Shown here: positions 1 through 64,000 of the stretch, in pieces | How positions within the stretch are numbered: position 1 is the stretch's first letter | Layout of the letters: every line of letters starts with the position of its first letter | DNA from: Haliotis rufescens | Taxonomy: Eukaryota | Length of the DNA: 64,000 bases | Assembly: GCF_023055435.1 (NCBI RefSeq) | Contig: NW_025964383.1 | Coordinates: 17,298,001-17,362,000, forward strand | Direction of reading: 5' to 3' | Notes under the pieces: model-generated | What the model was told of the DNA's origin: nothing | Database searches by the model: none | Seen by the model: the letters and a program-made list of their open reading frames with translations, nothing else | Position numbers and translations under genes: made by a program

Positions 1-281
1 AGTTGTTGGAGGAGTTGGCTGTCATCTTCCGCATCAGATGGTAGACTTGGGTATCTGAAAACAATAAAACGGGTAATTAGAAATCTCGCTAAATGTGTTC
101 ACAACAATGTCATTTTATTTTGTTCAATTCTAAAATTCAGTGTGATACCAATATTGCCATGTTTGCAGGGGACTGAAAAAGAGCACAGTTCATATTTACC
201 TAATGTCAGGATCTCTTTCACTGCATTGTCGTGGGCAATAAGGAGACGTCTCAGCTTGATGGCAACTTGAACTGGATCCAT
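1..281 (-). CDS. Array gene, partial copy (exon 1 at 281-200; exon 2 starts at 54 and is cut by the window edge)
   Basis: Same sequence as the complete copies; ATG at 281, donor AG|GTAAAT at 200/199, acceptor TTTTCAG| at 55/54. Confidence 0.75.
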
Positions 282-398
282 TTTCTAGGGCCTTCGGACA
301 CAACACTAGAATGCAGTCGGATGAAATACTACAGGAATTCAGTAGCGCCAAATTTGGATAATTGGAAAGTAGATGTGTTCGTTCTCACGGATTGAGAT

Positions 399-637
399 GA
401 AGTGAAGGACTCCAGTCCGCGCAAAACATTTATACTGACCCTTAGTATAAACATAGTAGTGGAGATTTATAGATCAAAGAGAGCATTTTCGAAGCCAGTG
501 GCGAGATCAAAGCTACACTGCAACTTCATTAGGCTTTGATCCGAAAGGAATCTCACTGTCCACTTGAGAAACCAATCAACTTCTTGTCAAAACAAGTTTC
601 CGTATAAAGGGAGAGGTCTGAGAAGAGTTCAACCAAT
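399..637 (-). promoter_or_regulatory. Pol II promoter of the array gene (representative; present in every unit): Inr TCACTTC 405-399, TATAAAT 434-428, TCF/LEF-type sites 471-479, 504-512 and 534-541, CCAAT 572-576 and 633-637
   Basis: The first T of TATAAAT (434) lies 31 nt upstream of the Inr A (403). AGATCAAAG twice, CTTTGATC once and CCAAT twice are read directly from the sequence. Confidence 0.7.
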
Positions 638-2053
638 CTAGTCCTGTTATCTCCAGGGATTATCAATCATTGTTAATTGATTAAATCGGGATTGATCAAA
701 CGGCGCAGTACGTTGTGATACTTAAAAATCCGATGTGGTTACTTTCGCATCCACAGAAACCAAGTCACAGAAACTTCTATCAGCTTGGAAATCGTGTGAT
801 GCTTCTCTGAACGTTTAGTTTAATTAAAAAACCCGAGAAAACCATGTCCACAATCCTAAGAAATCCTTACTCTGGTAGGCAAAGGCAAAGTGAATAAATG
901 TACAGTCAAATCTTGAACTTATTGTACACATCTGTTTGAGGTCGTGAATGCTATGATAATCTGACCATTTTCCCAACCCGTCTTACATGATCGAAATACA
1001 GCACGTATGTTTTGAAGCATTTCAAATACTATTTTTTATGAATACCATCATCATGGTATAATTGAAGCAGCTCATTTGGCTTAAGTATCTGGATATTAAC
1101 CATCTTAGAAGCTTTTGGATGGACGTCGGCTACTTAAAAGGTTACTATATAAATAAATAAATAGGCATGTACAATAAAGTTTATGTGTGTTAAATGATCT
1201 AGAGACATCATCTTCAGTGTATAACTGTCATGTTTTTGGGAGAATTACAAAGCACGGTGTCATGATTTATATCTTTGAATACAGAATGCTGTTAAAGCAC
1301 ATAATGGAAATTGGAGTATGTTGCTAGATAAACATAAGCACGTTGTTAGCATTGTTTTTGAAAGATGCCCACTGTTTCATGTCAGGATATTCTGATCTTT
1401 ACTTTTTAGTGCCTTTCAGGGGAATAGTATTCATCAAGTGCTGACTTGGATCAGAAATGTTATTTGGCCTGTGTTGATGTCAATGTTTCAATTTCCTTTT
1501 GTTTTCCATGCTGTCTACATTGACAATTTTTAACATGCATGACTCTCTCCTTAAGCACTTGGGCATGTACATTTCAAAAGGAAAGAGAAACAATTAAATG
1601 CTCTGATAATATGAAATACAACATGACATATATATCTCGCAGATCAATATCATATGGGGTTGTGGTTCGTCTGTCTAAATCCTTTTGCTATAGGATCGGC
1701 ATGGATACGGAAAACGAATTGCAACGTTCCAAACTGTATTTAATGTTATGGTGCAACCATTACATTGGAATCTCTTCTTCTCCATCATACCTAATGTCCA
1801 AATGTGTTTCATTTCAATTGATCTTATATTCAATAGTCTGTATCTTTTTCCTATTTCAAAGAATAGATTAAGGACGATATCTGCGAATGCTTGCCATACT
1901 CAGAACCTAGTAAAATGATCGAAGGCTTGGTATTGTGAGATACCATCTCAAATTAACCTTTTCTCTCTCTCACAAACTTTCTATACGAATGATGTCTTCA
2001 AGATGTCGTGAGCGTGTCAGCAAATGATCAATATTATAATATCGACTTCATTA

Positions 2054-2059
2054 TTTATT
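2054..2059 (-). terminator. AATAAA polyadenylation signal of the array gene (representative)
   Basis: TTTATT on the + strand, about 150 nt downstream of the TAA stop at 2213-2211. Confidence 0.6.
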
Positions 2060-2210
2060 TCCTCAGCATATTCATCAACAAACAAATGTGGTTTACAATA
2101 TAATAGGATGCCCTTTGCACACTGTCAGGCAACATTTGTGTACAATAACAAAAAATGAATAACAAGGTAAATGCAGCACTAGTTGATGTGGATGGGACTT
2201 GTGATTTCCC

Positions 2211-2832
2211 TTAGGCGTTTCTATGAAGTGCACTGTCGTCTACAGACAAAGCTCGACTGAGAGTCGTCATATCGTAGCTGCTGTCGTTGCTGTATAGGTC
2301 TCCCTGGTCTTCGTCGTCCTCACTATATGAGCTGTCGGACAAGAGTTCCGTGAAGGAAGCTTCATCATCGTTGAAAGAGGTATCTGCATTCCAGTCCGCC
2401 TCCGAATCACTCTCTGCAGAAGCATCTTTGGTGATGGCGTTTACACAGGCTTGCACCTCTTGCCACTTGAGTTGTCTGTAGATGGTAAACATCTCCTTGA
2501 CACCTTCCAGCACCCATCGTCTCTGGATCAGCTGTTCACCTCGGATTATGCAGTTGTTGGAGGAGTTGGCTGTCATCTTCCGCATCAGATGGTAGACTTG
2601 GGTATCTGAAAACAATAAAACGGGTAATTAGAAATCTCGCTAAATGTGTTCACAACAATGTCATTTTATTTTGTTCAATTCTAAAATTCAGTGTGATACC
2701 AATATTGCCATGTTTGCAGGGGACTGAAAAAGAGCACAGTTCATATTTACCTAATGTCAGGATCTCTTTCACTGCATTGTCGTGGGCAATAAGGAGACGT
2801 CTCAGCTTGATGGCAACTTGAACTGGATCCAT
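2211..2832 (-). CDS. Array gene copy 1: complement(join(2211..2605,2751..2832)), 158-aa uncharacterised protein, helical N-terminal half and acidic Ser/Asp-rich C-terminal tail
   Basis: 82-nt exon 1 (MDPVQVAIKLRRLLIAHDNAVKEILTL plus G) and 395-nt exon 2 (AT ACC CAA...) join as G|AT = Asp in frame. Total is 477 nt = 158 aa plus stop. Confidence 0.8.
2606..2750 (-). other. 145-bp phase-1 spliceosomal intron (representative)
   Basis: Donor TTAG|GTAAAT, branch-like CTAAT about 25 nt before the acceptor, T-rich tract GTTTTATTGTTTTCAG|. Confidence 0.8.
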
Positions 2833-4761
2833 TTTCTAGGGCCTTCGGACACAACACTAGAATGCAGTCGGATGAAATACTACAGGAATTCAGTAGCGCC
2901 AAATTTGGATAATTGGAAAGTAGATGTGTTCGTTCTCACGGATTGAGATGAAGTGAAGGACTCCAGTCCGCGCAAAACATTTATACTGACCCTTAGTATA
3001 AACATAGTAGTGGAGATTTATAGATCAAAGAGAGCATTTTCGAAGCCAGTGGCGAGATCAAAGCTACACTGCAACTTCATTAGGCTTTGATCCGAAAGGA
3101 ATCTCACTGTCCACTTGAGAAACCAATCAACTTCTTGTCAAAACAAGTTTCCGTATAAAGGGAGAGGTCTGAGAAGAGTTCAACCAATCTAGTCCTGTTA
3201 TCTCCAGGGATTATCAATCATTGTTAATTGATTAAATCGGGATTGATCAAACGGCGCAGTACGTTGTGATACTTAAAAATCCGATGTGGTTACTTTCGCA
3301 TCCACAGAAACCAAGTCACAGAAACTTCTATCAGCTTGGAAATCGTGTGATGCTTCTCTGAACGTTTAGTTTAATTAAAAAACCCGAGAAAACCATGTCC
3401 ACAATCCTAAGAAATCCTTACTCTGGTAGGCAAAGGCAAAGTGAATAAATGTACAGTCAAATCTTGAACTTATTGTACACATCTGTTTGAGGTCGTGAAT
3501 GCTATGATAATCTGACCATTTTCCCAACCCGTCTTACATGATCGAAATACAGCACGTATGTTTTGAAGCATTTCAAATACTATTTTTTATGAATACCATC
3601 ATCATGGTATAATTGAAGCAGCTCATTTGGCTTAAGTATCTGGATATTAACCATCTTAGAAGCTTTTGGATGGACGTCGGCTACTTAAAAGGTTACTATA
3701 TAAATAAATAAATAGGCATGTACAATAAAGTTTATGTGTGTTAAATGATCTAGAGACATCATCTTCAGTGTATAACTGTCATGTTTTTGGGAGAATTACA
3801 AAGCACGGTGTCATGATTTATATCTTTGAATACAGAATGCTGTTAAAGCACATGATGGAAATTGGAGTATGTTGCTAGATAAACATAAGCACGTTGTTAG
3901 CATTGTTTTTGAAAGATGCCCACTGTTTCATGTCAGGATATTCTGATCTTTACTTTTTAGTGCCTTTCAGGGGAATAGTATTCATCAAGTGCTGACTTGG
4001 ATCAGAAATGTTATTTGGCCTGTGTTGATGTCAATGTTTCAATTTCCTTTTGTTTTCCATGCTGTCTACATTGACAATTTTTAACATGCATGACTCTCTC
4101 CTTAAGCACTTGGGCATGTACATTTCAAAAGGAAAGAGAAACAATTAAATGCTCTGATAATATGAAATACAACATGACATATATATCTCGCAGATCAATA
4201 TCATATGGGGTTGTGGTTCGTCTGTCTAAATCCTTTTGCTATAGGATCGGCATGGATACGGAAAACGAATTGCAACGTTCCAAACTGTATTTAATGTTAT
4301 GGTGCAACCATTACATTGGAATCTCTTCTTCTCCATCATACCTAATGTCCAAATGTGTTTCATTTCAATTGATCTTATATTCAATAGTCTGTATCTTTTT
4401 CCTATTTCAAAGAATAGATTAAGGACGATATCTGCGAATGATTGCCATACTCAGAACCAAGTAAAATGATCGAAGGCTTGGTATTGTGAGATACCATCTC
4501 AAATTAACCTTTTCTCTCTCTCACAAACTTTCTATACGAATGATGTCTTCAAGATGTCGTGAGCGTGTCAGCAAATGATCAATATTATAATATCGACTTC
4601 ATTATTTATTTCCTCAGCATATTCATCAACAAACAAATGTGGTTTACAATATAATAGGATGCCCTTTGCACACTGTCAGGCAACATTTGTGTACAATAAC
4701 AAAAAATGAATAACAAGGTAAATGCAGCACTAGTTGATGTGGATGGGACTTGTGATTTCCC

Positions 4762-5383
4762 TTAGGCGTTTCTATGAAGTGCACTGTCGTCTACAGACAA
4801 AGCTCGACTGAGAGTCGTCATATCGTAGCTGCTGTCGTTGCTGTATAGGTCTCCCTGGTCTTCGTCGTCCTCACTATATGAGCTGTCGGACAAGAGTTCC
4901 GTGAAGGAAGCTTCATCATCGTTGAAAGAGGTATCTGCATTCCAGTCCGCCTCCGAATCACTCTCTGCAGAAGCATCTTTGGTGATGGCGTTTACACAGG
5001 CTTGCACCTCTTGCCACTTGAGTTGTCTGTAGATGGTAAACATCTCCTTGACACCTTCCAGCACCCATCGTCTCTGGATCAGCTGTTCACCTCGGATTAT
5101 GCAGTTGTTGGAGGAGTTGGCTGTCATCTTCCGCATCAGATGGTAGACTTGGGTATCTGAAAACAATAAAACGGGTAATTAGAAATCTCGCTAAATGTGT
5201 TCACAACAATGTCATTTTATTTTGTTCAATTCTAAAATTCAGTGTGATACCAATATTGCCATGTTTGCAGGGGACTGAAAAAGAGCACAGTTCATATTTA
5301 CCTAATGTCAGGATCTCTTTCACTGCATTGTCGTGGGCAATAAGGAGACGTCTCAGCTTGATGGCAACTTGAACTGGATCCAT
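4762..5383 (-). CDS. Array gene copy 2 (two exons, 158 aa)
   Basis: Same structure and protein as copy 1. Confidence 0.78.
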
Positions 5384-7312
5384 TTTCTAGGGCCTTCGGA
5401 CACAACACTAGAATGCAGTCGGATGAAATACTACAGGAATTCAGTAGCGCCAAATTTGGATAATTGGAAAGTAGATGTGTTCGTTCTCACGGATTGAGAT
5501 GAAGTGAAGGACTCCAGTCCGCGCAAAACATTTATACTGACCCTTAGTATAAACATAGTAGTGGAGATTTATAGATCAAAGAGAGCATTTTCGAAGCCAG
5601 TGGCGAGATCAAAGCTACACTGCAACTTCATTAGGCTTTGATCCGAAAGGAATCTCACTGTCCACTTGAGAAACCAATCAACTTCTTGTCAAAACAAGTT
5701 TCCGTATAAAGGGAGAGGTCTGAGAAGAGTTCAACCAATCTAGTCCTGTTATCTCCAGGGATTATCAATCATTGTTAATTGATTAAATCGGGATTGATCA
5801 AACGGCGCAGTACGTTGTGATACTTAAAAATCCGATGTGGTTACTTTCGCATCCACAGAAACCAAGTCACAGAAACTTCTATCAGCTTGGAAATCGTGTG
5901 ATGCTTCTCTGAACGTTTAGTTTAATTAAAAAACCCGAGAAAACCATGTCCACAATCCTAAGAAATCCTTACTCTGGTAGGCAAAGGCAAAGTGAATAAA
6001 TGTACAGTCAAATCTTGAACTTATTGTACACATCTGTTTGAGGTCGTCAATGCTATGATAATCTGACCATTTTCCCAACCCGTCTTACATGATCGAAATA
6101 CAGCACGTATGTTTTGAAGCATTTCAAATACTATTTTTTATGAATACCATCATCATGGTATAATTGAAGCAGCTCATTTGGCTTAAGTATCTGGATATTA
6201 ACCATCTTAGAAGCTTTTGGATGGACGTCGGCTACTTAAAAGGTTACTATATAAATAAATAAATAGGCATGTACAATAAAGTTTATGTGTGTTAAATGAT
6301 CTAGAGACATCATCTTCAGTGTATAACTGTCATGTTTTTGGGAGAATTACAAAGCACGGTGTCATGATTTATATCTTTGAATACAGAATGCTGTTAAAGC
6401 ACATGATGGAAATTGGAGTATGTTGCTAGATAAACATAAGCACGTTGTTAGCATTGTTTTTGAAAGATGCCCACTGTTTCATGTCAGGATATTCTGATCT
6501 TTACTTTTTAGTGCCTTTCAGGGGAATAGTATTCATCAAGTGCTGACTTGGATCAGAAATGTTATTTGGCCTGTGTTGATGTCAATGTTTCAATTTCCTT
6601 TTGTTTTCCATGCTGTCTACATTGACAATTTTTAACATGCATGACTCTCTCCTTAAGCACTTGGGCATGTACATTTCAAAAGGAAAGAGAAACAATTAAA
6701 TGCTCTGATAATATGAAATACAACATGACATATATATCTCGCAGATCAATATCATATGGGGTTGTGGTTCGTCTGTCTAAATCCTTTTGCTATAGGATCG
6801 GCATGGATACGGAAAACGAATTGCAACGTTCCAAACTGTATTTAATGTTATGGTGCAACCATTACATTGGAATCTCTTCTTCTCCATCATACCTAATGTC
6901 CAAATGTGTTTCATTTCAATTGATCTTATATTCAATAGTCTGTATCTTTTTCCTATTTCAAAGAATAGATTAAGGACGATATCTGCGAATGATTGCCATA
7001 CTCAGAACCAAGTAAAATGATCGAAGGCTTGGTATTGTGAGATACCATCTCAAATTAACCTTTTCTCTCTCTCACAAACTTTCTATACGAATGATGTCTT
7101 CAAGATGTCGTGAGCGTGTCAGCAAATGATCAATATTATAATATCGACTTCATTATTTATTTCCTCAGCATATTCATCAACAAACAAATGTGGTTTACAA
7201 TATAATAGGATGCCCTTTGCACACTGTCAGGCAACATTTGTGTACAATAACAAAAAATGAATAACAAGGTAAATGCAGCACTAGTTGATGTGGATGGGAC
7301 TTGTGATTTCCC

Positions 7313-7934
7313 TTAGGCGTTTCTATGAAGTGCACTGTCGTCTACAGACAAAGCTCGACTGAGAGTCGTCATATCGTAGCTGCTGTCGTTGCTGTATAGG
7401 TCTCCCTGGTCTTCGTCGTCCTCACTATATGAGCTGTCGGACAAGAGTTCCGTGAAGGAAGCTTCATCATCGTTGAAAGAGGTATCTGCATTCCAGTCCG
7501 CCTCCGAATCACTCTCTGCAGAAGCATCTTTGGTGATGGCGTTTACACAGGCTTGCACCTCTTGCCACTTGAGTTGTCTGTAGATGGTAAACATCTCCTT
7601 GACACCTTCCAGCACCCATCGTCTCTGGATCAGCTGTTCACCTCGGATTATGCAGTTGTTGGAGGAGTTGGCTGTCATCTTCCGCATCAGATGGTAGACT
7701 TGGGTATCTGAAAACAATAAAACGGGTAATTAGAAATCTCGCTAAATGTGTTCACAACAATGTCATTTTATTTTGTTCAATTCTAAAATTCAGTGTGATA
7801 CCAATATTGCCATGTTTGCAGGGGACTGAAAAAGAGCACAGTTCATATTTACCTAATGTCAGGATCTCTTTCACTGCATTGTCGTGGGCAATAAGGAGAC
7901 GTCTCAGCTTGATGGCAACTTGAACTGGATCCAT
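7313..7934 (-). CDS. Array gene copy 3 (two exons, 158 aa)
   Basis: Same structure and protein as copy 1. Confidence 0.78.
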
Positions 7935-9863
7935 TTTCTAGGGCCTTCGGACACAACACTAGAATGCAGTCGGATGAAATACTACAGGAATTCAGTAGCG
8001 CCAAATTTGGATAATTGGAAAGTAGATGTGTTCGTTCTCACGGATTGAGATGAAGTGAAGGACTCCAGTCCGCGCAAAACATTTATACTGACCCTTAGTA
8101 TAAACATAGTAGTGGAGATTTATAGATCAAAGAGAGCATTTTCGAAGCCAGTGGCGAGATCAAAGCTACACTGCAACTTCATTAGGCTTTGATCCGAAAG
8201 GAATCTCACTGTCCACTTGAGAAACCAATCAACTTCTTGTCAAAACAAGTTTCCGTATAAAGGGAGAGGTCTGAGAAGAGTTCAACCAATCTAGTCCTGT
8301 TATCTCCAGGGATTATCAATCATTGTTAATTGATTAAATCGGGATTGATCAAACGGCGCAGTACGTTGTGATACTTAAAAATCCGATGTGGTTACTTTCG
8401 CATCCACAGAAACCAAGTCACAGAAACTTCTATCAGCTTGGAAATCGTGTGATGCTTCTCTGAACGTTTAGTTTAATTAAAAAACCCGAGAAAACCATGT
8501 CCACAATCCTAAGAAATCCTTACTCTGGTAGGCAAAGGCAAAGTGAATAAATGTACAGTCAAATCTTGAACTTATTGTACACATCTTTTTGAGGTCGTCA
8601 ATGCTATGATAATCTGACCATTTTCCCAACCCGTCTTACATGATCGAAATACAGCACGTATGTTTTGAAGCATTTCAAATACTATTTTTTATGAATACCA
8701 TCATCATGGTATAATTGAAGCAGCTCATTTGGCTTAAGTATCTGGATATTAACCATCTTAGAAGCTTTTGGATGGACGTCGGCTACTTAAAAGGTTACTA
8801 TATAAATAAATAAATAGGCATGTACAATAAAGTTTATGTGTGTTAAATGATCTAGAGACATCATCTTCAGTGTATAACTGTCATGTTTTTGGGAGAATTA
8901 CAAAGCACGGTGTCATGATTTATATCTTTGAATACAGAATGCTGTTAAAGCACATGATGGAAATTGGAGTATGTTGCTAGATAAACATAAGCACGTTGTT
9001 AGCATTGTTTTTGAAAGATGCCCACTGTTTCATGTCAGGATATTCTGATCTTTACTTTTTAGTGCCTTTCAGGGGAATAGTATTCATCAAGTGCTGACTT
9101 GGATCAGAAATGTTATTTGGCCTGTGTTGATGTCAATGTTTCAATTTCCTTTTGTTTTCCATGCTGTCTACATTGACAATTTTTAACATGCATGACTCTC
9201 TCCTTAAGCACTTGGGCATGTACATTTCAAAAGGAAAGAGAAACAATTAAATGCTCTGATAATATGAAATACAACATGACATATATATCTCGCAGATCAA
9301 TATCATATGGGGTTGTGGTTCGTCTGTCTAAATCCTTTTGCTATAGGATCGGCATGGATACGGAAAACGAATTGCAACGTTCCAAACTGTATTTAATGTT
9401 ATGGTGCAACCATTACTTTGGAATCTCTTCTTCTCCATCATACCTAATGTCCAAATGTGTTTCATTTCAATTGATCTTATATTCAATAGTCTGTATCTTT
9501 TTCCTATTTCAAAGAATAGATTAAGGACGATATCTGCGAATGATTGCCATACTCAGAACCAAGTAAAATGATCGAAGGCTTGGTATTGTGAGATACCATC
9601 TCAAATTAACCTTTTCTCTCTCTCACAAACTTTCTATACGAATGATGTCTTCAAGATGTCGTGAGCGTGTCAGCAAATGATCAATATTATAATATCGACT
9701 TCATTATTTATTTCCTCAGCATATTCATCAACAAACAAATGTGGTTTACAATATAATAGGATGCCCTTTGCACACTGTCAGGCAACATTTGTGTACAATA
9801 ACAAAAAATGAATAACAAGGTAAATGCAGCACTAGTTGATGTGGATGGGACTTGTGATTTCCC

Positions 9864-10485
9864 TTAGGCGTTTCTATGAAGTGCACTGTCGTCTACAGAC
9901 AAAGCTCGACTGAGAGTCGTCATATCGTAGCTGCTGTCGTTGCTGTATAGGTCTCCCTGGTCTTCGTCGTCCTCACTATATGAGCTGTCGGACAAGAGTT
10001 CCGTGAAGGAAGCTTCATCGTCATTGAAAGAGGTATCTGCATTCCAGTCCGCCTCCGAATCACTCTCTGCAGAAGCATCTTTGGTGATGGCGTTTACACA
10101 GGCTTGCACCTCTTGCCACTTGAGTTGTCTGTAGATGGTAAACATCTCCTTGACACCTTCCAGCACCCATCGTCTCTGGATCAGCTGTTCACCTCGGATT
10201 ATGCAGTTGTTGGAGGACTTGGCTGTCATCTTCCGCATCAGATGGTAGACTTGGGTATCTGAAAACAATAAAACGGGTAATTAGAAATCTCGCTAAATGT
10301 GTTCACAACAATGTCATTTTATTTTGTTCAATTCTAAAATTCAGTGTGATACCAATATTGCCATGTTTGCAGGGGACTGAAAAAGAGCACAGTTCATATT
10401 TACCTAATGTCAGGATCTCTTTCACTGCATTGTCGTGGGCAATAAGGAGACGTCTCAGCTTGATGGCAACTTGAACTGGATCCAT
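9864..10485 (-). CDS. Array gene copy 4 (158 aa, TANSS to TAKSS variant)
   Basis: Same structure; one amino-acid change visible in the ORF track. Confidence 0.78.
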
Positions 10486-12415
10486 TTTCTAGGGCCTTCG
10501 GACACAACACTAGAATGCAGTCGGATGAAATACTACAGGAATTCAGTAGCGCCAAATTTGGATAATTGGAAAGTAGATGTGTTCGTTCTCACGGATTGAG
10601 ATGAAGTGAAGGACTCCAGTCCGCGCAAAACATTTATACTGACCCTTAGTATAAACATAGTAGTGGAGATTTATAGATCAAAGAGAGCATTTTCGAAGCC
10701 AGTGGCGAGATCAAAGCTACACTGCAACTTCATTAGGCTTTGATCCGAAAGGAATCTCACTGTCCACTTGAGAAACCAATCAACTTCTTGTCAAAACAAG
10801 TTTCCGTATAAAGGGAGAGGTCTGAGAAGAGTTCAACCAATCTAGTCCTGTTATCTCCAGGGATTATCAATCATTGTTAATTGATTAAATCGGGATTGAT
10901 CAAACGGCGCAGTACGTTGTGATACTTAAAAATCCGATGTGGTTACTTTCGCATCCACAGAAACCAAGTCACAGAAACTTCTATCAGCTTGGAAATCGTG
11001 TGATGCTTCTCTGAACGTTTAGTTTCAATTAAAAAACCCGAGAAAACCATGTCCACAATCCTAAGAAATCCTTACTCTGGTAGGCAAAGGCAAAGTGAAT
11101 AAATGTACAGTCAAATCTTGAACTTATTGTACACATCTGTTTGAGGTCGTAAATGCTATGATAATCTGACCATTTTCCCAACCCGTCTTACATGATCGAA
11201 ATACAGCACGTATGTTTTGAAGCATTTCAAATACTATTTTTTATGAATACCATCATCATGGTATAATTGAAGCAGCTCATTTGGCTTAAGTATCTGGATA
11301 TTAACCATCTTAGAAGCTTTTGGATGGACGTCGGCTACTTAAAAGGTTACTATATAAATAAATAAATAGGCATGTACAATAAAGTTTATGTGTGTTAAAT
11401 GATCTAGAGACATCATCTTCAGTGTATAACTGTCATGTTTTTGGGAGAATTACAAAGCACGGTGTCATGATTTATATCTTTGAATACAGAATGCTGTTAA
11501 AGCACATGATGGAAATTGGAGTATGTTGCTAGATAAACATAAGCACGTTGTTAGCATTGTTTTTGAAAGATGCCCACTGTTTCATGTCAGGATATTCTGA
11601 TCTTTACTTTTTAGTGCCTTTCAGGGGAATAGTATTCATCAAGTGCTGACTTGGATCAGAAATGTTATTTGGCCTGTGTTGATGTCAATGTTTCAATTTC
11701 CTTTTGTTTTCCATGCTGTCTACATTGACAATTTTTAACATGCATGACTCTCTCCTTAAGCACTTGGGCATGTACATTTCAAAAGGAAAGAGAAACAATT
11801 AAATGCTCTGATAATATGAAATACAACATGACATATATATCTCGCAGATCAATATCATATGGGGTTGTGGTTCGTCTGTCTAAATCCTTTTGCTATAGGA
11901 TCGGCATGGATACGGAAAACGAATTGCAACGTTCCAAACTGTATTTAATATTATGGTGCAACCATTACATTGGAATCTCTTCTTCTCCATCATACCTAAT
12001 GTCCAAATGTGTTTCATTTCAATTGATCTTATATTCAATAGTCTGTATCTTTTTCCTATTTCAAAGAATAGATTAAGGACGATATCTGCGAATGCTCTCC
12101 ATACTCAGAACCAAGTAAAATGATCGAAGGCTTGGTATTGTGAGATACCATCTCAAATTAACCTTTTCTCTCTCTCACAAACTTTCTATACGAATGATGT
12201 CTTCAAGATGTCGTGAGCGTGTCAGCAAATGATCAATATTATAATATCGACTTCATTATTTATTTCCTCAGCATATTCATCAACAAACAAATGTGGTTTA
12301 CAATATAATAGGATGCCCTTTGCACACTGTCAGGCAACATTTGTGTACAATAACAAAAAATGAATAACAAGGTAAATGCAGCACTAGTTGATGTGGATGG
12401 GACTTGTGATTTCCC

Positions 12416-13037
12416 TTAGGCGTTTCTATGAAGTGCACTGTCGTCTACAGACAAAGCTCGACTGAGAGTCGTCATATCGTAGCTGCTGTCGTTGCTGTAT
12501 AGGTCTCCCTGGTCTTCGTCGTCCTCACTATATGAGCTGTCGGACAAGAGTTCCGTGAAGGAAGCTTCATCATCGTTGAAAGAGGTATCTGCATTCCAGT
12601 CCGCCTCCGAATCACTCTCTGCAGAAGCATCTTTGGTGATGGCGTTTACACAGGCTTGCACCTCTTGCCACTTGAGTTGTCTGTAGATGGTAAACATCTC
12701 CTTGACACCTTCCAGCACCCATCGTCTCTGGATCAGCTGTTCACCTCGGATTATGCAGTTGTTGGAGGAGTTGGCTGTCATCTTCCGCATCAGATGGTAG
12801 ACTTGGGTATCTGAAAACAATAAAACGGGTAATTAGAAATCTCGGTAAATGTGTTCACAACAATGTCATTTTATTTTGTTCAATTCTAAAATTCAGTGTG
12901 ATACCAATATTGCCATGTTTGCAGGGGACTGAAAAAGAGCACAGTTCATATTTACCTAATGTCAGGATCTCTTTCACTGCATTGTCGTGGGCAATAAGGA
13001 GACGTCTCAGCTTGATGGCAACTTGAACTGGATCCAT
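12416..13037 (-). CDS. Array gene copy 5 (two exons, 158 aa)
   Basis: Same structure and protein as copy 1. Confidence 0.78.
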
Positions 13038-14966
13038 TTTCTAGGGCCTTCGGACACAACACTAGAATGCAGTCGGATGAAATACTACAGGAATTCAGTA
13101 GCGCCAAATTTGGATAATTGGAAAGTAGATGTGTTCGTTCTCACGGATTGAGATGAAGTGAAGGACTCCAGTCCGCGCAAAACATTTATACTGACCCTTA
13201 GTATAAACATAGTAGTGGAGATTTATAGATCAAAGAGAGCATTTTCGAAGCCAGTGGCGAGATCAAAGCTACACTGCAACTTCATTAGGCTTTGATCCGA
13301 AAGGAATCTCACTGTCCACTTGAGAAACCAATCAACTTCTTGTCAAAACAAGTTTCCGTATAAAGGGAGAGGTCTGAGAAGAGTTCAACCAATCTAGTCC
13401 TGTTATCTCCAGGGATTATCAATCATTGTTAATTGATTAAATCGGGATTGATCAAACGGCGCAGTACGTTGTGATACTTAAAAATCCGATGTGGTTACTT
13501 TCGCATCCACAGAAACCAAGTCACAGAAACTTCTATCAGCTTGGAAATCGTGTGATGCTTCTCTGAACGTTTAGTTTAATTAAAAAACCCGAGAAAACCA
13601 TGTCCACAATCCTAAGAAATCCTTACTCTGGTAGGCAAAGGCAAAGTGAATAAATGTACAGTCAAATCTTGAACTTATTGTACACATCTGTTTGAGGTCG
13701 TAAATGCTATGATAATCTGACCATTTTCCCAACCCGTCTTACATGATCGAAATACAGCACGTATGTTTTGAAGCATTTCAAATACTATTTTTTATGAATA
13801 CCATCATCATGGTATAATTGAAGCAGCTCATTTGGCTTAAGTATCTGGATATTAACCATCTTAGAAGCTTTTGGATGGACGTCGGCTACTTAAAAGGTTA
13901 CTATATAAATAAATAAATAGGCATGTACAATAAAGTTTATGTGTGTTAAATGATCTAGAGACATCATCTTCAGTGTATAACTGTCATGTTTTTGGGAGAA
14001 TTACAAAGCACGGTGTCATGATTTATATCTTTGAATACAGAATGCTGTTAAAGCACATGATGGAAATTGGAGTATGTTGCTAGATAAACATAAGCACGTT
14101 GTTAGCATTGTTTTTGAAAGATGCCCACTGTTTCATGTCAGGATATTCTGATCTTTACTTTTTAGTGCCTTTCAGGGGAATAGTATTCATCAAGTGCTGA
14201 CTTGGATCAGAAATGTTATTTGGCCTGTGTTGATGTCAATGTTTCAATTTCCTTTTGTTTTCCATGCTGTGTACATTGACAATTTTTAACATGCATGACT
14301 CTCTCCTTAAGCACTTGGGCATGTACATTTCAAAAGGAAAGAGAAACAATTAAATGCTCTGATAATATGAAATACAACATGACATATATATCTCGCAGAT
14401 CAATATCATATGGGGTTGTGGTTCGTCTGTCTAAATCCTTTTGCTATAGGATCGGCATGGATACGGAAAACGAATTGCAACGTTCCAAACTGTATTTAAT
14501 GTTATGGTGCAACCATTACATTGGAATCTCTTCTTCTCCATCATACCTAATGTCCAAATGTGTTTCATTTCAATTGATCTTATATTCAATAGTCTGTATC
14601 TTTTTCCTATTTCAAAGAATAGATTAAGGACGATATCTGCGAATGATTGCCATACTCAGAACCAAGTAAAATGATCGAAGGCTTGGTATTGTGAGATACC
14701 ATCTCAAATTAACCTTTTCTCTCTCTCACAAACTTTCTATACGAATGATGTCTTCAAGATGTCGTGAGCGTGTCAGCAAATGATCAATATTATAATATCG
14801 ACTTCATTATTTATTTCCTCAGCATATTCATCAACAAACAAATGTGGTTTACAATATAATAGGATGCCCTTTGCACACTGTCAGGCAACATTTGTGTACA
14901 ATAACAAAAAATGAATAACAAGGTAAATGCAGCACTAGTTGATGTGGATGGGACTTGTGATTTCCC

Positions 14967-15588
14967 TTAGGCGTTTCTATGAAGTGCACTGTCGTCTACA
15001 GACAAAGCTCGACTGAGAGTCGTCATATCGTAGCTGCTGTCGTTGCTGTATAGGTCTCCCTGGTCTTCGTCGTCCTCACTATATGAGCTGTCGGACAAGA
15101 GTTCCGTGAAGGAAGCTTCATCATCGTTGAAAGAGGTATCTGCATTCCAGTCCGCCTCCGAATCACTCTCTGCAGAAGCATCTTTGGTGATGGCGTTTAC
15201 ACAGGCTTGCACCTCTTGCCACTTGAGTTGTCTGTAGATGGTAAACATCTCCTTGACACCTTCCAGCACCCATCGTCTCTGGATCAGCTGTTCACCTCGG
15301 ATTATGCAGTTGTTGGAGGAGTTGGCTGTCATCTTCCGCATCAGATGGTAGACTTGGGTATCTGAAAACAATAAAACGGGTAATTAGAAATCTCGGTAAA
15401 TGTGTTCACAACAATGTCATTTTATTTTGTTCAATTCTAAAATTCAGTGTGATACCAATATTGCCATGTTTGCAGGGGACTGAAAAAGAGCACAGTTCAT
15501 ATTTACCTAATGTCAGGATCTCTTTCACTGCATTGTCGTGGGCAATAAGGAGACGTCTCAGCTTGATGGCAACTTGAACTGGATCCAT
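14967..15588 (-). CDS. Array gene copy 6 (two exons, 158 aa)
   Basis: Same structure and protein as copy 1. Confidence 0.78.
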
Positions 15589-17517
15589 TTTCTAGGGCCT
15601 TCGGACACAACACTAGAATGCAGTCGGATGAAATACTACAGGAATTCAGTAGCGCCAAATTTGGATAATTGGAAAGTAGATGTGTTCGTTCTCACGGATT
15701 GAGATGAAGTGAAGGACTCCAGTCCGCGCAAAACATTTATACTGACCCTTAGTATAAACATAGTAGTGGAGATTTATAGATCAAAGAGAGCATTTTCGAA
15801 GCCAGTGGCGAGATCAAAGCTACACTGCAACTTCATTAGGCTTTGATCCGAAAGGAATCTCACTGTCCACTTGAGAAACCAATCAACTTCTTGTCAAAAC
15901 AAGTTTCCGTATAAAGGGAGAGGTCTGAGAAGAGTTCAACCAATCTAGTCCTGTTATCTCCAGGGATTATCAATTATTGTTAATTGATTAAATCGGGATT
16001 GATCAAACGGCGCAGTACGTTGTGATACTTAAAAATCCGATGTGGTTACTTTCGCATCCACAGAAACCAAGTCACAGAAACTTCTATCAGCTTGGAAATC
16101 GTGTGATGCTTCTCTGAACGTTTAGTTTAATTAAAAAACCCGAGAAAACCATGTCCACAATCCTAAGAAATCCTTACTCTGGTAGGCAAAGGCAAAGTGA
16201 ATAAATGTACAGTCAAATCTTGAACTTATTGTACACATCTGTTTGAGGTCGTAAATGCTATGATAATCTGACCATTTTCCCAACCCGTCTTACATGATCG
16301 AAATACAGCACGTATGTTTTGAAGCATTTCAAATACTATTTTTTATGAATACCATCATCATGGTATAATTGAAGCAGCTCATTTGGCTTAAGTATCTGGA
16401 TATTAACCATCTTAGAAGCTTTTGGATGGACGTCGGCTACTTAAAAGGTTACTATATAAATAAATAAATAGGCATGTACAATAAAGTTTATGTGTGTTAA
16501 ATGATCTAGAGACATCATCTTCAGTGTATAACTGTCATGTTTTTGGGAGAATTACAAAGCACGGTGTCATGATTTATATCTTTGAATACAGAATGCTGTT
16601 AAAGCACATGATGGAAATTGGAGTATGTTGCTAGATAAACATAAGCACATTGTTAGCATTGTTTTTGAAAGATGCCCACTGTTTCATGTCAGGATATTCT
16701 GATCTTTACTTTTTAGTGCCTTTCAGGGGAATAGTATTCATCAAGTGCTGACTTGGATCAGAAATGTTATTTGGCCTGTGTTGATGTCAATGTTTCAATT
16801 TCCTTTTGTTTTCCATGCTGTCTACATTGACAATTTTTAACATGCATGACTCTCTCCTTAAGCACTTGGGCATGTACATTTCAAAAGGAAAGAGAAACAA
16901 TTAAATGCTCTGATAATATGAAATACAACATGACATATATATCTCGCAGATCAATATCATATGGGGTTGTGGTTCGTCTGTCTAAATCCTTTTGCTATAG
17001 GATCGGAATGGATACGGAAAACGAATTGCAACGTTCCAAACTGTATTTAATGTTATGGTGCAACCATTACATTGGAATCTCTTCTTCTCCATCATACCTA
17101 ATGTCCAAATGTGTTTCATTTCAATTGATCTTATATTCAATAGTCTGTATCTTTTTCCTATTTCAAAGAATAGATTAAGGACGATATCTGCGAATGATTG
17201 CCATACTCAGAACCAAGTAAAATGATCGAAGGCTTGGTATTGTGAGATACCATCTCAAATTAACCTTTTCTCTCTCTCACAAACTTTCTATACGAATGAT
17301 GTCTTCAAGATGTCGTGAGCGTGTCAGCAAATGATCAATATTATAATATCGACTTCATTATTTATTTCCTCAGCATATTCATCAACAAACAAATGTGGTT
17401 TACAATATAATAGGATGCCCTTTGCACACTGTCAGGCAACATTTGTGTACAATAACAAAAAATGAATAACAAGGTAAATGCAGCACTAGTTGATGTGGAT
17501 GGGTCTTGTGATTTCCC

Positions 17518-18139
17518 TTAGGCGTTTCTATGAAGTGCACTGTCGTCTACAGACAAAGCTCGACTGAGAGTCGTCATATCGTAGCTGCTGTCGTTGCTGT
17601 ATAGGTCTCCCTGGTCTTCGTCGTCCTCACTATATGAGCTGTCGGACAAGAGTTCAGTGAAGGAAGCTTCATCATCGTTGAAAGAGGTATCTGCATTCCA
17701 GTCCGCCTCCGAATCACTCTCTGCAGAAGCATCTTTGGTGATGGCGTTTACACAGGCTTGCACCTCTTGCCACTTGAGTTGTCTGTAGATGGTAAACATC
17801 TCCTTGACACCTTCCAGCACCCATCGTCTCTGGATCAGCTGTTCACCTCGGATTATGCAGTTGTTGGAGGAGTTGGCTGTCATCTTCCGCATCAGATGGT
17901 AGACTTGGGTATCTGAAAACAATAAAACGGGTAATTAGAAATCTCGCTAAATGTGTTCACAACAATGTCATTTTATTTTGTTCAATTCTAAAATTCAGTG
18001 TGATACCAATATTGCCATGTTTGCAGGGGACTGAAAAAGAGCACAGTTCATATTTACCTAATGTCAGGATCTCTTTCACTGCATTGTCGTGGGCAATAAG
18101 GAGACGTCTCAGCTTGATGGCAACTTGAACTGGATCCAT
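17518..18139 (-). CDS. Array gene copy 7 (two exons, 158 aa)
   Basis: Same structure and protein as copy 1. Confidence 0.78.
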
Positions 18140-20068
18140 TTTCTAGGGCCTTCGGACACAACACTAGAATGCAGTCGGATGAAATACTACAGGAATTCAG
18201 TAGCGCCAAATTTGGATAATTGGAAAGTAGATGGGTTCGTTCTCACGGATTGAGATGAAGTGAAGGACTCCAGTCCGCGCAAAACATTTATACTGACCCT
18301 TAGTATAAACATAGTAGTGGAGATTTATAGATCAAAGAGAGCATTTTCGAAGCCAGTGGCGAGATCAAAGCTACACTGCAACTTCATTAGGCTTTGATCC
18401 GAAAGGAATCTCACTGTCCACTTGAGAAACCAATCAACTTCTTGTCAAAACAAGTTTCCGTATAAAGGGAGAGGTCTGAGAAGAGTTCAACCAATCTAGT
18501 CCTGTTATCTCCAGGGATTATCAATCATTGTTAATTGATTAAATCGGGATTGATCAAACGGCGCAGTACGTTGTGATACTTAAAAATCCGATGTGGTTAC
18601 TTTCGCATCCACAGAAACCAAGTCACAGAAACTTCTATCAGCTTGGAAATCGTGTGATGCTTCTCTGAACGTTTAGTTTAATTAAAAAACCCGAGAAAAC
18701 CATGTCCACAATCCTAAGAAATCCTTACTCTGGTAGGCAAAGGCAAAGTGAATAAATGTACAGTCAAATCTTGAACTTATTGTACACATCTGTTTGAGGT
18801 CGTAAATGCTATGATAATCTGACCATTTTCCCAACCCGTCTTACATGATCGAAATACAGCACGTATGTTTTGAAGCATTTCAAATACTATTTTTTATGAA
18901 TACCATCATCATGGTATAATTGAAGCAGCTCATTTGGCTTAAGTATCTGGATATTAACCATCTTAGAAGCTTTTGGATGGACGTCGGCTACTTAAAAGGT
19001 TACTATATAAATAAATAAATAGGCATGTACAATAAAGTTTATGTGTGTTAAATGATCTAGAGACATCATCTTCAGTGTATAACTGTCATGTTTTTGGGAG
19101 AATTACAAAGCACGGTGTCATGATTTATATCTTTGAATACAGAATGCTGTTAAAGCACATGATGGAAATTGGAGTATGTTGCTAGATAAACATAAGCACG
19201 TTGTTAGCATTGTTTTTGAAAGATGCCCACTGTTTCATGTCAGGATATTCTGATCTTTACTTTTTAGTGCCTTTCAGGGGAATAAGATTCATCAAGTGCT
19301 GACTTGGATCAGAAATGTTATTTGGCCTGTGTTGATGTCAATGTTTCAATTTCCTTTTGTTTTCCATGCTGTCTACATTGACAATTTTTAACATGCATGA
19401 CTCTCTCCGTAAGCACTTGGGCATGTACATTTCAAAAGGAAAGAGAAACAATTAAATGCTCTGATAATATGAAATACAACATGACATATATATCTCGCAG
19501 ATCAATATCATATGGGGTTGTGGTTCGTCTGTCTAAATCCTTTTGCTATAGGATCGGCATGGATACGGAAAACGAATTGCAACGTTCCAAACTGTATTTA
19601 ATGTTATGGTGCAACCATTACATTGGAATCTCTTCTTCTCCATCATACCTAATGTCCAAATGTGTTTCATTTCAATTGATCTTATATTCAATAGTCTGTA
19701 TCTTTTTCCTATTTCAAAGAATAGATTAAGGACGATATCTGCGAATGATTGCCATACTCAGAACCAAGTAAAATGATCGAAGGCTTGGTATTGTGAGATA
19801 CCATCTCAAATTAACCTTTTCTCTCTCTCACAAACTTTCTATACGAATGATGTCTTCAAGATGTCGTGAGCGTGTCAGCAAATGATCAATATTATAATAT
19901 CGACTTCATTATTTATTTCCTCAGCATATTCATCAACAAACAAATGTGGTTTACAATATAATAGGATGCCCTTTGCACACTGTCAGGCAACATTTGTGTA
20001 CAATAACAAAAAATGAATAACAAGGTAAATGCAGCACTAGTTGATGTGGATGGGACTTGTGATTTCCC

Positions 20069-20681
20069 TTAGGCGTTTCTATGAAGTGCACTGTCGTCTA
20101 CAGACAAAGCTCGACTGAGAGTCGTCATATCGTAGCTGCTGTCGTTGCTGTATAGGTCTCCCTGGTCCTCACTATATGAGCTGTCGGACAAGAGTTCCGT
20201 GAAGGAAGCTTCATCATCGTTGAAAGAGGTATCTGCATTCCAGTCCGCCTCCGAATCACTCTCTGCAGAAGCATCTTTGGTGATGGCGTTTACACAGGCT
20301 TGCACCTCTTGCCACTTGAGTTGTCTGTAGATGGTAAACATCTCCTTGACACCTTCCAGCACCCATCGTCTCTGGATCAGCTGTTCACCTCGGATTATGC
20401 AGTTGTTGGAGGAGTTGGCTGTCATCTTCCCCATCAGATGGTAGACTTGGGTATCTGAAAACAATAAAACGGGTAATTAGAAATCTCGCTAAATGTGTTC
20501 ACAACAATGTCATTTTATTTTGTTCAATTCTAAAATTCAGTGTGATACCAATATTGCCATGTTTGCAGGGGACTGAAAAAGAGCACAGTTCATATTTACC
20601 TAATGTCAGGATCTCTTTCACTGCATTGTCGTGGGCAATAAGGAGACGTCTCAGCTTGATGGCAACTTGAACTGGATCCAT
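20069..20681 (-). CDS. Array gene copy 8 (155 aa; in-frame 9-bp deletion in the acidic tail, R to G variant)
   Basis: SEDDEDQ becomes SEDQ; frame preserved. Confidence 0.78.
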
Positions 20682-22610
20682 TTTCTAGGGCCTTCGGACA
20701 CAACACTAGAATGCAGTCGGATGAAATACTACAGGAATTCAGTAGCGCCAAATTTGGATAATTGGAAAGTAGATGTGTTCGTTCTCACGGATTGAGATGA
20801 AGTGAAGGACTCCAGTCCGCGCAAAACATTTATACTGACCCTTAGTATAAACATAGTAGTGGAGATTTATAGATCAAAGAGAGCATTTTCGAAGCCAGTG
20901 GCGAGATCAAAGCTACACTGCAACTTCATTAGGCTTTGATCCGAAAGGAATCTCACTGTCCACTTGAGAAACCAATCAACTTCTTGTCAAAACAAGTTTC
21001 CGTATAAAGGGAGAGGTCTGAGAAGAGTTCAACCAATCTAGTCCTGTTATCTCCAGGGATTATCAATCATTGTTAATTGATTAAATCGGGATTGATCAAA
21101 CGGCGCAGTACGTTGTGATACTTAAAAATCCGATGTGGTTACTTTCGCATCCACAGAAACCAAGTCACAGAAACTTCTATCAGCTTGGAAATCGTGTGAT
21201 GCTTCTCTGAACGTTTAGTTTAATTAAAAAACCCGAGAAAACCATGTCCACAATCCTAAGAAATCCTTACTCTGGTAGGCAAAGGCAAAGTGAATAAATG
21301 TACAGTCAAATCTTGAACTTATTGTACACATCTGTTTGAGGTCGTAAATGCTATGATAATCTGACCATTTTCCCAACCCGTCTTACATGATCGAAATACA
21401 GCACGTATGTTTTGAAGCATTTCAAATACTATTTTTTATGAATACCATCATCATGGTATAATTGAAGCAGCTCATTTGGCTTAAGTATCTGGATATTAAC
21501 CATCTTAGAAGCTTTTGGATGGACGTCGGCTACTTAAAAGGTTACTATATAAATAAATAAATAGGCATGTACAATAAAGTTTATGTGTGTTAAATGATCT
21601 AGAGACATCATCTTCAGTGTATAACTGTCATGTTTTTGGGAGAATTACAAAGCACGGTGTCATGATTTATATCTTTGAATACAGAATGCTGTTAAAGCAC
21701 ATGATGGAAATTGGAGTATGTTGCTAGATAAACATAAGCACGTTGTTAGCATTGTTTTTGAAAGATGCCCACTGTTTCATGTCAGGATATTCTGATCTTT
21801 ACTTTTTAGTGCCTTTCAGGGGAATAGTATTCATCAAGTGCTGACTTGGATCAGAAATGTTATTTGGCCTGTGTTGATGTCAATGTTTCAATTTCCTTTT
21901 GTTTTCCATGCTGTCTACATTGACAATTTTTAACATGCATGACTCTCTCCTTAAGCACTTGGGCATGTACATTTCAAAAGGAAAGAGAAACAATTAAATG
22001 CTCTGATAATATGAAATACAACATGACATATATATCTCGCAGATCAATATCATATAGGGTTGTGGTTCGCCTGTCTAAATCCTTTTGCTATAGGATCGGC
22101 ATGGATACGGAAAACGAATTGCAACGTTCCAAACTGTATTTAATGTTATGGTGCAACCATTACATTGGAATCTCTTCTTCTCCATCATACCTAATGTCCA
22201 AATGTGTTTCATTTCAATTGATCTTATATTCAATAGTCTGTATCTTTTTCCTATTTCAAAGAATAGATTAAGGACGATATCTGCGAATGATTGCCATACT
22301 CAGAACCAAGTAAAATGATCGAAGGCTTGGTATTGTGAGATACCATCTCAAATTAACCTTTTCTCTCTCTCACAAACTTTCTATACGAATGATGTCTTCA
22401 AGATGTCGTGAGCGTGTCAGCAAATGATCAATATTATAATATCGACTTCATTATTTATTTCCTCAGCATATTCATCAACAAACAAATGTGGTTTACAATA
22501 TAATAGGATGCCCTTTGCACACTGTCAGGCAACATTTGTGTACAATAACAAAAAATGAATAACAAGGTAAATGCAGCACTAGTTGATGTGGATGGGACTT
22601 GTGATTTCCC

Positions 22611-23232
22611 TTAGGCGTTTCTATGAAGTGCACTGTCGTCTACAGACAAAGCTCGACTGAGAGTCGTCATATCGTAGCTGCTGTCGTTGCTGTATAGGTC
22701 TCCCTGGTCTTCGTCGTCCTCACTATATGAGCTGTCGGACAAGAGTTCCGTGAAGGAAGCTTCATCATCGTTGAAAGAGGTATCTGCATTCCAGTCCGCC
22801 TCCGAATCACTCTCTGCAGAAGCATCTTTGGTGATGGCGTTTACACAGGCTTGCACCTCTTGCCACTTGAGTTGTCTGTAGATGGTAAACATCTCCTTGA
22901 CACCTTCCAGCACCCATCGTCTCTGGATCAGCTGTTCACCTCGGATTATGCAGTTGTTGGAGGAGTTGGCTGTCATCTTCCCCATCAGATGGTAGACTTG
23001 GGTATCTGAAAACAATAAAACGGGTAATTAGAAATCTCGCTAAATGTGTTCACAACAATGTCATTTTATTTTGTTCAATTCTAAAATTCAGTGTGATACC
23101 AATATTGCCATGTTTGCAGGGGACTGAAAAAGAGCACAGTTCATATTTACCTAATGTCAGGATCTCTTTCACTGCATTGTCGTGGGCAATAAGGAGACGT
23201 CTCAGCTTGATGGCAACTTGAACTGGATCCAT
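22611..23232 (-). CDS. Array gene copy 9 (158 aa, R to G variant)
   Basis: Same structure as copy 1. Confidence 0.78.
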
Positions 23233-25162
23233 TTTCTAGGGCCTTCGGACACAACACTAGAATGCAGTCGGATGAAATACTACAGGAATTCAGTAGCGCC
23301 AAATTTGGATAATTGGAAAGTAGATGTGTTCGTTCTCACGGATTGAGATGAAGTGAAGGACTCCAGTCCGCGCAAAACATTTATACTGACCCTTAGTATA
23401 AACATAGTAGTGGAGATTTATAGATCAAAGAGAGCATTTTCGAAGCCAGTGGCGAGATCAAAGCTATACTGCAACTTCAATAGGCTTTGATCCGAAAGGA
23501 ATCTCACTGTCCACTTGAGAAACCAATCAACTTCTTGTCAAAACAAGTTTCCGTATAAAGGGAGAGGTCTGAGAAGAGTTCAACCAATCTAGTCCTGTTA
23601 TCTCCAGGGATTATCAATCATTGTTAATTGATTAAATCGGGATTGATCAAACGGCGCAGTACGTTGTGATACTTAAAAATCCGATGTGGTTACTTTCGCA
23701 TCCACAGAAACCAAGTCACAGAAACTTCTATCAGCTTGGAAATCGTGTGATGCTTCTCTGAACGTTTAGTTTCAATTAAAAAACCCGAGAAAACCATGTC
23801 CACAATCCTAAGAAATCCTTACTCTGGTAGGCAAAGGCAAAGTGAATAAATGTACAGTCAAATCTTGAACTTATTGTACACATCTGTTTGAGGTCGTAAA
23901 TGCTATGATAATCTGACCATTTTCCCAACCCGTCTTACATGATCGAAATACAGCACGTATGTTTTGAAGCATTTCAAATACTATTTTTTATGAATACCAT
24001 CATCATGGTATAATTGAAGCAGCTCATTTGGCTTAAGTATCTGGATATTAACCATCTTAGAAGCTTTTGGATGGACGTCGGCTACTTAAAAGGTTACTAT
24101 ATAAATAAATAAATAGGCATGTACAATAAAGTTTATGTGTGTTAAATGATCTAGAGACATCATCTTCAGTGTATAACTGTCATGTTTTTGGGAGAATTAC
24201 AAAGCACGGTGTCATGATTTATATCTTTGAATACAGAATGCTGTTAAAGCACATGATGGAAATTGGAGTATGTTGCTAGATAAACATAAGCACGTTGTTA
24301 GCATTGTTTTTGAAAGATGCCCACTGTTTCATGTCAGGATATTCTGATCTGTACTTTTTAGTGCCTTTCAGGGGAATAGTATTCATCAAGTGCTGACTTG
24401 GATCAGAAATGTTATTTGGCCTGTGTTGATGTCAATGTTTCAATTTCCTTTTGTTTTCCATGCTGTCTACATTGACAATTTTTAACATGCATGACTCTCT
24501 CCTTAAGCACTTGGGCATGTACATTTCAAAAGGAAAGAGAAACAATTAAATGCTCTGATAATATGAAATACAACATGACATATATATCTCGCAGATCAAT
24601 ATCATATGGGGTTGTGGTTCGTCTGTCTAAATCCTTTTGCTATAGGATCGGCATGGATACGGAAAACGAATTGCAACGTTCCAAACTGTATTTAATGTTA
24701 TGGTGCAACCATTACATTGGAATCTCTTCTTCTCCATCATACCTAATGTCCAAATGTGTTTCATTTCAATTGATCTTATATTCAATAGTCTGTATCTTTT
24801 TCCTATTTCAAAGAATAGATTAAGGACGATATCTGCGAATGATTGCCATACTCAGAACCAAGTAAAATGATCGAAGGCTTGGTATTGTGAGATACCATCT
24901 CAAATTAACCTTTTCTCTCTCTCACAAACTTTCTATACGAATGATGTCTTCAAGATGTCGTGAGCGTGTCAGCAAATGATCAATATTATAATATCGACTT
25001 CATTATTTATTTCCTCAGCATATTCATCAACAAACAAATGTGGTTTACAATATAATAGGATGCCCTTTGCACACTGTCAGGCAACATTTGTGTACAATAA
25101 CAAAAAATGAATAACAAGGTAAATGCAGCACTAGTTGATGTGGATGGGACTTGTGATTTCCC

Positions 25163-25784
25163 TTAGGCGTTTCTATGAAGTGCACTGTCGTCTACAGACA
25201 AAGCTCGACTGAGAGTCGTCATATCGTAGCTGCTGTCGTTGCTGTATAGGTCTCCCTGGTCTTCGTCGTCCTCACTATATGAGCTGTCGGACAAGAGTTC
25301 CGTGAAGGAAGCTTCATCATCGTTGAAAGAGGTATCTGCATTCCAGTCCGCCTCCGAATCACTCTCTGCAGAAGCATCTTTGGTGATGGCGTTTACACAG
25401 GCTTGCACCTCTTGCCACTTGAGTTGTCTGTAGATGGTAAACATCTCCTTGACACCTTCCAGCACCCATCGTCTCTGGATCAGCTGTTCACCTCGGATTA
25501 TGCAGTTGTTGGAGGAGTTGGCTGTCATCTTCCGCATCAGATGGTAGACTTGGGTATCTGAAAACAATAAAACGGGTAATTAGAAATCTCGGTAAATGTG
25601 TTCACAACAATGTCATTTTATTTTGTTCAATTCTAAAATTCAGTGTGATACCAATATTGCCATGTTTGCAGGGGACTGAAAAAGAGCACAGTTCATATTT
25701 ACCTAATGTCAGGATCTCTTTCACTGCATTGTCGTGGGCAATAAGGAGACGTCTCAGCTTGATGGCAACTTGAACTGGATCCAT
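25163..25784 (-). CDS. Array gene copy 10 (two exons, 158 aa)
   Basis: Same structure and protein as copy 1. Confidence 0.78.
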
Positions 25785-27713
25785 TTTCTAGGGCCTTCGG
25801 ACACAACACTAGAATGCAGTCGGATGAAATACTACAGGAATTCAGTAGCGCCAAATTTGGATAATTGGAAAGTAGATGTGTTCGTTCTCACGGATTGAGA
25901 TGAAGTGAAGGACTCCAGTCCGCGCAAAACATTTATACTGACCCTTAGTATAAACATAGTAGTGGAGATTTATAGATCAAAGAGAGCATTTTCGAAGCCA
26001 GTGGCGAGATCAAAGCTACACTGCAACTTCATTAGGCTTTGATCCGAAAGGAATCTCACTGTCCACTTGAGAAACCAATCAACTTCTTGTCAAAACAAGT
26101 TTCCGTATAAAGGGAGAGGTCTGAGAAGAGTTCAACCAATCTAGTCCTGTTATCTCCAGGGATTATCAATCATTGTTAATTGATTAAATCGGGATTGATC
26201 AAACGGCGCAGTACGTTGTGATACTTAAAAATCCGATGTGGTTACTTTCGCATCCACAGAAACCAAGTCACAGAAACTTCTATCAGCTTGGAAATCGTGT
26301 GATGCTTCTCTGAACGTTTAGTTTAATTAAAAAACCCGAGAAAACCATGTCCACAATCCTAAGAAATCCTTACTCTGGTAGGCAAAGGCAAAGTGAATAA
26401 ATGTACAGTCAAATCTTGAACTTATTGTACACATCTGTTTGAGGTCGTAAATGCTATGATAATCTGACCATTTTCCCAACCCGTCTTACATGATCGAAAT
26501 ACAGCACGTATGTTTTGAAGCATTTCAAATACTATTTTTTATGAATACCATCATCATGGTATAATTGAAGCAGCTCATTTGGCTTAAGTATCTGGATATT
26601 AACCATCTTAGAAGCTTTTGGATGGACGTCGGCTACTTAAAAGGTTACTATATAAATAAATAAATAGGCATGTACAATAAAGTTTATGTGTGTTAAATGA
26701 TCTAGAGACATCATCTTCAGTGTATAACTGTCATGTTTTTGGGAGAATTACAAAGCACGGTGTCATGATTTATATCTTTGAATACAGAATGCTGTTAAAG
26801 CACATGATGGAAATTGGAGTATGTTGCTAGATAAACATAAGCACGTTGTTAGCATTGTTTTTGAAAGATGCCCACTGTTTCATGTCAGGATATTCTGATC
26901 TTTACTTTTTAGTGCCTTTCAGGGGAATAGTATTCATCAAGTGCTGACTTGGATCAGAAATGTTATTTGGCCTGTGTTGATGTCAATGTTTCAATTTCCT
27001 TTTGTTTTCCATGCTGTCTACATTGACAATTTTTAACATGCATGACTCTCTCCTTAAGCACTTGGGCATGTACATTTCAAAAGGAAAGAGAAACAATTAA
27101 ATGCTCTGATAATATGAAATACAACATGACATATATATCTCGCAGATCAATATCATATGGGGTTGTGGTTCGTCTGTCTAAATCCTTTTGCTATAGGATC
27201 GGCATGGATACGGAAAACGAATTGCAACGTTCCAAACTGTATTTAATGTTATGGTGCAACCATTACATTGGAATCTCTTCTTCTCCATCATACCTAATGT
27301 CCAAATGTGTTTCATTTCAATTGATCTTATATTCAATAGTCTGTATCTTTTTCCTATTTCAAAGAATAGATTAAGGACGATATCTGCGAATGATTGCCAT
27401 ACTCAGAACCAAGTAAAATGATCGAAGGCTTGGTATTGTGAGATACCATCTCAAATTAACCTTTTCTCTCTCTCACAAACTTTCTATACGAATGATGTCT
27501 TCAAGATGTCGTGAGCGTGTCAGCAAATGATCAAGATTATAATATCGACTTCATTATTTATTTCCTCAGCATATTCATCAACAAACAAATGTGGTTTACA
27601 ATATAATAGGATGCCCTTTGCACACTGTCAGGCAACATTTGTGTACAATAACAAAAAATGAATAACAAGGTAAATGCAGCACTAGTTGATGTGGATGGGA
27701 CTTGTGATTTCCC

Positions 27714-28335
27714 TTAGGCGTTTCTATGAAGTGCACTGTCGTCTACAGACAAAGCTCGACTGAGAGTCGTCATATCGTAGCTGCTGTCGTTGCTGTATAG
27801 GTCTCCCTGGTCTTCGTCGTCCTCACTATATGAGCTGTCGGACAAGAGTTCCGTGAAGGAAGCTTCATCATCGTTGAAAGAGGTATCTGCATTCCAGTCC
27901 GCCTCCGAATCACTCTCTGCAGAAGCATCTTTGGTGATGGCGTTTACACAGGCTTGCACCTCTTGCCACTTGAGTTGTCTGTAGATGGTAAACATCTCCT
28001 TGACACCTTCCAGCACCCATCGTCTCTGGATCAGCTGTTCACCTCGGATTATGCAGTTGTTGGAGGAGTTGGCTGTCATCTTCCGCATCAGATGGTAGAC
28101 TTGGGTATCTGAAAACAATAAAACGGGTAATTAGAAATCTCGGTAAATGTGTTCACAACAATGTCATTTTATTTTGTTCAATTCTAAAATTCAGTGTGAT
28201 ACCAATATTGCCATGTTTGCAGGGGACTGAAAAAGAGCACAGTTCATATTTACCTAATGTCAGGATCTCTTTCACTGCATTGTCGTGGGCAATAAGGAGA
28301 CGTCTCAGCTTGATGGCAACTTGAACTGGATCCAT
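27714..28335 (-). CDS. Array gene copy 11 (two exons, 158 aa)
   Basis: Same structure and protein as copy 1. Confidence 0.78.
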
Positions 28336-30264
28336 TTTCTAGGGCCTTCGGACACAACACTAGAATGCAGTCGGATGAAATACTACAGGAATTCAGTAGC
28401 GCCAAATTTGGATAATTGGAAAGTAGATGTGTTCGTTCTCACGGATTGAGATGAAGTGAAGGACTCCAGTCCGCGCAAAACATTTATACTGACCCTTAGT
28501 ATAAACATAGTAGTGGAGATTTATAGATCAAAGAGAGCATTTTCGAAGCCAGTGGCGAGATCAAAGCTACACTGCAACTTCATTAGGCTTTGATCCGAAA
28601 GGAATCTCACTGTCCACTTGAGAAACCAATCAACTTCTTGTCAAAACAAGTTTCCGTATAAAGGGAGAGGTCTGAGAAGAGTTCAACCAATCTAGTCCTG
28701 TTATCTCCAGGGATTATCAATCATTGTTAATTGATTAAATCGGGATTGATCAAACGGCGCAGTACGTTGTGATACTTAAAAATCCGATGTGGTTACTTCC
28801 GCATCCACAGAAACCAAGTCACAGAAACTTCTATCAGCTTGGAAATCGTGTGATGCTTCTCTGAACGTTTAGTTTAATTAAAAAACCCGAGAAAACCATG
28901 TCCACAATCCTAAGAAATCCTTACTCTGGTAGGCAAAGGCAAAGTGAATAAATGTACAGTCAAATCTTGAACTTATTGTACACATCTGTTTGAGGTCGTA
29001 AATGCTATGATAATCTGACCATTTTCCCAACCCGTCTTACATGATCGAAATACAGCACGTATGTTTTGAAGCATTTCAAATACTATTTTTTATGAATACC
29101 ATCATCATGGTATAATTGAAGCAGCTCATTTGGCTTAAGTATCTGGATATTAACCATCTTAGAAGCTTTTGGATGGACGTCGGCTACTTAAAAGGTTACT
29201 ATATAAATAAATAAATAGGCATGTACAATAAAGTTTATGTGTGTTAAATGATCTAGAGACATCATCTTCAGTGTATAACTGTCATGTTTTTGGGAGAATT
29301 ACAAAGCACGGTGTCATGATTTATATCTTTGAATACAGAATGCTGTTAAAGCACATGATGGAAATTGGAGTATGTTGCTAGATAAACATAAGCACGTTGT
29401 TAGCATTGTTTTTGAAAGATGCCCACTGTTTCATGTCAGGATATTCTGATCTTTACTTTTTAGTGCCTTTCAGGGGAATAGTATTCATCAAGTGCTGACT
29501 TGGATCAGAAATGTTATTTGGCCTGTGTTGATGTCAATGTTTCAATTTCCTTTTGTTTTCCATGCTGTCTACATTGACAATTTTTAACATGCATGACTCT
29601 CTCCTTAAGCACTTGGGCATGTACATTTCAAAAGGAAAGAGAAACAATTAAATGCTCTGATAATATGAAATACAACATGACATATATATCTCGCAGATCA
29701 ATATCATATGGGGTTGTGGTTCGTCTGTCTAAATCCTTTTGCTATAGGATCGGCATGGATACGGAAAACGAATTGCAACGTTCCAAACTGTATTTAATGT
29801 TATGGTGCAACCATTACATTGGAATCTCTTCTTCTCCATCATACCTAATGTCCAAATGTGTTTCATTTCAATTGATCTTATATTCAATAGTCTGTATCTT
29901 TTTCCTATTTCAAAGAATAGATTAAGGACGATATCTGCGAATGATTGCCATACTCAGAACCAAGTAAAATGATCGAAGGCTTGGTATTGTGAGATACCAT
30001 CTCAAATTAACCTTTTCTCTCTCTCACAAACTTTCTATACGAATGATGTCTTCAAGATGTCGTGAGCGTGTCAGCAAATGATCAAGATTATAATATCGAC
30101 TTCATTATTTATTTCCTCAGCATATTCATCAACAAACAAATGTGGTTTACAATATAATAGGATGCCCTTTGCACACTGTCAGGCAACATTTGTGTACAAT
30201 AACAAAAAATGAATAACAAGGTAAATGCAGCACTAGTTGATGTGGATGGGACTTGTGATTTCCC

Positions 30265-30886
30265 TTAGGCGTTTCTATGAAGTGCACTGTCGTCTACAGA
30301 CAAAGCTCGACTGAGAGTCGTCATATCGTAGCTGCTGTCGTTGCTGTATAGGTCTCCCTGGTCTTCGTCGTCCTCACTATATGAGCTGTCGGACAAGAGT
30401 TCCATGAAGGAAGCTTCATCGTCATTGAAAGAGGTATCTGCATTCCAGTCCGCCTCCGAATCACTCTCTGCAGAAGCATCTTTGGTGATGGCGTTTACAC
30501 AGGCTTGCACCTCTTGCCACTTGAGTTGTCTGTAGATGGTAAACATCTCCTTGACACCTTCCAGCACCCATCGTCTCTGGATCAGCTGTTCACCTCGGAT
30601 TATGCAGTTGTTGGAGGAGTTGGCTGTCATCTTCCGCATCAGATGGTAGACTTGGGTATCTGAAAACAATAAAACGGGTAATTAGAAATCTCGCTAAATG
30701 TGTTCACAACAATGTCATTTTATTTTGTTCAATTCTAAAATTCAGTGTGATACCAATATTGCCATGTTTGCAGGGGACTGAAAAAGAGCACAGTTCATAT
30801 TTACCTAATGTCAGGATCTCTTTCACTGCATTGTCGTGGGCAATAAGGAGACGTCTCAGCTTGATGGCAACTTGAACTGGATCCAT
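30265..30886 (-). CDS. Array gene copy 12 (158 aa, T to M variant)
   Basis: Same structure as copy 1. Confidence 0.78.
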
Positions 30887-32807
30887 TTTCTAGGGCCTTC
30901 GGACACAACACTAGAATGCAGTCGGATGAAATACTACAGGAATTCAGTAGCGCCAAATTTGGATAATTGGAAAGTAGATGTGTTCGTTCTCACGGATTGA
31001 GATGAAGTGAAGGACTCCAGTCCGCGCAAAACATTTATACTGACCCTTAGTATAAACATAGTAGTGGAGATTTATAGATCAAAGAGAGCATTTTCGAAGC
31101 CAGTGGCGAGATCAAAGCTACACTGCAACTTCATTAGGCTTTGATCCGAAAGGAATCTCACTGTCCACTTGAGAAACCAATCAACTTCTTGTCAAAACAA
31201 GTTTCCGTATAAAGGGAGAGGTCTGAGAAGAGTTCAACCAATCTAGTCCTGTTATCTCCAGGGATTATCAATCATTGTTAATTGATTAAATCGGGATTGA
31301 TCAAACGGCGCAGCACGTTGTGATACTTAAAAATCCGATGTGGTTACTTTCGCATCCACAGAAACCAAGTCACAGAAACTTCTATCAGCTTGGAAATCGT
31401 GTGATGCTTCTCTGAACGTTTAGTTTCAATTAAAAAACCCGAGAAAACCATGTCCACAATCCTAAGAAATCCTTACTCTGGTAGGCAAAGGCAAAGTGAA
31501 TAAATGTACAGTCAAATCTTGAACTTATTGTACACATCTGTTTGAGGTCGTAAATGCTATGATAATCTGACCATTTTCCCAACCCGTCTTACATGATCGA
31601 AATACAGCACGTATGTTTTGAAGCATTTCAAATACTATTTTTTATGAATACCATCATCATGGTATAATTGAAGCAGCTCAAGTATCTGGATATTAACCAT
31701 CTTAGAAGCTTTTGGATGGACGTCGGCTACTTAAAAGGTTACTATATAAATAAATAAATAGGCATGTACAATAAAGTTTATGTGTGTTAAATGATCTAGA
31801 GACATCATCTTCAGTGTATAACTGTCATGTTTTTGGGAGAATTACAAAGCACGGTGTCATGATTTATATCTTTGAATACAGAATGCTGTTAAAGCACATG
31901 ATGGAAATTGGAGTATGTTGCTAGATAAACATAAGCACGTTGTTAGCATTGTTTTTGAAAGATGCCCACTGTTTCATGTCAGGATATTCTGATCTTTACT
32001 TTTTAGTGCCTTTCAGGGGAATAGTATTCATCAAGTGCTGACTTGGATCAGAAATGTTATTTGGCCTGTGTTGATGTCAATGTTTCAATTTCCTTTTGTT
32101 TTCCATGCTGTCTACATTGACAATTTTTAACATGCATGACTCTCTCCTTAAGCACTTGGGCATGTACATTTCAAAAGGAAAGAGAAACAATTAAATGCTC
32201 TGATAATATGAAATACAACATGACATATATATCTCGCAGATCAATATCATATGGGGTTGTGGTTCGTCTGTCTAAATCCTTTTGCTATAGGATCGGAATG
32301 GATACGGAAAACGAATTGCAACGTTCCAAACTGTATTTAATGTTATGGTGCAACCATTACATTGGAATCTCTTCTTCTCCATCATACCTAATGTCCAAAT
32401 GTGTTTCATTTCAATTGATCTTATATTCAATAGTCTGTATCTTTTTCCTATTTCAAAGAATAGATTAAGGACGATATCTGCGAATGATTGCCATACTCAG
32501 AACCAAGTAAAATGATCGAAGGCTTGGTATTGTGAGATACCATCTCAAATTAACCTTTTCTCTCTCTCACAAACTTTCTATACGAATGATGTCTTCAAGA
32601 TGTCGTGAGCGTGTCAGCAAATGATCAATATTATAATATCGACTTCATTATTTATTTCCTCAGCATATTCATCAACAAACAAATGTGGTTTACAATATAA
32701 TAGGATGCCCTTTGCACACTGTCAGGCAACATTTGTGTACAATAACAAAAAATGAATAACAAGGTAAATGCAGCACTAGTTGATGTGGATGGGACTTGTG
32801 ATTTCCC

Positions 32808-33429
32808 TTAGGCGTTTCTATGAAGTGCACTGTCGTCTACAGACAAAGCTCGACTGAGAGTCGTCATATCGTAGCTGCTGTCGTTGCTGTATAGGTCTCC
32901 CTGGTCTTCGTCGTCCTCACTATATGAGCTGTCGGACAAGAGTTCCGTGAAGGAAGCTTCATCATCATTGAAAGAGGTATCTGCATTCCAGTCCGCCTCC
33001 GAATCACTCTCTGCAGAAGCATCTTTGGTGATGGCGTTTACACAGGCTTGCACCTCTTGCCACTTGAGTTGTCTGTAGATGGTAAACATCTCCTTGACAC
33101 CTTCCAGCACCCATCGTCTCTGGATCAGCTGTTCACCTCGGATTATGCAGTTGTTGGAGGAGTTGGCTGTCATCTTCCCCATCAGATGGTAGACTTGGGT
33201 ATCTGAAAACAATAAAACGGGTAATTAGAAATCTCGGTAAATGTGTTCACAACAATGTCATTTTATTTTGTTCAATTCTAAAATTCAGTGTGATACCACT
33301 ATTGCCATGTTTGCAGGGGACTGAAAAGGAGCACAGTTCATATTTACCTAATGTCAGGATCTCTTTCACTGCATTGTCGTGGGCAATAAGGAGACGTCTC
33401 AGCTTGATGGCAACTTGAACTGGATCCAT
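32808..33429 (-). CDS. Array gene copy 13 (158 aa, R to G variant)
   Basis: Same structure as copy 1. Confidence 0.78.
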
Positions 33430-35359
33430 TTTCTAGGGCCTTCGGACACAACACTAGAATGCAGTCGGATGAAATACTACAGGAATTCAGTAGCGCCAAA
33501 TTTGGATAATTGGAAAGTAGATGTGTTCGTTCTCACGGATTGAGATGAAGTGAAGGACTCCAGTCCGTGCAAAACATTTATACTGACCCTTAGTATAAAC
33601 ATAGTAGTGGAGATTTATAGATCAAAGAGAGCATTTTCGAAGCCAGTGGCGAGATCAAAGCTACACTGCAACTTCATTAGGCTTTGATCCGAAAGGAATC
33701 TCACTGTCCACTTGAGAAACCAATCAACTTCTTGTCAAAACAAGTTTCCGTATAAAGGGAGAGGTCTGAGAAGAGTTCAACCAATCTAGTCCTGTTATCT
33801 CCAGGGATTATCAATCATTGTTAATTGATTAAATCGGGATTGATCAAACGGCGCAGTACGTTGTGATACTTAAAAATCCGATGTGGCTACTTTCGCATCC
33901 ACAGAAACCAAGTCACAGAAACTTCTATCAGCTTGGAAATCGTGTGATGCTTCTCTGAACGTTTAGTTTCAATTAAAAAACCCGAGAAAACCATGTCCAC
34001 AATCCTAAGAAATCCTTACTCTGGTAGGCAAAGGCAAAGTGAATAAATGTACAGTCAAATCTTGAACTTATTGTACACATCTGTTTGAGGTCGTAAATGC
34101 TATGATAATCTGACCATTTTCCCAACCCGTCTTACATGATCGAAATACAGCACGTATGTTTTGAAGCATTTCAAATACTATTTTTTATGAATACCATCAT
34201 CATGGTATAATTGAAGCAGCTCATTTGGCTTAAGTATCTGGATATTAACCATCTTAGAAGCTTTTGGATGGACGTCGGCTACTTAAAAGGTTACTATATA
34301 AATAAATAAATAGGCATGTACAATAAAGTTTATGTGTGTTAAATGATCTAGAGACATCATCTTCAGTGTATAACTGTCATGTTTTTGGGAGAATTACAAA
34401 GCACGGTGTCATGATTTATATCTTTGAATACAGAATGCTGTTGAAGCACATGATGGAAATTGGAGTATGTTGCTAGATAAACATAAGCACGTTGTTAGCA
34501 TTGTTTTTGAAAGATGCCCACTGTTTCATGTCAGGATATTCTGATCTTTACTTTTTAGTGCCTTTCAGGGGAATAGTATTCATCAAGTGCTGACTTGGAT
34601 CAGAAATGTTATTTGGCCTGTGTTGATGTCAATGTTTCAATTTCCTTTTGTTTTCCATGCTGTCTACATTGACAATTTTTAACATGCATGACTCTCTCCT
34701 TAAGCACTTGGGCATGTACATTTCAAAAGGAAAGAGAAACAATTAAATGCTCTGATAATATGAAATACAACATGACATATATATCTCGCAGATCAATATC
34801 ATATGGGGTTGTGGTTCGTCTGTCTAAATCCTTTTGCTATAGGATCGGCATGGATACGGAAAACGAATTGCAACGTTCCAAACTGTATTTAATGTTATGG
34901 TGCAACCATTACATTGGAATCTCTTCTTCTCCATCATACCTAATGTCCAAATGTGTTTCATTTCAATTGATCTTATATTCAATAGTCTGTATCTTTTTCC
35001 TATTTCAAAGAATAGATTAAGGACGATATCTGCGAATGATTGCCATACTCAGAACCAAGTAAAATGATCGAAGGCTTGGTATTGTGAGATACCATCTCAA
35101 ATTAACCTTTTCTCTCTCTCACAAACTTTCTATACGAATGATGTCTTCAAGATGTCGTGAGCGTGTCAGCAAATGATCAATATTATAATATCGACTTCAT
35201 TATTTATTTCCTCAGCATATTCATCAACAAACAAATGTGGTTTACAATATAATAGGATGCCCTTTGCACACTGTCAGGCAACATTTGTGTACAATAACAA
35301 AAAATGAATAACAAGGTAAATGCAGCACTAGTTGATGTGGATGGGTCTTGTGATTTCCC

Positions 35360-35981
35360 TTAGGCGTTTCTATGAAGTGCACTGTCGTCTACAGACAAAG
35401 CTCGACTGAGAGTCGTCATATCGTAGCTGCTGTCGTTGCTGTATAGGTCTCCCTGGTCTTCGTCGTCCTCACTATATGAGCTGTCGGACAAGAGTTCCGT
35501 GAAGGAAGCTTCATCATCATTGAAAGAGGTATCTGCATTCCAGTCCGCCTCCGAATCACTCTCTGCAGAAGCATCTTTGGTGATGGCGTTTACACAGGCT
35601 TGCACCTCTTGCCACTTGAGTTGTCTGTAGATGGTAAACATCTCCTTGACACCTTCCAGCACCCATCGTCTCTGGATCAGCTGTTCACCTCGGATTATGC
35701 AGTTGTTGGAGGAGTTGGCTGTCATCTTCCCCATCAGATGGTAGACTTGGGTATCTGAAAACAATAAAACGGGTAATTAGAAATCTCGCTAAATGTGTTC
35801 ACAACAATGTCATTTTATTTTGTTCAATTCTAAAATTCAGTGTGATACCAATATTGCCATGTTTGCAGGGGACTGAAAAAGAGCACAGTTCATATTTACC
35901 TAATGTCAGGATCTCTTTCACTGCATTGTCGTGGGCAATAAGGAGACGTCTCAGCTTGATGGCAACTTGAACTGGATCCAT
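35360..35981 (-). CDS. Array gene copy 14 (coding intact; core promoter split by LINE copy A)
   Basis: Same exons as copy 1 (R to G variant); its TATA box is displaced to 39588-39582. Confidence 0.75.
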
Positions 35982-36103
35982 TTTCTAGGGCCTTCGGACA
36001 CAACACTAGAATGCAGTCGGATGAAATACTACAGGAATTCAGTAGCGCCAAATTTGGATAATTGGAAAGTAGATGTGTTCGTTCTCACGGATTGAAATGA
36101 AGT

Positions 36104-36114
36104 GAAGGACTCCA
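36104..36114 (+). repeat. Target-site duplication of LINE copy A, left copy GAAGGACTCCA (right copy GAAGGACTTCA at 39558-39568)
   Basis: 11-bp direct repeat with one mismatch at both junctions; empty units carry a single copy. Confidence 0.85.
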
Positions 36115-39100
36115 CTTACTTACTTACTTTGGAGATTTAACGTGCGCTTTCCGACTGATGCGTATTTCGCACACGGGCCCGGCCAGGCCATTTAATGTGT
36201 TTCCGAAAGGGGCGAAGGTGGTCTGTGCAACCCAAGAGGGAGGTTTTAGGGGTTGCTTATATAGAATTTGGGAATTTTGAGATTTGGAATAGATGCCGAT
36301 GGGATTGGGGAGGAGAACTAAGGGAGCTGGGTATGGTGGATGTTTGTTTGTTTATGTGATTTTGATTTGGTGAGTTATTGTGTTTTTAGATGCGTTTTAT
36401 TAGTTCCGTTTTGATTAAGAATACGCCTAAGGCCTTGAAGTTTTCTAGTTTATTTTGTGGGTTTAGTATTGCTTCTAGAGTTAGAGCCTTGTTTAGATTG
36501 AGGGTGGTTTGTAATGCGGTTCGATGTGTTAGGTAGTGTGTGCAGTGGATGAGTGCGTGTTCTGGGGTTTCTGGTTGTTTGCAGTGTGGGCAGTTACCTG
36601 TAGTGTGTTTTTTAATTTTTTTTAGGTGGTTATTTAGGTTGGTGTGTCCTGTTTGGAGTTTAGTGATTACTCTGTCGATTTTTTTGGATGGATGGAGAAT
36701 TTTTGGTTTGGTTAGTGGTTTGCTGAGCACTTTTTTGATTTGGCTATTTGAGTTTAGATATAGGTTATGCCATTTTTTGGTGATTTTTTGCTTGTTTACA
36801 CTTTTAATTTCTGATTTTGAGATGGGTAAGTTTAAGCTTATTTCTGGGATTTTGAGGGATAGTTTAGCTGCTTTATCGGCGTTTTCATTACCGTATATTC
36901 CTACGTGGGCGGGTATCCACAAGAAGGTTATTTGTTTGCCTGCCTTAGTTAGGTCGTTGGAGCTTTTAAGTATTTGATTTATTAATTTAGGTCGGTTTTT
37001 GGTATTTTTGTTTTGGAGGGCTTGCAGTCCACTTAGGGAGTCGGTAAGTATTAGGATTTTTTTGTGGTTTTTGGATTCTTGATTATGGAGGGCTGAGGCC
37101 ATGCCCATTAGTTCTGCCGTGAATATTGATTGGTTGTTTGGGAGTCGGAAGGATTGTGTGGTTTTAGTTGGTTGCGTGGTATGGACTCCGAAACCTGTGT
37201 GTTTGGAGGTCGGATCTGAGGATCCGTCCGTGTAAATGTGACACCAATTTGGCCAATTTTCGTGTATGTATGCTAGTGTGGTAGTTTTAGCTATGTTTGG
37301 GTCGGTTTGTTTATTTATTTGGCTAGCTAGTGTTGTGTCTATTTTGGGTATTTTAAGTTTAGGGGTGAAGATATTTGATTGTTTGCAGTTTTGTTTAAGA
37401 TTTTTAATTTGGTGTTCATTTAGGTAGTTTGTTATTCTTTGGGATATTGGGGTAAGTAAGGGGTGTTTACGAGCTAGAGCTTGGTTTTTGGGGCTGATGT
37501 TTTGGGTTATTAAGTTTTGGATGAGAGGGTTTGATTGGGACGCGGCCCAGAAATTTAAGCTTAGCTGTTCCCTGCGTAGACTTAGTGGCATTTCTCCTGT
37601 TAAGGCCTGAAGTGAGGTGTAGGAGGTGCCATGTTGGGTGCGTGTAATTAGTTTGAGAGCCTGATATTGTATTGAGTCAAGTTTTTTAGATAGAGAGTTG
37701 TTTAGGGTGTTGTATATGGCGCAGCCGTAGTCTAGTTTTGATCTAATTAGTGATATGTAGAGAGAGAGGAGGGTATCTTTGGATGCTCCCCAGTTAGAAC
37801 CAGTTAGGCATCTTAGGGTGTTTAGGTCTTTACTGCATTTAGTTGTTAGGTTTTGGATGTGAGCATCCCAGGTGAGATGTTCATCGAAAATAAGTCCTAA
37901 GAATTTGGTTTGTTTTTGAAATTTGATTGTTTGATTGTTTAGCTGGAGGATTGGGGAGGCGGGTTTCATGTTTTTATGTTTGAATACTATTCCTGTTGTT
38001 TTTTCTGAGTTAAGGGAGAAGCCCCATTTGTCAGCCCACTGTTGTATTTTATTAAGAGATTTTTGGAGTAAATTTTGGACCATGTTCATGCTTTTAGTGC
38101 GGATCCAGATGGCTCCATCATCCGCGAATTTTGATGTGTTTACTTTAGGGGATAGGCCCTCGAATAGATCGTTTATCATTATATTGAAGAGGGTGGGGCT
38201 GAGGATACTGCCCTGTGGAGTACCATTTTCTAGGGGACATTGGTCCGATAGAGTTTGGTCTATACCCACGGTTATTTTACGATTGTTTAGGAAGTCCTTG
38301 ATGTAGTTTATTATCTGACCTTTGAGTCCTATTTTTTTAAGTTTTTGTATTAGCCCATCGTGCCATACCATGTCGAAAGCTTTAGAGAAGTCTAAGAAGA
38401 TGCCTGTGGTATATTGTTTATTTAGCTGTCCTGTCTTAATATCTTGTTCTAGTCGGGTGAGGTTATCTAGGGTTGAGCGGCCAGGAGTGAAACCGCTTTG
38501 ATCTGGGTTTATGATGTTATTTTGGGTTAAGTAATGTTGTAATCTATTTTTAGCCATTGATTCCATTACTTTACATAAGTTTGAAGTTAGGGATATTGGT
38601 CTATATGAGTTAGCTTGATTAGCTGGTTTATTAGGTTTAGGGATTGGTATGACTAGGGCCTGTTTCCAGGGAGTAGGAACCTGTCCGTTTAGGTAGATGA
38701 GATTGTATAGTTTGAGTAGTGCCTGGAGTAGTTTTAGGGGGAGTTTTTTAATTATTTGGTAAGAAGTTAGGTCTAATCCTGGGGCTGTGCCCTTTTTCCT
38801 GTTTTGGATTACGTAGAGGAGCTCCTCCATTGTGTAGGGTTGATTTATTTCTAGATTGTTATTGTTTGGTTCTTTTGTGGGTTTGTTTTCTGTTTTAAGT
38901 TTATCTTGGATTTTTTTACTGAAGTTGGTGTTACTGCTAACGGCCGAAAAGTGGTTGGCGAGATTATTTGCTTTTTGGGCGGGGTTGGTTGAGTTGTCAA
39001 TGTTAGGGGTTTTTTTATGTCGTTTTAAGCCTCTGATGGCGTGGATTTTGCGCCAGACCGTTCTGGCATCTGTACGGTTATTTATACCTTCGCAGAATTT

Positions 39101-39557
39101 TTTCCAGTCTCTACTTTTGGCTATTTGGACTAGTTTTTGAACCTGGTGGTTTAGTTCGTGGGCTATGTTTAAATATTTGTAATCGCGTTTTGCTTTATTG
39201 AAGGCTGATTTACGTTTTCGTCTAGTCTGTTCTATTTCCTCATTCCACCATGGTACCGTCGGTTTGCCTGTCTTAGATGTTTTGAAGGGGATGGAGGTTT
39301 TGGCTGCGTTTATTATATAGTCTGTTAGGTTTTTACAATAGGTTTCTGGATCATTATTTTCTATTTCGTTTAGGTTAGCTTCGTTGCAGATATCTTGGAA
39401 TTGGTCCCAGTTAGCTTTATTGTAATGGAATTTTGGTTCTTGGTTTTCTGTTTGGATTGGTACGTTTGTATTTCCTATGGTTATGTTTATGGGGAAGTGG
39501 TCACTACCTAGCGGGACGTCGTGCACTTCCCATTGAGTACTTTGGGCTAGATCTGCG
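36115..39557 (-). mobile_element. Non-LTR retrotransposon copy A, I group (I/Nimb/Loa-like), 5'-truncated, about 3.44 kb
   Basis: Array sequence stops at ...GGACTCCA and resumes at GAAGGACTTCAGTCCGCG. Contains ORF2 with RT and RNase H, a ~270-bp 3'UTR and a (TAAG)3 tail. Confidence 0.95.
36386..39526 (-). CDS. ORF2 of LINE copy A, N-terminally truncated: end of APE domain, complete RT, RNase H, C-terminal CCHC
   Basis: Motifs GSDHFPI, PWWN, APGLD, YRPISLTS, QSGF, LDFSKAFD, GTPQGSILSP, FADD, KFLG, YTDGS, FTAEL, TDSLS, WIPAHVGIYGNENAD, CPHC-x7-H-x4-C. The listed start is an internal GTG. Confidence 0.93.
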   Translation of the reverse strand: MHDVPLGSDHFPINITIGNTNVPIQTENQEPKFHYNKANWDQFQDICNEANLNEIENNDPETYCKNLTDYIINAAKTSIPFKTSKTGKPTVPWWNEEIEQTRRKRKSAFNKAKRDYKYLNIAHELNHQVQKLVQIAKSRDWKKFCEGINNRTDARTVWRKIHAIRGLKRHKKTPNIDNSTNPAQKANNLANHFSAVSSNTNFSKKIQDKLKTENKPTKEPNNNNLEINQPYTMEELLYVIQNRKKGTAPGLDLTSYQIIKKLPLKLLQALLKLYNLIYLNGQVPTPWKQALVIPIPKPNKPANQANSYRPISLTSNLCKVMESMAKNRLQHYLTQNNIINPDQSGFTPGRSTLDNLTRLEQDIKTGQLNKQYTTGIFLDFSKAFDMVWHDGLIQKLKKIGLKGQIINYIKDFLNNRKITVGIDQTLSDQCPLENGTPQGSILSPTLFNIMINDLFEGLSPKVNTSKFADDGAIWIRTKSMNMVQNLLQKSLNKIQQWADKWGFSLNSEKTTGIVFKHKNMKPASPILQLNNQTIKFQKQTKFLGLIFDEHLTWDAHIQNLTTKCSKDLNTLRCLTGSNWGASKDTLLSLYISLIRSKLDYGCAIYNTLNNSLSKKLDSIQYQALKLITRTQHGTSYTSLQALTGEMPLSLRREQLSLNFWAASQSNPLIQNLITQNISPKNQALARKHPLLTPISQRITNYLNEHQIKNLKQNCKQSNIFTPKLKIPKIDTTLASQINKQTDPNIAKTTTLAYIHENWPNWCHIYTDGSSDPTSKHTGFGVHTTQPTKTTQSFRLPNNQSIFTAELMGMASALHNQESKNHKKILILTDSLSGLQALQNKNTKNRPKLINQILKSSNDLTKAGKQITFLWIPAHVGIYGNENADKAAKLSLKIPEISLNLPISKSEIKSVNKQKITKKWHNLYLNSNSQIKKVLSKPLTKPKILHPSKKIDRVITKLQTGHTNLNNHLKKIKKHTTGNCPHCKQPETPEHALIHCTHYLTHRTALQTTLNLNKALTLEAILNPQNKLENFKALGVFLIKTELIKRI

Positions 39558-41365
39558 GAAGGACTTCAGTCCGCGCAAAACATTTATACTGACCCTTAGT
39601 ATAAACATAGTAGTGGAGATTTATAGATCAAAGAGAGCATTTTCGAAGCCAGTAGCGAGATCAAAGCTACACTGCAACTTCATTAGGCTTTGATCCGAAA
39701 GGAATCTCACTGTCCACTTGAGAAACCAATCAACTTCTTGTCAAAACAAGTTTCCGTATAAAGGGAGAGGTCTGAGAAGAGTTCAACCAATCTAGTCCTG
39801 TTATCTCCAGGGATTATCAATCATTGTTAATTGATTAAATCGGGATTGATCAAACGGCGCAGTACGTTGTGATACTTAAAAATCCGATGTGGTTACTTTC
39901 GCATCCACAGAAACCAAGTCACAGAAACTTCTATCAGCTTGGAAATCGTGTGATGCTTCTCTGAACGTTTAGTTTCAATTAAAAAACCCGAGAAAACCAT
40001 GTCCACAATCCTAAGAAATCCTTACTCTGGTAGGCAAAGGCAAAGTGAATAAATGTACAGTCAAATCTTGAACTTATTGTACACATCTGTTTGAGGTCGT
40101 AAATGCTATGATAATCTGACCATTTTCCCAACCCGTCTTACATGATCGAAATACAGCACGTATGTTTTGAAGCATTTCAAATACTATTTTTTATGAATAC
40201 CATCATCATGGTATAATTGAAGCAGCTCATTTGGCTGAAGCATCTATATATTAACCATCTTAGAAGCTTTTGGATGGACGTCGGCTACTTAAAAGGTTAC
40301 TATATAAATAAATAAATAGGCATGTACAATAAAGTTTATGTGTGTTAAATGATCTAGAGACATCATCTTCAGTGTATAACTGTCATGTTTTTGGGAGAAT
40401 TACAAAGCACGGTGTCATGATTTATATCTTTGAATACAGAATGCTGTTAAAGCACATAATGGAAATTGGAGTATGTTGCTAGATAAACATAAGCACGTTG
40501 TTAGCATTGTTTTTGAAAGATGCCCACTGTTTCATGTCAGGATATTCTGATCTTTACTTTTTAGTGCCTTTCAGGGGAATAGTATTCATCAAGTGCTGAC
40601 TTGGATCAGAAATGTTATTTGGCCTGTGTTGATGTCAATGTTTCAATTTCCTTTTGTTTTCCATGCTGTCTACATTGACAATTTTTAACATGCATGACTC
40701 TCTCCTTAAGCACTTGGGCATGTACATTTCAAAAGGAAAGAGAAACAATTAAATGCTCTGATAATATGAAATACAACCTGACATATATATCTCGCAGATC
40801 AATATCATATGGGGTTGTGGTTCGTCTGTCTAAATCCTTTTGCTATAGGATCGGCATGGATACGGAAAACGAATTGCAACGTTCCAAACTGTATTTAATG
40901 TTATGGTGCAACCATTACATTGGAATCTCTTCTTCTCCATCATACCTAATGTCCAAATGTGTTTCATTTCAATTGATCTTATATTCAATAGTCTGTATCT
41001 TTTTCCTATTTCAAAGAATAGATTAAGGACGATATCTGCGAATGATTGCCATACTCAGAACCAAGGAAAATGATCGAAGGCTTGGTATTGTGAGATACCA
41101 TCTCAAATTAACCTTTTCTCTCTCTCACAAACTTTCTATACGAATGATGTCTTCAAGATGTCGTGAGCGTGTCAGCAAATGATCAAGATTATAATATCGA
41201 CTTCATTATTTATTTCCTCAGCATATTCATCAACAAACAAATGTGGTTTACAATATAATAGGATGCCCTTTGCACACTGTCAGGCAACATTTGTGTACAA
41301 TAACAAAAAATGAATAACAAGGTAAATGCAGCACTAGTTGATGTGGATGGGACTTGTGATTTCCC

Positions 41366-41987
41366 TTAGGCGTTTCTATGAAGTGCACTGTCGTCTACAG
41401 ACAAAGCTCGACTGAGAGTCGTCATATCGTAGCTGCTGTCGTTGCTGTATAGGTCTCCCTGGTCTTCGTCGTCCTCACTATATGAGCTGTCGGACAAGAG
41501 TTCCGTGAAGGAAGCTTCATCATCATTGAAAGAGGTATCTGCATTCCAGTCCGCCTCCGAATCACTCTCTGCAGAAGCATCTTTGGTGATGGCGTTTACA
41601 CAGGCTTGCACCTCTTGCCACTTGAGTTGTCTGTAGATGGTAAACATCTCCTTGACACCTTCCAGCACCCATCGTCTCTGGATCAGCTGTTCACCTCGGA
41701 TTATGCAGTTGTTGGAGGAGTTGGCTGTCATCTTCCGCATCAGATGGTAGACTTGGGTATCTGAAAACAATAAAACGGGTAATTAGAAATCTCGCTAAAT
41801 GTGTTCACAACAATGTCATTTTATTTTGTTCAATTCTAAAATTCAGTGTGATACCAATATTGCCATGTTTGCAGGGGACTGAAAAAGAGCACAGTTCATA
41901 TTTACCTAATGTCAGGATCTCTTTCACTGCATTGTCGTGGGCAATAAGGAGACGTCTCAGCTTGATGGCAACTTGAACTGGATCCAT
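41366..41987 (-). CDS. Array gene copy 15 (coding intact; core promoter split by LINE copy B)
   Basis: Same exons as copy 1; its TATA box is displaced to 48061-48055. Confidence 0.75.
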
Positions 41988-42395
41988 TTTCTAGGGCCTT
42001 CGGACACAACACTAGAATGCAGTCGGATGAAATACTACAGGAATTCAGTAGCGCCAAATTTGGATAATTGGAAAGTAGATGTGTTCGTTTTCACGGATTG
42101 AGATGAAGTGAAGGACTCCACTTACTTACTTACTTACTTTGGAGATTTAACGTGCGCTTTCCGACTGATGCGTATTTCGCACACGGGCCCGGCCAGGCCA
42201 TTTAATGTGTTTCCGAAAGGGGCGAAGGTGGTCTGTGCAACCCAAGAGGGGGGTTTTAGGGGTTGCTTATATAGAATTTGGGAATTTTGAGATTTGGAAT
42301 AGATGCCGATGGGATTGGGGAGGAGAACTAAGGGAGCTGGGTATGGTGGATGTTTGTTTGTTTATGTGATTTTGATTTGGTGAGTTATTGTGTTT

Positions 42396-45300
42396 TTAGA
42401 TGCGTTTTATTAGTTCCGTTTTGATTAAGAATACGCCTAAGGCCTTGAAGTTTTCTAGTTTATTTTGTGGGTTTAGTATTGCTTCTAGAGTTAGAGCCTT
42501 GTTTAGATTGAGGGTGGTTTGTAATGCGGTTCGATGTGTTAGGTAGTGTGTGCAGTGGATGAGTGCGTGTTCTGGGGTTTCTGGTTGTTTGCAGTGTGGG
42601 CAGTTACCTGTAGTGTGTTTTTTAATTTTTTTTAGGTGGTTATTTAGGTTGGTGTGTCCTGTTTGGAGTTTAGTGATTACTCTGTCGATTTTTTTGGATG
42701 GATGGAGAATTTTTGGTTTGGTTAGTGGTTTGCTGAGCACTTTTTTGATTTGGCTATTTGAGTTTAGATATAGGTTATGCCATTTTTTGGTGATTTTTTG
42801 CTTGTTTACACTTTTAATTTCTGATTTTGAGATGGGTAAGTTTAAGCTTATTTCTGGGATTTTGAGGGATAGTTTAGCTGCTTTATCGGCGTTTTCATTA
42901 CCGTATATTCCTACGTGGGCGGGTATCCACAAGAAGGTTATTTGTTTGCCTGCCTTAGTTAGGTCGTTGGAGCTTTTAAGTATTTGATTTATTAATTTAG
43001 GTCGGTTTTTGGTATTTTTGTTTTGGAGGGCTTGCAGTCCACTTAGGGAGTCGGTAAGTATTAGGATTTTTTTGTGGTTTTTGGATTCTTGATTATGGAG
43101 GGCTGAGGCCATGCCCATTAGTTCTGCCGTGAATATTGATTGGTTGTTTGGGAGTCGGAAGGATTGTGTGGTTTTAGTTGGTTGTGTGGTATGGACTCCG
43201 AAACCTGTGTGTTTGGAGGTCGGATCTGAGGATCCGTCCGTGTAAATGTGACACCAATTTGGCCAATTTTCGTGTATGTATGCTAGTGTGGTAGTTTTAG
43301 CTATGTTTGGGTCGGTTTGTTTATTTATTTGGCTAGCTAGTGTTGTGTCTATTTTGGGTATTTTAAGTTTAGGGGTGAAGATATTTGATTGTTTGCAGTT
43401 TTGTTTAAGATTTTTAATTTGGTGTTCATTTAGGTAGTTTGTTATTCTTTGGGATATTGGGGTAAGTAAGGGGTGTTTACGAGCTAGAGCTTGGTTTTTG
43501 GGGCTGATGTTTTGGTTTATTAAGTTTTGGATGAGAGGGTTTGATTGGGACGCGGCCCAGAAATTTAAGCTTAGCTGTTCCCTGCGTAGACTTAGTGGCA
43601 TTTCTCCTGTTAAGGCCTGAAGTGAGGTGTAGGAGGTGCCATGTTGGGTGCGTGTAATTAGTTTGAGAGCCTGATATTGTATTGAGTCAAGTTTTTTAGA
43701 TAGAGAGTTGTTTAGGGTGTTGTATATGGCGCAGCCGTAGTCTAGTTTTGATCTAATTAGTGATATGTAGAGAGAGAGGAGGGTATCTTTGGATGCTCCC
43801 CAGTTAGAACCAGTTAGGCATCTTAGGGTGTTTAGGTCTTTACTGCATTTAGTTGTTAGGTTTTGGATGTGAGCATCCCAGGTGAGATGTTCATCGAAAA
43901 TAAGTCCTAAGAATTTGGTTTGTTTTTGAAATTTGATTGTTTGATTGTTTAGCTGGAGGATTGGGGAGGCGGGTTTCATGTTTTTATGTTTGAATACTAT
44001 TCCTGTTGTTTTTTCTGAGTTAAGGGAGAAGCCCCATTTGTCAGCCCACTGTTGTATTTTATTAAGAGATTTTTGGAGTAAATTTTGGACCATGTTCATG
44101 CTTTTAGTGCGGATCCAGATGGCTCCATCATCCGCGAATTTTGATGTGTTTACTTTAGGGGATAGGCCCTCGAATAGATCGTTTATCATTATATTGAAGA
44201 GGGTGGGGCTGAGGATACTGCCCTGTGGAGTACCATTTTCTAGGGGACATTGGTCCGATAGAGTTTGGTCTATACCCACGGTTATTTTACGATTGTTTAG
44301 GAAGTCGAGATTATTTGCTTTTTGGGCGGGGTTGGTTGAGTTGTCAATGTTAGGGTTTTTTTTATGTCGTTTTAAGCCTCTGATGGCGTGGATTTTGCGC
44401 CAGACCGTTCTGGCATCTGTACGGTTATTTATACCTTCGCAGAATTTTTTCCAGTCTCTACTTTTGGCTATTTGGACTAGTTTTTGAACCTGGTGGTTTA
44501 GTTCGTGGGCTATGTTTAAATATTTGTAGTCGCGTTTTGCTTTATTGAAGGCTGATTTACGTTTTCGTCTAGTCTGTTCTATTTCCTCATTCCACCATGG
44601 TACCGTCGGTTTGCCTGTCTTAGATGTTTTGAAGGGGATGGAGGTTTTGGCTGCGTTTATTATATAGTCTGTTAGGTTTTTACAATAGGTTTCTGGATCA
44701 TTATTTTCTATTTCGTTTAGGTTAGCTTCGTTGCAGATATCTTGGAATTGGTCCCAGTTAGCTTTATTGTAATGGAATTTTGGTTCTTGGTTTTCTGTTT
44801 GGATTGGTACGTTTGTATTCCCTATGGTTATGTTTATGGGGAAGTGGTCACTACCTAGCGGGACGTCGTGCACTTCCCATTGAGTACTTTGGGCTAGATC
44901 TGCGGTGCATATGGTTAGGTCGATAGCCGACATTTTTTGGTTTATCTTATCGTACCTCGTGGGTTGGTTGCTATTAAGGAGTACTAGGTCGTTTGTTTCT
45001 ATCCATTCGGAGATTAATTTGCCATGATTATCTATTTTATCATCTATGCTCCATGTAGGATGGTGAGCGTTAAAGTCTCCTAGGAATATAGTAGATTTAT
45101 CGCTTATTTGGAGTAGTTTGTTTAGATCCTCAGGTTGGACTTTTTGTTCCGCCCAGTGGTAAATATTTATGATATTTATGTTTCGGTTATTTAATGTGAT
45201 TTTAATGCCGTTGGCTTCTAGGTTTGGCGTGTCTATTTTTATTTCTTCGTAATTTATATCTTCCCTGATAAATATGATTAGTCCTCCTGCGGCTCTTCTT

Positions 45301-45515
45301 GTTTTCGGTTTAGCTCTGTCAGTTCTAACTGAGTTGTAGTTAGGTAGTGTGAATTTGGATTTTTTTGAGAATTTGGTTTCCTGTATACAAGCAATGTGAG
45401 GGCCTTTATTTAGTTTAAATTTAGTTTTTAGTTCATGGCCGTGGGAGGTGAGTCCGTTGGCGTTCCACTGAAAAATATTTAGTCCTTCGAATATTGGGTT
45501 CGGGTGATTGGTGAT
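42396..45515 (-). CDS. ORF2 of LINE copy B: APE endonuclease, deleted RT, RNase H, CCHC; open frame of 1039 codons with no initiating ATG
   Basis: Manual translation extends the 845-aa ORF by 194 stop-free codons to a TAA at 45518-45516. These contain the APE motifs FQWNANGL, IACIQET, AGGL, NIY, LGDFNAHH and PTR, followed by IDL and SDH. Confidence 0.88.
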   Translation of the reverse strand: MTNHPNPIFEGLNIFQWNANGLTSHGHELKTKFKLNKGPHIACIQETKFSKKSKFTLPNYNSVRTDRAKPKTRRAAGGLIIFIREDINYEEIKIDTPNLEANGIKITLNNRNINIINIYHWAEQKVQPEDLNKLLQISDKSTIFLGDFNAHHPTWSIDDKIDNHGKLISEWIETNDLVLLNSNQPTRYDKINQKMSAIDLTICTADLAQSTQWEVHDVPLGSDHFPINITIGNTNVPIQTENQEPKFHYNKANWDQFQDICNEANLNEIENNDPETYCKNLTDYIINAAKTSIPFKTSKTGKPTVPWWNEEIEQTRRKRKSAFNKAKRDYKYLNIAHELNHQVQKLVQIAKSRDWKKFCEGINNRTDARTVWRKIHAIRGLKRHKKNPNIDNSTNPAQKANNLDFLNNRKITVGIDQTLSDQCPLENGTPQGSILSPTLFNIMINDLFEGLSPKVNTSKFADDGAIWIRTKSMNMVQNLLQKSLNKIQQWADKWGFSLNSEKTTGIVFKHKNMKPASPILQLNNQTIKFQKQTKFLGLIFDEHLTWDAHIQNLTTKCSKDLNTLRCLTGSNWGASKDTLLSLYISLIRSKLDYGCAIYNTLNNSLSKKLDSIQYQALKLITRTQHGTSYTSLQALTGEMPLSLRREQLSLNFWAASQSNPLIQNLINQNISPKNQALARKHPLLTPISQRITNYLNEHQIKNLKQNCKQSNIFTPKLKIPKIDTTLASQINKQTDPNIAKTTTLAYIHENWPNWCHIYTDGSSDPTSKHTGFGVHTTQPTKTTQSFRLPNNQSIFTAELMGMASALHNQESKNHKKILILTDSLSGLQALQNKNTKNRPKLINQILKSSNDLTKAGKQITFLWIPAHVGIYGNENADKAAKLSLKIPEISLNLPISKSEIKSVNKQKITKKWHNLYLNSNSQIKKVLSKPLTKPKILHPSKKIDRVITKLQTGHTNLNNHLKKIKKHTTGNCPHCKQPETPEHALIHCTHYLTHRTALQTTLNLNKALTLEAILNPQNKLENFKALGVFLIKTELIKRI

Positions 45516-45534
45516 TTATTTTTTATTTTTTATT

Positions 45535-47175
45535 TTATTCGGTGAGTTCTTTTAGATGGAGGTTAAAGAGGAAGAAGGGAAGATCGGTTAATTTTAGATT
45601 GAAAGCTACTTTGTAGAAGGATTTCATGCTAGCTTTTGGTGAGTTTTGACTATGCATGTATGCTAGGAGTAAGGTGAGGTTGTTTAGGTTTTGGGTGTTG
45701 GCTGGTTGGGGAGTTTGGTTTGTTTTAGTTGGAGTAGTGTCTATTGTTTCCTCAGTAGTGGAGAAATCTTCGTCATCGGTTAGATTAGGTTTAGCTGATT
45801 GAGTTTCCATGGGGGAGGCATGTGATGTGGAGGATTGTGAAGGTGTTTGTGGGATGGGTGTAGCTGATGATTTCATAGTGTTTGTGTTTTGTTGTTGTGC
45901 TTGCTTGTGGGAGAGCGTTGTTACCATATTGGCTGTAGGGTGCTTGGATGAGGGTCGTGTTGTGGTGGTCATTTTGAGGTTTGTTTTGCATGCGGGGGTT
46001 GATGTTTTGGCTATGTGAGATGTGGGAGGGTTCGTGGTTGGTTGAGTGGCTGCTTGTATGTGTGAGGTGGGTGCGGTTTCTCGGTAGGGGCCCCAGACAG
46101 AGCTGTCGGTTATGGGTGTGGTGTTTGTTTGTGGGATGGTGTTTGGGTGTGGTGTAGGGAGGAGTGGTTTAGATGCAGGTGTAGCAAATTTTCGTGTTTG
46201 GATTTTAGCCGTGTCTATGTTTATGTGTTTGTTGGCCTGCTGGGTGAGTGTGTGTCTGTATGGGCATTGGTTTGAGAGTGAAGTGTGTTGGGTGGATTTG
46301 CAGTGGATGCACCAGGGTGTGCATGTGCCTGTGCAGTCTGTTTGTGCGCATTTTTTACATTTAGTTTTACGGTATGTGCATTGGGAGGCAGTGTGGTTGT
46401 ATTTGAGGCACTTTGTACATTGCTTAACCTGCTTTATATAGGGTTTGACTTCTAAGTTGGTGTGGGCTCCGAAGGATATGTGTTTGGGGGCTTCAGGGAA
46501 TTTAGCGGTCTTTTTGAAGTTGATTATGACAATGGAGGTTGGGACCGTTTTTCCGTTTCTAGTTGAGGTTATTCTACGCGTGCTGGTGATTAGGGGTTGA
46601 GGGTTTTGGTCTTGGTTTATGTTAGCTTCTAGAGAGTATAATTGTAAGTCCTCAGTTGTTTCCCTTGGGTTAACCCTAATTACGCCTCGTGTATATTGTT
46701 GCCAATTAGGTGTTTGTTTGATTACTGTGACGTGGAATATTTGAGTTATTTTATTTGCTGCGTTGTAAGATTCTCGGTTAGGGAAGATTATCTGGTATCC
46801 TTTGTTGGCTTTTTTAATATTGTTGTAATTTATTTTTTCTCTTTTAAACCAAAGTCCTATTTTATCTGCCGAAAGTTCTAGTGAGAGAGTGGTGCCTGAG
46901 CCTGCTGAGAAGAAGTAGAGGGCGAAGGTCGTGAGGAAGGCGGCCGGGGTGGGTGTGGGCGATGGAGGTGGAGTGGATGTGTCGAGTTTGCGTTTTTTGG
47001 TGTTTTGAGGTGGCGAGTTAGCTGGTTTGGTGGGGGTGGTGTGTGTCGTGTTTTCGCCATACTCGGTCGGGACGATGTTTTCGAGTGACCTCCCGGAAGT
47101 GTTGTGCGCTTCCGCAGGCGTGGGTGAGTTAGGAGCTGGCATGTCTGCGAGTGTGGCGTTGCGGGTGTCAGTCAT
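45535..47175 (-). CDS. ORF1 (gag-like nucleic-acid chaperone) of LINE copy B, 546 aa
   Basis: Zinc-knuckle cluster CTKCLKYNHTASQC / CKKCAQTDCTGTC / CIHCKSTQHTSLSNQC, directly upstream of ORF2, with Pro/Thr-rich flanks and a KKRK motif. Confidence 0.9.
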   Translation of the reverse strand: MTDTRNATLADMPAPNSPTPAEAHNTSGRSLENIVPTEYGENTTHTTPTKPANSPPQNTKKRKLDTSTPPPSPTPTPAAFLTTFALYFFSAGSGTTLSLELSADKIGLWFKREKINYNNIKKANKGYQIIFPNRESYNAANKITQIFHVTVIKQTPNWQQYTRGVIRVNPRETTEDLQLYSLEANINQDQNPQPLITSTRRITSTRNGKTVPTSIVIINFKKTAKFPEAPKHISFGAHTNLEVKPYIKQVKQCTKCLKYNHTASQCTYRKTKCKKCAQTDCTGTCTPWCIHCKSTQHTSLSNQCPYRHTLTQQANKHINIDTAKIQTRKFATPASKPLLPTPHPNTIPQTNTTPITDSSVWGPYRETAPTSHIQAATQPTTNPPTSHIAKTSTPACKTNLKMTTTTRPSSKHPTANMVTTLSHKQAQQQNTNTMKSSATPIPQTPSQSSTSHASPMETQSAKPNLTDDEDFSTTEETIDTTPTKTNQTPQPANTQNLNNLTLLLAYMHSQNSPKASMKSFYKVAFNLKLTDLPFFLFNLHLKELTE

Positions 47176-47449
47176 GTTGTTTGGAGAGTTGGAGAGCGTC
47201 TGTTGTGGTGAGTGGTGGTGGAGTGGGAGTGGTGTTTTGGGGAGGTGAGTTGGTTTGTTGTTTTTACTTGGTGAGTTGTGTTTAGGAGGCGGAGGAGGTT
47301 GCGGTGGTTATTTGTTGTTGGTTTTAGTAGGAGGGTTTGTGAAATGGATTAATTATTAAAGATTTATTTTGTTGCTGGAAGGCTGGGATAAGGTGAGACA
47401 AGTGGAAAGCGGGGATTAGGAGATATTTAGTCGAAGGAGTGGAGGTATG

Positions 47450-47660
47450 TGAGTGGTGGGCGTGGGTGGTGAGTAGGAAAGAGCGTGCGTTGTGTTAAGG
47501 AGAAGGGGGGATTAGGTGTTTTTTTGTTTTTAGGAGTTGGGTCAAAGGGTGTGTTTGAGTGGTGGGCGTGGGTAGCGAGTAGAAATGAGTGCGAGCTGTG
47601 TTAGGGAGATGGGGGAGGATAAGGTGTTGGTTATTTATAAGAGTTGAGTGTTGTTGTTGG
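47450..47660. repeat. Diverged ~106-bp tandem duplication in the LINE 5'UTR
   Basis: TGAGTGGTGGGCGTGGGT...GAGTAG...TGTGTTA...AGGTGTT occurs at 47450 and 47556. Confidence 0.75.
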
Positions 47661-47691
47661 TTTTAAGGATTTAGGGGTTTAGTGATTAATT

Positions 47692-48022
47692 CGGTGAGAG
47701 TGATGTATGTGAATAAGGATGAAAGGATAACGTGATAATTACCGATGATGGAGTTTCCTTGGCTGGCTATCAGGCAATGCTCTGTGCTGGCTTGGGAAGT
47801 GTTGCTCGCTTGGCCAAGACTCGATTATTTACAGACCGCTGTCCTATAGCTGGAATATTGCTAGGTTCGGCGTTAAACAACAAACAAACAAACGATGAGA
47901 GTGATTTTAAGAGTATGTGAATAAGGCTGAAAGGATAACGTGATAATTACCGATGATGGATTTCTCCTTGGCTGGCTATCAGGCAATGCTCTGTGCTGGC
48001 TTGGGAGGTGTTGCTCGCTTGG
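47692..48022. repeat. ~120-bp direct repeats (47692-47813 and 47893-48022) flanking an 80-bp insert in the LINE 5'UTR
   Basis: TGAGAGTGAT...GAAAGGATAACGTGATAATTACCGATGATGGA...TTGCTCGCTTGG is present twice, with a few substitutions and an 8-bp indel. Confidence 0.9.
47814..47892 (+). mobile_element. 3' fragment of a SINE-like retroposon, antisense to the LINE
   Basis: AGACTCGATTATTTACAGACCG...TATAGCTGGAATATTGCT...CGGCGTTAAA followed by a (CAAA)n tail. From memory it resembles gastropod (abalone-type) SINE 3' ends; not database-verified. Confidence 0.65.
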
Positions 48023-49829
48023 AGTACAAACTGCAACTGCAGTCCGTGCAAAACATTTATACTGACCCTTAGTATAAACATAGTAGTGGAGATTTATAGA
48101 TCAAAGAGAGCATTTTCGAAGCCAGTGGCGAGATCAAAGCTACACTGCAACTTCATTAGGCTTTGATCCGAAAGGAATCTCACTGTCCACTTGAGAAACC
48201 AATCAACTTCTTGTCAAAACAAGTTTCCGTATAAAGGGAGAGGTCTGAGAAGAGTTCAACCAATCTAGTCCTGTTATCTCCAGGGATTATCAATCATTGT
48301 TAATTGATTAAATCGGGATTGATCAAACGGCGCAGTACGTTGTGATACTTAAAAATCCGATGTGGTTACTTTCGCATCCACAGAAACCAAGTCACAGAAA
48401 CTTCTATCAGCTTGGAAATCGTGTGATGCTTCTCTGAACGTTTAGTTTCAATTAAAAAACCCGAGAAAACCATGTCCACAATCCTAAGAAATCCTTACTC
48501 TGGTAGGCAAAGGCAAAGTGAATAAATGTACAGTCAAATCTTGAACTTATTGTACACATCTGTTTGAGGTCGTAAATGCTATGATAATCTGACCATTTTC
48601 CCAACCCGTCTTACATGATCGAAATACAGCACGTATGTTTTGAAGCATTTCAAATACTATTTTTTATGAATACCATCATCATGGTATAATTGAAGCAGCT
48701 CATGTATCTGGATATTAACCATCTTAGAAGCTTTTGGATGGACGTCGGCTACTTAAAAGGTTACTATATAAATAAATAAATAGGCATGTACAATAAAGTT
48801 TATGTGTGTTAAATGATCTAGAGACATCATCTTCAGTGTATAACTGTCATGTTTTTGGGAGAATTACAAAGCACGGTGTCATGATTTATATCTTTGAATA
48901 CAGAATGCTGTTAAAGCACATGATGGAAATTGGAGTATGTTGCTAGATAAACATAAGCACGTTGTTAGCATTGTTTTTGAAAGATGCCCACTGTTTCATG
49001 TCAGGATATTCTGATCTTTACTTTTTAGTGCCTTTCAGGGGAATAGTATTCATCAAGTGCTGACTTGGATCAGAAATGTTATTTGGCCTGTGTTGATGTC
49101 AATGTTTCAATTTCCTTTTGTTTTCCATGCTGTCTACATTGACAATTTTTAACATGCATGACTCTCTCCTTAAGCACTTGGGCATGTACATTTCAAAAGG
49201 AAAGAGAAACAATTAAATGCTCTGATAATATGAAATACAACCTGACATATATATCTCGCAGATCAATATCATATGGGGTTGTGGTTCGTCTGTCTAAATC
49301 CTTTTGCTGTAGGATCGGCATGGATACGGAAAACGAATTGCAACGTTCCAAACTGTATTTAATGTTATGGTGCAACCATTACATTGGAATCTCTTCTTCT
49401 CCATCATACCTAATGTCCAAATGTGTTTCATTTCAATTGATCTTATATTCAATAGTCTGTATCTTTTTCCTATTTCAAAGAATAGATTAAGGACGATATC
49501 TGCGAATGATTGCCATACTCAGAACCAAGGAAAATGATCGAAGGCTTGGTATTGTGAGATACCATCTCAAATTAACCTTTTCTCTCTCTCACAAACTTTC
49601 TATACGAATGATGTCTTCAAGATGTCGTGAGCGTGTCAGCAAATGATCAAGATTATAATATCGACTTCATTATTTATTTCCTCAGCATATTCATCAACAA
49701 ACAAATGTGGTTTACAATATAATAGGATGCCCTTTGCACACTGTCAGGCAACATTTGTGTACAATAACAAAAAATGAATAACAAGGTAAATGCAGCACTA
49801 GTTGATGTGGATGGGACTTGTGATTTCCC

Positions 49830-50451
49830 TTAGGCGTTTCTATGAAGTGCACTGTCGTCTACAGACAAAGCTCGACTGAGAGTCGTCATATCGTAGCTGC
49901 TGTCGTTGCTGTATAGGTCTCCCTGGTCTTCGTCGTCCTCACTATATGAGCTGTCGGACAAGAGTTCCGCGAAGGAAGCTTCATCATCATTGAAAGAGGT
50001 ATCTGCATTCCAGTCCGCCTCCGAATCACTCTCTGCAGAAGCATCTTTGGTGATGGCGTTTACACAGGCTTGCACCTCTTGCCACTTGAGTTGTCTGTAG
50101 ATGGTAAACATCTCCTTGACACCTTCCAGCACCCATCGTCTCTGGATCAGCTGTTCACCTCGGATTATGCAGTTGTTGGAGGAGTTGGCTGTCATCTTCC
50201 GCATCAGATGGTAGACTTGGGTATCTGAAAACAATAAAACGGGTAATTAGAAATCTCGCTAAATGTGTTCACAACAATGTCATTTTATTTTGTTCAATTC
50301 TAAAATTCAGTGTGATACCAATATTGCCATGTTTGCAGGGGACTGAAAAAGAGCACAGTTCATATTTACCTAATGTCAGGATCTCTTTCACTGCATTGTC
50401 GTGGGCAATAAGGAGACGTCTCAGCTTGATGGCAACTTGAACTGGATCCAT
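49830..50451 (-). CDS. Array gene copy 16 (158 aa, T to A variant)
   Basis: Same structure as copy 1. Confidence 0.78.
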
Positions 50452-52372
50452 TTTCTAGGGCCTTCGGACACAACACTAGAATGCAGTCGGATGAAATACT
50501 ACAGGAATTCAGTAGCGCCAAATTTGGATAATTGGAAAGTAGATGTGTTCGTTTTCACGGATTGAGATGAAGTGAAGGACTCCAGTCCGTGCAAAACATT
50601 TATACTGACCCTTAGTATAAACATAGTAGTGGAGATTTATAGATCAAAGAGAGCATTTTCGAAGCCAGTGGCGAGATCAAAGCTACACTGCAACTTCATT
50701 AGGCTTTGATCCGAAAGGAATCTCACTGTCCACTTGAGAAACCAATCAACTTCTTGTCAAAACAAGTTTCCGTATAAAGGGAGAGGTCTGAGAAGAGTTC
50801 AACCAATCTAGTCCTGTTATCTCCAGGGATTATCAATCATTGTTAATTGATTAAATCGGGATTGATCAAACGGCGCAGTACGTTGTGATACTTAAAAATC
50901 CGATGTGGTTACTTTCGCATCCACAGAAACCAAGTCACAGAAACTTCTATCAGCTTGGAAATCGTGTGATGCTTCTCTGAACGTTTAGTTTCAATTAAAA
51001 AACCCGAGAAAACCATGTCCACAATCCTAAGAAATCCTTACTCTGGTAGGCAAAGGCAAAGTGAATAAATGTACAGTCAAATCTTGAACTTATTGTACAC
51101 ATCTGTTTGAGGTCGTAAATGCTATGATAATCTGACCATTTTCCCAACCCGTCTTACATGATCGAAATACAGCACGTATGTTTTGAAGCATTTCAAATAC
51201 TATTTTTTATGAATACCATCATCATGGTATAATTGAAGCAGCTCATGTATCTGGATATTAACCATCTTAGAAGCTTTTGGATGGACGTCGGCTACTTAAA
51301 AGGTTACTATATAAATAAATAAATAGGCATGTACAATAAAGTTTATGTGTGTTAAATGATCTAGAGACATCATCTTCAGTGTATAACTGTCATGTTTTTG
51401 GGAGAATTACAAAGCACGGTGTCATGATTTATATCTTTGAATACAGAATGCTGTTAAAGCACATGATGGAAATTGGAGTATGTTGCTAGATAAACATAAG
51501 CACGTTGTTAGCATTGTTTTTGAAAGATGCCCACTGTTTCATGTCAGGATATTCTGATCTTTACTTTTTAGTGCCTTTCAGGGGAATAGTATTCATCAAG
51601 TGCTGACTTGGATCAGAAATGTTATTTGGCCTGTGTTGATGTCAATGTTTCAATTTCCTTTTGTTTTCCATGCTGTCTACATTGACAATTTTTAACATGC
51701 ATGACTCTCTCCTTAAGCACTTGGGCATGTACATTTCAAAAGGAAAGAGAAACAATTAAATGCTCTGATAATATGAAATACAACCTGACATATATATCTC
51801 GCAGATCAATATCATATGGGGTTGTGGTTCGTCTGTCTAAATCCTTTTGCTATAGGATCGGAATGGATACGGAAAACGAATTGCAACGTTCCAAACTGTA
51901 TTTAATGTTATGGTGCAACCATTACATTGGAATCTCTTCTTCTCCATCATACCTAATGTCCAAATGTGTTTCATTTCAATTGATCTTATATTCAATAGTC
52001 TGTATCTTTTTCCTATTTCAAAGAATAGATTAAGGACGATATCTGCGAATGATTGCCATACTCAGAACCAAGGAAAATGATCGAAGGCTTGGTATTGTGA
52101 GATACCATCTCAAATTAACCTTTTCTCTCTCTCACAAACTTTCTATACGAATGATGTCTTCAAGATGTCGTGAGCGTGTCAGCAAATGATCAATATTATA
52201 ATATCGACTTCATTATTTATTTCCTCAGCATATTCATCAACAAACAAATGTGGTTTACAATATAATAGGATGCCCTTTGCACACTGTCAGGCAACATTTG
52301 TGTACAATAACAAAAAATGAATAACAAGGTAAATGCAGCACTAGTTGATGTGGATGGGACTTGTGATTTCCC

Positions 52373-52994
52373 TTAGGCGTTTCTATGAAGTGCACTGTCG
52401 TCTACAGACAAAGCTCGACTGAGAGTCGTCATATCGTAGCTGCTGTCGTTGCTGTATAGGTCTCCCTGGTCTTCGTCGTCCTCACTATATGAGCTGTCGG
52501 ACAAGAGTTCCGTGAAGGAAGCTTCATCATCATTGAAAGAGGTATCTGCATTCCAGTCCGCCTCCGAATCACTCTCTGCAGAAGCATCTTTGGTGATGGC
52601 GTTTACACAGGCTTGCACCTCTTGCCACTTGAGTTGTCTGTAGATGGTAAACATCTCCTTGACACCTTCCAGCACCCATCGTCTCTGGATCAGCTGTTCA
52701 CCTCGGATTATGCAGTTGTTGGAGGAGTTGGCTGTCATCTTCCGCATCAGATGGTAGACTTGGGTATCTGAAAACAATAAAACGGGTAATTAGAAATCTC
52801 GCTAAATGTGTTCACAAAAATGTCATTTTATTTTGTTCAATTCTAAAATTCAGTGTGATACCAATATTGCCATGTTTGCAGGGGACTGAAAAAGAGCACA
52901 GTTCATATTTACCTAATGTCAGGATCTCTTTCACTGCATTGTCGTGGGCAATAAGGAGACGTCTCAGCTTGATGGCAACTTGAACTGGATCCAT
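52373..52994 (-). CDS. Array gene copy 17 (two exons, 158 aa)
   Basis: Same structure and protein as copy 1. Confidence 0.78.
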
Positions 52995-54924
52995 TTTCTA
53001 GGGCCTTCGGACACAACACTAGAATGCAGTCGGATGAAATACTACAGGAATTCAGTAGCGCCAAATTTGGATAATTGGAAAGTAGATGTGTTCGTTCTCA
53101 CGGATTGAGATGAAGTGAAGGACTCCAGTCCGCGCAAAACATTTATACTGACCCTTAGTATAAACATAGTAGTGGAGATTTATAGATCAAAGAGAGCATT
53201 TTCGAAGCCAGTGGCGAGATCAAAGCTACACTGCAACTTCATTAGGCTTTGATCCGAAAGGAATCTCACTGTCCACTTGAGAAACCAATCAACTTCTTGT
53301 CAAAACAAGTTTCCGTATAAAGGGAGAGGTCTGAGAAGAGTTCAACCAATCTAGTCCTGTTATCTCCAGAGATTATCAATCATTGTTAATTGATTAAATC
53401 GGGATTGATCAAACGGCGCAGTACGTTGTGTTACTTAAAAATCCGATGTGGTTACTTTCGCATCCACAGAAACCAAGTCACAGAAACTTCTATCAGCTTG
53501 GAAATCGTGTGATGCTTCTCTGAACGTTTAGTTTCAATTAAAAAACCCGAGAAAACCATGTCCACAATCCTAAGAAATCCTTACTCTGGTAGGCAAAGGC
53601 AAAGTGAATAAATGTACAGTCAAATCTTGAACTTATTGTACACATCTGTTTGAGGTCGTAAATGCTATGATAATCTGACCATTTTCCCAACCCGTCTTAC
53701 ATGATCGAAATACAGCACGTATGTTTTGAAGCATTTCAAATACTATTTTTTATGAATACCATCATCATGGTATAATTGAAGCAGCTCATTTGGCTTAAGT
53801 ATCTGGATATTAACCATCTTAGAAGCTTTTGGGTGGACGTCGGCTACTTAAAAGGTTACTATATAAATAAATAAATAGGCATGTACAATAAAGTTTATGT
53901 GTGTTAAATGATCTAGAGACATCATCTTCAGTGTATAACTGTCATGTTTTTGGGAGAATTACAAAGCACGGTGTCATGATTTATATCTTTGAATACAGAA
54001 TGCTGTTAAAGCACATAATGGAAATTGGAGTATGTTGCTAGATAAACATAAGCACGTTGTTAGCATTGTTTTTGAAAGATGCCCACTGTTTCATGTCAGG
54101 ATATTCTGATCTTTACTTTTTAGTGCCTTTCAGGGGAATAGTATTCATCAAGTGCTGACTTGGATCAGAAATGTTATTTGGCCTGTGTTGATGTCAATGT
54201 TTCAATTTCCTTTTGTTTTCCATGCTGTGTACATTGACAATTTTTAACATGCATGACTCTCTCCTTAAGCACTTGGGCATGTACATTTCAAAAGGAAAGA
54301 GAAACAATTAAATGCTCTGATAATATGAAATACAACATGACATATATATCTCGCAGATCAATATCATATGGGGTTGTGGTTCGTCTGTCTAAATCCTTTT
54401 GCTATAGGATCGGCATGGATACGGAAAACGAATTGCAACGTTCCAAACTGTATTTAATGTTATGGTGCAACCATTACATTGGAATCTCTTCTTCTCCATC
54501 ATACCTAATGTCCAAATGTGTTTCATTTCAATTGATCTTATATTCAATAGTCTGTATCTTTTTCCTATTTCAAAGAATAGATTAAGGACGATATCTGCGA
54601 ATGATTGCCATACTCAGAACCAAGTAAAATGATCGAAGGCTTGGTATTGTGAGATACCATCTCAAATTAACCTTTTCTCTCTCTCACAAACTTTCTATAC
54701 GAATGATGTCTTCAAGATGTCGTGAGCGTGTCAGCAAATGATCAAGATTATAATATCGACTTCATTATTTATTTCCTCAGCATATTCATCAACAAACAAA
54801 TGTGGTTTACAATATAATAGGATGCCCTTTGCACACTGTCAGGCAACATTTGTGTACAATAACAAAAAATGAATAACAAGGTAAATGCAGCACTAGTTGA
54901 TGTGGATGGGACTTGTGATTTCCC

Positions 54925-55545
54925 TTAGGCGTTTCTATAAAGTGCACTGTCGTCTACAGACAAAGCTCGACTGAGAGTCGTCATATCGTAGCTGCTGTCG
55001 TTGCTGTATAGGTCCCCCTGGTCTTCGTCGTCCTCACTATATGAGCTGTCGGACAAGAGTTCCGTGAAGGAAGCTTCATCGTCATTGAAAGAGGTATCTG
55101 CATTCCAGTCCGCCTCCGAATCACTCTCTGCAGAAGCATCTTTGGTGATGGCGTTTACACAGGCTTGCACCTCTTGCCACTTGAGTTGTCTGTAGATGGT
55201 AAACATCTCCTTGACACCTTCCAGCACCCATCGTCTCTGGATCAGCTGTTCACCTCGGATTATGCAGTTGTTGGAGGAGTTGGCTGTCATCTTCCGCATC
55301 AGATGGTAGACTTGGGTATCTGAAAACAATAAAACGGGTAATTAGAAATCTCGCTAAATGTGTTCACAACAATGTCATTTTATTTTGTCCAATTCTAAAA
55401 TTCAGTGTGATACCAATATTGCCATGTTTGCAGGGGACTGAAAAGAGCACAGTTCATATTTACCTAATGTCAGGATCTCTTTCACTGCATTGTCGTGGGC
55501 AATAAGGAGACGTCTCAGCTTGATGGCAACTTGAACTGGATCCAT
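54925..55545 (-). CDS. Array gene copy 18 (158 aa, H to Y variant; 1-bp intronic deletion)
   Basis: ATG at 55545. The 60-aa ORF is absent from the track because of a 1-bp deletion near 55441, which falls inside the predicted intron. Confidence 0.78.
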
Positions 55546-57475
55546 TTTCTAGGGCCTTCGGACACAACACTAGAATGCAGTCGGATGAAATACTACAGGA
55601 ATTCAGTAGCGCCAAATTTAGATAATTGGAAAGTAGATGTGTTCGTTTTCACGGATTGAGATGAAGTGAAGGACTCCAGTCCGTGCAAAACATTTATACT
55701 GACCCTTAGTATAAACATAGTAGTGGAGATTTATAGATCAAAGAGAGCATTTTCGAAGCCAGTGGCGAGATCAAAGCTACACTGCAACTTCATTAGGCTT
55801 TGATCCGAAAGGAATCTCACTGTCCACTTGAGAAACCAATCAACTTCTTGTCAAAACAAGTTTCCGTATAAAGGGAGAGGTCTGAGAAGAGTTCAACCAA
55901 TCTAGTCCTGTTATCTCCAGGGATTATCAATCATTGTTAATTGATTAAATCGGGATTGATCAAACGGCGCAGTACGTTGTGATACTTAAAAATCCGATGT
56001 GGTTACTTTCGCATCCACAGAAACCAAGTCACAGAAACTTCTATCAGCTTGGAAATCGTGTGATGCTTCTCTGAACGTTTAGTTTCAATTAAAAAACCCG
56101 AGAAAACCATGTCCACAATCCTAAGAAATCCTTACTCTGGTAGGCAAAGGCAAAGTGAATAAATGTACAGTCAAATCTTGAACTTATTGTACACATCTGT
56201 TTGAGGTCGTAAATGCTATGATAATCTGACCATTTTCCCAACCCGTCTTACATGATCGAAATACAGCACGTATGTTTTGAAGCATTTCAAATACTATTTT
56301 TTATGAATACCATCATCATGGTATAATTGAAGCAGCTCATTTGGCTTAAGTATCTGGATATTAACCATCTTAGAAGCTTTTGGGTGGACGTCGGCTACTT
56401 AAAAGGTTACTATATAAATAAATAAATAGGCATGTACAATAAAGTTTATGTGTGTTAAATGATCTAGAGACATCATCTTCAGTGTATAACTGTCATGTTT
56501 TTGGGAGAATTACAAAGCACGGTGTCATGATTTATATCTTTGAATACAGAATGCTGTTAAAGCACATGATGGAAATTGGAGTATGTTGCTAGATAAACAT
56601 AAGCACGTTGTTAGCATTGTTTTTGAAAGATGCCCACTGTTTCATGTCAGGATATTCTGATCTTTACTTTTTAGTGCCTTTCAGGGGAATAGTATTCATC
56701 AAGTGCTGACTTGGATCAGAAATGTTATTTGGCCTGTGTTGATGTCAATGTTTCAATTTCCTTTTGTTTTCCATGCTGTGTACATTGACAATTTTTAACA
56801 TGCATGACTCTCTCCTTAAGCACTTGGGCATGTACATTTCAAAAGGAAAGAGAAACAATTAAATGCTCTGATAATATGAAATACAACATGACATATATAT
56901 CTCGCAGATCAATATCATATGGGGTTGTGGTTCGTCTGTCTAAATCCTTTTGCTATAGGATCGGAATGGATACGGAAAACGAATTGCAACGTTCCAAACT
57001 GTATTAAATGTTATGGTGCAACCATTACATTGGAATCTCTTCTTCTCCATCATACCTAATGTCCAAATGTGTTTCATTTCAATTGATCTTATATTCAATA
57101 GTCTGTATCTTTTTCCTATTTCAAAGAATAGATTAAGGACGATATCTGCGAATGATTGCCATACTCAGAACCAAGTAAAATGATCGAAGGCTTGGTATTG
57201 TGAGATACCATCTCAAATTAACCTTTTCTCTCTCTCACAAACTTTCTATACGAATGATGTCTTCAAGATGTCGTGAGCGTGTCAGCAAATGATCAAGATT
57301 ATAATATCGACTTCATTATTTATTTCCTCAGCATATTCATCAACAAACAAATGTGGTTTACAATATAATAGGATGCCCTTTGCACACTGTCAGGCAACAT
57401 TTGTGTACAATAACAAAAAATGAATAACAAGGGAAATGCAGCACTAGTTGATGTGGATGGGACTTGTGATTTCCC

Positions 57476-58097
57476 TTAGGCGTTTCTATGAAGTGCACTG
57501 TCGTCTACAGACAAAGCTCGACTGAGAGTCGTCATATCGTAGCTGCTGTCGTTGCTGTATAGGTCTCCCTGGTCTTCGTCGTCCTCACTATATGAGCTGT
57601 CGGACAAGAGTTCCGTGAAGGAAGCTTCATCATCATTGAAAGAGGTATCTGCATTCCAGTCCGCCTCCGAATCACTCTCTGCAGCAGCATCTTTGGTGAT
57701 GGCGTTTACACAGGCTTGCACCTCTTGCCACTTGAGTTGTCTGTAGATGGTAAACATCTCCTTGACACCTTCCAGCACCCATCGTCTCTGGATCAGCTGT
57801 TCACCTCGGATTATGCAGTTGTTGGAGGAGTTGGCTGTCATCTTCCGCATCAGATGGTAGACTTGGGTATCTGAAAACAATAAAACGGGTAATTAGAAAT
57901 CTCGCTAAATGTGTTCACAACAATGTCATTTTATTTTGTTCAATTCTAAAATTCAGTGTGATACCAATATTGCCATGTTTGCAGGGGACTGAAAAAGAGC
58001 ACAGTTCATATTTACCTAATGTCAGGATCTCTTTCACTGCATTGTCGTGGGCAATAAGGAGACGTCTCAGCTTGATGGCAACTTGAACTGGATCCAT
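57476..58097 (-). CDS. Array gene copy 19 (158 aa, S to A variant)
   Basis: Same structure as copy 1. Confidence 0.78.
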
Positions 58098-60027
58098 TTT
58101 CTAGGGCCTTCGGACACAACACTAGAATGCAGTCGGATGAAATACTACAGGAATTCAGTAGCGCCAAATTTGGATAATTGGAAAGTAGATGTGTTCGTTC
58201 TCACGGATTGAGATGAAGTGAAGGACTCCAGTCCGTGCAAAATATTTATACTGACCCTTAGTATAAACATAGTAGTGGAGATTTATAGATCAAAGAGAGC
58301 ATTTTCGAAGCCAGTGGCGAGATCAAAGCTACACTGCAACTTCATTAGGCTTTGATCCGAAAGGAATCTCACTGTCCACTTGAGAAACCAATCAACTTCT
58401 TGTCAAAACAAGTTTCCGTATAAAGGGAGAGGTCTGAGAAGAGTTCAACCAATCTAGTCCTGTTATCTCCAGAGATTATCAATCATTGTTAATTGATTAA
58501 ATCGGGATTGATCAAACGGCGCAGTACGTTGTGATACTTAAAAATCCGATGTGGTTACTTTCGCATCCACAGAAACCAAGTCACAGAAACTTCTATCAGC
58601 TTGGAAATCGTGTGATGCTTCTCTGAACGTTTAGTTTCAATTAAAAAACCCGAGAAAACCATGTCCACAATCCTAAGAAATCCTTACTCTGGTAGGCAAA
58701 GGCAAAGTGAATAAATGTACAGTCAAATCTTGAACTTATTGTACACATCTGTTTGAGGTCGTAAATGCTATGATAATCTGACCATTTTCCCAACCCGTCT
58801 TACATGATCGAAATACAGCACGTATGTTTTGAAGCATTTCAAATACTATTTTTTATGAATACCATCATCATGGTATAATTGAAGCAGCTCATTTGGCTTA
58901 AGTATCTGGATATTAACCATCTTAGAAGCTTTTGGGTGGACGTCGGCTACTTAAAAGGTTACTATATAAATAAATAAATAGGCATGTACAATAAAGTTTA
59001 TGTGTGTTAAATGATCTAGAGACATCATCTTCAGTGTATAACTGTCATGTTTTTGGGAGAATTACAAAGCACGGTGTCATGATTTATATCTTTGAATACA
59101 GAATGCTGTTAAAGCACATAATGGAAATTGGAGTATGTTGCTAGATAAACATAAGCACGTTGTTAGCATTGTTTTTGAAAGATGCCCACTGTTTCATGTC
59201 AGGATATTCTGATCTTTACTTTTTAGTGCCTTTCAGGGGAATAGTATTCATCAAGTGCTGACTTGGATCAGAAATGTTATTTGGCCTGTGTTGATGTCAA
59301 TGTTTCAATTTCCTTTTGTTTTCCATGCTGTGTACATTGACAATTTTTAACATGCATGACTCTCTCCTTAAGCACTTGGGCATGTACATTTCAAAAGGAA
59401 AGAGAAACAATTAAATGCTCTGATAATATGAAATACAACCTGACATATATCTCTCTCAGATCAATATCATATGGGGTTGTGGTTCGTCTGTCTAAATCCT
59501 TTTGCTATAGGATCGGCATGGATACGGAAAACGAATTGCAACGTTCCAAACTGTATTTAATGTTATGGTGCAACCATTACATTGGAATCTCTTCTTCTCC
59601 ATCATACCTAATGTCCAAATGTGTTTCATTTCAATTGATCTTATATTCAATAGTCTGTATCTTTTTCCTATTTCAAAGAATAGATTAAGGACGATATCTG
59701 CGAATGATTGCCATACTCAGAACCAAGTAAAATGATCGAAGGCTAGGTATTGTGAGATACCATCTCAAATTAACCTTTTCTCTCTCTCACAAACTTTCTA
59801 TACGAATGATGTCTTCAAGATGTCGTGAGCGTGTCAGTAAATGATCAAGATTATAATATCGACTTCATTATTTATTTCCTCAGCATATTCATCAACAAAC
59901 AAATGTGGTTTACAATATACTAGGATGCCCTTTGCACACTGTCAGGCAACATTTGTGTACAATAACAAAAAATGAATAACGAGGTAAATGCAGCACTAGT
60001 TGATGTGGATGGGACTTGTGATTTCCC

Positions 60028-60649
60028 TTAGGCGTTTCTATGAAGTGCACTGTCGTCTACAGACAAAGCTCGACTGAGAGTCGTCATATCGTAGCTGCTG
60101 TCGTTGCTGTATAGGTCTCCCTGGTATTCGTCGTCCTCACTATATGAGCTGTCGGACAAGAGTTCCGTGAAGGAAGCTTCATCATCATTGAAAGAGGTAT
60201 CTGCATTCCAGTCCGCCTCCGAATCACTCTCTGCAGCAGCATCTTTGGTGATGGCGTTTACACAGGCTTGCACCTCTTGCCACTTGAGTTGTCTGTAGAT
60301 GGTAAACATCTCCTTGACACCTTCCAGCACCCATCGTCTCTGGATCAGCTGTTCACCTCGGATTATGCAGTTGTTGGAGGAGTTGGCTGTCATCTTCCGC
60401 ATCAGATGGTAGACTTGGGTATCTGAAAACAATAAAACGGGTAATTAGAAATCTCGCTAAATGTGTTCACAACAATGTCATTTTATTTTGTTCAATTCTA
60501 AAATTCAGTGTGATACCAATATTGCCATGTTTGCAGGGGACTGAAAAAGAGCACAGTTCATATTTACCTAATGTCAGGATCTCTTTCACTGCATTGTCGT
60601 GGGCAATAAGGAGACGTCTCAGCTTGATGGCAACTTGAACTGGATCCAT
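60028..60649 (-). CDS. Array gene copy 20 (158 aa, S to A and D to Y variants)
   Basis: Same structure as copy 1. Confidence 0.78.
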
Positions 60650-62579
60650 TTTCTAGGGCCTTCGGACACAACACTAGAATGCAGTCGGATGAAATACTAC
60701 AGGAATTCAGTAGCGCCAAATTTGGATAATTGGAAAGTAGATGTGTTCGTTCTCACGGATTGAGATGAAGTGAAGGACTCCAGTCCGTGCAAAATATTTA
60801 TACTGACCCTTAGTATAAACATAGTAGTGGAGATTTATAGATCAAAGAGAGCATTTTCGAAGCCAGTGGCGAGATCAAAGCTACACTGCAACTTCATTAG
60901 GCTTTGATCCGAAAGGAATCTCACTGTCCACTTGAGAAACCAATCAACTTCTTGTCAAAACAAGTTTCCGTATAAAGGGAGAGGTCTGAGAAGAGTTCAA
61001 CCAATCTAGTCCTGTTATCTCCAGAGATTATCAATCATTGTTAATTGATTAAATCGGGATTGATCAAACGGCGCAGTACGTTGTGATACTTAAAAATCCG
61101 ATGTGGTTACTTTCGCATCCACAGAAACCAAGTCACAGAAACTTCTATCAGCTTGGAAATCGTGTGATGCTTCTCTGAACGTTTAGTTTCAATTAAAAAA
61201 CCCGAGAAAACCATGTCCACAATCCTAAGAAATCCTTACTCTGGTAGGCAAAGGCAAAGTGAATAAATGTACAGTCAAATCTTGAACTTATTGTACACAT
61301 CTGTTTGAGGTCGTAAATGCTATGATAATCTGACCATTTTCCCAACCCGTCTTACATGATCGAAATACAGCACGTATGTTTTGAAGCATTTCAAATACTA
61401 TTTTTTATGAATACCATCATCATGGTATAATTGAAGCAGCTCATTTGGCTTAAGTATCTGGATATTAACCATCTTAGAAGCTTTTGGGTGGACGTCGGCT
61501 ACTTAAAAGGTTACTATATAAATAAATAAATAGGCATGTACAATAAAGTTTATGTGTGTTAAATGATCTAGAGACATCATCTTCAGTGTATAACTGTCAT
61601 GTTTTTGGGAGAATTACAAAGCACGGTGTCATGATTTATATCTTTGAATACAGAATGCTGTTAAAGCACATAATGGAAATTGGAGTATGTTGCTAGATAA
61701 ACATAAGCACGTTGTTAGCATTGTTTTTGAAAGATGCCCACTGTTTCATGTCAGGATATTCTGATCTTTACTTTTTAGTGCCTTTCAGGGGAATAGTATT
61801 CATCAAGTGCTGACTTGGATCAGAAATGTTATTTGGCCTGTGTTGATGTCAATGTTTCAATTTCCTTTTGTTTTCCATGCTGTGTACATTGACAATTTTT
61901 AACATGCATGACTCTCTCCTTAAGCACTTGGGCATGTACATTTCAAAAGGAAAGAGAAACAATTAAATGCTCTGATAATATGAAATACAACCTGACATAT
62001 ATATCTCGCAGATCAATATCATATGGGGTTGTGGTTCGTCTGTCTAAATCCTTTTGCTATAGGATCGGCATGGATACGGAAAACGAATTGCAACGTTCCA
62101 AACTGTATTTAATGTTATGGTGCAACCATTACATTGGAATCTCTTCTTCTCCATCATACCTAATGTCCAAATGTGTTTCATTTCAATTGATCTTATATTC
62201 AATAGTCTGTATCTTTTTCCTATTTCAAAGAATAGATTAAGGACGATATCTGCGAATGATTGCCATACTCAGAACCAAGTAAAATGATCGAAGGCTTGGT
62301 ATTGTGAGATACCATCTCAAATTAACCTTTTCTCTCTCTCACAAACTTTCTATACGAATGATGTCTTCAAGATGTCGTGAGCGTGTCAGCAAATGATCAA
62401 GATTATAATATCGACTTCATTATTTATTTCCTCAGCATATTCATCAACAAACAAATGTGGTTTACAATATAATAGGATGCCCTTTGCACACTGTCAGGCA
62501 ACATTTGTGTACAATAACAAAAAATGAATAACAAGGTAAATGCAGCACTAGTTGATGTGGATGGGACTTGTGATTTCCC

Positions 62580-63201
62580 TTAGGCGTTTCTATGAAGTGC
62601 ACTGTCGTCTACAGACAAAGCTCGACTGAGAGTCGTCATATCGTAGCTGCTGTCGTTGCTGTATAGGTCTCCCTGGTCTTCGTCGTCCTCACTATATGAG
62701 CTGTCGGACAAGAGTTCCGTGAAGGAAGCTTCATCATCATTGAAAGAGGTATCTGCATTCCAGTCCGCCTCCGAATCACTCTCTGCAGCAGCATCTTTGG
62801 TGATGGCGTTTACACAGGCTTGCACCTCTTGCCACTTGAGTTGTCTGTAGATGGTAAACATCTCCTTGACACCTTCCAGCACCCATCGTCTCTGGATCAG
62901 CTGTTCACCTCGGATTATGCAGTTGTTGGAGGAGTTGGCTGTCATCTTCCGCATCAGATGGTAGACTTGGGTATCTGAAAACAATAAAACGGGTAATTAG
63001 AAATCTCGCTAAATGTGTTCACAACAATGTCATTTTATTTTGTTCAATTCTAAAATTCAGTGTGATACCAATATTGCCATGTTTGCAGGGGACTGAAAAA
63101 GAGCACAGTTCATATTTACCTAATGTCAGGATCTCTTTCACTGCATTGTCGTGGGCAATAAGGAGACGTCTCAGCTTGATGGCAACTTGAACTGGATCCA
63201 T
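62580..63201 (-). CDS. Array gene copy 21 (158 aa, S to A variant)
   Basis: Same structure as copy 1. Confidence 0.78.
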
Positions 63202-64000
63202 TTTCTAGGGCCTTCGGACACAACACTAGAATGCAGTCGGATGAAATACTACAGGAATTCAGTAGCGCCAAATTTGGATAATTGGAAAGTAGATGTGTTC
63301 GTTCTCACGGATTGAGATGAAGTGAAGGACTCCAGTCCGTGCAAAATATTTATACTGACCCTTAGTATAAACATAGTAGTGGAGATTTATAGATCAAAGA
63401 GAGCATTTTCGAAGCCAGTGGCGAGATCAAAGCTACACTGCAACTTCATTAGGCTTTGATCCGAAAGGAATCTCACTGTCCACTTGAGAAACCAATCAAC
63501 TTCTTGTCAAAACAAGTTTCCGTATAAAGGGAGAGGTCTGAGAAGAGTTCAACCAATCTAGTCCTGTTATCTCCAGAGATTATCAATCATTGTTAATTGA
63601 TTAAATCGGGATTGATCAAACGGCGCAGTACGTTGTGATACTTAAAAATCCGATGTGGTTACTTTCGCATCCACAGAAACCAAGTCACAGAAACTTGTAT
63701 CAGCTTGGAAATCGTGTGATGCTTCTCTGAACGTTTAGTTTCAATTAAAAAACCCGAGAAAACCATGTCCACAATCCTAAGAAATCCTTACTCTGGTAGG
63801 CAAAGGCAAAGTGAATAAATGTACAGTCAAATCTTGAACTTATTGTACACATCTGTTTGAGGTCGTAAATGCTATGATAATCTGACCATTTTCCCAACCC
63901 GTCTTACATGATCGAAATACAGCACGTATGTTTTGAAGCATTTCAAATACTATTTTTTATGAATACCATCATCATGGTATAATTGAAGCAGCTCATTTGG

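What the first reader, a model, noticed from the sequence alone, without database searches (positions are those of the whole stretch)
2054..2985. The 2551-bp 'satellite' hides a complete spliced gene for an unrecognised 158-aa protein
Seen: TATA, Inr, ATG, GT donor, CTAAT branch, TTTTCAG acceptor, in-frame junction, TAA and AATAAA occur in correct order on the minus strand of every unit. The product is MDPVQVAIKLRRLLIAHDNAVKEILTL-DTQVYHLM...LEGVKEMFTIYRQLKWQEVQACV followed by an acidic tail. Known analogy: gene-bearing macrosatellites such as D4Z4/DUX4 and RS447/USP17. Inference: a dosage-amplified gene, possibly germline or early embryonic. The helical part reminds me of uncharacterised molluscan proteins with an LEGVxxMFxxY-like motif, but this is unverified recall.
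Basis: partly seen in the sequence, partly recalled or inferred. Interest (0 to 1): 0.78.

Follow-up and report, generated by a model that had tools for sequence, protein, structure and literature searches.

The report
Abalone 37-copy gene array, already annotated
A 2.5-kb repeat in the red abalone genome is a head-to-tail array of about 37 intact copies of a small two-exon gene that the public annotation already lists, and its protein belongs to an unstudied family so far seen only in molluscs.

Summary
On the minus strand of the 2551-bp unit lie TATAAA, ATG (2832), an 82-nt first exon, a 145-nt GT..AG intron, an in-frame second exon, TAA (2213-2211) and AATAAA, giving 158 aa. All 37 copies of the 104-kb array keep ATG, GT, AG and an open frame. 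TATAAA stands in 32 of 37.

The gene is real. Four diverged paralogue groups in the same genome split the same Asp codon (G|AT) with a phase-1 intron of very different length. A profile finds 47 relatives, and every named one is molluscan. One 58-nt contig of a public run joins 2605 to 2751 exactly.

It is not unrecognised. RefSeq lists the identical 158-aa protein as many "uncharacterized protein LOC..." genes in Haliotis rufescens, and 158-aa orthologues in three other abalones.

No Pfam family, solved relative or specific fold was found. The model is a confident helical hairpin, an acidic disordered linker and a conserved C-terminal helix. Function and stage of expression remain untested.

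The scan has already described other gene arrays of this kind in this genome.

The parts
1..64000 (-). Part of a head-to-tail array of a 2551-bp unit. The window holds 22 gene copies. The whole array is G000:C605:17265656-17368807 with 37 copies.
   Evidence: Anchor spacing of 2542-2552 bp; 37 copies across the fetched flanks.
2980..2985 (-). TATAAA, 153 nt upstream of the ATG. This is the proposed core promoter; it is not shown to be the start site.
   Evidence: Read. Present at -153 in 32 of 37 copies. The paralogues L024 and L025 also carry TATA-like motifs about 55-115 nt upstream of their ATG (read by eye).
2751..2832 (-). Coding part of exon 1, 82 nt: ATG plus 27 codons plus the first base of Asp28. 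It encodes the start of helix 1, with the LxxLLxxHD motif.
   Evidence: The exon-1 peptide matches L024 (48% identity over 27 aa) and L025 (44%) on the strand of exon 2 and upstream of it.
2606..2750 (-). Phase-1 intron of 145 nt: GTAAAT ... CTAAT (2631-2627) ... ttttattgttttcag.
   Evidence: GT and AG are present in 37 of 37 copies, and the intron is 144-149 nt long. A contig of run X1 skips exactly 2606-2750. The same codon is split in four paralogue groups.
2211..2605 (-). Coding part of exon 2 with the stop TAA at 2213-2211. It encodes the rest of the helical hairpin, the acidic linker and the C-terminal helix.
   Evidence: The 130-aa peptide is 100% identical to RefSeq 158-aa proteins. 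Paralogues reach 40-46% identity.
2041..2210 (-). 3' untranslated region with AATAAA at 2059-2054.
   Evidence: AATAAA is present in 37 of 37 copies. Contigs of runs X1 and X5 end at 2053 and 2041 (table 8). The tool warns that holes prove nothing.

Best explanation
SHOWN.
- The 2551-bp 'satellite' is a tandem array of 37 near-identical copies, spanning 104 kb, of a real two-exon protein-coding gene of red abalone (Haliotis rufescens).
- The gene is already annotated in RefSeq as a series of 'uncharacterized protein LOC...' loci.
- Its 158-aa product belongs to a protein family without a Pfam model or a name. The family has been found so far only in molluscs (gastropods and bivalves).
- Family members share four features: an N-terminal helix (A..L..LL..HD.A), a second helix (R..V.EGV+.M[FY]..Y+..KW.Q[VI]Q), a variable acidic Ser/Asp/Glu-rich linker, and a short conserved C-terminal helix ending [CS].[FL].R.. 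at the C-terminus.
- In abalone, a phase-1 intron lies in one and the same Asp codon in all four paralogue groups.
- 158-aa copies are annotated many times over in four abalone species. They differ by 1-5 residues within a species and by 18-24 residues between distant species, which is the pattern of concerted evolution.

INFERRED (about 0.25 for the specific role).
- The protein has no signal peptide or membrane segment that I could see by eye.
- I take it to be an intracellular coiled-coil adaptor. It would pair or oligomerise through the helical hairpin, and would use its acidic, probably phosphorylated linker and C-terminal helix to bind a basic partner.
- I take the array to serve dosage: many promoters firing at once where much product is needed fast, most plausibly in the germline or the early embryo.
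For: Gene model:
- All signals are present in order and in frame.
- 37 of 37 copies are intact.
- The exon-2 peptide is 100% identical over its full length to 158-aa RefSeq proteins of H. rufescens. 158-aa proteins of H. cracherodii, H. rubra and H. asinina are also annotated, many accessions each.

Conserved reading frame and intron:
- Paralogues at C179, C583, C113 and C13 are 26-46% identical to the first sequence in alignment A1.
- Exon 1 is recognisable in C179 and C583 and in C113 and C13.
- C179, C583 and C113 all split G|AT (Asp), with introns of 382, 866 and about 233 nt against 145 nt here.

Family:
- 47 representatives at E <= 0.001, and 13 at E <= 1e-10.
- All named members among those looked up are molluscs.

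Splicing:
- A contig of run X1 joins 2605|2751, skipping 145 nt, with CT..AC on the plus strand, which is GT..AG on the gene strand.
- No copy without the intron was found in the assembly.

Constraint:
- The only CDS indel among 33 aligned units is an in-frame 9-nt deletion, against 16 indels in the spacer and 2 in the intron.
- 7 of the 10 CDS differences listed against other individuals or species are synonymous.
- In organisms D and E the gene region differs by 1.2-1.5%, against about 3-6% plus gaps in the spacer (table 8).
- Residues 46-72 are identical in the four species' representatives printed.

Structure: AlphaFold2 with the family alignment gives helices 3-44 and 47-94 at pLDDT 87-98, a low-confidence stretch at 95-135, and a helix at 136-157.
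Against: Splicing evidence is thin.
- The spliced junction was seen in 1 of 4 runs laid.
- The contig is 58 nt, with 28 and 30 letters on the two sides. That is under the tool's own 31-letter rule for bridging.
- The run is only guessed to be RNA.
- The same run also has an unspliced contig (depth 12.8 against 16.8 for the spliced one).
- Runs X5, X9 and X10 show only the unspliced form.

The start site is open. Contigs of X1 and X5 run on upstream of the TATA box, to 3736 and 3423, at equal depth. The proposed start site is therefore unconfirmed, and part of these runs may be DNA.

Within the array there is no sign of selection. About 12 amino-acid-changing sites appear among 37 copies, against 16 variable CDS sites among 33 units. 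SNP density is 33.5 per kb in the CDS against 50.4 per kb in the spacer.

Nothing bears directly on function. There was no Pfam hit, no match to solved sequences (best E = 1), only generic helical-hairpin fold matches, and the Atlas was blank. The absence of a signal peptide was judged by eye only. Tissue and stage of expression were not seen.
Confidence: 0.8

Rival explanations
1. The array is a young, selectively neutral amplification. One gene of the family was copied about 37 times, and the copies are intact only because they are recent and are kept alike by unequal crossing-over. The work is done by the single-copy paralogues or by one array copy, and copy number has no function.
For: Copies are more than 99% alike. 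Variation within the array looks unselected: about three in four variable CDS sites change the protein, and SNP density in the CDS is only modestly below that of the spacer. Three copies have lost their TATA box to LINE insertions and two to a point change, and none of them has been removed. Gene arrays of this look are common in this genome (s1-813590, s1-808089).
Against: Multi-copy 158-aa genes are annotated in four Haliotis species, with fixed differences between species groups and no change of length. The array state is therefore old, or arises repeatedly. Synonymous differences are in excess between individuals or species: 7 of the 10 listed. No frame-breaking indel occurs in 37 copies, although 18 indels lie elsewhere in the unit.
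Confidence: 0.15
2. The protein made is not the spliced 158-aa form. It is a product of the unspliced RNA: either the 60-aa read-through of exon 1, or a shorter protein started at an internal Met of exon 2.
For: Unspliced contigs across the intron are present in all four runs laid, and in X1 at a depth near that of the spliced contig. Exon 2 has Met35 and Met38 in frame.
Against: Exon 1 is conserved as protein in the paralogues, at 44-48% over all 27 residues, with the same splice phase. It forms the first half of helix 1 of a confidently predicted hairpin. The unspliced contigs may be DNA or pre-mRNA.
Confidence: 0.03
3. This is a non-coding satellite in which the open frame and the signals are chance.
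For: An open stretch of 138 codons or more arises in 25 of 1000 shuffles of the unit, so length alone is weak evidence. No Pfam family matches.
Against: There are homologues with a conserved frame and a conserved intron position in the same genome, and across gastropods and bivalves. An exact junction contig exists.
Confidence: 0.01

Closest known systems
D4Z4 / DUX4 macrosatellite (human). Recalled from general knowledge; no paper was read here.
   Same: A kilobase-sized unit is repeated head to tail tens of times, and each unit carries a complete open reading frame with its own promoter. The array is easily mistaken for satellite DNA.
   Different: DUX4 is an intronless double-homeobox retrogene in a 3.3-kb GC-rich unit that is normally silenced, and only the last unit has a poly(A) signal. 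Here the gene has an intron, and every unit has its own AATAAA (37 of 37). The protein has no homeodomain or any Pfam domain. The unit is AT-rich, at 37-40% GC.
RS447 / USP17 megasatellite (human). Recalled.
   Same: A tandem array in which each unit holds an intact, transcribed protein-coding gene, and copies are kept alike by concerted evolution.
   Different: USP17 is an intronless deubiquitinase in a 4.7-kb unit. The abalone protein has no enzyme domain and belongs to a family seen only in molluscs.
Amplified helical-protein gene families of germline conflict or dosage, such as mouse Slx/Sly (Xlr/SYCP3-like) and Drosophila Stellate/Su(Ste), and the early histone gene arrays of sea urchins. 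Recalled.
   Same: Tens of near-identical copies of a small gene kept by concerted evolution. The suspected roles are a burst of product or an arms race.
   Different: No sequence or fold relation was found. Sex linkage, germline expression and small-RNA involvement were not examined.
Other gene arrays of this same genome noted by the scan (BTB gene array s1-813590; mucin-like array s1-808089).
   Same: Same genome and same look: satellite-like repeats that are arrays of intact, spliced, already annotated genes from mollusc or abalone families.
   Different: A different protein family. I did not re-test those reports.
ESCRT-III (Snf7/CHMP) and ING-type helical hairpins
   Same: A long antiparallel two-helix hairpin of about 90 residues superposes at 1.2-1.7 A. 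Foldseek gives TM about 0.54, and VIA-align gives Z about 11.
   Different: Foldseek E is 0.25 or worse. The Z values are flat across dozens of unrelated hairpin proteins and lie under the tool's stated noise level of about 13 for helical models. No Snf7 Pfam match was found among 29 family members. This is a common arrangement and does not indicate kinship.

Membership tests
Gene-bearing macrosatellite / tandem gene array | Head-to-tail repeats of a unit of 1 kb or more, in tens of copies, spanning tens to hundreds of kb | tested here: met
   The period is 2551 bp. There are 37 copies between C605:17265656 and 17368807.
Gene-bearing macrosatellite / tandem gene array | Each unit carries a complete gene | tested here: met
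   37 of 37 copies have ATG, GT, AG, an open frame and AATAAA. TATAAA is present in 32 of 37.
Gene-bearing macrosatellite / tandem gene array | The units are transcribed and processed | tested here: inconclusive
   An exact junction contig appeared in 1 of 4 runs. It is 58 nt long, and the run is only guessed to be RNA. RefSeq models give the same protein, but I could not see what evidence they rest on.
Gene-bearing macrosatellite / tandem gene array | Copy number varies between individuals | not tested
Unnamed mollusc family of small helical-hairpin proteins (defined here from alignments A1 and A2) | N-terminal helix with L..LL..HD.A, then a helix with EGV[KR].M[FY] ... KW.Q[VI]Q | tested here: met
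   Invariant in A1: L34, K37, L53, R56, E61, G62, V63, K74, W75, V78, I85. The consensus of 29 members is. The profile search gave 47 hits.
Unnamed mollusc family of small helical-hairpin proteins (defined here from alignments A1 and A2) | Acidic linker, then a C-terminal motif ending R-x-x at the C-terminus | tested here: met
   R156 is invariant in A1, and the C-terminal block aligns in most of the 29 members.
Unnamed mollusc family of small helical-hairpin proteins (defined here from alignments A1 and A2) | A phase-1 intron splitting the Asp codon (G|AT) after helix-1 residue 27 | tested here: met
   Seen in the window, L024, L025 and L026. The acceptor ..AG|AT is also present in L027 and L028. 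Not testable in bivalves, because no DNA was at hand.
DUX4-type (double homeobox) macrosatellite gene | A homeodomain protein encoded by an intronless retrogene | tested here: not met
   No Pfam domain at all. The gene has an intron.
ESCRT-III / Snf7 | A match to the Snf7 family profile, and the core of helices 1-4 with an autoinhibitory C-terminus | tested here: not met
   No Snf7 hit in 29 members at E <= 0.1. The fold match is limited to the generic hairpin, at E 0.25.

The most novel reading that the evidence does not exclude
This family, seen only in molluscs, would be a new class of small coiled-coil factors with an acidic tail, acting in the germline or at the start of embryonic transcription. 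The array of about 37 copies has been kept alike in four abalone species. It would then be either a burst device, with many promoters firing at once as in early histone arrays, or the product of a genetic conflict, as with Slx/Sly or Stellate.

One hint is indirect. A heritable LINE has landed three separate times about 15 nt downstream of the array's TATA box. This would be expected if that promoter is open in germ cells.
Probability: 0.15. Interest if true: 0.6.

Novelty: new member of a known kind. Interest (0 to 1): 0.3.

Why it matters
As a discovery of a hidden gene it does not matter, because the public annotation already calls these genes in four abalone species.

What remains of interest is modest but real.
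- A protein family with no Pfam model, no solved relative and no paper that my two searches by locus name could find (supplements were closed) is spread across gastropods and bivalves.
- The family repeatedly forms tandem clusters: three in this genome, and four consecutively numbered loci in Saccostrea cucullata.
- In abalone it has been driven to about 37 copies that evolve in concert.

The array is a clean natural case for asking why a small non-enzymatic protein is needed in such dosage. It also offers a ready set of conserved motifs and an intron marker for defining the family.

Tried and rejected
Searches and scans that gave nothing:
- Tandem Repeats Finder found nothing, because its longest period is 500. 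The period was measured with an anchor search instead.
- Pfam on the exon peptides gave only KCT2 at E 0.003, below its cut-off, over the acidic tail. I rejected this as a compositional match.
- Pfam on 29 family members gave no family shared by more than 2 members.
- The family profile against solved-structure sequences gave a best E of 1 (APC5), which I rejected.
- The ESM Atlas, queried with the whole protein and with residues 1-94, gave no usable hit.
- Foldseek and VIA-align against the PDB gave only generic helical hairpins (ESCRT-III, ING, prefoldin, IpaB, SMC arms). Foldseek E was 0.25 or worse, and Z was flat at about 11. I rejected these as evidence of kinship.
- The search for homologous proteins with exon 2 of the C179 paralogue found nothing at E <= 0.01 among 1742 candidates, probably because of its His/Gln-rich repeats.
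- Rfam at E <= 0.1 and ARAGORN on bases 1-8000 found no RNA gene in the unit.
- The bacterial promoter and terminator scan found 9 sites against 8.9 expected. It is irrelevant for an animal.
- A paper search on Haliotis, tandem, uncharacterized protein and maternal gave 15 listed titles, none relevant (listing and abstract starts only).
- Two paper searches by 12 locus names found 0 papers.

Readings considered and rejected:
- A transposon or viral origin of the gene. I saw nothing for it: the unit holds no transposon-like ORF, and the intron position is conserved in cellular paralogues.

Steps I could not do:
- Read-depth copy number and a second look at the RNA were not possible.
Full report
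THE OBSERVATION.

Read on the minus strand, window 2985-2054 holds the following in order:
- TATAAA at 2985-2980
- ATG at 2832
- an 82-nt coding exon, 2832-2751
- GTAAAT from 2750
- CTAAT at 2631-2627
- a pyrimidine tract and CAG ending at 2606
- a second exon from 2605 that continues the frame through a split Asp codon (G|AT)
- TAA at 2213-2211
- AATAAA at 2059-2054

Unspliced, the frame ends after 60 aa.

The repeat is real.
- There are 22 anchors in the window, spaced 2542-2552 bp, apart from two gaps of 6006 and 8464 bp.
- Tandem Repeats Finder missed the repeat only because its longest period is 500.
- The window is G000:C605:17298001-17362000 of a 1.33-Gb assembly.
- With the flanks fetched, the array has 37 copies from 17265656 to 17368807.
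- All 37 copies keep ATG, GT, AG and an open frame: 36 give 158 aa and one gives 155 aa through an in-frame 9-nt deletion. The intron is 144-149 nt long.
- AATAAA is present in 37 of 37 copies.
- TATAAA stands at -153 in 32 of 37. Two copies read TATGAA, and three have a LINE between the TATA box and the gene.

On its own, the open frame is only mildly unusual. In 25 of 1000 shuffles of the unit, an open stretch of 138 codons or more arose.

WHAT IT IS.

The exon-2 peptide (130 aa, searched by reference) is 100% identical over its whole length to 158-aa proteins that NCBI names 'uncharacterized protein LOC125377576 / LOC124119715 ... [Haliotis rufescens]'. It is 88% identical to a 158-aa protein of H. 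asinina.

The two 90% clusters hold 158-aa proteins of H. rufescens and H. cracherodii, and of H. asinina and H. rubra. Each distinct sequence often carries several accession numbers. At least 10, 13, 19 and 9 accessions are listed for the four species, with at most 4 shown per sequence.

So the organism is red abalone. The gene is annotated many times over in four species, and it is not unrecognised.

HOMOLOGUES WITH A CONSERVED FRAME AND INTRON.

A six-frame search of the abalone's own genome with exon 2 found the 37 array copies and diverged relatives:
- C179: E 2.8e-16, 41% identity, in an open frame of 278 codons
- C583: E 1.5e-5
- an 81%-identical fragment on C445
- clusters on C113 (several hits between 16.89 and 16.92 Mb) and on C13

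In the fetched loci, the 27-residue exon-1 peptide matches C179 at 48% and C583 at 44%. Both matches lie upstream of exon 2 on the same strand.

Exon structure in the paralogues:

| Locus | Exon 1 | Donor | Intron | Exon 2 starts |
|---|---|---|---|---|
| Window | 82 nt ending in G | GTAAAT | 145 nt | AT |
| C179 (L024) | 82 nt ending in G | GTAAGT | 382 nt | AT |
| C583 (L025) | 82 nt ending in G | GTAGGT | 866 nt | AT |
| C113 (L026) | ends ...ATA G | GTATGT | about 233 nt | AT |

In the C113 and C13 subfamily, the annotated product is P0027 (153 aa). Its exon 1 and exon 2 map as two blocks in L026-L028, and the acceptors read ..AG|AT.

Four paralogue groups thus share one phase-1 intron in the same Asp codon, while intron length and sequence are free. 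This is the signature of a real spliced gene.

Alignment A1 has these invariant residues: L34, K37, L53, R56, E61, G62, V63, K74, W75, V78, I85 and R156.

RANGE OF THE FAMILY.

A profile of A1 against 1.84 billion representatives gave 47 proteins at E <= 0.001, 13 at E <= 1e-10, and 2 at E <= 1e-30.

Of the 20 looked up by exact sequence, 13 carry names and all 13 are molluscan: Lottia, Pecten, Dreissena, Mytilus, Pinctada, Mya, Saccostrea, Mercenaria and Potamilus. The other 7 come from unnamed assemblies.

A second profile search added Ostrea, Crassostrea, Mizuhopecten and Ylistrum. In Saccostrea cucullata, four consecutively numbered loci (LOC134230570 to 573) belong to the family. This suggests tandem duplication there too.

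All names are 'uncharacterized' or 'hypothetical'. The one exception is an 'ANR16-like' protein of Mya, in which the family domain follows ankyrin repeats. I take that for a fused gene model but did not test it.

No non-mollusc member was named. Absence elsewhere is not shown.

THE PROTEIN.

- There was no Pfam family for the exon peptides or for 29 family members.
- There was no solved relative by sequence; the best E was 1.
- The Atlas was blank.

AlphaFold2, given the 29-member alignment, predicts the following:
- helices 3-44 and 47-94, with block means of pLDDT 87-98
- a low-confidence acidic stretch at 95-135
- a helix at 136-157, with pLDDT about 58-75
- overall mean pLDDT 79.5 and pTM 0.58

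Fold searches return only long helical hairpins of unrelated families. Foldseek's best E is 0.25. VIA-align Z is 11.4 at the top and still 9.7 at rank 50, under the tool's stated noise level for helical models.

The fold class is therefore a helical hairpin, a disordered acidic linker and a C-terminal helix. The family cannot be tied to any known one.

RNA.

The look-up of sequencing runs listed no run on record as RNA that holds the stretch. The holders are 'RNA?' guesses or of unknown kind. I laid four runs of four studies on window 1500-4000.

Run X1 (organism A):
- A 58-nt contig joins 2605 to 2751, skipping 145 nt with CT..AC on the plus strand. That is GT..AG on the gene strand and is exactly the predicted junction. 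Its depth is 16.8.
- An unspliced contig over 2578-2780 lies beside it, at depth 12.8.
- The junction contig has 28 and 30 letters on its two sides, just under the 31 that the tool asks for. This is, however, what a de Bruijn unitig made only of junction words would look like.
- No copy without the intron is in the assembly.

Other runs:
- X5, X9 and X10 show only unspliced contigs.
- X9 and X10 cover nearly the whole unit and its tandem junction, as DNA would.
- X1 and X5 have no contig over 1500-2040, and their contigs end at 2053 and 2041, next to AATAAA. The tool warns, however, that holes prove nothing.

The start of transcription is therefore open.

CONSTRAINT.

Within the array, 33 of 36 inter-anchor units were aligned. 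The three with LINE insertions were dropped.

| Region | Length (nt) | Variable sites | Per kb | Indels |
|---|---|---|---|---|
| CDS | 477 | 16 | 33.5 | 1 (in-frame, 9 nt) |
| Spacer | 1606 | 81 | 50.4 | 16 |
| Intron | 145 | 6 | 41.4 | 2 |

About 12 distinct amino-acid-changing sites are seen among the 37 copies. Young variants within the array therefore look unselected.

Between individuals or species the picture differs:
- Of the 10 CDS differences listed, 7 are synonymous. That table shows the best supported and says that 37 more are not shown.
- In organism D, the contig over the gene has 10 other letters in 748. The spacer contigs have 20 plus 4 gaps in 451, and 15 plus 4 gaps in 265.
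- In organism E, the gene contigs have 5 in 344 and 5 in 418. The spacer contigs have 13 plus 4 gaps in 457, and 15 plus 6 gaps in 317 (table 8).

Protein variants differ by 1-5 residues within a species. They differ by 18-24 residues between H. rufescens and H. asinina or H. rubra, with 11 positions fixed between the two species groups. That is the pattern of concerted evolution. Residues 46-72 are identical in the four representatives printed, and most changes lie in the acidic tail.

SURROUNDINGS.

- The unit holds no Rfam family and no tRNA.
- Apart from the gene, its only open frame of 100 codons or more is a 110-codon frame on the plus strand of the spacer. That frame lies where X1 and X5 have no contig.
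- Two LINE copies interrupt the array in the window, and a third lies outside it. The LINE encodes reverse transcriptase plus RNase H, with Pfam E 1.2e-47 and 7.6e-19, and has a 546-aa first ORF.
- The three insertions measure about 3.5, 5.9 and 2.1 kb and all sit at the same base, about 15 nt downstream of the TATA box.
- Organism E has a loose end at the same place.

HOW IT MOST LIKELY WORKS.

Shown: this is a real, spliced, annotated gene in an array of 37 copies that evolves in concert, and it belongs to a family so far seen only in molluscs.

Inferred:
- The protein is intracellular. I saw no signal peptide or membrane segment by eye, and no predictor was run.
- It pairs through its hairpin.
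- It binds a partner through the acidic Ser/Asp/Glu-rich linker and the conserved C-terminal helix. The casein-kinase-2-like look of the linker is my own reading and is untested.
- The array serves dosage.

I put the gene's reality at about 0.95, selection on the protein at about 0.8, and the specific adaptor and germline-dosage reading at about 0.25.

COMPARISON AND NOVELTY.

Structurally this is a gene-bearing macrosatellite, like D4Z4/DUX4 or RS447/USP17. I recalled those; I did not read about them here. It differs in having an intron, a poly(A) signal in every unit, and an unrelated protein.

It is one more of several annotated gene arrays in this genome. I therefore file it as a new member of a known kind.

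The family itself appears undescribed. Two paper searches with 12 locus names found nothing. Supplements, where such identifiers usually sit, were closed.

LIMITS.

- Read laying allows one call, so no DNA control, tissue comparison or copy-number estimate was made.
- The joined spliced model was not sent to any search. The model was searched exon by exon, and the full-length sequences used were the public proteins returned by the tools.

Noticed in passing
window about 36115-39570 and about 42121-48030; a third at G000:C605 between 17280902 and 17285559: Three copies of a non-LTR retrotransposon sit at the same base of the repeat unit, about 15 nt downstream of the gene's TATA box. The element encodes reverse transcriptase plus RNase H, has a 546-aa first ORF, and ends in a (TAAG)n-like tail. 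The copies differ in length (about 3.5, 5.9 and 2.1 kb), and one has an internal deletion, so they look like separate events. A contig of organism E has a loose end at the same base, 2965. The scan has already followed this up (s1-815120).
   Followed up: partly
window 2986-4000 (spacer upstream of the TATA box): Contigs of runs X1 and X5 cover the spacer upstream of the proposed promoter, to 3736 (and 3937-4000) and to 3423, at the same depth as the gene. They show nothing over 1500-2040. This could be an upstream start site, a second transcript on either strand, or DNA in these runs. In X1 a 200-nt stretch (3737-3936) is replaced by 3 letters, which looks like an indel variant of the spacer.
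   Followed up: no
G000:C113:16.89-16.92 Mb (L026, L027) and G000:C13:41.52-41.54 Mb (L028): Two further clusters of a sister subfamily. The annotated product is P0027 (153 aa). The genes have two exons with the same split Asp codon. There are at least 7 hits on C113 and 3 on C13, spaced 2-8 kb apart.
   Followed up: partly
L024 (G000:C179:1906000-1915999), minus strand 5773-4486: An apparently single-copy paralogue of about 301 aa. It keeps the hairpin and the C-terminal motif, but its linker carries a His/Gln-rich tandem repeat (LLQHQHHGGD, about four times). No database protein was found for it by the word-indexed search.
   Followed up: no
L023 (G000:C445:690109-700108), 5001-5123 plus strand: An isolated fragment of about 130 nt, 88% identical in DNA to the middle of exon 2 (residues 49-89, 85% identical as protein). 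No exon 1 was found nearby. It is probably a dead fragment.
   Followed up: no
window 1539-1871 plus strand (repeated in each unit, e.g. 4090-4422): A 110-codon ATG-started open frame in the spacer, kept in several units with a few substitutions. No contig of X1 or X5 covers it. It was not searched against any database.
   Followed up: no

Follow-up and report, generated by a model that had tools for sequence, protein, structure and literature searches.

Three insertions of a dispersed abalone LINE at one nucleotide of a tandem gene array suggest relative site specificity for a TATA-like element

A tandem gene array of Haliotis rufescens has received three independent hits, all sharing one 3′ junction nucleotide, from a dispersed LINE of the I superfamily. 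The specificity of this LINE is probably relative and not strict, with the TATA box of the array gene supplying a TATA-like element at a fixed distance from the insertion site. In the mechanism that we favor, the LINE machinery would use an AT-rich, TATA-like heptamer as its guide: the first-strand nick would fall about 20 nt from the heptamer's first T and the second nick 8–12 nt beyond the first, and the bases at the nicks themselves would matter hardly at all. Because every unit presents a TATA box with the nick position 20 nt away, a burst in which the family made at least 1500 insertions would have struck the same array nucleotide three times, each in the orientation of the gene. Each of these hits would have come between the TATA box and the presumed start.

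The window, by which we mean the whole stretch of 64,000 nucleotides that was analyzed, is a tandem array with a unit of 2551 bp, and its units are 99.1–99.6% identical. The array is absent from the output of Tandem Repeats Finder, since the unit is longer than the maximum period of that program. Each unit codes for a 158-aa orphan protein that is annotated in Haliotis rufescens, and the ATG is found about 133 nt downstream of the point where the LINE inserts. Counted in the assembly, the array has about 37 units; the site is empty in 34 of 37 and filled by a LINE in the other three, in which the LINE now lies between the TATA box and the presumed start. Every unit is a perfect instance of the target geometry of the LINE, with the TATA box of the gene followed by 20 nt and the nick. 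The features of the array and of its LINE copies c0, c1 and c2 are as follows.

33552–33583, plus strand: example of an empty site, with the target at 33552–33562, the nick position after 33562 and the TATA box at 33575–33583
35360–35981, minus strand: array gene copy downstream of c1 (158-aa orphan protein)
35981 (ATG) to 35899 (donor), minus strand: exon 1 of this gene copy
35360, minus strand: stop codon, end of exon 2
36104–36114, plus strand: target GAAGGACTCCA, 3′ junction of c1 and left TSD copy; first-strand nick after 36114
36115–39557, minus strand: LINE copy c1, 5′-truncated, 3443 bp including the tail
36115–36130: (CTTA)3 tail of c1
36386–39526, minus strand: ORF2 remnant of c1, with RT and RNase H
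39558–39568, plus strand: right TSD copy of c1, GAAGGACTTCA, with one private C>T found in no empty unit
39581–39589, minus strand: TATA box of the array gene beside c1, GTATAAATG on the minus strand; first T 20 nt from the nick
42110–42120, plus strand: target GAAGGACTCCA, 3′ junction of c2
42121–48039, minus strand: LINE copy c2, with the complete 5′ end of the family, 5919 bp, (CTTA)4 tail
42396–45515, minus strand: ORF2 of c2, with RNase H, an intact APE domain, and an RT that has lost 663 bp of coding sequence in a private in-frame deletion
44305–44306, minus strand: junction of the 663-bp deletion; a 34-mer spanning it occurs once in the genome
45535–47175, minus strand: ORF1 of c2, with three CCHC knuckles
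48040–48041, plus strand: extra nucleotides CA separating the 5′ end of c2 from the flank, which are a 2-bp TSD or else were added without a template
48054–48062, minus strand: TATA box of the c2-bearing unit, 14 nt from the full-length LINE 5′ end; first T (48061) at 22 nt
C605:17281057–17283176, outside the window: third LINE copy c0, 2.1 kb, identical 3′ junction, 11–12-bp TSD

Both c1 and c2 lie on the minus strand and interrupt the array after the same base of the target. A sequence-only reading of the window had described these two copies of an I-group LINE, with an identical 3′ junction and the same orientation in a 2551-bp unit, and this description was confirmed and extended by the discovery of c0. 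Its account of the differences between the copies also holds. The truncated c1 is flanked by an 11-bp TSD (36104–36114 and 39558–39568, one mismatch), and c2 has a complete 5′ end with two extra nucleotides and no real TSD; the tails are (CTTA)3 and (CTTA)4; and each copy has sequence missing from the other, namely 663 bp in c1 (the in-frame deletion of c2) and about 3.1 kb of 5′ sequence in c2. The 3′ junction of c2 stands as first read, and its other end had to be corrected, with the element ending at 48039 and the flank starting at 48042. At the genome-average density of 1532 copies in 2 × 1.33 Gb, about 2e-5 insertions would be expected by chance in 37 oriented array sites, versus the three observed.

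Because their truncation points, TSDs, family-polymorphic SNPs and unit haplotypes differ, c0, c1 and c2 are shown, at the level of the assembled sequence, to be three independent insertions. This agrees with the separate events that the sequence-only reading had proposed, and they are TPRT events placed with single-nucleotide precision. At two family-polymorphic sites, c0 has the other allele relative to c1 and c2. The c2-bearing unit is nearly identical to an adjacent empty unit (1 and 2 differences, and a 9-bp deletion in common), and the units closest to those bearing c1 and c0 are other empty units. The sequence-only reading had itself named the duplication of one insertion along with its unit as an outcome that would count against it. 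A single ancestral insertion might have spread along the array by unequal crossing-over or gene conversion, with later deletions making the copies differ; the array is undergoing homogenization (units 99% alike), and c1 and c2 are 99.8% identical with the same alleles at the two polymorphic sites. However, this history needs two deletions that each end exactly at the LINE/TSD boundary and that leave behind an 11-bp duplication absent from c2. The LINE-bearing units are also not grouped by haplotype, the sister of the c2 unit is empty, and the family alleles of c0 differ, all of which make a single origin very improbable. The 663-bp deletion was considered as the marker of a deletion subfamily and was rejected, its junction being unique in the genome.

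The LINE family is young, recently active and present in high copy number across the genome, and it belongs to the I superfamily; its element is about 6.58 kb long with an (AAGT)n tail. Pfam matches are to Exo_endo_phos, Exo_endo_phos_2, RVT_1 and RNase_H. The architecture is that of the I superfamily, with APE, RT and a C-terminal RNase H in ORF2 and three CCHC motifs in a gag-like ORF1. Relatives have the same architecture, the best named ones being unannotated mollusc and fish proteins at 33–46% identity. A 3′ repeat tail, variable 5′ truncation and flanking TSDs are all present, as expected of TPRT. The tail with the 3′ end has at least 1532 exact matches in the genome, on both strands and in many contigs. 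In a sample of 78 independent 3′ flanks, the sequences were mutually unrelated (at most 0.12 bit per position). These numbers bear directly on the suggestion of the sequence-only reading that the LINE is specific for this gene array, a suggestion that it had agreed in advance to give up if most genomic copies had unrelated flanks. That is what was found. Three precise hits in one orientation within one array are what a strictly sequence-specific LINE with this protein-coding array as its natural target would leave, and independent copies do have an identical 3′ junction (three in the array and 57 in a repeat discussed below). Yet the great majority of copies should then lie in one target, whereas the array holds only 3 of the 1532 detected, flanks elsewhere are unrelated and no private subfamily signature was found in c0, c1 or c2. 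We regard strict specificity for the array as having next to no chance of being correct.

Evidence for relative specificity comes from sites anchored on the nick, a small convenience sample of 22 independent sites with both junctions known. TSDs at these sites are 8–12 bp long and fall in a narrow range (11–12 bp in 12 of 22), although ingi, with TSDs fixed at 12 bp, is tighter still. At +14 to +20 from the first-strand nick, A+T content is 88% versus 58% elsewhere (Fisher p = 4.8e-13), and 13 of the 22 sites have at most one mismatch to TATAWAWR, compared with 7.6% in a shuffle control. The first T (T1) of a near-consensus TATA lies at −20 in nine sites and at −21 in three (12 of 22). The LINE thus has a motif at a fixed position beside first-strand cleavage, on the 5′ side of the element. 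Among 39 other full-length copies, a TATA starts at +22 to +33 from the 5′ end in 18, versus 6 of 39 in a control window and 7 of 78 in upstream flanks. Truncated copies with a defined TSD have an A/T-rich, mostly TATA-like element at the motif position in nine of nine cases, six of them within one mismatch of the consensus. Since truncated copies carry the element too, the association is a property of targeting and not of selection for expression. The motif is weak when taken position by position, with only about 3 bits of information, and about 40% of sites have just a degenerate AT-rich element. On the TSD side, a target motif was sought in the 78 flanks and no position exceeded 0.12 bit; a weak GA/TGA signal is seen at the TSD far edge. 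In the array unit, the first-strand nick falls within an imperfect palindrome, GGACT-CC-AGTCC, a placement that could point to a hot spot made by the target alone, such as a recurrent host-made nick or a palindrome structure that any reverse transcriptase might exploit. Against this, the TSDs are of the kind that the family itself makes with its two nicks, and the same TATA-to-nick distance recurs at unrelated sites that have no palindrome, so that a target acting by itself is hardly credible.

The same geometry is found in a dispersed repeat that serves as a second hot spot. Of its approximately 1665 copies, 57 contain the LINE, always at one nucleotide and with varying truncations and TSDs, and further repeated sites have been struck more than once by the family. 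Occupancy is 8% in the array and 3.4% in the hot-spot repeat. Moreover, 6 of 51 full-length 5′ ends adjoin the tail of another copy across a spacer of 5–10 nt, giving head-to-tail dimers with TSD-sized spacers. The array and the hot-spot repeat have in common AGTGAWGGA beside the TSD and TCACTT at the TSD far edge. As a determinant, AAGTGAWGGA (a 9/10 match between the two) is not sufficient; other genomic AGTGAWGGA sites at that spacing are all unfilled. Pairing of the tail with a native (CTTA)n microsatellite in the hot-spot repeat was rejected, as empty copies read straight through. Homing by read-through or 3′ transduction should give TSDs that exceed the family stagger, and none such was seen. 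At one locus, an older related LINE occupies the same place in the hot-spot repeat.

In our preferred reading, it is presumably the LINE's own protein that reads the TATA-like motif, and motif quality alone would explain the 8% occupancy of the array. The motif may fall short of explaining the approximately 1e5 enrichment over the genome average, even with jitter, with open chromatin or some additional determinant perhaps contributing in the array. A different route to the same sites is tethering to a host factor, in which the LINE particle would dock on TBP, TFIID or an open pre-initiation complex at occupied TATA promoters, not reading the DNA itself, and would cut the edges of the melted region; hot sites would then be active germline promoters only. 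The fit of the motif to the TATA-box consensus with T1 20 nt from the nick agrees with docking, as does the array geometry, where, once an 11-bp TSD is added to this distance, the second nick falls as far from the TATA box as a transcription start canonically does. At the TSD far edge there is a modest excess of an initiator-like YYANWYY (12 in 6 offsets versus 13 in 18 offsets, p = 0.011), TCACTT occurs there in both hot spots, and the two occupancies are far above what a short motif predicts. However, neither orientation of the TATA element is significantly favored (6 forward, 3 reverse, 13 ties), the initiator-like heptamer is present at only about 17% of sites and many targets resemble ordinary intergenic or repeat DNA. 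We judge tethering unlikely. Speculative too is a further reading in which the LINE would target TATA core promoters as such, possibly via TBP or the open pre-initiation complex, with the template-strand nick 20 nt downstream of the TATA first T and the other nick close to where transcription starts. Given an 11-bp TSD, a full-length copy would then place its own first nucleotides (initiator-like CAGT) exactly at the host start, a putative capture of a ready-made TATA promoter that would disable that of the host gene. We offer this reading only tentatively.

The closest known case for a LINE with relative specificity is the ‘relative site-specificity’ of ingi/L1Tc elements. In the passage of PMC3820030 that cites Bringaud et al. 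(2004, 2006), ingi/RIME and L1Tc/NARTc of trypanosomes (Ingi clade, I superfamily) are described as dispersed, with a near-constant TSD size and a short conserved motif 5′ of the element, beyond the TSD, that is presumed to be where the endonuclease binds. The layout of motif, first-strand nick, TSD and element matches that of the abalone LINE. In contrast, the abalone motif is TATA-like and 14–20 nt from the nick, whereas the ingi-type motif is adjacent to the nick; TSDs are 8–12 bp instead of a fixed 12; and the host is a mollusc, with the clade of its LINE placed to the I superfamily only. Strictly target-specific APE LINEs have nucleotide-precise 3′ junctions and hit multicopy targets recurrently, and Tx1L resides inside another transposon. 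Target-specific APE families include R1, TRAS/SART, Tx1/Keno/Mutsu and microsatellite-specific families (PMC4640811). The abalone LINE resembles these in its APE-type endonuclease, precise junctions and multicopy recurrence, and it sits within another repeat as Tx1L does, but their copies are nearly all in one target and its share is 0.2% in the array and 3.7% in the best repeat target. SLACS/CZAR/CRE and NeSL elements lie at one nucleotide of tandem, Pol II-transcribed spliced-leader genes near the start site, where host promoters can drive them; they have a restriction-like endonuclease, strict site specificity and non-coding RNA genes as targets. SLACS and CZAR are named as site-specific in PMC3820030. 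The abalone LINE is likewise found at one nucleotide of tandem genes near the presumed start site, but it is APE-type, relatively specific and in a protein-coding array. For EhLINE/EhSINE of Entamoeba, which are non-targeted, hot spots arise from favorable local DNA structure and a weak nicking preference (PMC1635306). That preference is at the nick (GCATT), whereas the informative element of the abalone LINE is 1.5 helical turns away. If tethering were right, the analogy would be to Ty3 and Dictyostelium TRE5-A, although what the abalone LINE shows is a DNA motif. These two integrate at a fixed distance from a TBP-containing promoter complex, with Pol III factors shown experimentally. In the literature that we searched, no TATA-guided LINE is described, which is not proof of absence.

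An apparent new site-specific LINE has thus given way to a more general and testable rule, in which the place of insertion is determined by a TATA-like element lying 1.5 helical turns from the nick. The rule predicts that TATA promoters and multicopy DNA will be hot spots, and it accounts for head-to-tail LINE dimers and for recurrent parallel insertions that could otherwise be mistaken for shared ancestry. The family is a natural case for studying DNA recognition by APE-type LINEs at a distance from the point of cleavage. Promoter capture, if true, would be a new solution to how a LINE gets its promoter.

The array in which the LINE was noticed runs through the whole 64-kb window as head-to-tail 2551-bp units with 99.1-99.6% identity, each holding one two-exon gene on the minus strand. 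Protein searches used the two exons as separate queries rather than a joined spliced protein. Exon 2 is 98-99% identical to 158-aa "uncharacterized" Haliotis rufescens proteins, the H. asinina ortholog is 88% identical, and querying Pfam with the exons one by one returned no family for either. The product (window 35360-35981 and homologous positions) is a 158-aa orphan with an acidic tail and records in Haliotis only, encoded by dozens of near-identical gene copies in one macrosatellite-like array. Two unit haplotypes alternate at 17285152-17297851 of C605, the contig carrying the window (units u07-u11, L031/L065), with u08 matching u10 and u09 matching u11 down to shared indels; therefore, the array has also grown by two-unit (5.1-kb) blocks.

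Two stretches of the window, 36-39.5 kb and 42-48 kb, stand out by strong G/T skew and are two copies (c1 and c2) of one LINE. A pattern search for the 3' junction found a third copy (c0) in the same array, so that 3 array sites are filled and 34 are empty. The features are as follows.

C605:17263799-17369786, array including flanks beyond the window
36115-39557, minus strand, LINE c1, 5'-truncated, (CTTA)3 tail
36104-36114 (GAAGGACTCCA) and 39558-39568 (GAAGGACTTCA), flanks of c1
42121-48039, minus strand, LINE c2, 5' terminus as in other full-length family members, (CTTA)4 tail
C605:17281041, upstream of the window, LINE c0, 2.1 kb
39581-39589, 48054-48062 and 33575-33583 (empty unit), array-gene TATA box GTATAAATG, the candidate targeting element

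The sequence-only reading had reported the same 3' junction in both window copies, and c1 and c2 do begin after the same unit base, as does c0. An imperfect palindrome, GGACT-CC-AGTCC, contains the insertion point (window 33556-33567, and in every unit), with the TATA box on one side and the presumed start site on the other. Differences reported between the window copies also hold: c1 is truncated and has an 11-bp target-site duplication (TSD), only CA separates the 5' end of full-length c2 from the resumed flank (48042), and the tails differ by one CTTA. In addition, 663 bp of c1 are absent from c2, an in-frame loss from the N-terminal half of the reverse transcriptase (RT) whose junction is unique in the genome. 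The truncation point of c0 differs again, and its TSD, 11-12 bp, comes from the same target.

Whether these copies reflect one insertion or three was assessed from the copies and their units. The 11-bp duplication adjoins the truncated end in both c1 and c0 and is missing from c2; derivation of this pattern by two simple deletions was considered, and no such pair yields it. Two family-polymorphic positions show the alternative allele in c0, which has private changes as well; private substitutions number three in c1 and none in c2 over 2.1 kb. In alignments around every site (1.2 kb left and 1.3 kb right), the c2 unit is almost identical to the adjacent empty unit (1 and 2 differences, with a 9-bp deletion in common), the c1 unit resembles other empty units most, and the three filled ones form no group. 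From these differences in TSD presence, truncation point, family alleles, and unit haplotype, we conclude that the array copies, as assembled, are three independent insertions, in agreement with the separate events first proposed.

The APE domain of c2 is intact, and the element also carries RT and RNase H domains and an ORF1 with three CCHC knuckles. This architecture recurs in mollusc and fish relatives (33-46% identity) and fits the I superfamily, as the original I-group assignment held; the placement is at superfamily level, and in gastropods this superfamily includes Nimbus and Ingi (PMC11203168). In the full-length copy, ORF2 is open from 45515, just past the ORF1 stop (45535-45537), with no ATG ahead of the APE domain (window 45515-45535), which suggests reinitiation or non-AUG initiation.

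The proposal that this LINE is specific for the gene array fared differently. A genome search with the 300 bp adjoining the tail gave more than 1388 candidate places at ~100% identity, and a 29-mer of tail and 3' end occurs 1532 times across contigs (803 forward, 729 reverse). The 3' flanks were mutually unrelated in ~20 independent copies and then in 78, the very outcome that the sequence-only reading had named as telling against it. No target motif was found there: across the 78 flanks, none of the 20 positions preceding the tail exceeds 0.12 bit. Family copies are truncated at all lengths, with TSDs of 8-12 bp. The LINE is not site-specific.

From the genome average, ~2e-5 insertions would be expected at the 37 oriented array sites; three are observed. 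Empty sites were rebuilt where both junctions were readable (truncated copies in fetched loci and full-length copies with both ends fetched), giving 22 independent sites anchored on the nick, the first-strand cleavage at the LINE 3' junction. Positions +14 to +20 beyond the nick are 88% A+T versus 58% elsewhere (p=4.8e-13), with T/A alternation and C commonest at +21. At most one mismatch to TATAWAWR, in the element sense, occurs in 13 of the 22 sites (7.6% in shuffles); in 9 sites the distance between the first T and the nick is 20 nt, and in 3 it is 21 nt. A second, separate sample, 39 independent full-length copies aligned solely by their LINE 5' end, has TATA starts clustered at +22 to +33 (18/39; a control window gives 6/39 and upstream flanks 7/78). 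The TATA-like element is equally clear in truncated and full-length copies; therefore, the association is set up during insertion rather than by selection acting afterwards on copies that are expressed. It has no clear polarity. For a motif whose positionwise profile holds only ~3 bits, occupancy is high (8% in the array, 3.4% in the hot-spot repeat described next); chromatin state or some further factor may thus play a part.

The commonest target of the LINE is this hot-spot repeat, a dispersed repeat that has the LINE at one and the same nucleotide in 57 loci (examples are L126:258-345, L128, and L041:1790-1900). Its 15-mer occurs 1665 times in the genome, often in inverted pairs, and the close pairs suggest a DNA transposon with terminal inverted repeats. 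The truncation points of three examined fills are 258 bp, 1.76 kb, and ~5.65 kb, and their TSDs differ; a fourth locus holds an older related LINE. The empty repeat has TATATATAC at the same nick distance, and TATATATAC and an initiator-like TCACTT are spaced as in the array promoter. The older LINE of the fourth locus, a diverged one at L129:300-520 (C24:16929400-16929620), carries the (CTTA)n tail too, has a related 3' end, and sits at the very nucleotide filled in the other loci, so targeting by this rule may be older than the young family.

Array and hot-spot repeat have AAGTGAWGGA in common at the TSD edge, which in sense reads TCACTT. As sole attractant this string was rejected, since alone it does not draw the LINE; initiator-like heptamers at the far TSD edge are modestly enriched (p=0.011). 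In the array, the 20 nt and the 11-bp TSD add up to the canonical distance from TATA box to start; with a TSD of normal size, a full-length copy would therefore put its CAGT end at the old start position. Promoter capture or TBP tethering by the LINE is an idea that this spacing might accommodate.

Further repeated sequences have multiple insertions at or near the same place, and among 51 full-length 5' ends, 6 are separated by 5-10 nt from the tail of another copy. Re-insertion where the guiding motif outlasts the first insertion would give such ends. Head-to-tail arrays of near-full-length LINEs (C2:11419916-11464130; C24:20379422-20392783; C578:2306090-2326680; C579:3684-31007) have periods of ~6.36, 6.53, and 6.82 kb and short inter-copy sequence constant within each, and could come from repeated one-site insertion or unequal crossing-over. 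Fragments are also arrayed: an 862-bp 3' fragment recurs at 874-bp intervals, separated by a 12-nt spacer, at C8:402146-404193 (L018-L020), and at C52:300212-395564 (L047-L063) dozens of 5' ends, 1.9-2.9 kb apart, lie next to one flank.

The closest precedents are ingi/RIME and L1Tc/NARTc, which PMC3820030 (citing Bringaud 2004 and 2006) describes as dispersed, with constant TSD and "relative site-specificity"; there, the endonuclease is taken to bind a short conserved motif next to the site of first-strand cleavage. EhLINE hot spots are attributed to local DNA structure and a weak nicking preference (PMC1635306). The strictly target-specific families that PMC4640811 lists are unlike the abalone LINE because nearly all their copies lie in the target. 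Our full-text searches found no description of a LINE guided by a TATA-like element, which says little, as many journals fall outside such searches. The original observation is confirmed and extended, and its reading as site-specific for this gene is unsupported. The best explanation, as judged from insertion-site sequences, is a generalist LINE that would insert by a fixed-distance, TATA-like targeting rule.

Follow-up and report, generated by a model that had tools for sequence, protein, structure and literature searches.

A dispersed abalone LINE inserted twice at the same nucleotide in the promoter of a tandem-array gene, with probable TATA-linked target choice

Retrotransposons that read the transcription machinery to choose their sites are known at Pol III genes, as in Ty3, Ty1, and TRE5-A. 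The Drosophila LINEs I factor, jockey, and Doc have internal promoters with a fixed CAGT-type initiator, and we know of no TATA-linked target choice for any of the three. R1, R2, and Tx1 insert at one nucleotide of a tandem gene unit, within an array that buffers the damage, and are confined to that one target sequence. Among the Pol III systems, Ty3 integrates at start sites via the TBP and Brf subunits of TFIIIB (PMC5911963), and the ORF1 protein of TRE5-A binds TBP, Brf1, and Bdp1, with a neighboring tRNA gene boosting the promoter module of the element (PMC5911963).

Here we describe a LINE of the abalone Haliotis rufescens for which Ty3 and TRE5-A are the nearest working analogues. The likeness to Ty3 would lie in position-specific insertion at a start site, a fixed distance downstream of a TBP-containing complex, but Ty3 belongs to the LTR elements, relies on an integrase, and targets Pol III genes, whereas the abalone LINE uses target-primed reverse transcription at a Pol II-type protein-coding TATA box and at many non-genic TATA-like boxes. 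TRE5-A is likewise a LINE with an apurinic-type endonuclease, and its site choice is set by a transcription complex; however, TRE5-A lands about 44-54 bp upstream of tRNA genes and in reverse orientation to them, whereas the abalone LINE lies downstream of the TATA box, co-oriented with it and inside the core promoter. Like I factor, jockey, and Doc, the abalone LINE has full-length copies that start at one fixed CAGT-type nucleotide beside any flank, but it has no recognizable downstream promoter element and its promoter is putative. With R1, R2, and Tx1 it shares insertion at one nucleotide of a tandem gene unit, but the abalone LINE is dispersed. A literature search, which was not exhaustive, turned up no LINE reported to insert on the downstream side of TATA boxes at a short, fixed distance.

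Two insertions at one position of a tandem gene array

The window, by which we mean the whole 64,000-nt stretch of abalone DNA analyzed here, carries a tandem array with its gene on the minus strand. Its genomic coordinates are C605:17298001-17362000. Pattern searches of the window and the genome gave a period of 2,551 bp and ~40 units at a single locus. A 20-nt motif running from the TATA box to GGAC occurred 22 times in the window, on the minus strand every time, and a 26-nt version occurred 35 times genome-wide, all at C605:17.266-17.369 Mb on the window's own contig; the array extends over ~104 kb. Tandem Repeats Finder did not pick up the array, the period of which is beyond the limit of the program.

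The array gene is an orphan of two exons encoding 158 aa on the minus strand. With exon 2 alone as the query, a database search returned a 100% match to the 158-aa "uncharacterized protein LOC124119705" of Haliotis rufescens, and the complete 158-aa sequence was taken from that entry. Exon 2 also matched a Haliotis asinina protein at 86% and, at 40%, a single 155-aa protein encoded on a Logan contig. Pfam assigned the protein to no family, with KCT2 as the sole, subthreshold match, Rfam returned nothing for the array unit and the LINE, and a literature search found three LOC identifiers unmentioned in any paper.

Every unit contained a TATAAAT box followed by an initiator-like TCACTTC, the A of which lay 31 nt past the first T of the box. 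This arrangement fits a host core promoter with TATAAA ~30 nt before a YYANWYY initiator and would give a 122-nt leader with zero ATGs. The core from GGAC to the leader was identical across all 20 empty units in the window, and the empty site, TATAAATGTTTTGCRCGGAC followed by TGGAGTCCTTCACTTC, has 20 occurrences in the window and 33 genome-wide, on one contig only. Insertions fell 11-12 nt upstream of the initiator-like A. The nick lies inside a small palindrome, GGACT-GG-AGTCC (31012-31023 in the example unit), that is present in every unit, and a second TATAAAT (31070-31076), located 37 nt upstream of the main box, has no insertion. The array-unit spacer differs among individuals or units (at 48703, 48805-49004, 49047-49103, and 49172-49405), the variants comprising a 9-bp insertion in runs X1, X3, and X17, a 200-bp replacement in X1 and X3, and an SNP cluster; one spacer stretch was poorly covered, the deep run included.

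Table 1. Features of empty and filled array units and of the two LINE copies in the window
Feature	Position	Strand	Detail
Reference empty core promoter	50573..50604	minus	TATA T 50604; initiator-like A 50573
Nick position in reference empty unit	between 50585 and 50584	minus	
Array-gene intron	50225..50369	minus	145 bp, GT..AG
Example unit, promoter and start codon	31039; 31008; 30886	minus	First T of TATAAAT; A of TCACTTC; ATG
Example unit (31039), intron and 3' end	30804-30660; near 30265; near 30110	minus	145-bp GT..AG intron; stop; AATAAA
Host TATAAAT, unit B	48055..48061	minus	First T 48061
"TG" between host flank and LINE, unit B	48040..48041	minus	2-bp target duplication (again at 42120-42119) or filler
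LINE copy B	42121..48039	minus	5,919 bp, 5'-complete, begins CAGTTGCAGTT
SINE-head fragment in LINE 5'UTR	47827..47925	minus	In all full-length copies compared
Copy B ORF1	45535..47175	minus	546 aa, Cys/His knuckle-like motifs
Copy B ORF2	42396..45515	minus	Open throughout; endonuclease, partial reverse transcriptase, RNase H
(TAAG)4 tail, copy B	42121..42136	minus	TTAAAT box 14 nt upstream
Displaced host TGGAGTCCTTCACTTC	42105..42120	minus	Initiator-like A 42109
Intact gene copy 3' of copy B	ATG 41987; stop 41366-41368	minus	
Host TATAAAT, unit A	39582..39588	minus	
5' copy of 11-bp target duplication, unit A	39558..39568	minus	TGAAGTCCTTC, one G>A change
LINE copy A	36115..39557	minus	3,443 bp, 5'-truncated
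3' copy of target duplication, unit A	36104..36114	minus	TGGAGTCCTTC

Two LINE blocks were first visible as strand skew at 36.1-39.6 kb and 42.1-48.0 kb, and the spacing of units indicated that these are the only large insertions in the ~104-kb array. The initial annotation had placed a LINE between the TATA box and the initiator of a gene copy, in the orientation of that gene, and this geometry was confirmed for the larger copy, B. The filled site on the minus strand (48061..48027) matches the sequence quoted there, and the claimed distances of 31, 23, 29, and ~11 nt are all correct on that strand. At the 5' junction of copy B, host sequence ending in GCACGGAC plus TG is followed by the first C of the LINE at 48039, and the two CAGT A's (48038 and 48032) lie 23 and 29 nt from the TATA T. 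Copy B places 5.9 kb between this gene copy and its TATA box, which bears out the proposal that the gene had been cut off from the box. Relative to copy A and four other copies, copy B ORF2 has an in-frame 663-bp deletion near 44306 (44262-44351) that removes 221 codons, the first half of the reverse-transcriptase domain, and a genome search found the deletion junction to be unique. Copy B is thus predicted to be unable to make reverse transcriptase. What remains of copy A starts at the end of the endonuclease domain. Both its reverse transcriptase domain and its RNase H domain are complete, and the tail is (TAAG)3.

Copies A and B occupy neighboring units, are both co-oriented with the array gene, and were primed at one nick in the template strand, between positions 20 and 21 from the TATA T. 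The chance of two random insertions sharing both position and orientation is ~1 in 5,000. We considered whether the LINE had inserted once, with the unit later duplicated by unequal crossing-over and rearranged, in which case the shared site would be no hot spot. The filled units are adjacent, the 3' junctions of A and B are identical, and tandem amplification of a unit plus LINE is common elsewhere in this genome, all as such a history would have it. However, copy A is flanked by a proper 11-bp target duplication, whereas copy B has only the TG; the tails differ, (TAAG)3 against (TAAG)4; and the flank alleles of the two filled units differ, GCGCGG against GCACGG. Deriving A from B would require a deletion and templated filler, and deriving B from A would require an exact 5' extension and loss of the duplication. 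We therefore regard a single insertion as highly improbable. A and B share 99.5-99.9% identity, and B shares 99.1-99.9% with other copies. Together, the differing 5' junctions, flank alleles, and tails and the private deletion of B indicate that, as judged from their sequences, copies A and B are independent insertions at the same nucleotide.

A dispersed LINE family with a fixed 5' end

Pfam searches identified an Exo_endo_phos_2 domain in ORF2 (1e-20) and, in copy A, RVT_1 (1e-47) and RNase_H (8e-19) domains; ORF1 matched no Pfam family. The element is a LINE with an apurinic-type endonuclease and an I-like architecture, the "I-group" label reflecting domain order alone. Hallmarks of target-primed insertion are present as (TAAG)n tails, 5' truncation (copy A), and target duplications (copy A, and 9-11 bp at loci L004 and L035).

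A genome search with either end of the LINE gave at least 1,569-1,610 first-look candidates. Perfect 27-nt 5' ends numbered 108, all beginning at CAGTTGCAG, and after removal of duplicated segments these adjoined ~49 unrelated ordinary flanks. Another ~9 copies begin 5-10 nt beyond an older LINE's tail, and one SINE-head flank, joined directly to the first LINE nucleotide, is common to 11 copies. These 11 junctions could represent either a longer 5' variant or recurrent insertion at a single SINE position. At the other end, more than 20 different 3' flanks shared no consensus beyond a 0- to 3-nt overlap with the tail.

The dispersed copies with unrelated flanks indicate that the LINE family is not specific to the array. 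They also bear on whether the LINE might be dedicated to the array in the manner of R1, R2, or Tx1, with sequence-specific recognition of GGAC/TGGAGTCC. Such recognition would account for two insertions at one nucleotide and for a nick within the small palindrome, but the ~49 unrelated 5' flanks and more than 20 3' flanks lack such a motif, and a pattern search found only 2 of 35 array promoters filled. We give this explanation almost no credence, as the dispersed copies with flanks that are not GGACTGGAG-like rule it out.

The use of the same first nucleotide beside unrelated flanks further implies that the LINE sets its own start independently of the host TATA box. The initial annotation had compared the LINE 5' end to the CAGT-type initiator of the I factor, and the family does begin at a CAGT-type first nucleotide in 108 of 108 perfect ends. 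A fixed start nucleotide is predicted by an internal promoter with a CAGT-type initiator, and we refer to this promoter as putative; inspection by eye of LINE positions +28 to +33 revealed no recognizable downstream promoter element.

The 5'UTR of the LINE includes a SINE-head fragment, which sits between two ~110-bp direct repeats at LINE positions 18-127 and 227-335 (47705-48022) that are 96% alike. In Haliotis, SINEs have been described in which a LINE 5'UTR module forms the head and AATATA precedes the terminal repeats; the partner LINE of these LP-SINEs was left unassigned (PMC4758252). Tails of a sister subfamily of our LINE read ...AATATAAGTAAG. With this tail and the AATATA as a lead, the LINE group described here may be the partner of the Haliotis LP-SINEs.

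The LINE or parts of it also occur in tandem arrays at C52:300-396 kb, C578/C579, C2:11.42-11.46 Mb, C24:20.38-20.39 Mb, and C8:402-404 kb, with periods of about 1.9/2.9, 6.82, 6.36, 6.53, and 0.87 kb. Some of these arrays are head to tail, with copies only ~10 nt apart. The 10-nt spacer between tandem LINEs at C578:2306085 ff and C579:3679 ff is CATGCACGGA. GCACGGA is common to this spacer and the array flank of copy B, where it is followed by a TG that the spacer lacks; this resemblance is probably a coincidence. At C201:1020798-1020894, two full-length LINEs lie head to head, 43 nt apart, and the spacer between them has TATA-like boxes in both directions.

TATA-like boxes upstream of LINE 5' ends

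We analyzed the sequences preceding LINE 5' ends for TATAWA boxes, with the background rate taken from 31 kb of the same flanks farther out (0.0015 per position, or 3.7% per 31-position window). A box lay 0-30 nt before the 5' end in 15 of the 49 independent flanks against the 3.7% expected (binomial p = 2e-10); this distance range was partly chosen post hoc, with the entire 31-position bin still significant, and several TATATA-type flanks seem to be one repeat family, so that independence is reduced and collapsing them by eye leaves about 11 of 45. Leaving out the locus in the 64,000-nt window gave 14 of 48 (p = 2e-9). Boxes 31-61 nt before the 5' end were found at six loci, five of which also had a proximal box, and a box stood exactly 34-35 nt before the junction at five unrelated loci (p of about 6e-7). 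Orientation was likewise biased, with TATAAA at seven loci versus the reverse, TTTATA, at one, which is the background level. Constraint on the distance and orientation of the TATA box, seen here in the excess (p = 2e-10), the 34- to 35-nt peak, and the count of 7 versus 1, is a property shared with Ty3 and TRE5-A. General AT-richness was rejected as the cause of the TATA excess, because the GC content of the proximal 50 nt (0.399) equals that of the background (0.393).

Where both junctions were readable, the nick lay 20 nt after the first T of the box for copies A and B and 21-23 nt after it for L004/L035. Six pattern searches of the genome for the target duplications of five TATA-flanked copies returned none at the right loci, so the nick-to-TATA distance derives from three events. 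Since ~70% of the independent full-length flanks have no strict TATAWA nearby, the TATA box would be a preference of the LINE and no requirement.

These findings support a model in which the LINE would insert a short way downstream of TATA-like boxes that point in its own direction. The perfect TATAAAT in each array unit would then have led to two neighboring units being targeted independently, with the same first-strand nick. The attractant would be the TATA box itself, read either directly or via bound TBP or a pre-initiation complex. A nick placed by this rule would cause the 5' end of a full-length copy to fall at about the former host start site. We consider it likely that TATA-linked target choice by a young, dispersed LINE explains the double insertion, as such targeting accounts for two insertions at one nucleotide.

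The same observations bear on whether the site is fragile independently of the LINE, through transcription-associated breaks or a cruciform at the palindrome, with the LINE using existing lesions. Two features are compatible with fragility: the palindrome at the nick and the location of the site, on the upstream border of the stretch that should melt at a TATA promoter. However, the (TAAG)n tails of A and B are intact and one of the two insertions has a normal duplication, as expected when insertion depends on the endonuclease, and the TATA association recurs at many unrelated loci, which makes a preexisting lesion very unlikely as the source of the two insertions.

Regarding what is read at the TATA box, the initial annotation had suggested that targeting might depend on an open promoter as well as on sequence. 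Its suggestion of a determinant beyond the local sequence gained support from the family-wide excess of 5' ends downstream of co-oriented TATA boxes, but for the open-promoter part, direct recognition of TATA DNA fits equally well. Many of the targeted boxes lie in repeats, outside known promoters, which favors recognition of DNA over that of open promoters. A more specific possibility is that the LINE reads a TATA box bound by TBP or a pre-initiation complex and nicks the template strand at the upstream melting edge, with the host TATA completing an internal promoter that has no TATA of its own. We regard this mechanism as doubtful; if true, reading of TBP-bound TATA would make the element a natural promoter-seeking LINE at Pol II promoters.

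TATA-linked target choice, as the preferred reading, may extend to insertions of the LINE next to itself. At the LINE 3' end, a TTAAAT precedes the tail by 14 nt, and new copies begin 34-42 nt after this TTAAAT. This spacing fits the TATA rule, which would thereby account for the head-to-tail LINE arrays found in this genome. One-nucleotide hot spots in multicopy TATA targets such as the gene array, SINE heads, and the tails of older LINEs would also be explained if the rule holds, and new copies would have a mechanism for gaining a TATA box. Furthermore, the genes mutated by the family would be predictable as those containing a TATA box, and the locus would show a tandem array absorbing insertions, here in 2 of ~40 units.

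Promoter borrowing and expression of the array gene

The initial annotation had drawn a further consequence from the geometry of copy B, namely that the LINE might insert into open promoters and that the host TATA box and upstream enhancers could drive its CAGT initiator in the expression pattern of the array gene. Several observations are consistent with such borrowing. The 29 nt from the TATA T to the second CAGT A are a canonical TATA-to-initiator spacing, in the same orientation; co-oriented TATA boxes are found 20-36 nt upstream of 5' ends across the family; and the LINE itself supplies no TATA ahead of its start. By analogy, an upstream tRNA gene enhances the TRE5-A promoter module (PMC5911963). 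However, the start nucleotide is identical in flanks that have no TATA box, and copy A, which lacks the LINE 5' end, is found at the same site. Because copy A used this site without any initiator, site choice appears to be a property of integration and not of start-site replacement. Furthermore, the reverse transcriptase of copy B is defective and the junction of its deletion occurs only once genome-wide, indicating that copy B has no progeny and giving no sign that borrowing paid off for this copy. On balance, we think it improbable that the LINE borrows host promoters in this way, and TATA-linked target choice at integration remains the explanation that we prefer for the site.

Contigs from sequencing runs provided some information on expression of the array gene. 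Among the runs listed for the locus, none is recorded as RNA. None of the contigs listed for four runs bridged a filled junction. In X1/X3 contigs, the intron-containing path had a depth of 12.8 and the exact intron-less joint, 50224>50370, had a depth of 16.8. An intron-less gene copy was found nowhere in the assembly, and the joint was absent from the deep run X17. The presence of the joint in X1/X3 but in neither the assembly nor X17 suggests that it represents spliced RNA and that the predicted splice is expressed; alternatively, other individuals may carry intron-less units. These runs could be either RNA or DNA, as one X1/X3 contig spans the spacer, TATA box, and exon 1 at a depth equal to that of the exons, and the depth ratios are DNA-like.

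As a minor observation, each insertion brought a TTAAAT of its own upstream of the initiator-like A that it displaced. The TTAAAT lies 41 nt upstream of this A in unit B (42137-42150) and 37 nt upstream in unit A (36127-36140). The native TATA-to-initiator distance is 31 nt, so the inserted TTAAAT is off the native spacing in both units.
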